Positions 1-64,000 of a DNA stretch of 64,000 nt are shown piece by piece. The stretch is from Pseudogymnoascus verrucosus. Taxonomy: Eukaryota. The DNA lies in NCBI GenBank assembly GCA_001662655.1, contig KV460226.1, one strand, 5' to 3'. Below the pieces are notes generated by a model that worked only from the letters and a program-made list of their open reading frames with translations, had not been told where the DNA came from and did not search any database. The position numbers and the translations under genes were made by a program. The first letter of the stretch is position 1; each line of letters starts with the position of its first letter.

Positions 1-1254
1 CTTTCCCCAATTAACAGTGCGCTCAGTTACTCCTCAGCTCGCCATGGGTGAGACAGGCGTCCATGGGTCAAGGATGCGCCGGTGATCGCGGGGTGGATTG
101 GGATTAGATTGGGTTTGCTTTGGGATTGGCTATTGATTTGGGGGTGCGGAGTACTTTAGGATTTCATCCCGACTGGGATGGGCCAGACGAAGGAGCGCGA
201 TGATGGGGTGGATGATGGGATTGTGGGATTGTGGCTCCCCCAGGAGATGGCGGTGCTGAAAAAGCTTGGTTAGGGGCAGACTGGGGACGATGACTTCATC
301 CGCCTCAAGAGAGATAAGAGCTCAGCCACGACTCGGGGTAGTAGGACCGACCATACACGGCCATACCGACTGAATCGACATAGTTTGGCTTTTTATCAGC
401 CATATACTTCACCGGTCACGCCGAGCATATCTCATCCTCGTCTGTGAAGACAGGCTGTGAAGAAATCTTCATCGATGGATGTCCATGCCTTTCCATTACC
501 CACCACAGAGCAGATCCCGGCGATCAACACGCCACTTCATCTGTCACCCATTCCACCCTCGGTTACGGGATAAATATCTCCCCAAGTAGAGCCTCATCTC
601 GCGTCGAGCAAGCGCAAACTGACTACCTGACCACGTGTGGGAAATGAGCCAGCGTAGTAGAACCACTACGGATCCAGACCCGAGCAGAACCGTCGACGCC
701 GAACCAGGCAGTCGCATCAATAGCCTCGGTCAGCCCTCTACTCTCCTTACTGCCTCCTTACTCCCATAGTGCAGCACTACCCACGCCCTTACAATTCGCT
801 CTGTCGATCATCATCTGTCGCAGAGCCGCTCCGCCAACCATCGATCCACCACGCCCACCTGCCAGATTGCCCAGCTTCCGGATGCGGAAGAACGCGATCC
901 GATGAGGATCTGCGAGAAATCTCTTTTCTCCCATTTTATGGGAGTTTTCATGGCTCGTAGGGATGATGTCCAGAGTCTGTCCTGTCCACGTGAATTATAT
1001 CGTCATATTGCCCACTCACTTTATCTACTGTGGATTATATTGTCATTGAAGGGAATTGGCTGTGCTTGTGCTGTATCGTATCCCCTAATTGTCGTGATCA
1101 AACTTTCTCTTCTCTCATCAAGGTTGGAAAAAACATCGCCGCGGTATTAGGGGGAAGCAATGTGGTCGGTTTCGACTACCAAATAGTGTAAGTACCTTTT
1201 CATAGTAATTTGTATGTAAAGGTACATAAATCAATTATCGTATGAAATTTCAAT

Positions 1255-1662
1255 TTGTCGCTCCCGCAATCTCTCCTACTCCTTCTCTCCCTGTTGCTCT
1301 CGGCTTTTGGTTTAGGAACTGGCTCTTTGCATGCGGAAGGAATTGGGATGCCAGCATTACGAGGGGCTGCCACCCTCTTTTCGGAGGCGGTCTTCCTCTC
1401 AGGCCTAAACTCCAGCCCTACAGAGCTGCTGTCTGGCTTGATTTGGTAGCATGGCGAGCTATCCGGGCTCTTTAGCTTGGGCCTTTTAAACCTAAAGCTC
1501 AGCTTTCTGAGGGCCCTGAGGAGCGCGGAGTCAGTGAGATAAAGGGGGAAGGAACGGCTTAGTGCGGAATATAGGTCGCACTTGCCAATACTAGAACCCT
1601 CTCTTGTCATAAAGGGGGAAGGAACAGCTTAGTAAGAGATATAGGTCGCACCTGCCAATACA
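1255..1662 (+). pseudogene. Probable C->T-hypermutated (RIP-like) relic of a Pro/Ser-rich coding sequence
   Basis: The frame from 1255 is abnormally Leu-rich with two in-frame stops (TAG, TAA). Reverting CTN->CCN and TAR->CAR gives a natural-looking P/S-rich sequence (..PKPSSPRAPRSAESVRQRGKER..). Confidence 0.4.
1539..1662. repeat. Two-copy direct repeat, period 70 bp
   Basis: ATAAAGGGGGAAGGAAC(G/A)GCTTAGT..ATATAGGTCGCAC(T/C)TGCCAATAC starts at both 1539 and 1609. Confidence 0.9.
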
Positions 1663-2280
1663 AGAAGATCTCACGGTATAGTAGATTATCTCTCGTTTAT
1701 TAGTATGCCTTCCCGAGTTTCAACCAAAGGACCATCTCTTCTCTGGTCATGAGTCCGCAAAGTCTCGATTTCTGCCATTCCGGAGAGTTCAGCCAATAAC
1801 TATTTGCCAAACTTTCTGTGATTATCGTGTGCGGGTCAGGGTATCACTATATGAGGGGCACAGAGACAAAATCCGGGGCTGAACGTCAAATTATACGTTG
1901 TGTGAGTCTATCTTTTCATTTATAGGGTGGTGACCACCGACACTGCCAATGGCGGGACTCTCCCCCGGCCCATCGGCTTCCATCATTCTGGTTTAATGTG
2001 GTGTAACTTGATATTCCAGCTCATATAGAGGTGGCCTTTGTTTTATTTCATGTTTCAACCGTTGGCAGATAGAGATTGTATCCAAATATGCAAGCTGGAT
2101 ACTGAGCTGGCGGCCACCAGGGAGCATCATGCGGTTCACATGCAGCTCAGGGGTCATATATTGCTACTTTTAGGCGGTAACAAATTGATGCCACAATTTC
2201 AGTCACTATCACAAGAGGGACTTGATTTGAAAGCTTTATAGGAAGCTTTAATAATCCCAGGCTACCTACAACTTACTCCT

Positions 2281-2844
2281 TTACACACGGAAAAATGCCC
2301 AAGATGCAGGCGCCATCCCCTCTGGGACAGGAAGCTTCTCATCCTGGTCGACAGTCGTGCTCACATTGGTCTCGCGATCTGTGCTCTCAAGCCCCACTAT
2401 CCCATTCGTGTACGTCTGGAATCCAACCAAATCAGTGAGACCCTTCTCCTCCAAAAGGTCTCCCAAGTCTGCGACAAATGCTGGCGAAGGCTGTGGAACA
2501 ACGTATCTCTTGTACTCGTAAGGGTAGCACGTGCCTTTGTAGAAGATCCAGCTGGAAGGGTAGAGACCTGTGAAATCCTTGGAGGCGACGGCCTTTCCGT
2601 CTGCCTCGACGTTACGCTCGTCGGCGGCCAGGTCGTAGTGGCGGTGGATGAGGCATGCGCTGTAGTCCTCTTCCACGTTGTGCTTGAGGAAGATGTCGCG
2701 AACGGCTGTGTTGATGACTGGCTGGATGTTACGTTCTTCGGCCTTCTGACAGGCAATGAAGAGTGTGTGGTTTACGGTGTTGTAGACATCGCTGTCGTAA
2801 TCGGCGACAGTGCCTCGAGTCTCGGTGATAGTGGTGGTGGCCAT
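2281..2844 (-). CDS. Fungal hypothetical protein, 187 aa, with LIHRHYDL motif
   Basis: Intronless ORF with ATG in good context (CAAGATGG) and coding-like codon usage. IFLKHNV..LIHRHYDL..PYEY resembles a recurrent uncharacterised fungal family. Confidence 0.8.
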   Translation of the reverse strand: MATTTITETRGTVADYDSDVYNTVNHTLFIACQKAEERNIQPVINTAVRDIFLKHNVEEDYSACLIHRHYDLAADERNVEADGKAVASKDFTGLYPSSWIFYKGTCYPYEYKRYVVPQPSPAFVADLGDLLEEKGLTDLVGFQTYTNGIVGLESTDRETNVSTTVDQDEKLPVPEGMAPASWAFFRV

Positions 2845-4225
2845 CTTGTCAGGAGCAAGAGGTTCGTATGTTCTGATTTAATTGTTCGTCAAGGACTTGA
2901 ACAGTGGGACTGTTCTGGTATTGTTGCCAGACTTCCAAGCGAGTCTCAGGTTCGTTGGGCGTCAACGTTAAACGATAACTTCGGATCGCCGGGTGAGGAA
3001 GTACTCTGTACTTTACTCTTTCTATAGATCGAGCTCGGCTTTAGGAATAGAATTACAGTCGTAAGTAAATCAGTAATGGAAAGACGATCGAACATATATT
3101 GTATCAGGGACCTGAAGTGGAGGAGAACTAACCCCGCAAAATGATGTCAAGGGTCCCCTCCATTTACTCGGATCGGACCGCTGTTTTGTTTCTAATGGGC
3201 TACTTGTCGACCCTAGATCTGCGCCGGTCCGCTCGTACAGCTCCATAGATGCCGATCTTTCTGCAAGAACCCCGCGATAAGTTGGAGTTTGTTGCCTACG
3301 GAGACGACAAGCCAGCCGGCTGTTCGCGAGGCTCATTTTTCTCCTTCTTTTCTTGCTGTACTAGTTATGTATCCGATATACGAAAGCTATAGTGACTCTC
3401 TGGCCGAACCTGAGCTGAAAAGGTTAGACTTGTGACGCTTCTTCGGCAGCCTGGAAAAGCGAATCGTCTCGTAGCATTTACATACTACCAGCTGTGAGCG
3501 ACAGAGTAGATTCTTCTACTATCACCAGTTCCCCAACAGGCAATAATGCCACTCTTAAAGCCAATCCCGAACACGGAGCTTTCTGCCCATAAGAAGGTAG
3601 TTCTGCCCAATTGAATTATTTTCTCAAGAAATCCACAAGAATATTCAATAATATAAACACCCAACTAAAAATTCATTTGCGAAGAAATGGAACCCAACAC
3701 CCGATACTCACATGTATCTCTGAGCTGCCTCGTATTCCGGCCGAGGTATTTTTGAGGAAAAGTGCTAATCTTTGACAGGCCGTCTCATTTTGTTTGCATA
3801 AACTATTGCTAAAATCGAAGCATCGGCTTATTCAATCGCCTGGACCGAAAGTCACCCCTCTCGTCTTTCATTTTGCTACATAAGGCTCCATACAGGGCAT
3901 TTTACCCAACTGCCGAATTTGCGCCTCCTAAATAAATTATTGCCACGTTATTCCAATATGTATATCGCGTTGCAAAGCTAAAACTCGGTGCCGCCGTCTG
4001 GAGGGCCTCGTCGTGAGCCCTGCCAAGCAATAGAGCGCTCGGGCCAGGAACAAGGCAGCGATCAGCGATAACAAGCCTCGACCCCGCCCCCTCCCTGCCC
4101 CCTCCATCGTCAACCCCAATATCATTAATTCTCACATTATCCCACCAAAACGGAATCCAACTCTGACTGCTTCAATAACAACCTCACTCCTATACCCCCA
4201 GCGTTCACTAAACTTGCCAACCGTT

Positions 4226-5461
4226 ATGGCGTCTCAACCCTCAGCAGAAACCCCTAAGCCCATAGACCCCCAATTAGGCGCCGCCGTGGTAGCCCCTCCT
4301 CCAGCTATCCCTAACCCCTCGGCCCTGATCCTGCGCCTGCTCACCCCGGCTGAAAAGGAGGCCAGTTGGATCACTAACTCTGTCTCCTGGGCCGGCCGCC
4401 TCACCCAAGCCGACTACGTTGCCCGCGAAGCTGCAAATGGGGCTAGTAGCCTCCTACGCGACGGCGGGGTTAGGTATTGGGGCCTCACTACTGAAGGGGA
4501 GGGAGGGGAGATCTACGCGGCGGTCGAGACGCTGAAGAAGAGAGTCTTGGTGCAGACGAGCAAGGGGTTTAATACTGAAGATTCCTACGGCATCGCATCG
4601 GTCTTCACGCCAGCCAAGTACCGTGGCCACGGGCTGGCAGGGACGATGATGCGGAAGTTGGGCGAGTGGCTTGATACCGAGGAGGCGAACTGCCAATTCA
4701 GCGTTCTTTTCTCGGACGTTGGGGTACGTTCTTCTTCCTTTCTGTCCTAGTCCAGATCGGCACAGATACCCTAACACGAGAAACAGAACTTCTACGCCCG
4801 TCACGGCTGGGCTGTCGTCCCCTCCCCCGAAATCACTATCCCCGCTTCTCCCCTCCCAACCTCCGCCTCTCCCTCCCCAGCTACAACACCCATCACAGCA
4901 GAATCCCTCCAACCCTACACGCAGTCTGACTTGCTCACCCTGACCTCAGAGGTCATGTCACCTCCCTCCCCCGGCAACCATACGCGCCTCGCCTTCGACC
5001 CCTCCGTCGCACAAGCAGAGTGGCACTTCGGCGCCGAGGACATCTCCGCCTCGAAGCTATACCCCGACCAGGCTCCGCCGACTCTCAAGGGTGTGGCAGC
5101 TGGTTCCACTTTCGGGTATTGGGTCCGTGATTTCAATGAGCGGAAGCTGATTATGCTGCGGCTTAAGGCGGGTGGGCCGTTGGAGGGCGGAGAGGCGCAG
5201 GGTGTGCAGGAGGTGGTGAGTGTGTTGCGTGCAGCGCAGGCCGAGGCGCATGCATGGGGACTAGGGAAGGTGGTCGTGTGGAATCCGGATGAGAGGGTGA
5301 AAGAGGCTTGTAAGGTTATTATGGGGAAAGAGGTTGAGGTTAAGAATAGGACGGAGGGGAGTGTGCCGTGTTTGAGATGGAACGGGAAGGAGGGGGGTGG
5401 GAAGGGGGAGGTGGAAGCTGGGGTTGAGTGGCTTGCATTGGAGAAGTATTGCTGGTGTTGA
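4226..5461 (+). CDS. GNAT family acetyltransferase, LYC1-like (lysine acetyltransferase type)
   Basis: Exons 4226-4723 and 4787-5461 (GTACGT..CTAAC..CAG). Has acetyl-CoA motif IASVFTPAKYRGHGLA, the spliced join SDVG|NFYARHGW, and C-terminal EKYCWC. Confidence 0.88.
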
Positions 5462-5928
5462 GAGGTTGAGGTGAGGAATAGCGTAGACATGTCAGCTATG
5501 ATGGCGATGATGATTATGATATGAATATAGTAGAACCTTTACATAAGAATGCTCTATACTAGAATTCTTGGTTTATAAGAATCGATTGTCGGGTCCCAAA
5601 TCTTTCAGGTGTGACACTGCAACTAAATAAGTATTAGGTTATACCTAATGATTTCTGTGAGACAGGGATATCATGCGGATACAATTTAATTCTATACGAC
5701 TACATCATTGTTCCCACCTGTGACAACCTCAGATATGGAGTACCAAGTAAGTTATTCATAAGCCGATGATACTATAACATAATATTATACTGTAAATTGC
5801 ATATATGACCCAGCCGCCACCACCCCCAAAGGACGCCCAAGTCCATCCAAATGCTCGCTCGCTGTGTAAACCAAATCGCTAAATCAAACAAAACCAAATA
5901 CACCATCTTAAAACACGCAAAAACTCCC

Positions 5929-8347
5929 TCACCCCGCCAACTCCCCAAAAACCCCCTCATCCCCCGTCTCCCTCGCCCTCTCCACCGCCGTCCGACCCGC
6001 AAAATCCTCAATCTCCGGATCCGCACCCTGGTCCACAAAGAACTTCATCATCGGCACGCTCCCCGCGCCACTCACCCAATGCAGCGGCGTACACCCCTGC
6101 ACATTCCTCGCATTGATATCTGCCCCTCCTCCAAGCAGCAGGGTCATCGCCTCCTCATGTCGCTGACTGGTAATCTTCAGGCGAGACTCGACGTCTTGGC
6201 CCTGCTCCTGCCCATCGTATAGCTGGTTCCCGATCTCGGCGTGGCCGCCCCATCCTGCCCAGTGGAGCGCCGTCGAGCCCGTGTCGTCTGTTGCGCAGGC
6301 ATCGGCACCTTTTGCTAGGAGCGTGCGCACGAGCTCGACGTGTCCGCCCTCCGCGGCGCCGAGGAGGGCTTCGTTGAGGAATAACTCCGTTGTGGCATCG
6401 GCGTCCTGGGACGGTTCCGCGGCGTTCGCCTCCTGGTCTTCGAGGAGCATACCGAGCACGGTGTCGGTATTGCCCAGCTTCGCGGCGTGTCGGAGCTTAT
6501 AAGTCTTCACCAGCATCTCGGTGTCGGCGTCAGCGTTCTCGCCGAGGAGGAGGCGTGTGATGCCATCGTGGCCCTGGCTCATTGCGTAGATGGCCACGCT
6601 CCACCCGTCGTAGTCGCACACTGAGCTGTCTGCTCCCTTCTTCATAAGCATTTTGAACAGCCCCTCGTTCCCCGTCCATGCCGCAGCATGTAGAGCCGTT
6701 GTCCCTGCCGAGTCCTTTGCTTCAATGTCCGCCCCACACGATAGAAGGTACAACACGGCGGAGTTGTGGCCGTAGTACGCCGCGAAGTGGATTGGTGGCG
6801 CGCCGGTAAAGTCCCATCCAGTGCGGTCGTGGCGGAACATGCTGTGTGGAGGCACCTTCCAATGAGTGCCCTCGTTCGCGCCGTCATTGAGCAGCTCGTC
6901 CAGCATTTCGACGTTCCCTGTCGCCGCCGCGCGGTGAACGGGCGACAGGGCGCCTAGGAACTCGCCAAATTCGGGATCGCTGCTCTGCCAGCGCTGCTCC
7001 ACAGATGGTTGACGCAGGATGTCGCGCTGGTAGTGCACGCGCCGGTACTGGTGGGCGAATTCGCCCTGGGGAATGGTAGAGCTTCGGCGGAGGGGGCGCC
7101 TGGGGTCTTTGTCTTTTTTGGGGAGAGAAGGCGCAGATTGTGTTTGTGTCGGGGGTTTGGGGCGAGGCTTGAGTGATTTCCAGAAGAGACGCGTGCGTTC
7201 TTGGTCTTCTATTCTGAAGGTGAGGTGGCATTTTAGGCTGGTGATGTGTTAGCAGTTGATTCTGTATGTGTTACAAGGGAACATACCATCTACGTCGCCC
7301 TGGTTGATCGTCAAGCCATGTCTCCATTGTTCGACATCGTGGGCATTGTTTCTCATCACCTAGTCCAGGATGCCGGAGGATGAAACTTAGGGCGATGCGT
7401 TTCCCCGGCAGAAAGCTCTCGGCCCATTTCGCGTGGGGGATCAGGGCGCCGCCAAAATCTTCGTCGGAAACGACGTACTTGCCGCTCTCGATCTTGTCGT
7501 ACCCAGGCCCACCACGATGCATGATAAGGAGAACTTCTCGGAAGGTCTGCTAGTTGTTAGCGATAATAACAGCATCTTGTTCGTCTCAACTTACATCTGG
7601 GGTGCTGGCCAGCATTAACGGAAGAAGCACCTTCCTATCCAGCCCATCTATAAGTATAATCGGTGCCTCTGGCCCCCAGCTGTATCCTATTGACGTCGTC
7701 ACTGTATTCTGGACGACTTCGATTCTCTTGACAGCTTCAGCAACCATAAGATGCATGTCGCCAAACCGCATCGCTAGCGATTCAACCGAGGTATCGATGG
7801 AACCTAGCACAATACTATTGTCGACAACATCGCTCTTCATCGATGCGCTACACCAATCAGCATCTTGTCTGGCTTGCCAAGAAATCGAAATAACCTACAA
7901 GCAGAATGCATAGAGACGTAGCTGCAGCGCCTGCATATGCGTAGTGATCTTCTTCTCCAGCGCAGCCGCTTCCTCCTTACGCCCCAGCCAAGTTAGCTTG
8001 CGATAGGTTTTCCGCACGACGCCGCTCGTCTGCTCGACAAATGCGTCTGAGTAGGCTGAAAAGTCAATAAGGAACTGCGTGATGAGATTCTCGCACTCCT
8101 TGCGCTCCTTGATGATCTCGGCACCGATGGATTCGAGCATTTTGATGCTAGAGGGGTCGTTGCTTGGGCGCGCGGACTGACAGCCCATGCATAGCGCTTC
8201 GGCTTGGAGCATGGCCTGGGCGAGCGCGTTGAGAGTCTTGAGAAGGGAAGTGAACTCGGCCTTGGAGCCTTGCGCGTCGTTGAGGGCTTTCGCGGCGCGG
8301 GCGGCCACCATGGCGATGGTGATGAAGTCGCCGACTTGGAGCATCAT
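5929..8347 (-). CDS. HeLo-like N-terminal domain + fungal ubiquitin-like domain + Zn ribbon + ankyrin repeats, ~756 aa
   Basis: Exons 8347-7899, 7847-7595, 7546-7287 and 7237-5929 total 2271 nt in frame. N-terminus VGDFITIAMVAARAAKALNDAQGSKAEF; then PIILIDGLDRKVLLP..PGYDKIESGKY; CPRC..CLKC; several TALHxAA/TPLH ankyrin motifs. Confidence 0.85.
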
Positions 8348-9132
8348 CTTGGCTGCTATGGGGGGGAGGGAGGGGTAGTAATAATGCTATGGGGAGGATA
8401 TGGCGATGCTAGAGGAGGTCGTAGAGATCTTCCTCCCACTCTAGGCAGGGTTCAGACTTATGGAAGTGATGGCATTCGCGCATGGCTATGGGGGAATAGG
8501 GAGGAAAAGGAGTGAGGCTGAGGAGAGGGAAGGGGAGCGAGAGCGGAGAGAGGCAACAAGTGAGGAAAGAAAGACAGAGATAACAATAGCGAGAGGCGCG
8601 GGCGGTAGTTAATGGGCCATGGGGGTCTCGATTAACTGCCTGGAGGGCTGGAGGGCCGTGGGGAACGCCATGTGGGAAACCCGGGCAGTCCCGTGTGTCT
8701 CAGCCGGGAGTCCCAGGCCTCTGATTGGCTGAAATAATGGAAATAAGGGAACCGAAGGCTGAAGCTTTCCAATATATTGGCTTTTGGTGTCAGACCTTGG
8801 CCGGGTCGGGACTAACTGGATTGGGATATATGATATCCAAGGCACGTGGAGAGACACGTGCTGTGATGCATGGATGCCTTTCTTGATGGCCTGGGATTGA
8901 AGGTGCATTGCCTCCTTCTTGTTCTGTCCTTGATATTTTAAGATTAAGATTCTTAAGAAACTTAAGATTCTTAGTCACGAACTCTAAAGTATCCCGTCTG
9001 CCGCTGCCGTGCCTCCGGGAACACTAACACACAGCTCCAAACACTAAATTCTCGCTACCAAATGAATGTTCTTCTATTGATTCCTTGATTCCTTGATTCC
9101 ACGATGCTATCGACTATCTACCAGTTCGCACT

Positions 9133-9312
9133 CTAGCAAAGAGCGTACTTGTCGCCCGCTCCACAGCGGCAGACACAGCCAGAGCACACGCTGTCGCACT
9201 TCCACACCTGCCAAGTGCTGGGGTAGGGTCCGCACTCGCCGGAGCACTCAATGGCGCTGACTGCTGGGGCCATGACGGCAAGGGCGAGGCCGATAAAGAT
9301 GGTGAGCTTCAT
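9133..9312 (-). CDS. Small secreted cysteine-rich peptide (59 aa; 39-aa mature peptide with 8 Cys), defensin-like
   Basis: Signal peptide MKLTIFIGLALAVMAPAVSA, then IECSGECGPYPSTWQVWKCDSVCSGCVCRCGAGDKYALC. CAAAATG start context, 5'UTR intron 9377-9333 (GTAAGT..GCTAAC..CAG) and TATAAA at ~9477-9482. Confidence 0.88.
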   Translation of the reverse strand: MKLTIFIGLALAVMAPAVSAIECSGECGPYPSTWQVWKCDSVCSGCVCRCGAGDKYALC

Positions 9313-9735
9313 TTTGCAGAGGTTGGTCTTCACTGTACGTTAGCAAGCTGCCCTGCCCAGAAGCAGGAAGCACTTACTACTTGGAATTCTTATAAAGGGG
9401 ATGCGTGAGATGTGTTTGAAGGCTTGGTGCTGATTGTTGGGGAGATACTGTGATAACTACGAGCTGAGCTTGCATCTTTATACTTCAAAATCTCACTTCA
9501 ACTTAAACTCTTGGCTTGGGAGAACTTTTGTCATTGAAATCCGCGAAGGATTCTGCCAATTCTCTTGCGTAGCTGTGATAGGAAATCGCAACGGCCATCG
9601 AACAATTTTTCCATAAATCACCGGTGATAGCATTTAACCAGAAATATTACCTACAGATGCTCTTCGCCATGTTCGGCGAGTGAGGATCTCACCGTACTTC
9701 GTATAGCGAAGATCAACTAAAGTGACCGCATTGCT

Positions 9736-9770
9736 CTAACACAGGTGACCCCCTCGGTCACCTGTGTCTA
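9736..9770. repeat. Perfect 12-bp inverted repeat with 5-nt spacer, flanked by CTA direct repeat
   Basis: CTA-ACACAGGTGACC-CCCTC-GGTCACCTGTGT-CTA. Confidence 0.85.
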
Positions 9771-9973
9771 AATAACCGTCTTAGTGGCGAGGAAGGATTC
9801 GCATCCCAGCCGGATGTGCATTATCTGACACATCCGCTGCACTATAATGTAGGTGAGATTATAGACTTAATTGTTTAGTGACGATGCTGACATGAAATCG
9901 ACAGGTCCCAGCGGGTTTTCGGTGGATCTCCCAGTGGATCGCGGGGAAGCACTTGGCCGCTAAGTTTGCGAGG

Positions 9974-10055
9974 CATACTTATTTTGGGATCGTGAAGTGG
10001 TAACATACTTGTTTTGGAATGGTGAAGCGGTAAGATACCTGTTTTAAAATGGTAA
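9974..10055. repeat. Degenerate 30-bp tandem repeat, ~2.7 copies
   Basis: Units start at 9974, 10004 and 10034; consensus is approximately CATACTTGTTTTGGAATGGTGAAGYGGTAA. Confidence 0.85.
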
Positions 10056-10637
10056 TATATATTAACTCAACTACCACTTACGGGTACTGCGGGTAGTGAT
10101 ACTAAAAGCTGAACTGCTTATAAATGGGTTGTTACAACTGTCCACTAGTGATAACGAAAGCCTAACAGAACCCCCACGTTTATTTAATCAAACAGGAAGC
10201 AAAAGCTGAAGTTATGAATCCTGAATCTTCACCTATTGCCAAGTAGGCGATCATATCAGTTACTATGCCCAATTTTCCGAGCTATCCCCGAGTGTCAGCT
10301 TCACATAAACTACTGCGGAAATTCTTGTCCTAACATTCCAGGGCTCCCTGGTTCAAATCTACACAACCAACAGCGGATTGGATATGGGCTTTGGATTGGC
10401 ATAAGCTTACATTCAACATAATTAACTCTTAAGCACATCGCTCAATCAAGATGATTGCCCAGCTTCTAGTAGACGGAGCTAATCAACCGTCTCATACACG
10501 CATTGACTCCCGAAATCGGACGCCGCCATTTTACCCCTACCTTCATTTGAAATGTTTCTTCTGGGAATTCGCAAGCTCTCATTGAGAAGGTCAAAATATA
10601 CGATTACATTACCCCTAGACATCACAACCGTACCCAC

Positions 10638-11921
10638 TCACAGCTTACCACCCAGCTCCACATTCGCCGCATCATACTCAAACCCCCACTCCCTCTTATT
10701 CCACCACACCATGAGGAACGCCCACATGAACAACTCCATAGTCTTCTGAAAGAGCCATGAGCGGTTCTTCGCCCCCTCCCACCTTGCCGACGCACGTGTG
10801 TAGTTCTCTGTCACCCTCTCCCGGCGCAGCTCATCATACCGCCTGAAAACCGCTTCCACGGCTGCCCCCTCTTCCTCCGCCTTCCCAACAAGACGCCCCA
10901 GTACGACTGCATCCTCCATCGCGAGAGCAGCGCCTTCTCCGCCAGGGGGACCCTGTATCAGTCAGTCCAGTTCACCGCCGTGCCAATCAGGGCAAAATCT
11001 TACCGCATGTGCTGCATCTCCAACCAAAACCGTCCTCCCCCTCCAATACGTCCCTCCATTAGGCAAGACCCACACTGGGAAAAATGACCATTCCTCCACT
11101 CCCTCAACTACTGCCTTAAACACCGGGTCTCCCCCGCCAAACCTCTCTACTAGCTCTTTCTTTGCCTCTGTCCCCATGGCGCCCTTCCCGCGCCACCCGT
11201 CCCTGTCGGCATCGGGGGCTTTAACCTCCATCACCGCGCCTACAAATACCTTCTCTTTCCTCGGTCCGCAGTAACTTACAATAACACTCCCTCTCATCCC
11301 CGAGGCCACCGCTGTTCCCTCGAAGCCTTCCTTCCCTATCAACCCCTCAGGAGTAGCCGAAAACCCATACGCCGAACTCAGGCCAGAGTACGTCGCCTTC
11401 CTGTCCGGCTCGACATACGCCCCTCGCACAAGGGAGTGTATCCCATCGCACCCAAACAACAACTCACTCTCCACCTCTCCCCCATCTGCAAAAACCGCCG
11501 CGACCCTACCGTCCTCAACCTCACGCACGCCCTCAAGGCGCTTCCCGAACACGACTTGCACGCCCGCCTCATCTAGCGCGCGGATCAGGAGCTCAAGCAG
11601 CAGCGCGCGCTCGATACGTAGGCTGGTGTGCCCAGTCTCCTCGTCGATAAAGGGGAGGGCGCCCAGTTTAGCCCCGCTTCGGAGGGAAAAGATACTTATC
11701 TCCTTTGTCTCGAAGGCGATTTCCTTTGCGGCGGCTAGGAGGCCGAGAGAGTCTAGAATGCGCGAGACGGGTGGAGTAAGGTTGATCGCGCCGCCTAGGG
11801 TAGAGGGAGACGCGCGCAGCTCGTAGATTGTAGGGATGGTGGAGGAGTAGCGATTGAGGGAGAGGGCGAGGAGGGCGCCGGAGAGGCCTAGGCCGATTAC
11901 GGTTGCGCGTTGGGGAGGCAT
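10638..11921 (-). CDS. FAD-dependent monooxygenase (salicylate hydroxylase/UbiH-like, group A)
   Basis: Exons 11921-11004 and 10952-10638. Motifs VIGLGLSG, FGCDGIHSLVR and the spliced LVGDAAHA|GPPGGEGAALAMEDA. Confidence 0.92.
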
Positions 11922-12718
11922 GGGTGGGTTATTAGAGTATTTCGCGGTGAGTTTAATGCGTGAGCTGTGAGTTATTGTAGTTTTGGTTCTCTAGGCTCTT
12001 GAACTGAAATGCCTCTTTTATACATGGCTGCGAAGATTTGAGACCTCGCATTCCCTCGGATTCCCAGCCGTGGCTACGTACTCTCACACGCAGTCTCACC
12101 TGTACCCGTTCCCGCGTCGGGAACAGTCAGCCAACCCTGGGCATATCATTCAGCCACGGCCCGCGCCATTGGAGCCAAATAAGCAAACTTAGCAGGAGGT
12201 TTGCAGTGGTACCGTCACAGCCACGCGGCTGCTGATACGTCGTCGCCGATGGATTGGCCCGTCTGACACTCGGCGTAGTTTGACAGATGTAGCTACTGGA
12301 TCAAGCATTTTCGGCTAATAACAAGCGCTTTAAAGGGTCGATCACGATGACGCCTTCATGGCACATTACTGTCGAGGATTTGCGGGCCAAACTGGTGGGT
12401 GCAGAGGATAATAAGCTTGTTGTTGGATGAGACCAGTTACTACAGGGGTGCAGAATGCGATATTTCTCTACACGACAAAACCAAATTGAAAGGAAGAACT
12501 TCGAGATAGCGAGCTATAAAGTAAATATTATATCGGAAAATTGGTATACCATAGCAATCAAAATACTTCAATTTCAGTATCAATTCGTATCTCCGTATAG
12601 TCCTTTAGACTTCCAGGCATGAGCGAGTACCGCTAAACATAGCACACATATCCCACAACGCCAACCAAAAATCTATACTCCCCCCATCATAGCGCCTCTA
12701 ACACCCCCTTCCAGCCCC

Positions 12719-13739
12719 TCACTGCTTCAACTTCAACCCCAACCACCCCGTCGACAGCTCCCCCATATTCCCCATCGGTCCCCTCCAACTAATATTCAAC
12801 ACGCCCATGAACACCTTCCCGCCCTCCCCAATCTCATCCGGCTCCCCCACCTTCTCCACCACAAAGCAAACCTGCTGAACCCCTCCCCGACCCACCACCG
12901 CTTTCCCCTTCTCCCCCTTCTCGCCATCCCACAGGGACTCTAGACTCCTCGCGCGGAACCAGCTTTTCGTATCTAACCTCACGCCCTCTAGCACTAGCGC
13001 TTCCTCGCCTACATTCTCTAGCTGTGCCTCGAGTGCCCAGCCGCCATCCACAGTCCCGATTTTTGTGCGCACCACCAGCGCCGGGCGCGCGACGAACTGG
13101 TATAACTTCCTGAAGCTGCGGACACGGCCGGACGTCGATGTCGTCTCGGAGTATGACACCGTGACGGCGAGGACGTGTGGTCCCTCCTCGCGGAGGTGGC
13201 AGGTGATTATCCCCTGTAAACTTGCGGCAGGAGCGAGATCGGTAGGCGGCGGTGCAGACTGAGAGAGCGGATCTGAGTCCGGCGATGACGGTGTGGACGC
13301 CGAGGTGAATGAGACAGGGAGGGAAGTTGTAAGGCTGGGTGTTTTCATTTCCGCTTCTATCTTGACGGAGTGCACGCGCGGCGCATCGGATGGGAGTTCA
13401 TTATTCGCGCATAGGGTGCAGGAGAATGTCTCGCCCACGTATGCGTTTCCGAAGGCGGGGGGGAGGGTGAGGAGCGGCGAGAGGGCGAAGGGGGAGGAGG
13501 GCGCGGAGGGGTAGGTGAGGGATGCGGCGCGGGGGATGGTTTGGGCGAGGGTTGAGGATGGGGAGGGGTGGGGGAGGGGGTATTGGATTGCGAGGGAGGG
13601 TCGGGTTAGGCTGGGCGTGGGTTAGATGGGGACTGTTTGGGTGGGGAGGGGGGACGGACCGGAGGACTTTGAGGGAGACGGCGTGGGGTTCTTTGGGCAC
13701 TTCGGTGGTGCTCACGGACTGAGCGCGCTGGTGCGCCAT
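12719..13739 (-). CDS. TRAPPC13: TRAPP complex subunit 13-like (DUF974) protein
   Basis: Exons 13739-13660 and 13610-12719. Motifs HAVSLKVLR|LTRPSL, FGNAYVGETFSCTLCANN, RSFRKLYQF, LEAQLEN and WRGPMGNMGELSTG. Confidence 0.88.
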
Positions 13740-13964
13740 GGTGTTCTGTCTCAACTGTCAAGAGCCATTGGTTTCTGGGGCTTGAGTCGACTTGGAAGCT
13801 GGTCGTAAGCGGATGGGAGCTGTGAGTGGTTCTGCCATGATTCACCGCCTAGGTTCTAATCTTATCAGATCGGATTTGTATGTGTATGGTCCAACGGCCG
13901 CTCTTGGCGATGATAGAAAGAAAATTAACCTCTAAAATATATAAAACTGGATGCGAACGCAACG

Positions 13965-14587
13965 ATGTCCATAGAAGAAGAGCAAGAGGGGAAGGCTGGG
14001 GAAGTGCAACTCATACGCACAGAAGGCCTCGCACTTGTCCTGGACACCCCTAAAGGTACCCATCCCCCCCCCCCCCTTTTTCCACACACGGTGAAAATGA
14101 CAAGATAAACAGGCCGAGGCGTCTTCGCAGGCAGAGACATCCCAGGGGGTACAATTTTAGAAGTCTGCCCAGTTCTAATACTGGACCCTCAGGAGAACGA
14201 AGAGCACGTCCGGAAGACAGATCTTTATAACTACACATAGTAAGCATCTGCCGCACGTGTTTTACCGGCCTGTCATGCCCTGACATATCACGCAGTAACT
14301 GGCCACTCCCCGCAGCTGAGGGCTCCAAAACGCCAAGAAAGACGCAAGCGGTAGTGTTCGGGATTGGGAGCCTCTTTAACCACTCTCAAAGGCGACAGAA
14401 TGTTGGATGGATGCGCGATGTGAGCAAAGGGGTTGTGGTTTATAGGACGCTGCAGGATGTTAGGAAAGGAGATGAGTTATGTATTTCATACGGTGACCGT
14501 CTAACCTTTGTGGATGCGGATGCCAAACAAGTGGATAGCGATGATGAGGACGACAATGCGGCGTTGGCAAGGATAGATTTGGTTTGA
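13965..14587 (+). CDS. Small SET-domain lysine methyltransferase (Set7-like), ~169 aa
   Basis: Exons 13965-14055, 14113-14239 and 14296-14587. Motifs KGRGVFA, ILEVCPVL, YTYNWP, GSLFNHS and GDELCISYG. Confidence 0.88.
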
Positions 14588-15094
14588 TATACGGCGTGCT
14601 TGTTATATTGGGGAGAAATGGATTTTATAACCCAGGCCAGGAGGGTCATTTAAAGAACTGGTTTGTGCGGATTAGATGAAATAGAATATTATCATACCCT
14701 TAAATGTGATCATCGTTTCTTCTACGCTTTTCTCAGCTTATTTTGTTTTTATAAGAAATATATTCCAATAATATCAACACAATAAAATAACATCACTCTT
14801 TAACAGCACTCAGCACGGCATTACATATATCCATGCAGCACAAATCAAGTCAACAACATCTCTATAAACTCGACGATTTATTAACCACCAACATATCAAA
14901 CACTATAATATGCTATAGCCACATCGGCCCTGACCAAAAAACTACATAAAAGCCAGGCAGTATCCCAAACCCACAACAAAACAATCGCAACAACAAAAAA
15001 ACCAAAAAGCGTGAGCCATGAACCATATACCCATTCCTCCTCATACAACCCTAATCATACTCGACTCTTACACCCCGGAGTTCAAACAACCCAT

Positions 15095-17926
15095 CTAACC
15101 ACTGCACATCAGACAGCTCTCCGGGTTCTCAATACTACACGCCAACACAGCATCAGCATAGATATCATTCTCCCTCTCATCGCTATCCGGCTTCTCCTCC
15201 GACTTCGACAAGCTGACATCCTTCAACTCCTCATCTTGCATCGCGCCCGGCTCAGTAGCCAGTGCCTTTGGGCTACCGCCCTCCTCGACATCAGCCTGGA
15301 ACCCGGGGCTCTTCAGCGGGGGGTTGACGGGCTTTCTGGTCTCGGTGGGAGGGGGGGTGATGCTGGGTGTTGGGACGCCGTTGGAGGTGAGGCTGTTGGT
15401 TGGGGGGGTGGAGTTCTGCTTCATGTACATTGGACGAGGTCCAGATGCCTGGGAGGGGGCGATGTATGACTTCGCGAGGGGTTTGCGCGAGGAGGTGCGC
15501 TCTCTCGCGACGTTGGTGTCAGCGACGAGGAGGGCCTCCTGATCGACGGTGAATTGGATAGGGGCCGATGCGGCCATGGTGCGGAGGTAGTACATTCCGG
15601 TCTTGAGGCCGAGCTTCCAGCCGGCAAAGTGCATGGATGTGATCTTGCCCATTGTCGGGTCCTTCATGTGGATGTTGAGGGACTGGGATTGATCGATGAA
15701 GGCACCGCGGTCGGCGGCCATCTGGACGATGGTGCGCTGGGAGATCTCCCAGACGGTCTTGTAGAGGGCCTTGATGTCGGCGGGGATGTTGGGGATGTTC
15801 TGGATGGAGCCGCCGTCTGCAATGATGCGGTTCTTCATGTTGTCGGACCAGAGACCCATGTCGACGAGGTCCTTGAGCAACCAGGGGTTGACGACTTGGA
15901 ACTCGCCGGCCAGGACACGGCGCGAGTAGATGTTCGAGGTGTATGGCTCGAAGCACTCGTTGAAGCCGAGGATCTGGGAGGTGGAGGCAGTGGGCATGGG
16001 TGCGACGAGCAGGGAGTTGCGGACACCGTGCTGCTTGATCTGGGCCTTGAGAGAGTCCCAGTCCCACAGGTCGGTAGGAGTAACGCCCCACATGTCGTAT
16101 TGGAGCTCACCCTTGGACACTGGGGATCCCTCGTAGGTCTCGTATGTGCCGTGAATCTGGGCCAGCTCCACGGAGGCAGTTAAGGCACCGTGGTAGATGG
16201 TCTCAAAGATCTGGGAGTTGAGGAACTTGGCCTCGGGAGAATCGAAGGGAAGGCGGAGAGCCAGGAATGCATCAGCAAGACCCTGGACACCAACGGCAAC
16301 TGGCCTGTGACGGAAATTGCTGCGTCTGGCCTCCGGGACGGGGTAGTAGTTGACGTCAATGATCTTGTTCAAGTTCTTGACAACAACCTGTGTGACCTCG
16401 TGAAGCTTCTGGAAGTCGTATGTGCCGTTGGCCATGTCAACATATGTCGGCAGGGCAAGGGATGCCAAGTTACACACGGCAACCTCATCTGGGGCAGAGT
16501 ACTCGACAATCTCTGTGCACAGGTTGGAGCTGCGGATGGTACCGAGGTTCTTCTGGTTGCTCTTGCGGTTGCAGGCATCCTTGTACAACATGAAAGGGTT
16601 TCCTGTCTCAGTCTGAGACTCGAGAATGGAGTACCAAAGCTTCTGGGCCTTGATAGTCTTGCGACCCTTACCCTCCTTCTCGTAGCCCTCGTAGAGCGCC
16701 TCGAACTCATCGCCGTAAACATCTGCCAATCCAGGGCATTCGTTGGGGCACATGAGGGTCCAGTCGCCGTTCTTCTCGACACGCTTCATGAAGAGATCCG
16801 GAATCCAGAGAGCGTAGAACAAGTCACGGGCACGGACTTCCTCCTTGCCGTGGTTCTTTCTCAAGTCCAGGAACTCAAAGACATCCGCGTGCCATGGCTC
16901 AACGTAGATGGCGAAAGCACCAGGGCGCTTGTTGCCACCTTGGTCAACGTACCTTGCGGTGTTGTTGAACACGCGGAGCATAGGGACAATGCCGTTCGAG
17001 TTTCCGTTGGTACCGGCAATGTATGCACCAGTGGCACGGATACGGTGGATATTCAATCCGATACCTCCAGCAGTCTTTGAGATCATGGCACAAGTCTTGA
17101 GTGTGTCATAGATACCCTCAATGCTATCCTCCTTCATGTCGACCAAGAAGCAGGACGACAGCTGGGCCTGTGGTGTACCAGCATTGAAGAGTGTTGGGGA
17201 AGCGTGTGTGAAGTATTTGGAAGACATGAGGTTGTATGTCTCGATTGTCTTCTCAATATCCTCACCGTGAATGCCCACCGCAACACGCATAATCATGTGC
17301 TGTGGCCTCTCAGCAACCTTGCCATCAAGGCGGAGAAGGTAGGATCGCTCCAGGGTCTTGAAGCCGAAGTATTGGTAGTTGAAATCACGGTCGTAGAGGA
17401 CGGCAGAGTTGAGCTCCTCCGCGTGCTCCATAACGATGTCATATGTCTTCTTTGCAATCATGGGCGATGGCTTCGAGTTCTTGGGGTTGACGTAGTGGTA
17501 CAGGTCGTGGATGACGGACGAGAATTGCTTCTTCGTCTGCTTGTGAAGGTTGGACACTGCAATACGTGCAGCGAGGATGGCGTAGTCTGGGTGGGTGACG
17601 GTCATGTAGGCCGCAGTCTCGGCAGCCTGTGACGTCTGTTAGCAATTGAACAAGTCTACAGGAAGTGGACTCTCATAAAAGAGGCTATACATACCAAGTT
17701 ATCGAGCTCAATGGTGGTCACACCCTGGTACACACCAGAGATGACCTTTTGTGTGATGGCAGCGGCGTCGACATGCTCAGCATCTAATCCGTAACACAGC
17801 CTCGAGACACGAGCTGTGATCTTGTCGAACTGGACACGCTCCTTGTTCCCATCTGCAAGTCTCGTTAGAGGGTGTAGCTGCAGGGTGTGGAGTCTGCATG
17901 AACTTACTGCGCTTATACACGAACAT
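15095..17926 (-). CDS. RNR1: Ribonucleoside-diphosphate reductase large subunit, ~902 aa
   Basis: Exons 17926-17908, 17852-17695 and 17626-15095. ATP cone [19 protein letters not shown], motifs SNLCTEI and [11 protein letters not shown]-terminal CLMCSG. Confidence 0.98.
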
Positions 17927-18143
17927 GGTGACGAAAGCGACTCGACGTCACTGGAGGAGAGAACTTGTATAGTTATATGAGGGTAAAAGAAGGCGTAGAC
18001 AACAATGGGGATGTCTTGACAGCCTTTATTTAAGAGTGAGGGAGGGGAAGAGGAGTTGAGGTGGAAGATGAGGAGAGTTGAGGATGTTGATTGATGTGGG
18101 AAAGAGAAGAGTGGGCAAAGCAGAGTTGGGGTTCAAGTACTTT

Positions 18144-18324
18144 ACGCGTTCATTGATAATCCGACGCGACTTGCCGACATTTTAGCTCTAGCGCGACAAA
18201 CATTGTGGTAGGCAGAACAACGCGACAAGTGGCGAGTCACGTGATTATCTATTTTTTGGTGTAGATGAACAGCTTCATTTCCATGACAACGGATGGAAGG
18301 ATTGAAAATGAGTCATGTACGCGT
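18144..18324. promoter_or_regulatory. MCB-like (ACGCGT/ACGCGA) cluster upstream of RNR1
   Basis: ACGCGT at 18144 and 18319, ACGCGA at 18164 and 18220, CGCGAC at 18192. RNR1 is a canonical MBF target in yeasts. Confidence 0.75.
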
Positions 18325-19229
18325 GAGATGATGTGGAAACGCTCTTGAAAATAATATCCAGGGGGTCAACTTGGAGTTGATTTGTAAAGGACCGAATGCT
18401 AGCTCCCGGAGAATGGATATGCCACAAACACATGCAAATCCAATTCAAATACTCAAGGCCCATGTCTTTAGAACAAAGTAAATTATAATACATAGTACGA
18501 GAAGCCATTAAATAAATGACTGGAAAGGGATTGCAAATTATATCCCAAGTAGTGTGATGTAGAATTCCCCAGCTCCCCTAAGTGCCCAGGACCTCCGATA
18601 TATCACTCTATACTTGCTACCCCTCAATCCAACCAACCCCGTAGTCTAATGGGTAAGACATGCACACCTAAATAACTGAACCGATCTTGGTAATTAGTTC
18701 CAGCTTGTGGTTGAGGACCTATGGAAGACTATAGTATAAACCTGGATCGAGTTGATTGTGTTGGCCTTTGCGAGATCATATTTCGTAGAGGGTGTCCATT
18801 TATCTCGAGGGGGCTTCATTGCCTAAACCCTTGACTGAAAAGGGGGACGTTTCTCATTTATACCATGCCTAGCCAACAGAATCTCGAGAATCCCTTCGCC
18901 GACTGTAGTGGAGAGTACAGCAGTGAAGCAGAAGAAGAAAAGAGGAAATCCCCGCTATAATCAATGTTAACACCACCCACACCAAGCATCAACAGCACGA
19001 GCACGCCCCCCACCACAAATCACCACACACACACCACACACAGGCAAACCCTCACAGTGAGGAAAGAGATCTTCAAATAAACTACGGCCTATTGCTATTA
19101 CACCATGGAAAATGCGAATCGGTCCGGGACACATTGACCATCATTCACCCGACAGACAGCTCGAAATGTTTCAGACCAACCAACGAGACAGAAACACGGG
19201 TAAGAAGCAGTCAGACCGGCACCACCACC

Positions 19230-19462
19230 ACCACCAACCACCACCAAACGACAACAACAACAGCAGGGCAAGCCACACACACACAGAGAGACCACACACG
19301 CACCACACACATACACAAAACGCAGTGACGCCGCAGAGAGAAGTAGCCCGTCGCCCACCCAGCGCACTCAAATTGCAAGAGAAGAAGAAACGGGGCAACC
19401 ATGCGTGCGAGAGGCTCCAGACACAAAATAGCGCGGAGAGAGAGAGAGAGATAGATAGAAGA
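19230..19462. repeat. Microsatellite-rich tract ((CA)n, (AAC)n, (AG)n, (ACC)n) in the probable long RHO1 3'UTR
   Basis: Simple repeats are directly visible downstream of the RHO1 stop. Confidence 0.7.
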
Positions 19463-19829
19463 GAGTGCTCGCCTGCACGCCGGACCAACGCCAATCCCCT
19501 TCATCCAGCCCAGAGACGAAAAAGGGGGAGGGGTAGAACAACCCTGATGTGATGGCAATGATCCGAGCCCGCAGCAAAACACGGTAGGAGTAGTTAAAAG
19601 GCATGCATGCTCTCAACCTCTTATTCTTTCCGAAAACGGGGGGGTTCTGAAGGAGGAGGTTCCATTAACATCAACCGATCTTGAGCGTGGGGGAACGACG
19701 GGGCGTAGACGCAGGCAGTCCTTTTTCGTACTTTCAGCCAACAACAACAACAACCATCTCACTGACTTGAGACCGGACGAAGCAAAAAAAATTGAGGTTG
19801 ATTTGCATAGAGAGTTGGTATCGATATGT

Positions 19830-20835
19830 CTACAGGATGAGGCACTTGTGGCTCTTCTTGCCTCCCTTCTTGGAGAGAAGAGCGGCACGGGTTGCGTGCT
19901 CAAAGACCTCGCGAACACCCTCGTTGGTCTTTGCGGAACACTCGAGATACTTGTAGGCACCAATCTTCTTCCTGACCTCCTCTCCCTATTTCACGATATG
20001 TTAGCAATCGGGGACAAATACGGTTGTGAACAACTGGGGGATGTCGCTCCGAAAGGAATCCTTATCGTACCTGCTCTGGTGTAACTGGCTTCTGGCTGGT
20101 CTTGTGAAGCTCCTCGATGGTCTTCTGGTCGTAACGAAGATCCTTCTTACATCCGACGAGGATGATTGGGAGCCCTTGGCAGAAATGCAGCACTTCGGAG
20201 ATCCACTGTGATGGTAAAAAAAAGTTAGCCAAGCCCTTGCCAGCCTGCGCACGAGGCGCAATCTCCCACGAAGGGGGGGCTACAGTACCTTCTCCTGGAC
20301 GTTGTCGAGCGAGTCGGGGGAGTCGACGGCGAAGCAGATGAGGATTACGTGGGAATCGGGGTAGGAGAGCGGGCGGAGACGGTCGTAATCCTCCTGGCCA
20401 GCCGTATCCCAAAGAGCCAGCTCGACGTGCTTTCCATCGACCTCAACATCGGCCACATAGTTCTCGAAGACGGTTGGGACGTAGACCTATCAAGCCACAT
20501 TATCTCGTTAGCCGGTATTCCTCGTATGTGACAGATCTTGCCGCTGTGCATTTGTAGTCGTTCTGTTCGTGTCTGCGATAGCGACGAGTCGATGATGGGT
20601 CGGGTTGTGCGATGGGTGACTGGGGGGGTGAGTGTGGAGGCTTACCTCTGGGAAAGTGCCCTTGGAGAAAACACTTGAGATAACATCAGCATCAGCGTAG
20701 ATGGAAGGATGAGCCGCAGAATAGACGGGCTCATCGAGGCAGCAGCGATGGGGTTTGGGTTACTTACATCAACAGACAAGTCTTACCACAAGCACCGTCA
20801 CCGACGATGACGAGCTTCCGACGGATCTCCGCCAT
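19830..20835 (-). CDS. RHO1: Rho1/RhoA GTPase, 194 aa
   Basis: Exons 20835-20768, 20673-20646, 20486-20289, 20205-20071 and 19985-19830. Motifs [40 protein letters not shown]; CaaX box CLIL. Confidence 0.98.
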
Positions 20836-23086
20836 ACTGTCGGGGGTGAAGTTGGTTTGTGGAAGGGGAGGGAAGATAGAGTGATGTAAGGGTGAGATGA
20901 GGATCTCAGCCTGAAGAGCTCTTAGTTGGTAGGTGAGGGTGTTGTGGAGGTAGAATTCGTGAGGTTCGGAGGTGGTTTGATGTGGTTTGATGGGTTGAGA
21001 TTGTAGTTGTGGTTGTGAGAGATCAGAGGGTTTTGGGATGGATGCGAGGTTGCGAGATCGATTGTCTGCTCGCCTTTGCTGCTCTTAGCAGCTTAGCCGT
21101 GTTTGGACGGGGTTGGACGGTTGGGTGGTAGGTGGGTTAGGTGGGAGTGGGAAGGGTAGCAGAGCAGGCAGGCGGGCGCAGGCGCAGGGCGGAGGGGATG
21201 AGGGAGTGTGGTAGGGTGGTAGGGTGGGAGGTGGGAGGTGCAAAGAAGTAAATTAGTCTGGGATGGGGGGTATTAGTGACATGATCTCTCTAACATTTGC
21301 CCGCTATTTTACTATGCATGGAACTATATTCTACAAGTACCAGGTACAAGGATCTCCGCAGTCTGGTGCGCAGGGACTGGCAGACAGACACAAGTACCCA
21401 AGGCATACAAGCACATACAAACTACATTACAGTAGAGCGAAGATGAAAGGCCGCGTGGAGAGATAAACAGGAGAGATATACAGGAGATATACAGGAGAGA
21501 GGGGATCACGAGTTTCTCTATCTGGTAATATGCTTTGCCTCTGCTTTGCCCTTACTTAGCATTTGATGATTATAGTACGAATGAAGCATAAGAGTATGGA
21601 TATATCATATATCTTGTCGTGTATCTGTTGCAGTATACCTGTGTAATGTACTCGTCCATCACAAGAGATATCTCTTTATACTATACTGCTGATACTCTTA
21701 CTCTTGCACCTCTCCTATTCTCCTATAGATTTAGACATCTACTACAAGACAAGACTGGCATCACGGTAGTATGGTATGGTAGTATCCAGTATGAGTATAC
21801 ACTATGACTACTCTCTACGCTTCCCTACTTCTACACCCTCCGTACTACTCACACCTCCAGGGCATGTGCATACGAGGCTCTATAAAGTATCCCCTGCTCC
21901 CCTATCGATCTTCTATATCGTCTGTCTCTGTCTCCTACTCGATGCCTCTTCATCGTCAGCTCCTAGTGTGTGGATGGATAGCCTCATAAAATCCTGTTAT
22001 ACACTGACTGCCTACTCGTCGTATCTTGCCGGCCGATCAGCATCTTCATTATAATCAACTCCCTCCCTCATCCCTCGTCACGTTATCCGTCGTCATCATC
22101 GTTCCCATCACAATCACGGGCTCGCCGTTTGAATTCCAGGTTCAAGTTTCCACAAAGGGGGCTGTACAATCCCGTACCGCGAAAGGTAACTCGTGCACCG
22201 TACAAAGTACCCGTACCGAACATCGACTTGTACGGCACTTGTTTTCCAGTTCCCCAGACGCTTCATAACTTTCTTTAAGGGGTTCACACTTACACACCTC
22301 AGCCGTCAGCCGAAACACCAAAATGCGCTCTCCTCGAGGGCCCCCGTAACGTCTGGAATCCCTATAAATAACTATAAATAACCGTCTGTTACATTCATCG
22401 GCGTTCTCCATCACCGGCCCGTATATAATCTCAACACTCCAGCTGTTTCCGAGTCGGTCGTGTGTTCGCTCTCTTTATGTCTATATGGGGGAAGGAGCAA
22501 TCCGGGGGATTTCCCATCCATGTCCCGGAGATGTACCAGCTACATAACTTCCACGAAAATGCCACACAAAAGCCTCGCCAACCGTAATATACGGCTGCAT
22601 ATAACTGTCCCAAGGCAATCGCAGGCATATCTGGGTTTCTTCAGCTGAACAAGGGCACCATGCTCCCAAACATCCACGACCACATCACTCCAGACGCAAC
22701 AAGCGCGATGGGCGGTAACACAAGAATCCAACTATCCAACTCAAACCAACAAGCTGACGCGGCTAATCCCTCTTAATCCCCTCAATTAATGCCACAATCC
22801 CTAATAATCTCATCGCACGTGACCTAGCCTTATCTTAAAGCCACAAGGAGGCCCCATATGAAGAGATCCCACGCTAGTCCCCTTAGCAGCCTTATATTAT
22901 AGCCTTGAAATTCAGGCCACCTCAACCCAAACAACCCGAACCACCTCTCCCAAATGCCACTAGTTCCAATCCACACTAGCCTCCAATCTCAATTCGAAGC
23001 TCCCGACTCAAAATTATAACGACAGCCTCCCCAACCAGGCCTCCCTCCCACGCCGGCCACCACACGCACGTCACCACTCACCAACC

Positions 23087-24277
23087 ATGCAGTCCGTGAT
23101 CCGCCGCACCCTCCTCGCCGAGAGGCAAGCCGCGCGGCGTCTCGTGAAGCGCCGCACGAAGAACCACCACGAGGAGATGAAGACGCGGCGGGAGCACGAG
23201 CGCTTCGCGCAGAAGCAGGTTACGGGGGATATCAAGAATGCCCGTTCCGCGCGACGTGAGGATTACGACTTGGGTCCCCTGGCGCCGAGGCGTGATGTAG
23301 GGTTGAAGAAGGAGACGTATGGGACGATTCAGACGAATCGGTTGAATGGGCCGAAGTTGACGATGGAGGAGCGGTTGGCGGTTAATCCGTCCGGGGGGAG
23401 GTTTGCGAATATTGTGGCGGGGGATAGGGTGGTGGTGTTGGAGGGGAAGGATAAGGGGAGGATTGGGAAGGTGCAGAGTTTTGATAGGGAGAAGCAGCAG
23501 ATTACTGTTGAGGGGATGAATATGGTATGTCTCTCTCTTTCCGAATCTCTCCTAAAAAAAGAAGACCCAGGGCACTGCGGTTTCGACAGGACAGCACACC
23601 CTCTCAAGACAGAAGACTAACACGTGCCATCCTAGGTCGACGTCGCAATCCCCAAATGGATGATGTCCGCCCCCGAATCCGACCAGCGCCCCGTCCGCAG
23701 CGTCGAGAAGCCCCTCTCCATCGCCTCCGTCAAACTCGTCGTCCCCCTCCCCGACCCCGAGACAGGAAACGTCCGCGACGTCATCGTCCGCGACATCGTC
23801 AACAGCAAGATCTACTTCAACAAATCCGGGGGCGCGAATTTCTACCGCATGATCGCCGGGCTGAACACCGTTATTCCCTGGCCCAAGACGGCGCCGAAGG
23901 AACACCCTGATCATGACGTCGATACGATGCGTATTGATGTTGAGACGAAGACGTTCCTGCCGACGCTGCTGAAGCCGCCGATGCCGGATAGTGTGATTGA
24001 TGAGCTGAGGAACAAGTTCTCCATCTTCCGTACCCGTCACGAGGACGCGTATCTCGAGGCGAAGGAGGCGGAGGAGGCGGCGAAGGAGGAGAGGAAGGCG
24101 AGTATTAAGTTGATGAGGACGCCGCTGAATGAGGTCAATAAGCGCGAGAGGACGAAGCGTAAGGCGCTTGGGAAGGGGGAGTTGACGGAGGAGATGTTGG
24201 CAGGGATTGGGGCGGTGATTGCGAGGAAGAGGGGGGTGGCGTTGGAGGCGGCGGGGTTGGAGGCTGCGACGTTCTAG
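23087..24277 (+). CDS. MRPL40: Mitochondrial ribosomal protein uL24m (KOW motif)
   Basis: Exons 23087-23524 and 23636-24277. Motifs LGPLAPRRDVG, KOW GDRVVVLEGKDKGRIGKV and VIDELRNKFSIFRTRH. Confidence 0.9.
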
Positions 24278-24553
24278 AGGGGCGTTTGAGAGATGGAGAT
24301 TGTACAAATAGGGGAAAATTGCGCATGTTGTAGTAGTAGTAGAGCGAGAGACTGTGATGGTTGTGTAGTAGAGTGGGCATTATAGGCGTTTGCATCTTCA
24401 TTTGTCAAATCTATATATGTACAACAATACAATCGCATTATACACATATCCTTCCGCTTCTCTGTGTTTTCCATCTGTAGCTTTCATGCTGTCGCAATGA
24501 GTACATCATCGCTCTCTATATCTTCCATACTGACTGACGCCATGAATGCACCC

Positions 24554-25443
24554 TCACTCCACCAAAAACCCCCTCCACTCCCTCCCCCCCTTCCTCTTCC
24601 CCACCACCTCCCCCCCCTCCACCACATCTTCCTCCTCCCCCTCCCCATCCCCCCCCAATCCCTTCTCCCACTGCACCAAAAACCTCTCCACCAGCCCCAA
24701 CCCCTCCACAATCCGTCCACTCAAACTCAACCCCCCCACCCTCGCCCAGCTCTCCACATACACGCATCGCGCCCCCTTCTGGGGGTTTATCACTCCGAAG
24801 AAACGAAGGATGAATGTGGCGATGAGGACGAGTACGCCGGTTGCGGGGCCGTTGGTGAGGATGAGGTCGGGGGTGGTGGGGGTGTATGTTTTGTGTCCCC
24901 CGGAGTTGGTGGGGAGTCTTGGGCGGCGGTGGGTGGGTGAGAGGAAACGGAGACAGGAGAGGAGACAGAGGAGGGAGGTGAAGGGTGCTGTCCACAGCGG
25001 CTGGTGTATGCGTCTCGCCCTCGGCACAGTGAGGATCTCAAACCCCTCCCCGCGCACCACTCCAGTCTCCTTCCCATCCACCACCATCGTAGTCTCCACC
25101 CCCGTAAGCCCGCGCTCGAAATCAATAGCTTTCAGCGTCGAAAAGGCGTCGCCCGAGGAGACGAGGTAGGTCCGGTATATGTACCTCTCCGGCGAGAGAT
25201 GGCGGATCATAGAGAGCATTTCGGCTGTGTGACCCCCGGAGCCGAGGACGATGAGGATGTGTGCTGGGGAGGTGCGGGGGGGGGCGGGGGGCCGGCGCGA
25301 AGGGAGGATGGCGAGGATGCGGAGCTGTGAATGGGGGGTTAGCTGGGTGCGAGGGGGGGAGAGGGGGGACGCACAAAGATGGTGGTGAGGAGGAGGAGGA
25401 GGGCGGCGAGGGCGAGGCGGAGGGGGGTGGGTTCGAATGCCAT
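24554..25443 (-). CDS. ALG14: UDP-GlcNAc transferase subunit Alg14
   Basis: Exons 25443-25375 and 25324-24554. Motifs ILIVLGSGGHTAEM, VPRARRIHQ, DLILTNGPAT, YVESWARV and FLVQW. Confidence 0.93.
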
Positions 25444-25957
25444 TGTGAGGGTGGGTGGGAGTTATGAGAGGTGCGGTGGCATATTGTGGTTTAGTTCAGG
25501 TAGATTGGGCCACGTCGCGTGTGATGCTGGGGTGATGAGGTGGATTGAGTTTCTGTATTCTCATGCGTTTGTGTGTAAGAGCTTGGATATAAGCTTGATA
25601 CGCGCAATTGCTCGTATTTGGGCGTCAAATATCCAAATTCCTCTGGCTTGTTTTGTCGACTTGCGATAGCTGTGCTGATAGCACCTCGAAGTTTACAATG
25701 GTACAGGTACAGCTCTACGTCAGCGGAACCACTCCGCGTGCGCCCCTGCCGCATTAGCGGAGAGACCACCCTGCCAGACACCGCTCGCTCCCCCAAGTTA
25801 AGCCTCACGTCAAGCCTCGCCACAATCCACATCCATCGCACCTGTCTCGGTCTGGCAGACTTGGCTCGTACTGCAGATCCTCTATATATATAATACCACA
25901 CATCACACATCGGTCGTACCATATTATTTTCCCCCGCCCGCCTCCCATGCTGGCCAG

Positions 25958-28202
25958 ATGAACTCAATTGCCACCGACTTTCTGACGAACCTTTTGGCGA
26001 GCGAGTCGTATCGGATTTGGGGGAAGGAGAGCGGGGTGGTGACGGATGAACATGTGGATATCTTTGCGGATGATCGGATGTCTGTGATGGGAGAAACGGA
26101 ACAGGAAGAGGAGAGGGCTGGGAGTGGTGGGGAGGGACAGGGGGAGCAAGGGGCGGATGGGGTAGCACAGGGCCAGGGAGGAAGTCAGGAAGGCATACTC
26201 GAAGATGAGGGCGGGAGAGAGGCTTCAACTGGACGTCAATCTGAGTCCAGGTCACCTGTTCGAGAAGAAAGCTTAGAGAACGCTGTACAACCGCAAAGCG
26301 GTCTCGAGAGCGACCCAATTCCGACCGGGTCGGAAACGGAACTGCCCATTCGGCAGGAAACCGAGACACCAGCGACTGGGGAGGACGCGTCCAGCAACCC
26401 CGAGTCTACAATACCAGACGGGGCCCAGAGCTCCCCAGCGCCGCCTATAAACCCGTCAGACCCCCAGGCCGAAAGTTCAACGCAAAGGAGCTCTGCTGCT
26501 CCGATTGGGGAGGCCAGTGAGCAGCCGCATATAAACCAGTCAGACACCCAGGCCGAGAGTTCTGCTCAAGCAGAGTCTGCCGCTTCGATTGGGGAGGCCA
26601 GTGAGAAGCCGCCTACCGCGTTGCCCGAAGATGATGGCATGCGCGCACTGCGGGAGAGGGTTCTTCACATACAAGTAAAGGATATTTCTACGGATGAGAA
26701 GGCGCGGCTGATGCATGAGCTCCTGACGGAAGGATATACCAAGTCTCAAGTTGGCCAGGAGATCCCTCCTTCACCAGCAGCGGTAGTGAGCCAGGAGCGG
26801 CCAACGACTCCTACATCGATAAGCTCCTTTAACTTCTGGCCTGGGAAGGACAATTCTCATTCTCCTGAAAAGGGAGATACTGTTACATTCCATTTAACAA
26901 AGGATGACCTTCAACCCACATATGCGCCTCTACCCCCACCAGTCGAAGGAGCTTCTGATGGCAGTGACGATGTAGAGCAGACACAGGTATTTGGCTGTCA
27001 GCATTACAAGCGGAATGTCAAGCTTCAATGCTTCACATGCAACAAATGGTATACATGTAGGCTGTGCCATGACGCAGCTGAGACTCATACATTACCACGG
27101 AGGGAGACCAAAAACATGCTTTGCATGATCTGTGGCAACGCCCAGCGAGCAGCTGAAATATGCACTCACTGCACAGGCCGCGCCGCGAACTACTACTGTG
27201 ACATTTGCCATCTTTGGGAAGATGATCCGAACAGGAGTATTTATCACTGTAATGACTGCGGGATCTGTAGAGTTGGTATGGGCCTCGGGAAGGACTTCTT
27301 CCATTGCAAGGTTAGCATCCATTTTCCCTATCGCATTCAGAGTCTAACATCCCCCGCAGACGTGCGGTCTCTGCATGAACATCTCGATGGAAATGTCCCA
27401 TAAATGCATTGAGCGGTCCAGCGATTGCGACTGCCCCATCTGCCACGAGTATATGTTCACATCTCCGCAAACCGTGGTGTTCATGAAATGCGGTCATACC
27501 ATCCACAAGCACTGCTACCATGCACATCTGGAGAATTCGTATAAGTGTCCGATCTGCCAGCAGACGATCGTAAATATGGAGACTCATTTCCGCGCCATTG
27601 ATAGGGCTATCGAAGCGCAGCCCATGCCGGAGCAATTCGAGGACACGAAAGCTATGATCACTTGTAATGATTGCAGGGCGAAGAGTGCGGTGCCGTATCA
27701 CTGGCTGGGGCTCAAGTGCGCAGTTTGCGATAGCTATAACACAATACAGGTGAATATCATCAACGACGAGCCATTGGCACCGCCTGCCGAGGCGGCGGGA
27801 CAAGGGGATACTGCGGGGGAGGGTGCGACAGCAGAGATGGCTATACCAGTTCCAAGATCGAGGAGGCACTCATTGAGTGCTGAACAAACCCTTGCTCCGA
27901 GAGATTATAGTTCTGGGCTAGCTCCAGACGTACCGTCGAGGATTGGCAGGTCGATGTCGCCTGTGCGGGGGAGCTACTTTAGGCAGGGAGAACCCGCACG
28001 CCCTGCGGCAGATGATGCTGAGGTTTGGGATGATGAAGATACAGATTTTTGGGGACGGACACCCGCGGACCTCGCGGTGGATGGAGAGGAGGAAGAAGAA
28101 GAAGAGGAGGAGGAGGATGAGGATGATTTGGACCTGTCTTTGGAAGACGATGATGATGATGATGATGATATTGATACGATGGAGTTATTTGGGCATCGCT
28201 AG
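25958..28202 (+). CDS. CHY zinc finger / CTCHY / RING E3 ligase (RCHY1/Pirh2-like)
   Basis: Exons 25958-27310 and 27360-28202. Motifs GCQHYKRNVKLQC, CDCPICHEYMF and HWLGLKCAVCDSYNT; acidic tail. Confidence 0.93.
26441..26608 (+). repeat. In-frame 84-bp (28-aa) internal duplication in the CHY/RING gene
   Basis: PPINPSDPQAESSTQRSSAAPIGEASEQ followed by PHINQSDTQAESSAQAESAASIGEASEK. Confidence 0.9.
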
Positions 28203-28591
28203 CTGGAAGCTACGGGCATGGGATGGTTTTGGCGTTACGACCCGCGTAGAACCCTTGGGAAGCATATGGTTAGTCCATTGGGTGGAAGGGCGCATGAGGA
28301 TCGAGATTGAAGGAGATCACTATTTGAGTCTCCTCTGGACAGGACCGCATGTAGCAATATAATGAGCGGCAGCAGAAATATCAAATATCCAAATTACTAC
28401 ACGCATAGAAGCTTTATGTTCGGTCTCGGAGAGAGTATCATTTGTCATAACCTCGTCCATTCGTCCTTTTCGAGCTTGACAGCCCATAAAAACGCCAGTG
28501 TATGCATGGTATCATCCCAATCACCCAAACTCCCTCGACAGCCTCCGCAGGCCTCATGTAAGGCTCGATGCCTGCAATCCCATCCCCAACC

Positions 28592-28931
28592 CTATCTCTG
28601 CGCCTGGTCAAACTCCCTCTTTCCCTCCTCAGCCTCTCTCCTCAGCTCCTTGATGACAGTCTGCCCTCCGTCAGTATCTCTCCCACCACCACCCACGACA
28701 CGCAGCACTCACAGCCAATGCCTCGGGATTAACTCCATTCTCCACCATACTGATACAAAGACTCAACGTGTGCCGGTCAAGATTCGTGTTCTGCCCATGT
28801 GTTAGTGTTTACTTCGCTGGCGGGGAAGGTATTGGTGCCCGTACGAGGAGCGTTGCGATTTCATCGAGGATATCGACGACTTCGCGGGCGGCATTGCGCT
28901 TCTCTACTAGCGGTGAGTCTGCTGGAGGCAT
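28592..28931 (-). CDS. MZT1: Mitotic-spindle organizing protein 1 (MOZART1), 77 aa
   Basis: Exons 28931-28845, 28790-28713 and 28660-28592 give [49 protein letters not shown]. The ORF track shows only exon 1. Confidence 0.93.
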
Positions 28932-29292
28932 CTTGTTCGAGTGTGTGATGTATGTTAGGCGCTCTTTTGTTGGTTTGGGTGTTGGCGTTGGTGAGGATGG
29001 GAGACGCGGTTGCGACCGGGCGCGATTGACGAGGCTATGTAGTTGTATTTGGCAAGGCTGAGGGACTGGGTGGGGATTGGTGAATGGATGGAGTGATGAC
29101 TTCATTCCATCTTTCAGTGTTAAACTACTCATAACGCGTCAACAGTTAAGTTCTACAAGTGTAGGCTATTCTCTATTATTTAGTTTCCTATTTCTCAATT
29201 CCTCAACGTCCGTTTCTCTACCACCCTCCTGTCAAACCCTCGATTCTCAATCTCACCTCACCCCACTCATAAAGCCTCTCTCACACTTAACC

Positions 29293-29847
29293 ATGGCCGA
29301 CAGCCACGACATCAAATTCCCCTCCCCCGGAAACGTCGTTCTCCGCGGCGGCTGCCGCTGCGGAAACATAACCTACACCTCCACCAGCCTCCCCACCTCC
29401 ATGAGCCACTGCCACTGTCTCGCCTGCCGCCAAGCCTCCGGTTCCCCCTTCCAAACCTTCGCCTCCTTCCCCATCGACTCGCTCACCTGGACCACACACA
29501 CGTCGCGCGGCTTGAGCATAGGTAATACATCCGATGAGTCGGGTTTGAGCTTCTACGAGGCGAATCCGTGGGCGCGGCGGGGGTTTTGCGGGAACTGCGG
29601 GAGTCCGGTTAGGTTGCATTCTGCGACTAGTCCGAGGGAGATGTGTATTGTGGCGGGGAGTATTGATGAGGGGAGTGTAAAGGGGGAGTTGGTGAAGCCG
29701 ACGGAGCATATTTTTTTGGAGGAGCAGGCGGGGTGGTTTGATTTGCCGGAGGATGGGTTGGGGAGGTTTGAGAGGTTTAGTGAGGGGGAGTCGGATAGGA
29801 AGATTAAGGCGTGGATGGAGGAGCATGGGAGGGGAGGAGGGGAGTAA
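29293..29847 (+). CDS. GFA / CENP-V (Mss4-like) zinc-binding protein
   Basis: Motifs GGCRCGNI, HCHCLACRQASG, RGFCGNCGS and PTEHIF. ATG at 29293 in ACCATGG context. Confidence 0.9.
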   Translation: MADSHDIKFPSPGNVVLRGGCRCGNITYTSTSLPTSMSHCHCLACRQASGSPFQTFASFPIDSLTWTTHTSRGLSIGNTSDESGLSFYEANPWARRGFCGNCGSPVRLHSATSPREMCIVAGSIDEGSVKGELVKPTEHIFLEEQAGWFDLPEDGLGRFERFSEGESDRKIKAWMEEHGRGGGE

Positions 29848-30031
29848 GTGGGAGGAGTCGTAGTATACTTGTAGAGTATCTAGCTTTCATTTAAAGGGGA
29901 GCTTGAGGTCAGACAGGCATATATCATGAACATGTATAATGATTTCAGAACAAGCAATACAGTCATTTGTTCCATTCATATATCCAAAGGCAATTCCTCT
30001 ATTTTACCCCTAAACTCCACAATGCTGCCAA

Positions 30032-33000
30032 CTATACACCCAGTAAGCTCAGCTTCTTAAATTCTCCAATAACTGGCGCCACCTTTGCCCGCTGACTGGC
30101 CTCCATACTCTCCGCCAATACTGCATCGCCTCCAATGGGCCTATACCCATTCTCATCTACCTCGCCCTCTTCAACCTCTTTGGTCTCGTCCGCCTGGCCG
30201 TATACCTCTTTCACGGCATCCTTGCACATCTGCACGACTTCCGCGCCTAGTGCCTCGACAGCCAACGCACCTTCGCGCATACCCCTGCGTACAAGACCCT
30301 CAACAAGTCGTTGAATTTCCTCTCTGGTGGACTCAGCTCGCTCAATCAGGCGGCCAACGGAAGCAACGAGGTATTCTTCCTCGTAGACGGACCCCTTCTT
30401 GCCACGGGCGCGCTTGCGCTCTTCTCTGCGCCTGTTCTTAGACGTCACCCTCGACGCACCGGTAGCTGCGGTACCGAGAGACTGTCGGCCGGTGTATCTC
30501 GTGAAAAGAGAAGCTGATGTTGACACACCCGAGGCTGCGACGGAAATATCATCAGGGATGTCGGCATCACCCTTCGACGCCTCTCCTTCATAGAATGCGA
30601 GTGGGTCCGCAATTGCTCGCTCACGTAGCTCTCTGATACGAGGCACCTGCGCATTCAGTTGGCCCTTGCATTCAGCGAGTAATTCTGTCGTGACTCCAAG
30701 AGAGTCCGTGAGGCCTGTATCTATCACGCCGTTTGGTTCCAGAAGCTCTGGGCACGGCCGGATAGGAGACGTGGCGAGTTCGAAGGCTGCGGCGAAGTAG
30801 CTTCCCTTGCAGAAAAGTTTGGCTGCCACGGTTGGCGAACCCAGGTACGTAGCGTGGATAGTGGCGGCGTCGAAGTAGCTCTTAATTTCAGCCAAGGAGT
30901 CGGCGAGGGACTCCGCGAGGGATGACAACGCAGACGGTGTGGGAGATGTCAGAGAAAGACAGAATAGGGCCTCGCGCCAGTATGTTGGCGATGCGAGGTG
31001 GTAACAGTGGCTTGCTTCCGCATAGAGACGTAGAGATTCGTATGCTAGGGCTGCAGCATGATATTGAGACTTTGCCTCCAAGTGCACAGCATAGAGGTGT
31101 GTTATTTCGGAAAGCCTTGCTGGGACGTAGCGATACAATGTTAGTGCCGACTTGTATAGGGCGTGCTTCACTATGTATGCGTCTATCTCGGCGGTTTCGT
31201 CGGTTGGAGACGAGTCCCGAAGAGACGTGAGAGCCTTTGCATGTCGGCTGAGGTGATCATCAATCGAGAACTGTCTCCTTAGAACAGGCATTTCCTGTAG
31301 CTTTTGGAGGAATGGCAAGTATTCTCGAGGATCTTTCTGAGACTGCTGTGCAACTAATAATGCAAGGTCCAGGTTGTAAAGACCAAGGGCGTGCTCATAT
31401 AGCTTGTTGACGTCGGCAAGGAAGCAAATATGCTCAACTGCTTTATCGGCCATGGATTGATCGGTAGACATCAGCAAAGCAACAACCTTCAGACCGTCGT
31501 CTAGAGCAGGCGGCGATTTGCATAGGTGCGCTGTGATAATGTTCTTAAGGTTGGTAGATTGGCGGTGCGAGAGTATAGAAAGCATGGCGTCACAGACGCG
31601 GTTTACTTTCGAGGTAGTAGTCGATGTAGGCGGTGCCACAGGTAAGCCATTGGTGTTAGCTGAAGGCTTCAATACGCGTGTATCTTTATACAATGTCTGA
31701 GTGACGTCTTCTTCCCTCAGCGATGATAAGAAAAGGTCGATATAGGTAATCTTCTTCACTTGATCAACGAAAAGCCCGACATTCGCCAGGAACTGTTCCG
31801 GCTGGTAATCGTACAGCAGGTTCATATCGACTCTTTGTGTCCTGCAATGGGAGAACGCTCTCTTGTAGTTCTTCTCGGCGATTAGCTTCCGGATTCCAGC
31901 AAGAACCATAGCCCGAGGCCAGATAGTCTCCAAGTTTCCACGAGGCATTTGCAAAACCAAGCTGAGAGATGTTGGCATAGCTGTCACAAGTCGAGATCCA
32001 CGCTCGAGGGCTCGGCATCTCTCGTCCTTCTCCGGGTCGTCATTTGGAACTTCCAGGTCTTGCACATCCGTAATATGCACAAACTTAAGCATGTGAGTTG
32101 TGGTAGTGAAAATAAGGTGTAGCGGGGTCGTAAGGAAAGATGTACAGTTCTTCGCGAGGCACCTCGAGTTGGCATAGAGATGGCCATTAGGGGACAGCCC
32201 AAAGGCAATAACATCCTCTCCGTGCTGAATAATCTCGACCCAGGGCAGAAATGCAGGGAGCTTGCAGTGGTTAAGGGAGGCATTAGCAGCATCGGTACTA
32301 TGAACATCTCCAGACGAGCCTTGGATAAACGCGTGATCCTTGCCATCCTGCTCGAAGCTCGAAAGGCTAATGGCTGATTCGTGACTTTGGGGCTTAGTTT
32401 CAATCATACGCCCAGACTCGCTGTCGAAGCCGTGGAAGCTAATACTCGATGTGCCGTCTTCAAGATTACGTCTCAAGACCAAAACATTTCCATCCTCATC
32501 AAAGCTAGCATGGAGATAACTGCTTTCGGAATCCTTCTCAAAAGTGAATCGGCCACTGAGAGTAGGAACGGATGATGTGGTTCCTGATACTACCCAATCA
32601 TAAACCTCGATGCCACTTTGGTGCAACACAGCAATGCGAGAAGTCTCGGCATTGAAGGCAACATCAATCGTGTTTTCTTTAATAAGTAGTTCGTAGTGAG
32701 CCATTGGAGGAGGAACATTGGCAGATCTGAGCGGCGTGAGCTTGATATTCTTGCCATCGATGACGGCAACAGCGCCATAATCATGTGGCGGCATCGTAGA
32801 GCTTTTAGCAACAGTGAAAATATACTCTATGATGTTGATACCATCAGCGCTGGCAACAATCATTCGTAGAACCTTCTCCTGGTGCCAGACCAAAGAGTTT
32901 GCAAACGTCGTCTTGGTGGCGATCTCATGCTTTAAGTACCAGTGGTAGTTGCCCATCGTCCAAAATTGAACTCTATCCTCAAATATAACTGCAAGAACAG

Positions 33001-34022
33001 AAGAATCGTTGTTCCATGCCAAGGAGATGTTCTTCCCGAATGTTCCCATCTCTTCGGGAGTCAGTCTCAAGCTGAATTGCCCGTGACGGAGACCATTTCG
33101 CTCAAAGAAAACAATGTCGATACGGTCACTAAACCTTTGAACGCCGGCCATCAGATTCCCTGCAGGTCTCCAACTCAAGGCTCCTTCGAGGTTATCAACA
33201 GGCTCACTGACACTGTCAAGCACACCCTCTCTCGAGTAGACACGAATAAGACGCCGTAAGCCTTCTTGGACTGTGGAGATAGCAATATATGCACCATCTC
33301 CCCTCCAACTAATCGTAGCGTCTTTCTTGTCGTTTGGGCTCAAGAGGCCTTCATCGACCTTCTCTGGCATTGTCGGGTCTCGGAGAGCATTCGCCCCTCG
33401 CCCCTTAAATTGGGTCTCCTTCTTTCCCCAGCCGACATTGACATGGTTGCTAGCCTTTTGGTCCTCTGCAGTCATTGTAACATCCATGATACCTTCAAAG
33501 CTGCGGCTCATGAAGACGACGGTGTCAGCTTTCGTTGTGATCGCCAGCAGTTCCTCATCAGGTGACCACCTCGCTGCGGTGATACCTGCATCGACTGATC
33601 CTACAATCTCAATACGGTCTTCTCCTGGCAATGGTTCCTCTCTGACGACCACAATGTCGCCGCCAGCTAAGACGAGACATGCTGTCTGGGAGTCGCCAAA
33701 GTAATATAAGGATAGGATCTCATCACAGGCAAGGTCAGGGTTTGGGCATGGCGCGTCCCAGGAAGTAATGACAGTATGCTCACTAGAAACGCCGTCAGTA
33801 AGTCAATTCCAATATGCCCAGTGTGTACAGTGTGGGTTCTCACTTTTTGTTGCCCTTCTTGTTTACTCTGACCAGCTCGACAAGGGTATCATGTTCGCTT
33901 GGCCCATATGCCACAATCGCGCTGTCCGAACTTGTATCCCACGCCGTCGCCGTAATGCTTCTCACTGAAAATTCATCGGGACTCCTCCAAGTCTCATACT
34001 TGATATTCCTTAGATTGCGCAT
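30032..34022 (-). CDS. ELP1: Elongator complex subunit 1
   Basis: Exons 34022-33844 and 33782-30032. Motifs MRNLR, VGWGKKETQFKG, SWRGDG, LQMPRGNLETI and KRARGKKGSVYEEEYLV (IKI3 family). Confidence 0.97.
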
Positions 34023-34529
34023 CTTCACAAGCCTCACGTGCTACACGGAGGATCTAGGGTGTAGAGTGGCAATATCAAACTTTTTGACGAGGCTATCATT
34101 ATCGTTTATCGCCTATCGTCAATTTTCAGGGACATGGCTAGAATGTCGACATATTGTGGCCTTAATTATAAGGCCGTAACTATTTCCTTAGCATTCGTAG
34201 AAAATAGCAATCAATGCTGTTAATCGCACTTAATCACATGGGATTGTAATTATAGCGCTGCCTCGTAATATCTTAGCTATCTGGAAATCAAATTAAAAAG
34301 AGGAGTCCGCTTGGCTATAATTTCAGTGACAATTCACACCGCTCACGTGCACATAAGTGTCCACATTCCAGCCTTCTTTATCCGAAGCGAGAGCTTGCTT
34401 CCCCAGATTCTACCAAGGTTCCCAATCGCGATATCATCCGATAACTCGACGTCAACTCCACCTCCTCCGCCTTATAAAGCTCAAAGATCCTCCCATACTT
34501 GGCTATAAGTCAATAGCACAACCGCCAGT

Positions 34530-35768
34530 ATGGATGAGGCATACTATCAACACTCGCCGCACATTCGGCGTCACAACCGCTCTTCGACCTCACTGAACGC
34601 CCTCTCCCTCGCGCCCCTCACCTCCCGTTTCCCCATTGATGATGCGGACGAAGCGCAGATTCCACAACGTCCACAACGTCCACGACCCGAACACCGCCTC
34701 TCATACCTAGAAACCGCCTCTGTCCCGCCGTCGCCCGGCATTCTGACCAGCTCCCGCTCTCCGTCGCGCACCAGACCCCGGCGCCGCCTAAGCTCATCTG
34801 GCATCCCAAAGTCCAAGTCGAGCACACAAATCCACAAAGACGGCACCTCCGCTCTATACCATAAGTCGCATGTCCATAAAAGCGGTGCTGTTACTCCAGG
34901 GCCACGCCCAACACAGGGAAACAAGCACCGATCTATTGCATCGGAAGACTTCGCGCTTGGGTTCTTCAATCGCAGAAAGCCCGACGACGACGACTGGCTG
35001 CTCCGCACTGGCTCTCTAATCACCTCGGCCTCACGCGAGTCGAAGGGCCAGGCATGGCTCGTGTCTCGCGCTAGCTCTACCTCCCTGGCGGGCCTCGATA
35101 ATGACGAAGACTCGGAGGATGACCGTGTCGCTGAATACGGCTTTGTTCGGTCACGCCGCCCGAGCGGAGACGCCGATGACGAACTATCCCCCGTCACCAC
35201 ACGATCGTTCGTCGCACACAGCCGGAGCGCTTCGCGCTTTGCCTCCCGCACACAGAGCCGCGTTCAGTCGCGTGTACAATCTCGTCGGGGCAGTAGGTCG
35301 GGTCTGGTTCTCACACCCCTCCAGGCGCCGGAGATGGACAGCTACTTCCAGCTCGGTGGCATCGATATGGCGAAACCAGATTTTGTCGATATCGATGAGG
35401 ATGCTGACGCGGAGCCTGCGCAGGCCCTTTATGACGAGATGCTCATGCGGCGGCTTGCGAAGACGGGGACGCTAGGTCTGGGGACGTGGGTGGAGCGGCT
35501 GATGGGGTGGAGCCTATTTGCTGTGGAAGAGGATGGGGAGGAGACGGATGGGGAAGGGGAGGGGGGTGAGACAGAGACTACTGATACGGATGGAGAGGGG
35601 TATGGGAGAACTAGGAAAGAACGAGAAAGGCAGCAGTGGCGGGAAATGCTTGAGAAGGAGGCGAAGGAGCAGGGGGTTGTGTTGCCCCCGCCGCCGGAAG
35701 GATCTGAAGAAGGGGGGTGGGGAGACGCCGCATGGTTGTTGAGTGTTGCTACGAAAGTGCTTCTCTGA
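34530..35768 (+). CDS. Conserved fungal Ser/Arg-rich protein (DUF3984-like)
   Basis: Intronless, 412 aa. Motifs LSLAPLTSRFPI, DWLLRTG..SRESKGQAWLVSRASSTSL and GGWGDAAWLLSVA; the family name is recalled. Confidence 0.82.
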   Translation: MDEAYYQHSPHIRRHNRSSTSLNALSLAPLTSRFPIDDADEAQIPQRPQRPRPEHRLSYLETASVPPSPGILTSSRSPSRTRPRRRLSSSGIPKSKSSTQIHKDGTSALYHKSHVHKSGAVTPGPRPTQGNKHRSIASEDFALGFFNRRKPDDDDWLLRTGSLITSASRESKGQAWLVSRASSTSLAGLDNDEDSEDDRVAEYGFVRSRRPSGDADDELSPVTTRSFVAHSRSASRFASRTQSRVQSRVQSRRGSRSGLVLTPLQAPEMDSYFQLGGIDMAKPDFVDIDEDADAEPAQALYDEMLMRRLAKTGTLGLGTWVERLMGWSLFAVEEDGEETDGEGEGGETETTDTDGEGYGRTRKERERQQWREMLEKEAKEQGVVLPPPPEGSEEGGWGDAAWLLSVATKVLL

Positions 35769-36125
35769 GCGTATATGGAAATGCTAATATTAATATTAAT
35801 GAAAGGACGCTTCGGCGGATTTATTGGAATATAATATCATTGCTCCTGCTATCTGATGAAGGCAATAAACACCAATGTTTGGGAGACGTATTCGCCATCA
35901 ATGCAAGTTCTTGGCCCGGTTTAGCCACCGTTTCCGGAAATCAGCCACGCTATTCTCAAATATGAGTTCTTATGTCGGTTTTGCCAACCTTTCCAGAATT
36001 CAGCCTGTTGCTCAAAACGCCGTCGCGGCGATGGTATGGTATTGTTATGACGCCAAAAAGAAATTTCTCGTCCTGCTGTATATAGCCATACTGCGAATAA
36101 ATATGCTGGGTGTATCTTGAGCCGC

Positions 36126-37277
36126 TCAGTCGTCGGTCAGGTCAATAGGGGCCTCCATCGTCGTCTTCCTCTGCTTTGCTGTCGGTGCATCGCTCGTCAG
36201 ATCCACAATATCTGAATCGCGACGCTCTCTTTTGATGATTCTCTCTGGTTTGATCCCTGGCTCGGGTTTTGGATCCTGATAGAAGTAAGCCTCTCATCTG
36301 ACAATCAAATCGCGAGACATAAGGCACCTGTTGTTGCTGAAAAGCCTCGCGGGCCAAACGCTCCCTTTCTGCTGTTGGCAAGGCATCAAAGAGGTCTGGA
36401 GATGGGGATCTTGGGATGATCAGGAGCTGGCGGAGTGCCTCTGTATTGAGGTTAGACTCTTAGTACCTGAGACTCTTCTATCTGGCATCCTACCTTTTGA
36501 GCGATACCGGAATACAAAGCGAGCCAAGGGTTCGTCTTTGCCGTCAATAAGAACACAGTCTACAGTTTTCTGTCCTGGCGCTGTCTTTGCAACGCCAAAG
36601 CTATAGACATGTCAGCTTTGCAAATGTTCTTGTTGCACTTTAGAGTCTGGACCTACGCTGTTCCATGTGAGAGAGCGCGACCTTTAACGGCTTTCTCTGA
36701 AATCTCGGACACGACTTGTTTGGGCAAAATTGCACGGCAGTTGACTTCCCCCCCTATTTTAACACGGAGAACCTCAACAGTTATCTGCCCTAAAGCAGCT
36801 GCGGCCTTGACATCTTGGTCTATCTTAGCCTTATCTGCTACCTCAACTTCGTATTGTTAGCGCTCTCTGAGGCTGCTTGTTGATAGCAAACCTACCAAGT
36901 TCAACATCAGCAAACTTGAAGGGATTCACAGTTGGTCTGCCGGTCGCGTCTTCGCTATAGAACCCGTCTATCTGGCTGTTCCAGGAAGAATGGGCAGCCT
37001 CAGCCGCTTCTCGCCAGCAACGACCCGCAGCCCATTTGCCGTCAATGTTTACTTGAAAGGCAAGATCATATATCGTCTGCACATGCGCCCGAAAGGCAGG
37101 AAGAACAGATGCATGTATTGCAAACTCCGCGTCGGAGATGGCTTCGATGTACTTCACCACAGTCTTTGGCGCCAAGGGCCCACTCACTTCCTCGCCGTCG
37201 TCTTCGTATTCCTTGACTGGCTGTCCATTAATATAAATGGAGACGCCAACTCCCGGGACTGCCTCGAGGATGGCCAT
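36126..37277 (-). CDS. DUF7918-like protein, paralog A, ~313 aa
   Basis: Exons 37277-36896, 36846-36657, 36600-36494, 36440-36328 and 36275-36126 total 942 nt. Motifs EISEKAVKGRALSHG and FVFRYRSKEALRQLLIIPR. Confidence 0.85.
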
Positions 37278-38252
37278 AGTGAAGGTAGGTGTTGTGACAA
37301 GATGGGTGGACTTGCTAGAGAGGTGTGAGATTGAGGATAACAAGCGGTTCTGAGATCTGGATGATTACAGAAAGCACACGCGTGCCAACCTCAGTGCAAT
37401 AATGTAAATAAATTCAACTCACGTTGCTTCTTGGCGATCTTGTTGGTGAATTTGACTGTCCAGCAGTGTGAACTCGTGCTGCTGTGAGAAACAAGGCTGA
37501 GAGGAAATGTTTGTTTATTCCGAGCTGTGTATTCGGTCGAAGCTGCACGCAACGTCCAGGCGAGGCTGCAGCCTTCGAAGACAGGGAGGAGAAGCGAACC
37601 TCTTATGATTCTTTTGTTTGTTGTTATGCCACTCGTGCTGTCTGAAATATAAGAGAGAGTATGAAGTTCTGAAGTAATTAGTGTCCTGAAATTGACTATA
37701 GCTATCATCATTTCAGAAGAGTGAGTGCAGCTCCAACTTGAGAGTATGCAACAATATAAAACCTCCAAACTCCCAGCTCTGTTTAATTTACATAGACATA
37801 TCACGAGCAATATGTCCTTCCGTTCCGAGTCAACAGGCAAGATGGGAATCAGCCAACTACCCACCTCTTTGTCAGCCTCTCTCATACACTGAATATGAGT
37901 TTCTCAGTTTAGCTTTACAACTGTTCTTTTGCATCTATTATTTTTGTATGGGTGCAATTAAATTATAAGATAGCCAACTATTTCCTTCTACTTTCCACAT
38001 TCACCTTCACCACTACAGTCTGAAGCATTACTTCGATTCTCAACATCACCATTGTAAGAATCAGATATTTATAACTTGAGAAGTCAATTCAAACTATTCG
38101 AGATGAAGCTAAACTGACTTCCTTTGATCACTACTCCCCAGCCCAATATTGCCATAAATCTAATGTAGCTTACCAGTTGAAATCTCTCAAAATGGCCATC
38201 TTCTCTTATCTACCCAACTCCAAGGCTCCCTGCTTTACCAGCGACTCCGAAT

Positions 38253-39533
38253 TCAAAATCCGAAGTAATACTCGTCGCCGTTCCCACCTCGATCCTCATC
38301 CTCAAAAAAAAGACCCCCCGGCTGAATCGGATCCGTGCTACCACATGCCCCAGGCTCCATTTCGTTGCTACCACAGAGATCGACAGTCTCCGCTGGCGGC
38401 TTCGGGGCCTTTGTCTCCTCAACTTCCACTACTTCGTCTCCGGTGAGATCGAACGTGTAACTTTTCTCTTTAGTTGAGCGTTTGGCCCAAAGTCCCCCAT
38501 CAGCATTAAGCTCTTTCTTAATATTCACCTTACTGTCCTATTTGGTGTCAGTTCAGCTCCATGATTTCAGGGATGATATTACACACTTGAGTTTCAGATA
38601 GGCGCTCCCGTGCAATGCGGCGAATGTCCTCTTCAGAGTATCCGTGCAAGATATCTTCACTTTGAGCCCTTGGGATGATGTGCTCAGCCTGCAGCGCTTC
38701 TTTGATGCCGTTAGCATTCGTACGTCGGATGGCTATCATGGAAAACACGCAAACAAACCTCTCGATCGGTATCTGAAGATGAAAACCGCAGCCGGTTCAC
38801 GGGCTCCCCTTGCAGGTTTCGTCTCAAAAATGATTGCGCGGCTTCTGGTACGGATCGCCTCTCCGAACCTCCTTCCTGTTAGCTTCTTGGTCCACGTTGA
38901 ATGTGCATGGGAACTTACTCGGTACCATGGGAGATTGATTGCCCCTTCACGGCCTTTTCGGCGATCTCAAGATTAGTGTTATTGCGCTGGCCTCCAGTCT
39001 CAGCGCTTGTCTGCTCGAGAATTTGCTTGCGGAACACGGTGACTCTGATTTCCCCAACGTGCTTTGCGGCATTTGCGTCGTTTCGAACACGGTTTTTATC
39101 ACTGGTGTCAACTACGATATTCGAGTTAGCTTCATCAGTAATATGAAGTCGCTCGTGCTGCTGAATTACCCAGTTTAATGTCGGAGAATTTGAATAGCCG
39201 CTTCGATTCTTTTCCGTGTCTGTTGATCTGCTCCATCCCGTCGGTAGTTCTCATCCAGGAATTAGACATCTTCTTTGGAACAAATAGAGGGGCGACTGAC
39301 AACTTTGTGTTGTCAACTTGAATTTGGAACTCAAGGGCGGATTTAAGCCTGTATTGCGGGTCGACCTTGCTGAGAATGGCGTAATTCGTTCCGGAGATAG
39401 ACTCGATATATATAAGCTTAGTTTGCTTTGGATAATGATGCTGTTCCTCTTCTGGGGCCTTGTATTCCCGGCTCTCGATCCCATTGATTGAGATAGAAAC
39501 CGATACCCCTTTAAGGGATTCGGAGATAGCCAT
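38253..39533 (-). CDS. DUF7918-like protein, paralog B, ~355 aa
   Basis: Exons 39533-39170, 39111-38919, 38871(or 38868)-38759, 38699-38587 and 38537-38253. Motifs EIAEKAVKGQSISHG and FIFRYRSREALQAEHIIPR. Confidence 0.82.
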
Positions 39534-41028
39534 TGCTACCGACTGAATTTGAAGCAGAGTAACCGAAACCGAGGCTTGAAGATCGGAGTTGGCGAATGCC
39601 TGGCTGATGGTATAAGCCTAGGATGAATATGACAATATCACTGAAGTTGGGGTGGGTAGTTGACAATGAGAAGATGCGCCAAATGAGAAGAAAGGAATAA
39701 GATATTTGATTAAGATAGAGCTTCGGAAGCCTCTTCACATCACGGAGGTGGTATATGTCGAATCCAGACGCCCAAAGGAGATAGTTCAAGTGAAGTTTCA
39801 AACATGCGATGAAGCAAGGAAGGAGAACCAAGACTGTGAAGGAAAGCCTCTTATAGAGTGCTACAAGACGTGAAGACGAAAGAGAGAGTGGATGACAAAG
39901 TGAATTGGAAACTTACGCTGAGATCGACGTGGGCAAACTCAATTATTAGAGAGGAGTATCAGATATTGAATGCAAAGTAAGCTTCGAAAGGCTCCGTAGG
40001 CCCCAAAGGCATGTGTTGAATGTAGAGTTCCTCAACCAAGACAAGATCGAAGTGAACGATGTTGGAAGATGGATGGAGGGGTTTGCGAAGAGGTCTTCGA
40101 TCAAAGCATGATCGAAGCGCAAGATCGAAGTGGTCAATGTTGTAAGAAGGAAGAAGGACCCTGTAACCAAAAGCCCTTTTATAGCGTCAAAAGCTGAGAG
40201 CAGGGCTTATTGGGGAAAGAGGTTGTTGGAGGAAGCTTGTCATAAGCTGCTGGGACGAGTTAATATGAAGGAGAAGAAGGGAAGGAATAAGGGGAACGGA
40301 AAGAAGAAGAAGAAGGGAAAGAAGAGGAGGAAGGAGAAGAAATAGTAATCTTGTGAGGGGGAGCCTCTTATTGCAGTCAAGACCCGGCAAAGCCGATGAT
40401 TGAGAAGCAAGTCAGAGGTAGAAAGTCTTTCATACCATTCTATAAGATGTGAAGCCTGGGAGACGATGCAGTATTCGAAGAATCCCAAGAGAATCCCCCT
40501 TCCCACACATCTAAATCACCAGTCGAACGAACAACCCGTAGCAGTCCCCACAACACAACGCCAACACCATCTTCACCACAAGTCAGTATCACCTTCACCA
40601 TCACCAGTCTCTTATAAAAAAGCCAGTCCACCATCATCTAATTCATCATCATTCCCTCTACACCTCTACCTCATCTATTCCTCACCCGCCTCGCTCGCTA
40701 TACATTCCCCCCACATGTCCAACCAAAGTACTCCCAACATCCACCTCCCCCTCAACTCAATGATCACTTTTCCCATCCAGCGGAGTCCGCACGCACATCC
40801 CATATACATCGCTCCGCGCCATATCGCTCGCCCTCGAAGTACAAAAAAAAAGAAGATCGACACACAAAATAATGCAAAATGCAAAAAAACATCCCAACTC
40901 TTCGGAGATGACTCAAAAAATCGAAATGCCAAAGTCAGCAGAAAATAAATGCCCTCGATCCAATCTTACAACGATATCATACCAGCTTTTGATATCCAAA
41001 CTCACTCACTCCCTCTCCCTCTCCCCTC

Positions 41029-44000
41029 TCAATTCACCCCCCTCGGCCCCAAAAGACTCGGCACAGCCTTCCTCCCCATCCTCTTCCCCCCATTAACCAC
41101 CACCCTCGGCACCCCCCCAATAACCCTCGGCTCCCTCATGAGCTCCGGATCCAACCTTGCCGGCATACGACAAATGACGCTCTTGTACTCGCCCTTGAAC
41201 GCGCCGCTGGGGCTGGGCACGCTGGCGCTTCGCCAGAGGTGGTCGGAGCGGTCTTCTAGGAAGGAGGTCTTGGCTTTAGAGAAGAAGGAGGAGGTAGAGA
41301 AGCCGCGGTTGCGTTTGGCGAGGATGATTTCGTCGAAGAGGCGGATGGAGGGGCTGGAGGCGGGGGTGGTTTCGCGCTCGTGGATGAATTCGTTGAATGC
41401 TGTTGTGTGTTAGTGCGCGGGTTCATAGAAGGGGGGGTTGAAGTTAGACATACCCTGCGTTTGCCTTAAAGCTCCAACATAGTCGGACATCTCCCCGGGC
41501 AGACTTCTCTCGAAACCCTCCATGTCAAATGCATATAACTGCTTCGCGGCCTTCTGCTCTTTGGTAGTCGCGGGTCTCAAATGCTTGCGGTATGTATACA
41601 GAAAGCTGGCGAAGCATCTCACAAAAGCGGCTCTGACCTTGTCCGCGTTAAACGCCGATGGGCAGATTAAGCTCACCTGGCCAAGACAACGGGCGTGGGC
41701 GGTGATGCTGCAGCCGCTGCAGCCGTATGTTCCATCACTGTCGGCTTTCTCGTCACATATAGAGCAGACGGAGGAAGTATCATGGCTCTCCCAATTGAGA
41801 CAATGTCCCTCAACCCAAACTGTTTCCGAGGACGAGCTGACAGGCTGCATGAGCATGCTCGGCATAACCGTGCTCGCTGCCAGTGTGCTAACTGCGTAGC
41901 TGCTGGGGGCGTAGCCGTACATGCTCTTGCTGTCTATGGAGATGGCAGACGCCGACAAGGATGCCGAGTGCCCCGCTGTGAACCGCGGCTCTGGTTTGCG
42001 ATACGGGATATTGTCGCCCACACCAAAGGACGAAGATCGTCTGGAACTGGGCTCAAAATGACCAGAGCGTTTCTCTTTCAGAGTGCTCGTCAAGGTGAAA
42101 CCGGACTCGTTGCGAATCATTGGGCTGTTTGGCATGTTCGGGAAATGGGTCGAGTTGGGAGAGATTGCTGTTTGTGGCGGACTAGAAGGGGTGTTTGACT
42201 TGCTAGTCGACGGACGCTCAACACGAGTGTGGTCATTCTTAGACTGGAGGAAGGCGTTGAAAACGAGCGGCCGAGACGTCGTTTTAACGTTTTCTTCAAC
42301 GAATGTGGTTGAGCTCTGGCTAACAAACTTGGAGAGCGTGCTTGGCGCAGAGTTCTGCGTAAATAGGGATGGAATTTCACCTGAGAACGCATCGTATGGG
42401 AAAGTTTCGATGGCATACGGCGGAGGCCCAACAGGAACGCCGAACTTGTTATGGTGCGGTGCCGCTAACTGAAGCAAGGAGAAAAGCTTTCGCCTCTGCT
42501 GCCGCGGTAGAGACACTGGTGGCGTAGTAGACTCGATGGTGTCGTTATCCAAATCCACGAGAACATAGTCGTCATCTGGCAAATCAACATTCTCGTATCG
42601 TCGCTCAATACCCACAATATACGGGCAAGGGGCCTCCAATGCGGAAATAAGGCGCGCAGGTAGCACAGGAATGAAGATGCTTGCCCATTTGAATGGGTAC
42701 AGCAGCGTTATCAATGCCTTGGTCGCTAAATGCAGCATAGCCGTGTGTGACGACAAAAATATAATCCGAGATTCTGATAGGGCGAATTCCAACAAGGCCA
42801 CGATATTCGGGATTGTCAAGGCCCTGAAAAGAGCATACAGGTCCGCGTTTCTCGACTCGGGCAGCTCGTTCACAGCCTCCTTTCGGGCAAATAATCGAAG
42901 CTCTCGGACAGCAATTTCGACCTGCGTCTTGGAAGTGATAGGTGACAGTGCTTCGGTGCACAGGTTCACAACATATCGTTCTAGCGGCTGCCACCGGCCC
43001 ACTTTAGGTGAACTTGGTGGAACCCGTAACACGCCGCTGTCCGTCATAGGCACAATAACAGCCCGAAGCCACTCCTTCCAGAAGCTCGTTAGCCCAGCAT
43101 CGCGCCCCAGAATCCCATAAGCCCTTGGGGTCCAGAGACCTGTATCACCGTCCGTCAGACCCTCTATTTTTGATGCTGCACCATGTCTCACAGGTCTCAA
43201 CATGTCCGTCATCAACGAAATCTTCTCTTCGACCGAGCTAATTCGCTCCTCGAGATCGTCACGGGCAGATGACCCAGAGGTCATCGCCGGGAGCTGAGTA
43301 AGGAGTTGCGATAAGTGAGCTCTTTCCCCGGCCAATCTCTCACCCAGGCTTGCTGCCAACTCCCGCTCTTCATTCGTCATATGGCTCTGACGCCAATCTT
43401 CGCATTTTCTCTCCAGTGCCGCAGCCGCATCGGTGCCAAGGGGTAGCCACACTATCACAGTAATTCCGTATATTTTAGCATTATCATCTCCAGTCATTGC
43501 AAATCCGTGCCACGTGGACCGAGGCCTCTCGTCTGAGGAGACAATGTTGATATCGTTAGGGAAAGCGAACATAGGGACATAATCGGGGAACCGTCCCCTT
43601 CTCTGCAGTTCGTCCGTTGCAGTCTTCGGTGGGTATCTGTCAAGGAGCACGGGTTCCAGGCGTCGTTTTAAAGGGTGCATATCAGGGTCCGCGTTTAGGG
43701 GTTCAGGTGGTGGTATAACGGAATTATAGTTGCTCAATCGTTTGGAGGTGCGGCTCGAGACTATATTGTGTTAGTTGGGGTTCTATTATACACATCAATA
43801 GAGTGCGAATAGACTCGTATCTTCTCGCCCAGTGTGCCAATCTGAAAACCAAAAGGCACAAATAGCGACACCGCCAATATAAAAAATGTCTTGCGCGCAA
43901 TTGCGAGCAGCAAATCCCAAGAATATAACTTACCACTCCGGTTTATAGTCTGCTTCTTGGAACTGTTCAGGTCCCTAAAGCTGATCTTCCTCCGTATGCT

Positions 44001-44579
44001 CCCACCAACCCTGCCAAACGGACTCTTCCTGCCACCCAGTCCATCTTCATCATGCTTTATCTTCTCCGCCCTCGCCGTCATAGGCGGCCTGCTCTGCATC
44101 ACCGTGCCCGCGCTGAAGCTCAAATCATCCAAAAAGACTTCGCGCTCATTCGCGAACTTGACCAGCGCCCTATCGAAGTCGAAATCCGACAGGCCTTGCT
44201 TGAGCGACTCCTGCGTCGTCCCATTGCTCGGCACGGCGCGCACAGTCAGCGAAGACCTGTTGCTGCCGCTATAGGTATCGAGTCCCTCGAGGGACTGGAT
44301 CGAGTTTCGCGCGTCGATCGACAGGCGCGACAGGCGTTGGAGGGAGCCGCGCGAGTGTCGTGCCGTCGAGCCTCGTGGTGCGCTGCCGAGGATCGGCTCG
44401 TCTTGTCCCTCTTCGGGGCCTTCTGCTATAGTGTTTTCGGCTATGGTGTTGTCTCCCACGGGCGGGAGGCCGTTTGTCGTGTGACCGCTGTTGGGAGCTT
44501 CGGGGAGGTCGTGGTAGGAGACGGAGTCGATGCCAGCGATCCAGAAGTAGTCCGCGAGGGGAGCTGATGACGGGTCCAT
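41029..44579 (-). CDS. DENN domain protein (uDENN-DENN-dDENN, C1-like Zn domain), putative Rab GEF
   Basis: Exons 44579-43934, 43760-41454 and 41399-41029. Motifs PLADYFWIAGI, PDYVPMFAFP, FIPVLPARL..LEAPCPYIVG, CSICDE..CSGC..H..C and TQAFNEFIHER. Confidence 0.93.
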
Positions 44580-45090
44580 GGTGGGCGTGTGTGTGCGTCT
44601 TTGGGGCGTTTGTTTGAGCAGTCGCGGGTATAGGAATTATCGCCCAGGGCAAACGATTTGTGAGCTATGTTGTCATCGAAATATAGTTGTGGGGTTGCAA
44701 CTTTCTGTTTGGCAATTGTGCGAGTTGCTAATCGGCTAATGGATGGCTAAGGTTCAAGGAAAGGAAAAGATATGACGGCAAGGCCTGATTGTAACCCAAG
44801 ATCCCAAAGCGATCATTTGCAGTAGCCACTGGTTTGCCGGGGAGTGGGAGTTTGGGAGTGTGCTTGGGTATAGAATGAGGGGGAATGTGAGGATATGGAT
44901 ATTGAAGATGGAATGGGGATGCTTGCTTGTGAGAGATCGGAAGGACTCCACATTTGGTGGGGCAGTTGGTGTTGTCGGTGCGTGAAATAACGGGAGGGAC
45001 TGGGGGGGGATTAGGGTGTTGCGTAGGGGGGTTGCGTAGGGATATTTAGGGTGCTAACGGGCCTTCCTTCGTATTTTTTAGGGGACCAAC

Positions 45091-45145
45091 TACAGGGAGT
45101 TACAGGGGGCTTACAGGGGCTTACAGGGACTTACAGGGACTTACC
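45091..45145. repeat. ~10-bp tandem repeat (TTACAGGGRC), ~5 copies
   Basis: tacagggagt tacagggggc ttacaggggc ttacagggac ttacagggac ttacc. Confidence 0.9.
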
Positions 45146-46342
45146 TTGCTAACTAACTCCAGTGCGATCAGTAAACGAAGTACGATACGTACAGTACTTT
45201 CGTAACCGCCATACGAAGTTAGCCGTTAGCCGTGCGGATTTATGGATTTTACACTGTTGCAACGTTACAACTATTACAATATTACAACTATTACAACTTA
45301 TACAACTTATCTATGCGCTGTTTAATTGTTTAAAACTTATTCCGGATCCAAGAGAGAGCGAGACGATCGAAAAAAGGACGCTACACCGCTACTACGCGTA
45401 CCACTAGCACAACTAACTACCAAGACTGTCCAAGATCTTCCTTACGATGGAACAAACTACACAGATAAAGTGGCCGCTAACAGCCAAGGTCCAGTTAGTA
45501 TGAAACATTTTAGTTCAAGGGCAACGGCGGGTGTCATACATAAGATAAAGGATGAATGGATCAGAGAAATGCCGTTTTGCCCGTACACAACATTTTCTGT
45601 GCTCTTCCATCTCTCAAATCGGGTTATTTTTCATAGCACAAATCCAGGAAACCACAACACAAGGGGTCATCTTTTGTGCATCTTTGTTTCCCCCCTGCCA
45701 GCTGTCGTGTCGGGCAAAAAAAATCCCCCCATAGTGTCAAGGGTCCAAATTCCGATCCCTGAACTTGATTCTAGAACCTTGCAAACACGAACGTTTCGGA
45801 CTCGAAAATAAACCACATATGTGGCAGGGGCAAAGATGCTAGAAATCTAGCCCCCTTTTTTTGTTTTTAGTCCAAACGGACGCTTGCGCAGGAGTCCATG
45901 CGTCAGGCCGGATTCAGCAAACGCAGCCGTAGCCAAGCGTGTCCATATCATTCAGTGGCATTCTTTCGGGCATTCATGGTCTCGTCTGGCATGTCTCTTG
46001 CACAAGCAAAGATAGATCATGTCCCGTCGGGAACTCGAGATGTCACGGTCACGCATGGACAATGGATTTGTGTCAGAACCAGAACCACTAGCCAGGTTGT
46101 CTGACTTACTAGTCGGTCCCAAAATAGCAAATAGTAGGAAGCAGTTCGAACCCTTGGTCTCAGCCCATCATCTTTTCAATTTGGACGACACGCGTCTATC
46201 AGTATTACAGTGCTACGTGGTACCAAATAGCCGCTCTATTTCCCAACCCTGTCTGTTCCATAAACGGTCCATTTTCCTGTGATGACGTGAGAAGTGATGA
46301 TTGGTTCGAAGACCAGTCAGCTTCATTCAGCTACCATCAGTC

Positions 46343-48325
46343 TTACAATCCTGGTGGGGGAGGGACCTAATTCATCGTTAGTGCTGATCAGGGTCGAGGA
46401 GGTTCGGGAATACTATACCGCATTGTAGCCATTTCCAGGTGGTGGTCCTGGGGGAGGCGGTGGTCCAGACCCTGGAGGTGGTGGGGGTGCTTCGCTCGGG
46501 GGTGGTGGAGGTGCATAAGAGGCTGTAGAAGCGCCCGGGGCCGCGCCTGGTGCCGCGCCAGGCGCTGCACCAGGAGCACCGCCAGCTCCAGCTTGTTGGG
46601 CGGCGTAATACTGGTAGTATGCGACATACGCAGCATAGCCACCGTAAGCCGCATACGGATCTTGACCGCCATAGTACTGGGCATACTGAGCGGCGTAGTC
46701 CGCTCCGGCAGCAGGGCTGGCAGCTCCAGGTGGGGCTGATGGGGCAGCCGGGGCAGCAGCTGCTGGGGAATTGTATCCACCATATCCTCCACCGCCGCCT
46801 CCACCACCACCACCGTATGAGTCGTGTCTACCGTTGTTTTGCCTGTCTCCATATCCGCTCTGACCTCCATAGCCGGTACTTGGAGCTCTGTCTCCACCAA
46901 ACCCGCGCTGGGGCTGTGGCCTCGACTTGAACTCCTCGTATTGCTCTCTTACGTTGGCCAGGAGATCCTCGCAAAGCTCTTTAGCGTGCTGTACCTCCTT
47001 GGGATCCGGGCCAGCAACGTGCAGATACATGTCTTCGTCGCTCTCCCGTCCTGTCGCATGCTCCATAAATCCGGAACCTCGGCCCTTAATTTGCACGCGG
47101 CAGCGCGTTTCTTGCTGGATATGTTTGACATAGGCGCCCCCGTGACCAACAACTTGAGCTCTTAGGTTGAAGCCTGGTACAGGTTCGAAGTCGATGGGAA
47201 TTTTCTCCTCTGGCCATTTGCGCTACACAAGGTTAGCAGTACTCTCCCTAACGTATTAACATATACCTACTCTGCCGAACTCATCACGCTCAACAGCATC
47301 TGGCTCTCGCCTTCTGAAGCGCCTCTCGTCAACGAGGTTAGGCAGTTCTTGCTTCATGAGCTCCTCGATCTTTTCGACGGCTTGCTCGAGGCCAACCTTG
47401 CTCGTGCTCGTAACGTGTAGGTAAAGTGGTGGTTTCTAAGAAAATATCAGTAACCAGTCCATCCTTCTATCATGGTATTTCGTACCGCTGCTGTGGCCAT
47501 GCTCTTATCGGGGTAGTATTCTCCGCGTGTCGTGATATCTTTAAAAGTCAATATTAAATCTACAAAAGCGTTAAATTCGGGAATAGCGTACCAGCGCCGG
47601 TTTCTTCTTTGATCTATATCACGCAGCGGACGTCAGCAGGTGCCACAGAGGTTTATATGAATTCTATCGCGCTTCAAGTAAGCTTGACAGGTCCCACACA
47701 AGGTAAGAGAGGGGGTATGGAACTCCCCGGGGGGAAGAAAGATTATGAATTAGGAGGTCTGAGGGAACTGGGGATATCAGTGGGTATGACACAAGGGGGT
47801 ATTCACCATCTTTTGAGTAGAGCCTTTGGTCAGTGTGTATCTGTTTCGGAGGTCATTGACTTCGATGTCACGGATGTAATCTCCGTCTGCGATGTACATG
47901 TCGCCATTGACTGTTCCGATGGTGCCTGTTTCCATAGCTGTGCTCGGGGTCGGAGGTTTCACTTCGGCGGGACTGCCAGTAGATCGAATCGGAGGAACGT
48001 CGACATGCTGGATACCTTTTTTGGCTTGCATCTGGGCTTGGATGCGCGATGCGACGGCAGCTATCAGATGTTAGTTGTGTCTTGGTTTAAATTTACTATG
48101 AAACATACCCGCAGCAACAGCAGGATCCAGAGCTGGTTTCTTCGCAGGTTCCCCAGCAGCTGGGCTGCCACTCTCCCTCCTCATGGGACTCCTGCTTCTT
48201 CGGGCATCTCTCTCCCTGGCTGGCGGGGGTGATCTTGAGCGGCGATCGAAGCGCGAAGCCCGTGGTGCTGGCTCTTTCTGGTCGAAGCGTGACCTCTTGG
48301 CCGTCCTCCTCTCGGTGTCGTCCAT
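46343..48325 (-). CDS. Two-KH-domain RNA-binding protein (KHDC4/BLOM7-like), ~512 aa
   Basis: Seven exons (48325-48109, 48060-47807, 47613-47592, 47538-47486, 47435-47271, 47222-46419, 46366-46343) total 1539 nt. Motifs DIEVNDLRNRYTLTKGSTQKMIKEETGADITTRG, FNLRAQVVGHGGAYVKHIQQET and QIKGRGSGF; ends VPPPPGL. Confidence 0.92.
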
Positions 48326-48756
48326 GATGGCCGAGGTGGTAAGATAAATAAAAAGGTTGGTCGATCGCAGGCCTTCCTGTCGAGTGCAAAGAAGCTGTAA
48401 CAGGTAGTTTTCCTGTCGCCTCTAACCTCGCCGGCAAGATAAAGGTGAATACTTCAAATAGTGAAGATATAATCAAGTTAACAGCGTTCGTTGGCAACAA
48501 ATTAATGTCACGTATGGCTCTACTTTTGACCCTCGTATGGCTCTTTCAGCCTCTTTATTTTGCGACCGGGGCCTGGTAGCCTTACTCATCGCTAGCTCCA
48601 CACTTTCAACGGACAACGGAGCCCCGTCCCTCCTCCCCCACCGAAACAAAGCGCAGGTGATGGTCAAGGCACACGGCCCTTAGCGACATCGGGGACAATT
48701 TTCCACAAAGCCGAGCTCTGGCTTCTCAACCTCACAGATTCCAATTGCGGTGGTGT

Positions 48757-48763
48757 TGACTCA
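48757..48763 (+). promoter_or_regulatory. Gcn4/CpcA (cross-pathway control) element upstream of ILV6
   Basis: Exact TGACTCA ~90 bp before the ILV6 ATG, plus a variant TTACTCA at 48582. Confidence 0.65.
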
Positions 48764-48848
48764 CATATCAAAGAAGTCTTTACGACTTCATCCACAACTG
48801 CCTCAGCGACGTCAATTGAAATCCCCAGATTGGGTGTTTGTCGTCGCC

Positions 48849-49833
48849 ATGGCAGCTCGCACTTCCATCCTCAAGCTTCGCACTCCTACGAGCTCCCTCA
48901 TCACTGCGGCGAAGCGGTCTCAGTCGACCTCATCATCAACCTCAGCCCTTGCATACAAGGCCCTTCACCGCCGCATCACCCCCCTCCCAACACAGGATTC
49001 CCCAGCATGGTCTGCCCAGGCTGCCGTCTCCAACATCCTCTATGAGACTCCAGCTCCCTCGAAAGCACCTCCAACACGCCACATCCTCAACTGCCTGGTT
49101 CAGAATGAGCCGGGAGTTCTCTCCCGTGTCTCCGGGATTCTCGCTGCCCGCGGCTTCAACATCGACAGTCTGGTCGTATGCCACACCGAGGTCGAGGACC
49201 TGTCCCGCATGACAATTGTCCTTTCCGGTCAAGACGGCGTTGTCGAGCAGGCCCGCCGCCAGCTCGAGGACCTCGTCCCCGTCTGGGCCGTTTTAGATTA
49301 CACTCAAGCGCCGCTTGTGCAACGCGAGCTGCTGCTTGCAAAGATCAACATCCTCGGCCCAGAGTATTTCGAGGAGCTGCTCGCTCACCACCGCGAGATC
49401 ACCGCAGAGATTGATGGCGAGATCGGAGACCACGGCCTGGAGCACAGCGCGGTCGCGGACTTCCACCCCAGCAAACTCGTGCTCAGCCAGGCGCTGCGAT
49501 TGAAGCATGAGCATCTGAAGTCCATCACCTACTTTGCTCACCAGTTCGGTGGCAAGGTGTTGGATATCAGCAACAACAACTGTATTGTTGAACTGTAAGT
49601 ACTCCCTCATCCCTAAAACATGGCCGGTGATGTAATGTTACTCACACCTATCTAGTTCCGCGAAACCCACCCGTATCGACTCGTTCATGAAGCTCGTCTC
49701 CCCGTTCGGCATCCTCGAGTCTACCCGCACGGGACTCATGGCGCTGCCGCGCTCCCCTCTCTTCGACGCCCACCAGGACGATCTGAAGGAGGCGGACGAG
49801 ATCGTCGACGCCAGCTCGCTCCCACCAGGATAA
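48849..49833 (+). CDS. ILV6: Acetolactate synthase regulatory (small) subunit, mitochondrial
   Basis: Exons 48849-49594 and 49656-49833. ACT domain HILNCLVQNEPGVLSRVSGILAARGFNIDSLVVC; ends SLPPG. Confidence 0.97.
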
Positions 49834-50467
49834 ATGTTTCGCCTGCGGAAATTGTGAAAAGGAGTCGGCGTCATTCTTCGTTTGTTCGGCGGTAGCTAGG
49901 CAATGCTACGGGAATTGTACGGGAGGTGGGTTGTGTGGTTGTTGTTGGTTGTTGGAGCTCTTGTATTTAGACAAATCGAAATCCAACTAAAAATGGTCGG
50001 TATCTAGCTCGTTAGGTATGGGATAGGCAGCTTGTCTCGGATTATAATGTTCAATTGGTCTGTCATACTACTTGAATTATCTTGAACTATCTGTTTTGAC
50101 TGCACCTCGAATGTCGCCCCAAAATGGCGTGAAATATACAGTAAAATCCCATGGAAGAATCGTACATGTTGAGTATCTGACTCATAGGACTTGATTGTCG
50201 GGCTTCATATTTTTAGGTGAACCGATGTGGTATCTTTATGGGAATCTCACTTATTATTCTTATTGATTTCTAGGTCTCAATGACCCTCTTATATCGAGGT
50301 TCACGTGAAATCTCAGAGAGTGATAAAACATAACTCAGGACGAAAGTCCAACGCTTCTAAAAACATAACCCTACAACAGCACCTTTGAGGAACCCAACGC
50401 CTAATACGCCTCTATACAAAAATCCCTCCCAATCGCGCCATCATATTCAAACTCAGTCCTATCCTAT

Positions 50468-53253
50468 CTACAATCTCACTTTCGCACCAATCCCCTCTCC
50501 CTCAAACCATAACTTCTCCTTCCACTTCCCCAACCTCACCCCTACCTCCGCCTTCGCTGATAGCTTCAGTCCACCACCAAGCGCCTCGCGGATACGGTCG
50601 TAGCCTATAGAGTCCGGATCCCAATCTACAGGCAGTTTGTCGGTCTCGCTGAGTCCAGGCGGAACATCGATTGGTAGGTCATATACGATAGTGCCGACTG
50701 GTTCGGTGTGGTTATAGAATGCTGTGGCATTGATGGTTTCGATGAAGATGTGGGTGTCCTTGAGCGGAGAGAAGATGGTGAAGGAAGCCGAGGAGGAGAA
50801 GATGTGGAATGTAGCGCCTTGGATGAATCGTAGATGATCTGGAGCATCTTCGTCGTCGTCATCGTCGCCTGAGCCATTGTGGGGAGAAGATAGGCGGGGA
50901 ATTTGCATCTCGATGGGGAATTTGGAGAGGCTTTCACCTAGGGCTGGTTGGAAAGGGATACTGCCGTCGTATGTTTGGAATGTGATGGTTGTGTTCCAGC
51001 CGGATATGTACTGGGATATGAGGTTTCGTGCGTTCGCTGAGGAATTGGCATCTCCCAAGGTCGCGGGATCCCACAAGACTCGCACAGCAAGGTTTGTATT
51101 GTTGCCCAAGGTGACCTCAGCGTTTGACACCGTAGCTAGCCCGATAACAGAGTTGTTGCTCAAAATATGGATGTTCAATGATGGAATGGTGGCGGTGTAA
51201 TTCGTAGGGTTTGTGAAGTTGACCTTGCCTTCCAGAGTCAACGAGTTCTTGCCGGTGTCGAGGATTTTTAAGTCGAATACTTGGGGGTTTATACCCCCTA
51301 GAGCGCCTTTGAGGCCGCCATTTCCGGGAGCTGCGATTTCGTCAGCCTCGGACTTGTCTAGGCATCTAGGCCGAACATCCCACCCTTTACCGGGACAGAT
51401 CCTTCTCTGTAAAATGTTAGTATTCCCTTGATAATTAATGGGTTTTAGCTGTTCTGCTTACCCAGGAAGTTCCCTAACAACTAATGACCCCAGCACAGTT
51501 TCGGCCTCAACATCCACGAGTGCTCTAACTTCCAATGTCACGCCTTCTCCGAAAAGGATTTTCTGTGCCACATCTTGAAACACTCTCTGGTCGGTAATAT
51601 TTATAGGCGCATCCTTGATCTTGGACTGGATCTTTAAGAGTGCATCTTCGTCGTCCGTTGCATCAATCCTCTCAGATTGTGCTTTTTGCCATTCCTTCAG
51701 ATCCATGACACCGAGTTTCTTGTCCTTGTAGAAAATATCCGCTGTTGGGCGGACGTTGGTGACATTGATTGCAAAGTTGACCTCTTTCGGTAGATTGGCC
51801 ATGACTATGATAGTGCCAGATATTTGAGGGTTTGATTCGGGGCTGCGCGGATCCGCAAATGGATCAGGCAACCCAAAGTGTACATCCGCGAACGTGAAGT
51901 TCTTGACCAGTCCATCGAAATTTCGGCCTGGGAATGGAACCGGTACTGTAATGGCTGAAACCAAATCGGATATCCAAGTCGGCGTTTCTGGCGATGGGTT
52001 TTTGGACCCCTTTACATATATGGTGGCGTCCTTGCCGTGCATATACTCGCCCACCAGCACGTCCAATGGCGACAGTGTAGTGCTAGGGCAGGGCTTGGTT
52101 AAAGAGCTTGGGAGCTCCCGTATGACGCCTCCGGCATGGACTTCGATATCCGATTCTGGCTGCACATCGACCCGATCCGTCGACGCCTCCGCAAGCATAA
52201 TATATGGGTCAACCACATCGCAGTTCTGAACTAGGATGTCAAACTGAAGAGGTGGTATTGACAGGCTGATTGGATAGTGGTTGTCAACAACAAGAGTTGC
52301 ATCTGCCCTCATGCCCCGCTTGATTATGGCTTTGCGACTGCGAGCCTGCATCAGATTCGTTTCCTCGATATTGATGTGAGTTATATTATAGGACGGGATA
52401 TTAGGGATATTGTGGCCTAGGGAGGTTAATCAACGCATTCATAAGTATTCAAATAGGGAAACTAACCTTCAAGAACGATTGTTGGAGATATGGTTTTGTT
52501 CCCGAGACGGAAGAAGCCAGACTTAAGTGGAACATCAATCATGCCCCTCACCGTCAATTGTGTCATCCGTCCAGAAAGCCAGTCATTGACGATACGCTGA
52601 AGGTCTGCGGTTTCGGCAGGTTTAACGTCTGTCAAGAAATCCAGATGCGTGACCTCGCCGTTGCGGATGCTGGCGTGTACTTTCGGAACGGTTGCAGTGC
52701 CAATAAGTAAGTTGTCGTACTCGGGAAGGTAAACCTTCACTTCTGTCTCGTCGCTTTCGACCGTGTGGGCGATGTAAGTTCCAAGTCGCCCAAGGGTTCG
52801 GATGACAGAGTTCTCGCATTTGGCTGCATCGAGCTGGAAGTCTGCCTGCACTCGGGCTCGCACCCCAGTGCTTGTAAACGAGTCGATGGACAGGCCGGAC
52901 GGGTCGATAACCATCGACTGCTTGCTGTACTCTTCGACGGCAGCTGGTGCAAAAAATAGCACCGAGATGATGAGCAAAACCGACACAGAGAGGCCGGTGA
53001 TAGCTGTGATAGTAGCCCAAGATTTGCCCTTCGTTGCCGAGGCGCTGGAATCGTTGCTCTGTATCGACCGCAATGACGTCGACGCTGGTGAGAGTGGCGC
53101 GGGGTCTTCCTCTCCGTCATATCGTGGAGTTCCGTGTCCATGCGAGAGCAGCGGTGCATACTCTGTATCATCCTCGCGACGCTCCTCCGATGCTCGATGA
53201 GCCACCTCATCCGAGTCGCCCAACAGCGGCCGGGATGAGTCGTCCGTCGGCAT
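50468..53253 (-). CDS. Tag1-like single-pass membrane glycoprotein (often annotated pre-rRNA processing protein), ~875 aa
   Basis: Exons 53253-52467, 52416-51462, 51406-51384 and 51330-50468 total 2628 nt. N-terminal acidic dileucine-like motifs (SRPLL, YAPLL), one TM segment, and a long beta-rich C-terminal region with N-glycosylation sequons. Confidence 0.8.
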
Positions 53254-53862
53254 CGTTCCGGTTGTCTTTGTAAGCCCTTTGGTGTATCTTATGCGCTCAT
53301 TCTGTGTGTAGCAATAGTGTTGAAAGAGCTACTTCGGTATATATATGCTCGTCAACGCCGTTGCCTGTGATATTGATGATTAGAGTAGGTGTTTGGTATG
53401 TTGAGGGTTGAGGACGTCGATGATACAACAGAGTACATGCACTGTGCCTTGGAAACGCCATCGACAGGCTCCGGCGGCGACGGCCGTGCGTGTGGTCAGT
53501 GGCCACTAAAGATCGGCCACTTATCGATAAGGAACCACTTTCCGATAAGAGTGAACGCGGGGGAAAAGAGAGTAAGGTTGGGACGCTAGCAGGCGGTGCC
53601 CCGGAAGCCGGAATCAGTTTCCCCGACCGGCCAGTGACCGACACCGGAATTCAGATTATACCCGAATAGTTGTACTCATCGGCAACATCCATGTTCATTC
53701 AACTACAACCACAACTATTTTTTGTTTCTCGCAAGAATTTAACCACATCACTAATATTTGCGATACAAAAACCATTAAAAGTTCAATGTCAGTATTCTAT
53801 CTCTTATGTCCTTCTTCTTTTTCTTCCAAGTTCTCAATTGACGTCTTAATTCTAGCTTCAAC

Positions 53863-55051
53863 ATGGCCAGTATGACTCTTCGTCCCGCCAGGACTGCGCT
53901 CCGGTGTTTATCAAAACCACAATTGCGAACTTACTCAGGCCCTGCCAGTCCCGCGGACCCCGCCGTCTCTCCGTTCGCCCCTCGTCACTTCCTGTCCATT
54001 GCAGACCTCACTCCGGCCGAGCTGGTTACCCTCGTGAGGAGTGCCAAGACACACAAGACCAATATCAAGAAGGGTCTCGTCCCCAAAAAAGTTCAAGAAT
54101 CTCTCAATGGCAAGACCGTAGCGATGATGTTCAACAAGCGAAGCACAAGGACTCGAGTCTCAACCGAAGCCGCAGTAGTCACCATGGGCGGCCACCCGAT
54201 GTTCTTGGGTAAAGACGATATTCAACTTGGCGTGAGTCAACTTCCCTCCACCCTTGATAAACCCCCTTTTACTCTGAAGATTCTTAACACCATGGCTTTA
54301 GGTTAACGAGTCTCTCTACGACACATCCGTCGTGATCTCCTCTATGACCTCCTGCATGGTGGTCCGCGCCGGCGAGCACAGTGAAGTTGCCGATCTCGCA
54401 AAGCACTCCTCTGTCCCCGTCATCAACGCCCTCACAAACGACTACCATCCCCTCCAAACAATCGCCGACTTCCTCACAATCCACGAAACATTCCCTCCCA
54501 CATCATCAGTCAAGGACTCCCTCACAAACCCCTCTCTCGGGCTGGAGGGCCTCAAGATTGCGTGGATTGGCGACTCAAATAATGTTCTCTTCGACTTAGC
54601 TATCGCCTCTGTTAAGTTGGGGGTCGATATCTCCGTAGCTTCCCCCAAGGGCTTCACAATCCCACCACGAATGAAGGAGATCATCCTTGCCTCCGCAAAA
54701 GGAGTCTCAAACCCGGGTAAACTGACCGAAACAAGCGTGCCAGAGGAAGCTATCAAGGATGCCGACATCCTTGTGACAGACACCTGGGTCTCTATGGGTC
54801 AGGAGGAAGAATATAAGAAGCGCCTGGAGGCCTTCGCTGGATATCAAATCACAAACGACCTCGCGAAACGCGGAGGCGCAAAGGAGGGCTGGAAGTTCAT
54901 GCACTGCCTGCCCAGGCACCCAGAGGAGGTTGCGGACGAGGTTTTCTACAGCCCGAGGAGTCTCGTTTTCCCAGAGGCGGAGAACAGGTTGTATGCTGCA
55001 ATCGCTGCGATTGAGGCATTTGTTGTGAACAAGGGAAAGATTGTAGAGTAA
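53863..55051 (+). CDS. ARG3: Ornithine carbamoyltransferase, mitochondrial
   Basis: Exons 53863-54231 and 54302-55051. Motifs RSTRTR, HPLQ, DTWVSMG and HCLP; Arg-rich presequence. Confidence 0.98.
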
Positions 55052-55662
55052 GCGGCAGTCCAACGGTTGGGGATTGGAGTTCAAACAAAAGCGTTTTGCG
55101 GTAGAAGGCGTCTTTATATACCATCTACATGAAGCTTTTTTACTATGGCCAGTACATTCTCCCGTGAAATACTTCGCCTAAATATTGCTTCAAGGCGAAT
55201 GTTGAAGATGGATAATGAAAGGTAGGCACAGAACACACTCATGAAGAGCTGCCGTTCAATCAGGGTATTTCAGTACATTACATCTTCTAAAATTTATTCA
55301 GTTCATCTACTGAGGTTTGTCAGTTCTCATATTTCGTGTTGGAGTTGACTACAGTGGTGAAACACGTGACATCAGACGTCAGACGTCAGGTGGGCTCCTC
55401 CGCCACATTACATATCGATGACAACCATATTTGAGTACGATCTACGATACTTAATAAGTATTGCTTTTTATAGAATTATTGATGTGCTGTTGTCTGTCAT
55501 TACCGCCATAATCTATATTTCCCATTCTATACCTAGTCTTATTGACTTTGATAGAGAATCGCTCCAAATCTACTGTATTCCATGGGCAACCCATCACTGG
55601 GAGGCTATCAACAAGACGAATAATCTCTAGGGAGACCAAGGTTTCCGTACGACTCTCAAGAG

Positions 55663-56831
55663 ATGTCGCAACGTATAACTTCCATGCTCAGCCCTTCGAG
55701 CGATCACCCGCCATCATTTAGTGACGCTGTCCCTTCCTACAATGACCACACACTCGATGAACGCTTTGAGCCATCCTCCTCTCACCCAGTACACCAAGCC
55801 AGCTCAGAAACCCCTAAACCACGCCCTCTCAGCTCAAACAACCCTTATAGGCAATTATTGGAACATTCACCTCCTCTAGAAGCTGCCCCGGGTATCAGTC
55901 TGTCCACACCACCTCAACCCGAAACTCAAGCCAGCCATCAAACCCCGCCAGCCTCACCTACGCATCCCAGCGAACGCCAGCAATCGAGCCTCCCCCCTCA
56001 ACAGACACCCGCCGAGCTCGATGCTCTCCAGGCGACGGCTCAAGCCGCCCAAAGAGCCCCTGAATTCCTCTCACTCGACCGCGACCTCATCTTCCCGCCG
56101 CCTCCCTCTCAAGCTCTCTATTCCCTGGCATTTGCACTGTCTCCCAATGGCAGATCGAATACTGTCCGACGCTCCGTCCCCGCCGTTACGCGAGCAGACG
56201 GGAGCCAGCGCTCTGAAGTCACCGATAAAGACCTCTATACCATCCGCCGGGATTCTTTTTTTAATTCCCGCTTTATCATAGAAGGGAAGCGCCGAAGCAC
56301 CTTCCCAGGGACCTTGAATCTAAGGTATCATGCGAATATAATCAAAGGCCCGTATTGGGACTGCACGGTGGAGAAGACGGGAGAGTTGCTGATGAGGGGA
56401 AAGGGCGAGGAGTGGATAGATGGCCTAGGACGGACCGTTGGCCGCGAGCCCGAAGGGGTCTGCTTGGGGAGGAAGAAGAGAAAGGTAATGGAGAAAGAGC
56501 ATGAACAGAGGACTCAAGGCCAAAACGTGGCGTGGAAACCACCTGTTTTGGAGCTGGTGGGGGAGGGGAAGAATGCAGGCGGTGATGATAGTAGTGAAGA
56601 TGCCAAAGCTAGGATCAGGGACTTACTCGTTACATGCTGGGTGGCCAAGTGTTGGGATGCCGAGAGAGTAGCCGCGATGCCGGAGCAGCTTGCGGCGGAT
56701 GGTAAGTGGCCTTGTCGGCGTGGTTTTGTCACCTGGCGAGCACCCAGAAGTGGAAAAGATACTAACGTAACCTAGGGTCTCGTTGGAAACGAAGGTCTGA
56801 AGTTCCCCGAGGAACTAGTTTCTTTTTCTAA
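55663..56831 (+). CDS. Hypothetical protein (Pro/Ser-rich N-terminus, globular C-terminal domain)
   Basis: Exon 55663-56701, intron 56702-56775 (GTAAGT..ACTAAC..TAG), last exon ending SRWKRRSEVPRGTSFFF*. RDLLVTCWVAKCW resembles a recurrent fungal motif. Confidence 0.75.
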
Positions 56832-57352
56832 TTGGGAGTATTCTAGCTTTTTTTCACCTCACCCACCGTTGCGCGCCATACCCAGTCCGAATGATCCTAG
56901 ACAGTAGCTAGTGAACGTTTGCTAGTAATTTATTGTTCAAGCTGAACGTCATGTTCTTACTTTGTGATTGTGAATGTTCTGATATTAAATTTGTTTCAAA
57001 AATAAAAGTATGAGAAATATAAAAATAAATCAGATTATTAATGTCCCACTTCAATACTTGCCCCCGAACAACACCTGGATACGAAGTGAGTTTTACACAG
57101 TCGTCCTCCTCACCCGTCATATAATTATATATTATATATAGATCAAATCACCACTTGACTAAGATTCAATTGGTTGCCATCCAAACAGGCACAATATTCG
57201 GGCCAAGCACGTGACCGCATAGGAAATTTTAGGTGGACTGGGGCGATAAGCAGCTTATCAACTTAGCGGCCGCCCGAAAATACCTTTCAATTGGTCCCTG
57301 CAAATAAATCCAAAATCTTCCATTTCCTGTCGCAACAGCACTGTAAGAGACC

Positions 57353-59608
57353 ATGGCACAGGTCTCCGGCAGCACGTCCTCGTCCATGACTTCGACATCA
57401 CACACGATGACTGCCGAACCTACGAACCAGAAATTGGGCACCCCCCAATCGTCGTATTCCGCGTACGCGAAATCTCTTCTGCAGGCGCTGCAGCCGGAGA
57501 ATCGGTATAAGTTCATAGCGCCCGAGAAGGAAATCTGCGAGGGGGCTTTGGATTTGGCGAAGTCGACTTTGGATGGATTTGCGGCGCAGCTGTATGATGA
57601 GCAGAACAAGAGGGTGGAGGAGGAGAGGAAGGATCGGAAGAGGAAGAGGGGCGAGGCTGCAGATGGCGGGGAGCTGCTGAAGATTAGGAAGGTGCATACG
57701 CAAGGCTTTGCTGTAGAGCAGGTTTGGGAGCAAGCGAGGAGAGTTATTGACGCATTGAGGGGAGATGTCGAGAGGGACTTGGATGAGTTGGCGCCTAGTG
57801 AGGGTGATGAAAGTGAGAGTGAAGATGGTGAAGAAGGCGAAGGTGATAGTGAGCTGGACGGGATGGAGTTCGGCGAAGACGGACTTGAGATTGGAAGCGA
57901 GGGTGATAGTGCAGAGGGCGACGAAGACCAAGAGGAGGAGATGGATGTCATGGAGGAGGGCGTTGACGACGATGAAGACGAAGACGATATGGCGGCTATG
58001 ATGGACGGTGAGGACGACCTCGAGGATGAAGACGACGAAGATGCAGAGGATGATGGAGAAGAGGAAGAATTTGTCGAAGACCCTCACGGACTGAACGACG
58101 GCTTTTTCTCGATCGACCAGTTCAACAAACAAACCGAGTTCCTGGAATTGCAAGATACTGCTGCGGATCCATACACCGGAGAGGCTAGTGACGAAGAAGA
58201 AATCGACTGGGATGCCGACCCAATGACTGCAGTGGCCGCAGCGGGCACGAAAAGCAAGAAGTCGGGTGCAGCGGATGATGAAAGCGAGGACGAAGATGAG
58301 AAAGAGGACGAGGATGGGCCAACCTTTGGCAACATGGACCTGAACGCCCCCGAAGGTGAGAGCGATGACGAAGAAGACGAGGATATGGAGGATGTCATCG
58401 ATGCCCCAGGAGATAACACCAACGACATTCTGTACAAGGATTTCTTCCAGCCTCCAGCACGCAAAGTTACCAAGGCCGAAAAGCAAGCTTCATATCTCGC
58501 AAGACAAGAGAAGAAGGCAAAAGCACTCCCAGCAGATGACGAGCAGGATGTTGAGCGGGCGATGGCTGATGTTCGCCGTGACCTTTTCGACGATGAAGAA
58601 GAAGATCGTTCCGAGGATGATCTTTCGGATGTTGACGCTGCCGACCCTAAATCGAGAAGGTCTGCCCATGAGCGCCGTCAAGCAAAGCTCGCCGAAGAGA
58701 TCCGTCGCCTCGAAGCGGCATCCGTGCAGAAGCGAGAGTGGACTTTGTCGGGTGAAGCAAGAGCTGCCGACCGCCCCCAGAACTCCCTTCTGGAACAGGA
58801 TCTAGACTTTGAGCGAACCGGCAAGCCAGTGCCAGTTATCACCGCAGAAGTCAGCGAAAGCATCGAGGAACTTATCAAGCGCCGTATCATCGCTCAAGAG
58901 TTTGACGAGGTCATCCGCCGTCGTCCAGACTCCGACTCGGTTCCTGACAATGCTCGCCGTGGCGCTTTCGAGCTCGAGGACACCAAAGCCCAGCAAAGTC
59001 TTGCCGAGATGTACGAAGAGGAGCACGTCAAGAACAACAACCCTGACACATATATGAGCAAGGCCGATGACAAGCTGAAGAAGCAACATCTCGAGATTGA
59101 GGGTCTCTGGAAGGACGTCTGTGGCAAATTAGATGCGCTCAGCAGCTGGCACTACAAGCCCAAGCCTCCTGCACCAAGCTTGACTGTCGTCGCTGATGTG
59201 GCGACCGTTAACATGGAGGACGCACAGCCTACGATGGCAAGCGGTATTACTGGAGCTGACAGCATGCTGGCACCTCAGGAGATCTACAAGGCTGGCAAGG
59301 ATAAGAATTCGGTGGACAAGGGAGAAATTGTGCCGAAGAGCGGTGCTCCTATTGCCAGGCAGGAGATGACGAGGGAAGAGAAACTCAGGAGGCGTAGACG
59401 CGAGAAGGAGAGGATCAAGAAGAGAGGTGGTGAGGTTCAGAACGCGAGACCTGAGGGCAAGAAGGCGAAGGCGAAGAGGGAGACAGTTGAAGAGCTTAAG
59501 AAGGCCGGAGTAAAGGTCATTGGCAGGAGAGGTGACATCAAGGATGTTGAGGGGAATAAGATCAAGGCCGCACAGATCACAAATGGTGCTGGTGGCTTCA
59601 AGTTGTAG
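57353..59608 (+). CDS. MPP10: U3 snoRNP / SSU processome protein Mpp10
   Basis: Intronless, 751 aa, acidic. Motifs LNDGFFSID, WTLSGEARAADRPQNSLLE, LDALSSWHYKPKP and MEDAQP. Confidence 0.96.
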   Translation: MAQVSGSTSSSMTSTSHTMTAEPTNQKLGTPQSSYSAYAKSLLQALQPENRYKFIAPEKEICEGALDLAKSTLDGFAAQLYDEQNKRVEEERKDRKRKRGEAADGGELLKIRKVHTQGFAVEQVWEQARRVIDALRGDVERDLDELAPSEGDESESEDGEEGEGDSELDGMEFGEDGLEIGSEGDSAEGDEDQEEEMDVMEEGVDDDEDEDDMAAMMDGEDDLEDEDDEDAEDDGEEEEFVEDPHGLNDGFFSIDQFNKQTEFLELQDTAADPYTGEASDEEEIDWDADPMTAVAAAGTKSKKSGAADDESEDEDEKEDEDGPTFGNMDLNAPEGESDDEEDEDMEDVIDAPGDNTNDILYKDFFQPPARKVTKAEKQASYLARQEKKAKALPADDEQDVERAMADVRRDLFDDEEEDRSEDDLSDVDAADPKSRRSAHERRQAKLAEEIRRLEAASVQKREWTLSGEARAADRPQNSLLEQDLDFERTGKPVPVITAEVSESIEELIKRRIIAQEFDEVIRRRPDSDSVPDNARRGAFELEDTKAQQSLAEMYEEEHVKNNNPDTYMSKADDKLKKQHLEIEGLWKDVCGKLDALSSWHYKPKPPAPSLTVVADVATVNMEDAQPTMASGITGADSMLAPQEIYKAGKDKNSVDKGEIVPKSGAPIARQEMTREEKLRRRRREKERIKKRGGEVQNARPEGKKAKAKRETVEELKKAGVKVIGRRGDIKDVEGNKIKAAQITNGAGGFKL

Positions 59609-59994
59609 AGGGGTAACAGTGTGTGGTTAAGGCATTTCTGGAGTTTCAAGCGTTAGGATAGGTGTTTTATAGATGAATAATGTGTTCTTATAAGGAAGAC
59701 ATTTAACAACTATATATACAATGCGATTTTCTGTATAAAGCATAGATATCTGTATTTATTGTAAGTTGGTGAGGCCAGTTTTGGTGAGCTTTCTCGGAAA
59801 GGGACAATCTCGGGAGCGATTGCAATTAAGCGACGCTCATTGGTCCACACATTTTAGCGTTCTTACGACCGAGCATCATTGAATCTTCAGAGCCTCCAGT
59901 TCGCGACGTCGACCCTAAACGCCCCTCGCTTTCCATCCCGTGCGGTCCCTCGATTCCCTTTCCTCTGCCAATATACAATAGAGGCACAGACAAG

Positions 59995-60815
59995 ATGCTG
60001 TCGTCCGCACGGCCTGCTGCCGCATTGGCCCTCCGTGGTAAGCTTGCCTGCACCACATCCCGCGTCGCCACAAATCCTAACTTCTCCGGTGTAGCCAAAC
60101 CCACATCCGCCATTGTCCCATACAGGTCAATTGCCGCGATCTCGTCCTCAGCATCGAAGACTGCGAGTGCGCTCGCCTCACAAAATGCGTCGGGCTTTCC
60201 CCTGGGCGTGACCGGCAAGCCGAAGCGGGAGGTGCTGTTGCCCAGCCAAGAGCCGAAGAAGGGTGCTATGCAATACGCATTGTACGTGCTCAATTCCCCG
60301 ATACCTATATGCCATGGCACACTTGTGTGTGCATTGCGAGCTTCCAGCTAACCCCTCATCTTAGAACGACTCTCGATCAAGTTGCTAACTGGGCCCGCCA
60401 ATCCTCCTTATGGCCCATGACCTTCGGACTCGCCTGCTGCGCCGTCGAAATGATGCATCTCTCAACCCCACGATACGATCAGGATCGCCTCGGTATCATT
60501 TTCCGTGCTTCGCCGCGTCAATCCGATGTCATGATTGTTGCCGGAACCTTGACAAACAAGATGGCCCCCGCCTTGAGACAAGTCTACGATCAGATGCCCG
60601 AGCCGAGATGGGTCATCTCCATGGGAAGCTGTGCCAACGGCGGTGGATACTACCACTACAGCTACAGTGTGACGAGAGGGTGCGACCGCATCGTTCCTGT
60701 TGATATTTACGTTCCGGGATGCCCGCCCACCTCGGAGGCTTTGATGTACGGCGTGTTCCAGCTCCAGAAGAAGATGAGGCACACGCGCATTACGAGGATG
60801 TGGTACAGGAAGTAG
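59995..60815 (+). CDS. NDUFS7: NADH:ubiquinone oxidoreductase 20 kDa (PSST/NuoB) subunit
   Basis: Exons 59995-60281 and 60365-60815. Motifs [26 protein letters not shown] and DIYVPGCPP. Confidence 0.98.
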
Positions 60816-60992
60816 ATGGAAATGTTATCTGTGGCCCTGGACGGGAAGTTTCGTTTGTAAAAACGGGTGCATACTGTATATAGTACCTCACGGCGTTAGT
60901 TTCAGAATGAAATATTAAAAACTTGAAGCAATTGGTTGGTGCTTTGTGCTTGATATCGTGGTAATGTGCAATGCACACTAGATATTGATTGC

Positions 60993-61235
60993 TATTATAT
61001 ACAGGACGAACGCTAGATACTGATGCCAGCCGTGGCTAGAATAAGCTCTATATACCGTTTATTAGATATAGGTCTCTATCATATACAGCACGAATGCTAG
61101 ACACTGATGCTTCTTGTAGCCTGCATAGTGCCTGTGCGTCGTTTACTAGGTATGGACTACTATTATATATCATACGAATGTTAGTGCCTAAATGATAAAT
61201 TGTTAGTCCCAGTGTTTATTAGTATGGAACAGAGG
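60993..61235. repeat. Degenerate 84-bp tandem repeat, ~3 copies
   Basis: Units start at 60993, 61077 and 61161 and share TATYATATA..ACGAAYGYTAG and GTTTAYTAG..TATRG. Confidence 0.75.
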
Positions 61236-61481
61236 GACAGCTACTGATATGACACTAATTGTAAGTCAGTTACTAGCACATTTAAGCCTGATATTAGGAC
61301 CCAAGAGCAGTCAAGAGTATCTTGATTACTATTAAATACAAGTATGGAGTTGGGAGATCTAACAATTATTCTATGTTTTAGAATCTCAAAGTGCAGCCCC
61401 TGTTGCCAGTGCCAGCCAGTACGCCTCAGACGCCACAGTAATCCTCCTTCCAATTTATATCGTGGAGGCCCAGCCCCTATT

Positions 61482-63748
61482 CTACACGGCCCCAAACCCC
61501 CAATTACCCTCGACATCCGTGTTAGCGAGGCTATCAAACACCCTAATATCTGAGTCCCTAAACTGCCACTCTGACAACCCCCCATCAATACCTGTCTCAT
61601 CCATCCCCGGAAACTGCGTGCTCGCAAATGATAGCACAGGTGCCGGCACCATATTCTCCCCCATGCCTGGCATACCAAGCCAGGCCGGAGGTCGTGGCGT
61701 CGGCTCGTTAGACTCCTTAGATAACGAGGCCGGCGTGATTGGCGACTGCTTCTCGACGTTCGCAGCCTGTGCTCCCGATACGAGCGTGAGGACGCCAAAG
61801 TAGGGAATCTTGAGGCGTAGGTTGCCTGTTAGCCCGTTTAGGTCCGTCGAGATGAGGGTTTTGAGGACATCTGCGCACTGCTTGCCGAGGGCGAAGCTGC
61901 ATGCAAAGGCCGTGTTCTCGAGGGATTTGATGAGGTCGTCTACCATGCCGCGGTCTTGGTCACGCTGGGTCGGGTCAAGGATGCCCTGGCTTGGTGTTCC
62001 CATGAGCCCGAGGAGGATGATGATGGCGGACATGAAGGCTTGGAAGTCAACGATGTGGCATATGAACGGCTGATCCTCACACTTCCGCAGTAACAGCCAT
62101 CGCTGTATTAATTCCCGACAGGCGTTAAGGCAACAGATCTTGGAGTAGTCGTAGCGTCTGTCGGTGGCTGAGCGAAGCATGAATGGTAAATGCACGAGGG
62201 TCTCAATCTGATAGTGCCATAGCTGGCCGAGTAGGCGGTCCATCTCCTTCGTTACACCGTTAGAGTTCATTTTCTTCATGTACTCTTGAGTTGTTGGCAC
62301 GTGCCACCAACATGGAAGCATGGTCTGCTTCAAGGTTTCGAGTGCTTCGTCAATCTGCTGCGTCTCGGCGTAGGCGTTGGATTCACCGGAGGAATTGCGT
62401 TCGATGACACGGAGGGCAATGGTGCTGAGTTCCTTAATGTACAATTCTTCCTTGCTCAAGGAATCATATGCACCCTCTGGTTGCCCTGCGTAGGGGTCTT
62501 TGGCAACGGCTGGTGGTAGGCCGAGGAGCAAGGTTCTGGCATAGAGTTAGAGGCCGCGAGGAAATGACAGCATATATACCACTTACAAATAAACGTCGCC
62601 TTTCAAAAGGTGATAATAAATGTAGCTGCGGTGGATATCTTCTGGAGATAAAGGCATTGTGCTATCACGCTTGTTTTTGGCTGGGGACCGGTGGAGGCCC
62701 ATTAGCTGTGCGATATTCAATGCCCGACGAAAGCTGAGCCATGCCCTCCGTAGATTTCCCACATTGATCTGGAAGCCTCCAAGCAAGATGAGACACTCGA
62801 GACCTTCCACATTTCCAACAAGTTCGTCGTCAGAGGTCACGATATTCGTGATGATTGTCAGGCACTTCTCCATCCATGCAGAAGGCGTCGGCATTTCCAG
62901 GGCTTTCAATTTAGACCCTTCTGATGATTGCTGGACACAGAGGCAGAGTGCAAGCAGGTGCCTTGCTATAGCTGCTGGGTGCCATGCCCGGACTTCCTCC
63001 ACCCCAACGGTAGGGATTCCGTAGGGCCTGTCCCCGGTTTGAATGGTAAGTTGTGATAAATACTTATTCAGATACCACCACTCGTTGGCACGGCTTGTCA
63101 GGAGATCACAATCTGCCTGAGAGGGAAGAAGGCGGTACAAGGTACGACGAACGGTGTCTATCTTGTTACACGTATCCATCGATGAGCAGCTGGTTGTGGA
63201 GCCCGGGGTAGGCATTTGCCGCACATGCTGTGGAACAGGAGGCCGGCTCAACTATTACCGTTAATTTCTATTATAAGGAGACAGACAAATCTGGAACTTA
63301 CAACACTATTGTCGAAGAGAGACATAATCGGGGCGTTTCCATACTCGGTATGGCCGCCCTCGTCAGTCGGCACAATCACATCGATACCAATGCATGATGC
63401 GGAGGCTTCTAGATTGTCCGCCGCTTCTTCAGCAGGAGTAGATCTATCGATGCTCGGCGAGACCTTTGTTATCAGCTTCTCCAACAGCTCTTCGACCCTG
63501 CCAAGCCGGTGGCCAAGTCCAGTATTATTTGAACTTGAGCGCTCAGCATCATCGAGGAACTCTTGAGAAACGCATGATGTGCCTCTGTCTAGACATCCTT
63601 TGCATGTGGGCTCACTATCGTCGCCAAATATGCACCTGATTTTCCTACGCTTGCACTCCCAGCAACTTCGCGTCCCTTTTCTTACTCTTCGAACTCTCTT
63701 GTCACGGTGCTCGTCATTGCCATCGTTGGATATGTGCGACGGCGACAT
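61482..63748 (-). CDS. Zn(II)2Cys6 fungal transcription factor, ~721 aa
   Basis: Exons 63748-63302, 63251-62587 and 62535-61482. RKGTRSCWECKRRKIRC..C..C..C cluster; middle homology region GNLRRAWLSFRRALNIAQLMGLH. Confidence 0.93.
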
Positions 63749-64000
63749 CGTGACACAGGCGAGATTTCCTTCAGCCTTATACAGAGAAATTTGTAAACAC
63801 TGACAGGCTCATATCTTTAATTCTGTGCAGCATGCGCCTGGTTGTCTTGAATTGTCATCATCATTGTGATATGTCAGCTTGTCCGCCGTGATTCGGCCGA
63901 ATTAGCCCGGTTTTGTGGAGTTCTCAAAAATCCCGTCAAATTTTGACCATATCAGATAGAACAGAGAGAACATGACATGAGAAACAATATGAAATTTAAC

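Follow-up and report, generated by a model that had tools for sequence, protein, structure and literature searches.

A conserved Pseudogymnoascus protein combining a SesA/HeLo-like domain with a ubiquitin-like domain, a predicted zinc ribbon and ankyrin repeats

Structure, transcription and surroundings of the gene

The window, i.e. the whole stretch of 64,000 nucleotides of contig KV460226.1 that was analysed, contains on its minus strand a gene of four exons. These are separated by three GT..AG introns, in which CTGAT/CTAAC branch motifs are present (Table 1). The coding sequence comprises 2271 nt and specifies 756 amino acids, all of which agree (100% identity) with P0106, the protein VE01_04118 of Pseudogymnoascus verrucosus (XP_018130466.1). 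The first-pass annotation had joined four fragments of an ORF scan into one protein of about 756 residues, and this assembly is confirmed both by the identity with VE01_04118 and by contigs spliced at introns 1 and 2.

Table 1. Coordinates of the gene, its parts and one neighbour, given as positions in the window
Feature	Position	Strand	Description
Stop-to-stop ORF fragments	7895-8386, 7586-7894, 7271-7549, 5929-7248	-	ORF scan
Exon 1	7899..8347	-	start ATG 8347-8345; residues 1-149 plus 2 nt of codon 150; N-domain
Intron 1	7848..7898	-	51 nt, GTAGGT...TAG; skipped exactly in contigs of runs X1 and X2
Exon 2	7595..7847	-	residues 150-234; long connecting helix and first part of ULD_2
Intron 2	7547..7594	-	48 nt, GTAAGT...CAG, CTAAC branch motif; one X1 contig skips exactly 48 nt
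Exon 3	7287..7546	-	residues 235-320 plus 2 nt of codon 321; remainder of ULD_2 and first CxxC
Intron 3	7238..7286	-	49 nt, GTATGT...CAG, CTAAC branch motif; splits codon 321 (third Cys of the ribbon)
Exon 4	5929..7237	-	end of ribbon, basic linker, ankyrin region, stop codon 5931-5929
ULD_2 (PF22893)	7669-7373	-	residues 210-292
Predicted C4 zinc ribbon	7228..7345	-	CPRC-x15-CLKC; residues 302-324, across intron 3
Basic linker	6925..7227	-	residues 325-425; motifs RRSST, YRRVHYQR
Ankyrin-repeat region and stop codon	5929..6924	-	residues 426-756; stop codon 5931-5929
FAD monooxygenase	10965-11990		neighbour scan

The transcript evidence consists of contigs from sequencing runs which are presumed to be RNA. 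Among the four runs examined, spliced contigs occurred in two (X1 and X2), both belonging to one study. Intron 1 is skipped by one contig in each of these runs, and exons 1, 2 and 3 are found joined in one contig. The end of another contig coincides exactly with position 7287, the predicted end of exon 3. Coverage by contigs is zero across positions 7984-8500 and 5800-5981. For intron 2, splicing to a TAG at 7550 instead would give one extra Gln; the predicted acceptor is also the one used in orthologous gene models. Chance is excluded by the E-values listed below, by the spliced contigs and by the fact that an independently annotated protein is exactly identical. The locus represents a single transcribed gene with four exons.

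For intron 3, no bridging contig was found among those examined. Retention of this intron would lead to a stop codon 5 codons further on (TAA at 7273-7271) and yield a form of 325 residues that lacks the ankyrin part. One might thus suspect that the N-domain and the ubiquitin-like domain on the one hand and the ankyrin repeats on the other belong to separate genes (two or more), or that a short isoform ends at the retained intron; many members of the protein family described below do have only 340-470 residues and no ankyrin repeats. We consider such an artefact very improbable. Intron 3 was accepted because of the reading frame, because eleven orthologous models consist of 755-757 residues, and because the second CxxC motif of the ribbon, which is completed only by this splice, is kept in other genera. 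In addition, exons 1-3 lie on a single spliced contig, the contig ending at 7287 stops exactly at the predicted donor, and a reading of the sequence reveals no evident ATG from which a stand-alone protein could start upstream of the linker in the ankyrin exon.

The protein is highly conserved. Among 11 Pseudogymnoascus records the identity is 92.7-100% at model lengths of 755-757 amino acids; the comparison with P0001 (V500_11108 of Pseudogymnoascus sp. VKM F-4518) gave 718 identical residues out of 756 in a gapless alignment. The identity to P0095 from Geoglossum is about 60% (59-61%), and one-to-one orthologs were found in other classes. A tblastn search for paralogs within the 64-kb window matched only the gene itself. 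The gene comes close to an invariant single-copy ortholog, a case which the first-pass annotation had itself named as contrary to its proposal; this does not make it a housekeeping gene. The neighbours scanned are housekeeping genes, and no NLR gene adjoins among them. An accessory role in secondary metabolism, like that of PigL (see below), was considered and rejected: the neighbours scanned comprise no PKS, NRPS or terpene genes and only one FAD monooxygenase.

Modules of the protein and its family

The N-terminal domain (residues 1-150) was modelled as an all-helical bundle with a pLDDT of 83.8; its helices span residues 5-23, 29-59, 65-95, 97-104, 110-122 and 124-148. The extreme N-terminal helix has the lowest pLDDT values of the domain model (66-72). 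Residues 1-19 are the most hydrophobic stretch of 19 residues in the protein, at a moderate mean Kyte-Doolittle value of 1.37. The N-terminal signature VGDFI..AxKALxxAxGSxxEF, which had been noticed in the first reading of the DNA and includes the conserved GDFI...GS..EF motif, is present; it is the most conserved part of an alignment of 70 family members, in which G6, D7, L22 and G27 are each conserved in at least 90% of the sequences.

A HeLo-like nature of this domain had been proposed as well. This holds, with the kinship traced through intermediates and not directly. No Pfam match to the N-domain was obtained at E<=1 in P0106, and neither SesA nor PigL_N is matched by exon 1, P0001 or P0106 at E<=0.1 to 1. 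A phmmer search with the N-domain found 93 relatives at E<=1e-3 among 1.84 billion representatives. The cut-offs of the relevant Pfam families are 26.3 bits for SesA (PF17107) and 27.2 bits for PigL_N (PF17111, formerly Helo_like_N). One relative, P0040 (E=2.6e-7 to the query), exceeds both with 35.5 bits for SesA and 30.3 bits for PigL_N; P0057 (E=3.2e-5) reaches 31.0 bits for SesA, P0094 27.5 bits for PigL_N, and P0075, with 27.2 bits for PigL_N, lies just at the cut-off. At E<=0.01, PigL_N matched 9, SesA 6 and HeLo 1 of the 70 aligned members. An hhalign comparison of the group close to the query with the Pfam-positive SesA/PigL_N group gave a probability of 99.8% (E=1.2e-27, 140 columns); note that one and the same query had supplied the matches from which both groups were taken. 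According to the available part of PMC4986451, there is strong overlap between SesA and HeLo-like annotations, which have been merged. Judged from these sequence comparisons, the N-domain is homologous to the SesA/HeLo-like group, although by transitivity only.

Five further phmmer matches (P0019, P0043, P0047, P0067, P0091) are probably spurious and were left out of account: the alignments are split into several stretches, in which residues 14-59 or 86-148 of the query are aligned to Ig-like or TPR regions. The link of P0067 and P0091 to nSTAND_NTPase5 is below threshold, and the query match falls in their TPR part and not in the N-terminal domain.

The structural comparison supports the helical bundle as such and does not single out the HeLo fold. 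When the family profile was compared with PDB sequences, no chain of HET-s, MLKL or a plant CC domain appeared at E<=10; only designed or unrelated helical proteins were found, the best one being 5cwb (E=2.3e-4). Similarly, Foldseek and VIA-align returned for the domain model, among the matches listed, only generic helical bundles and none of HeLo, MLKL or plant CC type; bundle folds discriminate poorly. In the fold search the N-domain was not separable from interaction bundles of the vinculin, talin or FAT type.

A long connecting helix (about residues 152-198; residues 3-49 in a model of P0001 150-348) leads to the ubiquitin-like segment, whose presence had been claimed from the DNA and was corroborated. 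In P0106, ULD_2 is matched with 40.7 bits (E=2.8e-10) at a gathering cut-off of 24.5; the score is 44.4 bits for P0001 and 23.9 bits for exon 3 alone. The domain was modelled as a beta-grasp with pLDDT values of 92-95, and its fold matches (Foldseek, VIA) are ubiquitin, SUMO, Hub1, ISG15 and UBX. We rejected the idea of a processed ubiquitin-like modifier because the domain is internal and a downstream PGLG is not kept as a di-glycine in orthologs.

The ULD_2 is followed by a predicted zinc ribbon with the cysteines C302-x2-C305-x15-C321-x2-C324. Codon 302 is located at 7345-7343; codon 321 is split by intron 3, so that the motif CPRC..CLKC is completed only across this intron, just as the first-pass annotation had stated. 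C302 is present in every one of 17 sequences, the family consensus reads CPRC...CxxC, and the second CxxC is kept in full-length relatives across genera. The predicted ribbon consists of three short strands (pLDDT 86-90) and is barely covered by the fold-search matches listed; its sole Pfam match, Zn_ribbon_IS1595, is weak and below threshold (E=0.15). Both motifs of the adjoining basic linker are conserved in P0095, P0002, P0013 and P0096, whereas distant members contain a weaker form, F-[RK]-[RN]-[IL]-[HSD].

The C-terminal part consists of ankyrin repeats, as had been read from the DNA: above the gathering cut-offs, Ank (PF00023) is matched in 5 stretches with 127.1 bits (E=6.3e-38) and Ank_2 (PF12796) in 4 stretches with 134.3 bits (E=2.3e-39). 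The repeats are mutually divergent and contain acidic insertions; the best identity between two of them is 17 out of 33 residues, and the region lacks tandem DNA repeats. In an alignment of 12 orthologs, 14.5% of the columns are variable in the ankyrin region versus 22.7% in the N-domain. A scan of P0106 at E<=1 gave no Pfam match to NACHT or NB-ARC, and neither [AG]x4GK[ST] nor GK[ST] occurs in the protein, which agrees with the earlier statement that a P-loop is missing. The protein is not an NLR.

A combination of these modules is not unique to VE01_04118 but widespread in Ascomycota. In databases, the family is catalogued as 'Ubiquitin-like domain-containing protein' and is characterized by ULD_2, often accompanied by PigL_N; the combination of N-domain, ULD_2 and CxxC core is common to these proteins and to VE01_04118. 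Most members comprise 340-470 residues and are devoid of ankyrin repeats. Among 26 longer phmmer relatives scanned, 13 contain ULD_2 and 6 ANK, and none contains NACHT or NB-ARC. In the Atlas, the clusters closest to the protein comprise 211, 119 and 91 members; in two of them, ULD_2 is found in 91-94% and PigL_N in 12-16%. A word-indexed homolog search detected 5 proteins for the core (residues 1-340) and 4 for ULD and ribbon (196-336), numbers which are too small to judge taxonomic spread. Our comparison shows that the family core consists of the SesA/HeLo-like bundle (1-150), the long helix, the beta-grasp ULD_2 and the predicted C4 zinc ribbon, and that the VE01_04118 subfamily has added the basic linker and the divergent ankyrin repeats after this core. 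In the papers searched, no function is described for the family, and neither the accessions nor PF22893 nor a fungal pairing of HeLo-like and ubiquitin-like domains occurs.

Relation to known effector proteins

Two groups of proteins with which VE01_04118 was compared are the fungal HET-S and HELLP proteins and MLKL. HET-S and HELLP possess a helical N-terminal domain of a related superfamily, in which the helix at the extreme N-terminus is conserved, as is the case here (PMC12881547, in excerpt). They differ in their C-terminal control region: HET-S and HELLP carry a prion-forming motif and are activated by a linked NLR, whereas VE01_04118 has no amyloid motif and no adjoining NLR. A direct match of the N-domain to HET-s, be it by sequence or by fold, was not obtained. 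With MLKL, which consists of a four-helix bundle, brace helices and a regulatory pseudokinase, the protein shares the order of its parts: a helical bundle at the N-terminus is joined by a long helix to a globular regulatory domain. Here the pseudokinase is replaced by a ubiquitin-like domain together with the predicted zinc ribbon and the ankyrin repeats. The fold-search matches listed do not include MLKL, and the relation consists of analogy and transitive homology. In the excerpted part of PMC9815663, Helo_like_N aligns with the executioner domain of MLKL, and HHpred links it to the MLKL 4HB.

A third case is MrPigL of Monascus ruber, an ankyrin repeat protein encoded inside the azaphilone pigment cluster (PMC8241920, in part), after whose N-terminus Pfam PF17111 (PigL_N) was named. 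Its gene is part of a biosynthetic cluster, which the VE01_04118 gene is not, and the likeness is so far one of description. Given its ankyrin repeats and the naming of PigL_N, MrPigL is therefore another protein in which a HeLo-like N-terminus and ankyrin repeats occur together and for which no NOD has been reported.

Mode of action and competing explanations

For the complete protein, the first-pass annotation had proposed a sensor-effector of cell death or nonself recognition in which the Ub-like/Zn module replaces the NOD. In the stronger version of this proposal, a polymorphic, het-like or NLR-like sensor would recognize variable ligands by means of fast-evolving ankyrins. The arrangement does invite this idea: fungal NLRs typically have HeLo-like or SesA N-domains at one end and ankyrins at the other (PMC12881547 and PMC9815663, both in excerpt), the 'all-in-one' NLRs of the type HeLo-like-NACHT/NB-ARC-ANK share the homologous N-domain group and the C-terminal ankyrins with VE01_04118, and the position in the middle, which is taken by the NOD in NLRs, is occupied here by helix, ULD_2 and predicted zinc ribbon. 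In contrast to what is expected for a sensor of this kind, the ankyrins of VE01_04118 are divergent and not hypervariable. The 2014 study of Dyrka et al. is said to have found the repeats of hypervariable NLRs to be highly similar to one another. Variability of the ankyrins, which had been suggested as a sign of nonself recognition, is even lower than that of the N-domain, and the protein length is fixed. One-to-one orthologs in other classes and the single copy in the window point in the same direction. Parts of the original proposal are disfavoured by the conservation within the genus, the non-variable ankyrins and the housekeeping neighbours. We regard a polymorphic sensor as improbable; in its behaviour VE01_04118 is not a fast-evolving nonself-recognition gene, and it does not stand in for an NLR in allorecognition. 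Its features are rather those of an effector or adaptor which is conserved and regulated.

Almost as likely as the explanation that we favour (see below) is a protein which is only a non-lethal scaffold or an adaptor of the ubiquitin pathway. Bundle and long helix would then be an interaction module of structural or coiled-coil type, with the ULD docking on a receptor of ubiquitin-like domains (such as the proteasome, Cdc48 or a kinase) and the ankyrins recruiting a client; the homology to SesA/HeLo-like domains would reflect shared ancestry only. This explanation accounts for the conservation within the genus and in Geoglossum, for the housekeeping neighbours, for the resemblance of the N-domain to vinculin, talin and FAT-type bundles, and for the structural neighbours of the ULD, which include UBX, UBL and dimerisation domains. 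It is also in line with the findings for MrPigL, whose disruption left the pigments unaffected; the available part of that report (PMC8241920) describes no detectable role in its own cluster and no lethal phenotype. Against it speaks the solid SesA/PigL_N homology, the more so as the literature ties this group to MLKL-type executioner domains (PMC9815663 and PMC12881547, in excerpt). Moreover, the conserved and hydrophobic extreme N-terminus matches the pattern of HeLo/HELL domains, which target membranes via their extreme N-terminal helix (PMC12881547, in excerpt).

By analogy, we tentatively favour an MLKL-style autoinhibited effector or adaptor. As in HET-S, HELLP and MLKL, output would be the task of the N-terminal bundle, whose extreme N-terminal helix, the most conserved and most hydrophobic segment, may target membranes or a partner once it is released. 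The unit of helix, ULD and ribbon, a near-invariant companion of this N-domain subfamily, could serve as a hub for control or self-assembly, and the ankyrin repeats might bind a protein that acts as the upstream signal and, on docking, relieves autoinhibition. A bolder version, which seems rather unlikely to us, would regard the core as an undescribed class of fungal MLKL-like executioners, independent of NLRs and of amyloids and with hundreds of members across Ascomycota. Here, the ubiquitin-like domain, and not a pseudokinase, a prion motif or a NOD, would gate or oligomerise a membrane-targeting bundle; accessory modules such as the ankyrins would supply the input, possibly via the conserved basophilic RRSST site of the linker. 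Several findings argue against the autoinhibited effector that we favour: the N-domain has no direct Pfam match, the profile search of PDB sequences gave no HET-s, MLKL or plant CC chain, and the N-terminal helix is only moderately hydrophobic. The high conservation, the housekeeping neighbourhood and the lack of a linked NLR or an amyloid motif are, moreover, atypical for known fungal cell-death loci.

The necroptosis executioner MLKL has its fungal relatives in the HeLo, HELL and SesA-type domains. To our knowledge, these have so far been explained in two settings only, as components of NLRs and as partners of NLRs under amyloid control, and we know of no case in which SesA-type domains themselves were shown to kill. 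The gene VE01_04118 as such is a modest practical result, being already annotated and conserved. The data indicate, however, that a large family fuses a SesA/HeLo-like domain to a ubiquitin-like domain and a predicted zinc ribbon, with neither a NOD nor a prion motif. If its N-domain is not lethal, SesA-like bundles also have roles other than cell death, which affects the counting of fungal 'immune repertoires' from domain annotations. If the N-domain is active, the family represents a third way of controlling such domains, and its short members of about 350 residues offer a tractable two-module system for the restraint and release of 4HB-type domains.

Gene model and splicing

Four open stop-to-stop fragments on the minus strand, found within positions 5929–8347 by ORF reading of the window, are separated by three short introns with canonical borders and branch motifs of the type CTGAT/CTAAC (see the table). 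Splicing yields a CDS of 2271 nt, which encodes 756 residues. The product is 100% identical to P0106 (RefSeq VE01_04118 / XP_018130466.1) of Pseudogymnoascus verrucosus (Leotiomycetes, Thelebolales), listed in UniRef as 'Ubiquitin-like domain-containing protein'; therefore, the gene model of the first-pass annotation is the annotated one. P0001, a hypothetical protein from Pseudogymnoascus sp. VKM F-4518, aligns without gaps and shows 38 differences over the 756 positions.

Independent splice support came from contigs assembled from two runs (X1 and X2) of one study, whose RNA library type is only a guess. Intron 1 is exactly skipped by one contig in each run and intron 2 by one contig of X1; exons 1, 2, and 3 are linked on one contig, and another stops precisely where exon 3 is predicted to end (7287). 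None of the run contigs spans the junction of intron 3. This predicted junction rests on the reading frame, on eleven orthologous models of 755–757 aa, and on the CxxC...CxxC motif which the splice completes and whose second CxxC is also kept by other genera. With this CDS, the identity to VE01_04118, and the contigs crossing introns 1 and 2, the proposed joining of the four fragments into one protein holds, and a gene-model artefact is very improbable.

If intron 3 were retained, a TAA at 7271–7273 would end the frame five extra codons on. The resulting 325-aa form, with the N-terminal domain, the ubiquitin-like domain and half a ribbon but without ankyrin repeats, would be close in size to many family members of 340–470 aa. 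P0039 and P0051, short database members stopping just past the first CxxC, could be gene calls cut short at the position of this intron.

Introns of the gene and scanned neighbours in the window
Feature	Position	Strand	Remark
Intron 1	7848–7898	−	51 nt, GT..AG
Intron 2	7547–7594	−	48 nt, GT..AG
Intron 3	7238–7286	−	49 nt, GT..AG; splits codon 321
LYC1-like GNAT	4034–5458	+	converges on 3' end of gene
FAD-binding monooxygenase	10965–11990	−	neighbour scan
TRAPPC13	12722–13621	−	neighbour scan
Ribonucleotide reductase large subunit	15098–17638	−	neighbour scan
CHY zinc finger + RING finger + zinc_ribbon_6	25802–28199	+	split over two ORF fragments
ELP1	30035–33802	−	neighbour scan
DENN/C1-domain protein	41413–43770	−	neighbour scan
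Mpp10	57347–59605	+	neighbour scan

Domain composition

Exon 1 (149 aa), which encodes the N-terminal domain (residues 1–150), has no Pfam match. A phmmer search with this domain through 1.84 billion cluster representatives found 93 sequences with E ≤ 1e-3, 24 of them with E ≤ 1e-10; many are about 150 aa long and probably first-exon gene calls. The motif VGDFI..AxKALxxAxGSxxEF, noted at the first reading, proved to be the signature (SVGDFIA...AL..S.GS..EY) of a 70-sequence family, in whose alignment G6, D7, L22, G27, L39, F92, and W120 all reach 90% conservation or more. At E ≤ 0.01, nine of these members match PigL_N (PF17111, formerly Helo_like_N), six SesA (PF17107), and one HeLo. Curated cut-offs are exceeded by P0040 (SesA 35.5, PigL_N 30.3 bits), P0057 (SesA 31.0 bits), and P0094 (PigL_N 27.5 bits); P0075 is just at the cut-off (PigL_N 27.2 bits). 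A profile-profile comparison of the 16 closest sequences with 10 Pfam-positive or near-positive members, both sets stemming from one hit list, gave a probability of 99.8% (E = 1.2e-27). According to passages in the literature, SesA and HeLo-like annotations overlap strongly and were merged (PMC4986451), and the MLKL executioner domain aligns with Helo_like_N (PMC9815663). Given the Pfam-positive relatives, the profile match, and the published grouping, the label HeLo-like (HELL/SesA-type) is justified as homology: judged from sequence comparison, the protein is a divergent homolog of SesA/PigL_N below the Pfam threshold for membership. A single cysteine in helix 3, C85 (window 8093–8095), does not vary among the 16 closest sequences and is the majority residue among the 70; the CMGC pair at residues 53–56 is not conserved.

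The other modules of the first-pass annotation were also recovered. ULD_2 was detected at residues 210–292 with 40.7 bits (curated cut-off 24.5). Residues 150–348, modelled on P0001 (95% identical) with 17 aligned relatives, form a long helix (152–198), a beta-grasp domain (pLDDT 92–95), and a three-stranded mini-sheet with four cysteines; in a fold comparison, the structural neighbours of ULD_2 plus ribbon include the ubiquitin-like dimerisation domain of protein kinase D. The ribbon (C302-x2-C305-x15-C321-x2-C324) is indeed completed only across intron 3 and matches no Pfam ribbon family at threshold. C302 is invariant in 17 of 17 aligned family members, and the second CxxC is kept in the full-length ones. 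The linker between ribbon and repeats (residues 325–425, window 6925–7227) contains the conserved motifs RRSST, which resembles a basophilic kinase site, and YRRVHYQR, traceable as F-[RK]-[RN]-[IL]-[HSD] even in distant relatives in a 17-member alignment. Residues 426–756 are ankyrin repeats (Ank E = 6.3e-38, 5 stretches) with a best repeat-to-repeat match of 17/33 residues; no tandem DNA repeats were found in the gene. The lack of a P-loop noted at the first reading was borne out, as the 756-aa protein contains no Walker A motif and no Pfam match to NACHT or NB-ARC. An NLR is defined by its NOD; since a search for one found none here, the protein is not an NLR. It belongs to Pfam ULD_2 and to the ankyrin-repeat class.

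Spread of the architecture

Twenty-six longer phmmer hits were scanned against Pfam. ULD_2 occurs in 13 and ankyrin repeats in six (five together with ULD_2, P0026 with ankyrin repeats only); six hits of 236–275 aa lack any family match, and P0085 matches PigL_N and Rx_N below threshold only; NACHT or NB-ARC occurs in none of the 26. Five hits to TPR or Ig-like proteins match in several stretches and were dismissed as probably spurious. Two of these TPR proteins, P0067 and P0091, carry sub-threshold nSTAND_NTPase5; apart from them, the phmmer list contains no sign of STAND-type proteins. Several stretches of their TPR region match residues 97–148, which was treated as helical-repeat noise.

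The ESM-Atlas clusters nearest to residues 1–340, which serve as a lead and not as a test, are named 'Ubiquitin-like domain-containing protein' (211, 119, and 91 members; representatives of 370–443 aa). Their commonest phylum is Ascomycota; ULD_2 is present in 91–94% of members and, in two clusters, PigL_N in 12–16%. With ULD_2 and ribbon alone as query, ULD_2 is the only domain of the nearest named clusters, one of which is mainly from Basidiomycota. By domain scan and clusters, N-terminal domain, helix, ULD_2, and ribbon constitute the conserved unit, the ankyrin repeats being an add-on in some subfamilies. Closer relatives of full length include one from Geoglossum umbratile (P0095, 762 aa, 59–61% identical) and one from Eremomyces bilateralis (P0013, 473 aa), which lacks the ankyrin part; others were found in further assemblies.

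Conservation and competing readings of the function

Eleven Pseudogymnoascus orthologs are 92.7–100% identical to the protein; the ten complete ones are fixed at 755–757 aa, and P0103 is a partial record of 641 aa. Among 12 sequences, variable columns make up 22.7% of the N-terminal domain, 18.6% of the helix region, 10.8% of ULD_2, 13.2% of the ribbon, 13.7% of the linker, and 14.5% of the ankyrin part. No second copy was found within the window. The scanned neighbours of the gene are ordinary (Alg14 and others besides those in the table), and none of them is an NLR, a HET gene, or a core gene of secondary metabolism. High identity, fixed lengths, non-hypervariable ankyrins, and these neighbours fit a conserved gene under purifying selection and are at odds with a polymorphic allorecognition or arms-race sensor. 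The sensor for nonself recognition initially suggested is therefore improbable: the diversity of the ankyrin part is not elevated relative to the N-terminal domain, and the repeats are mutually divergent. The protein encoded at 25802–28199 has a Pirh2/RCHY1-type E3 ligase architecture. The 90%-identity cluster of P0001 lists ill-fitting members (P0097 and P0099, 459 aa, with locus tags adjoining orthologs; P0108, 320 aa, named FAD-dependent oxidoreductase; P0101, 342 aa), which could represent adjacent genes or else fused or incomplete models.

In homology and layout, the protein seems to resemble most an MLKL-type design, a reading we favour tentatively. The N-terminal helical bundle would be the output, followed by the long connecting helix and by globular C-terminal modules that would restrain and regulate it. 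The extreme N-terminal helix is the most conserved segment in the 70-sequence alignment, has the highest hydrophobicity of all 19-residue windows of the protein, and is the part that the model packs with least confidence. This fits the pattern of HeLo and HELL domains, which, as a passage in PMC12881547 states, act on membranes by means of their extreme N-terminal helix; here, too, it would be the releasable first helix. ULD_2 plus ribbon is the best candidate for a control or assembly element, because it almost always accompanies this N-domain subfamily, and the ankyrin repeats and the two linker motifs would take in the input. The main rival, a non-lethal scaffold or ubiquitin-pathway adaptor whose bundle is merely an interaction module, is a serious if somewhat doubtful possibility; in its favour are the high conservation of the gene, the housekeeping genes around it, and the unspecific fold of the N-terminal domain.

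The gene is already annotated, and public domain databases show its combination of domains. The searchable literature yielded neither a paper naming PF22893 or these accessions nor the combination HeLo-like + ubiquitin-like in fungi. This is a real and widespread, unstudied architecture. The present copy is conserved and looks ordinary, and any cell-death role of it is putative. MrPigL of Monascus, whose name PF17111 now bears, likewise combines a HeLo-like N-terminus with ankyrin repeats without a reported NOD; a passage in PMC8241920 states that its disruption leaves pigment production unaffected.
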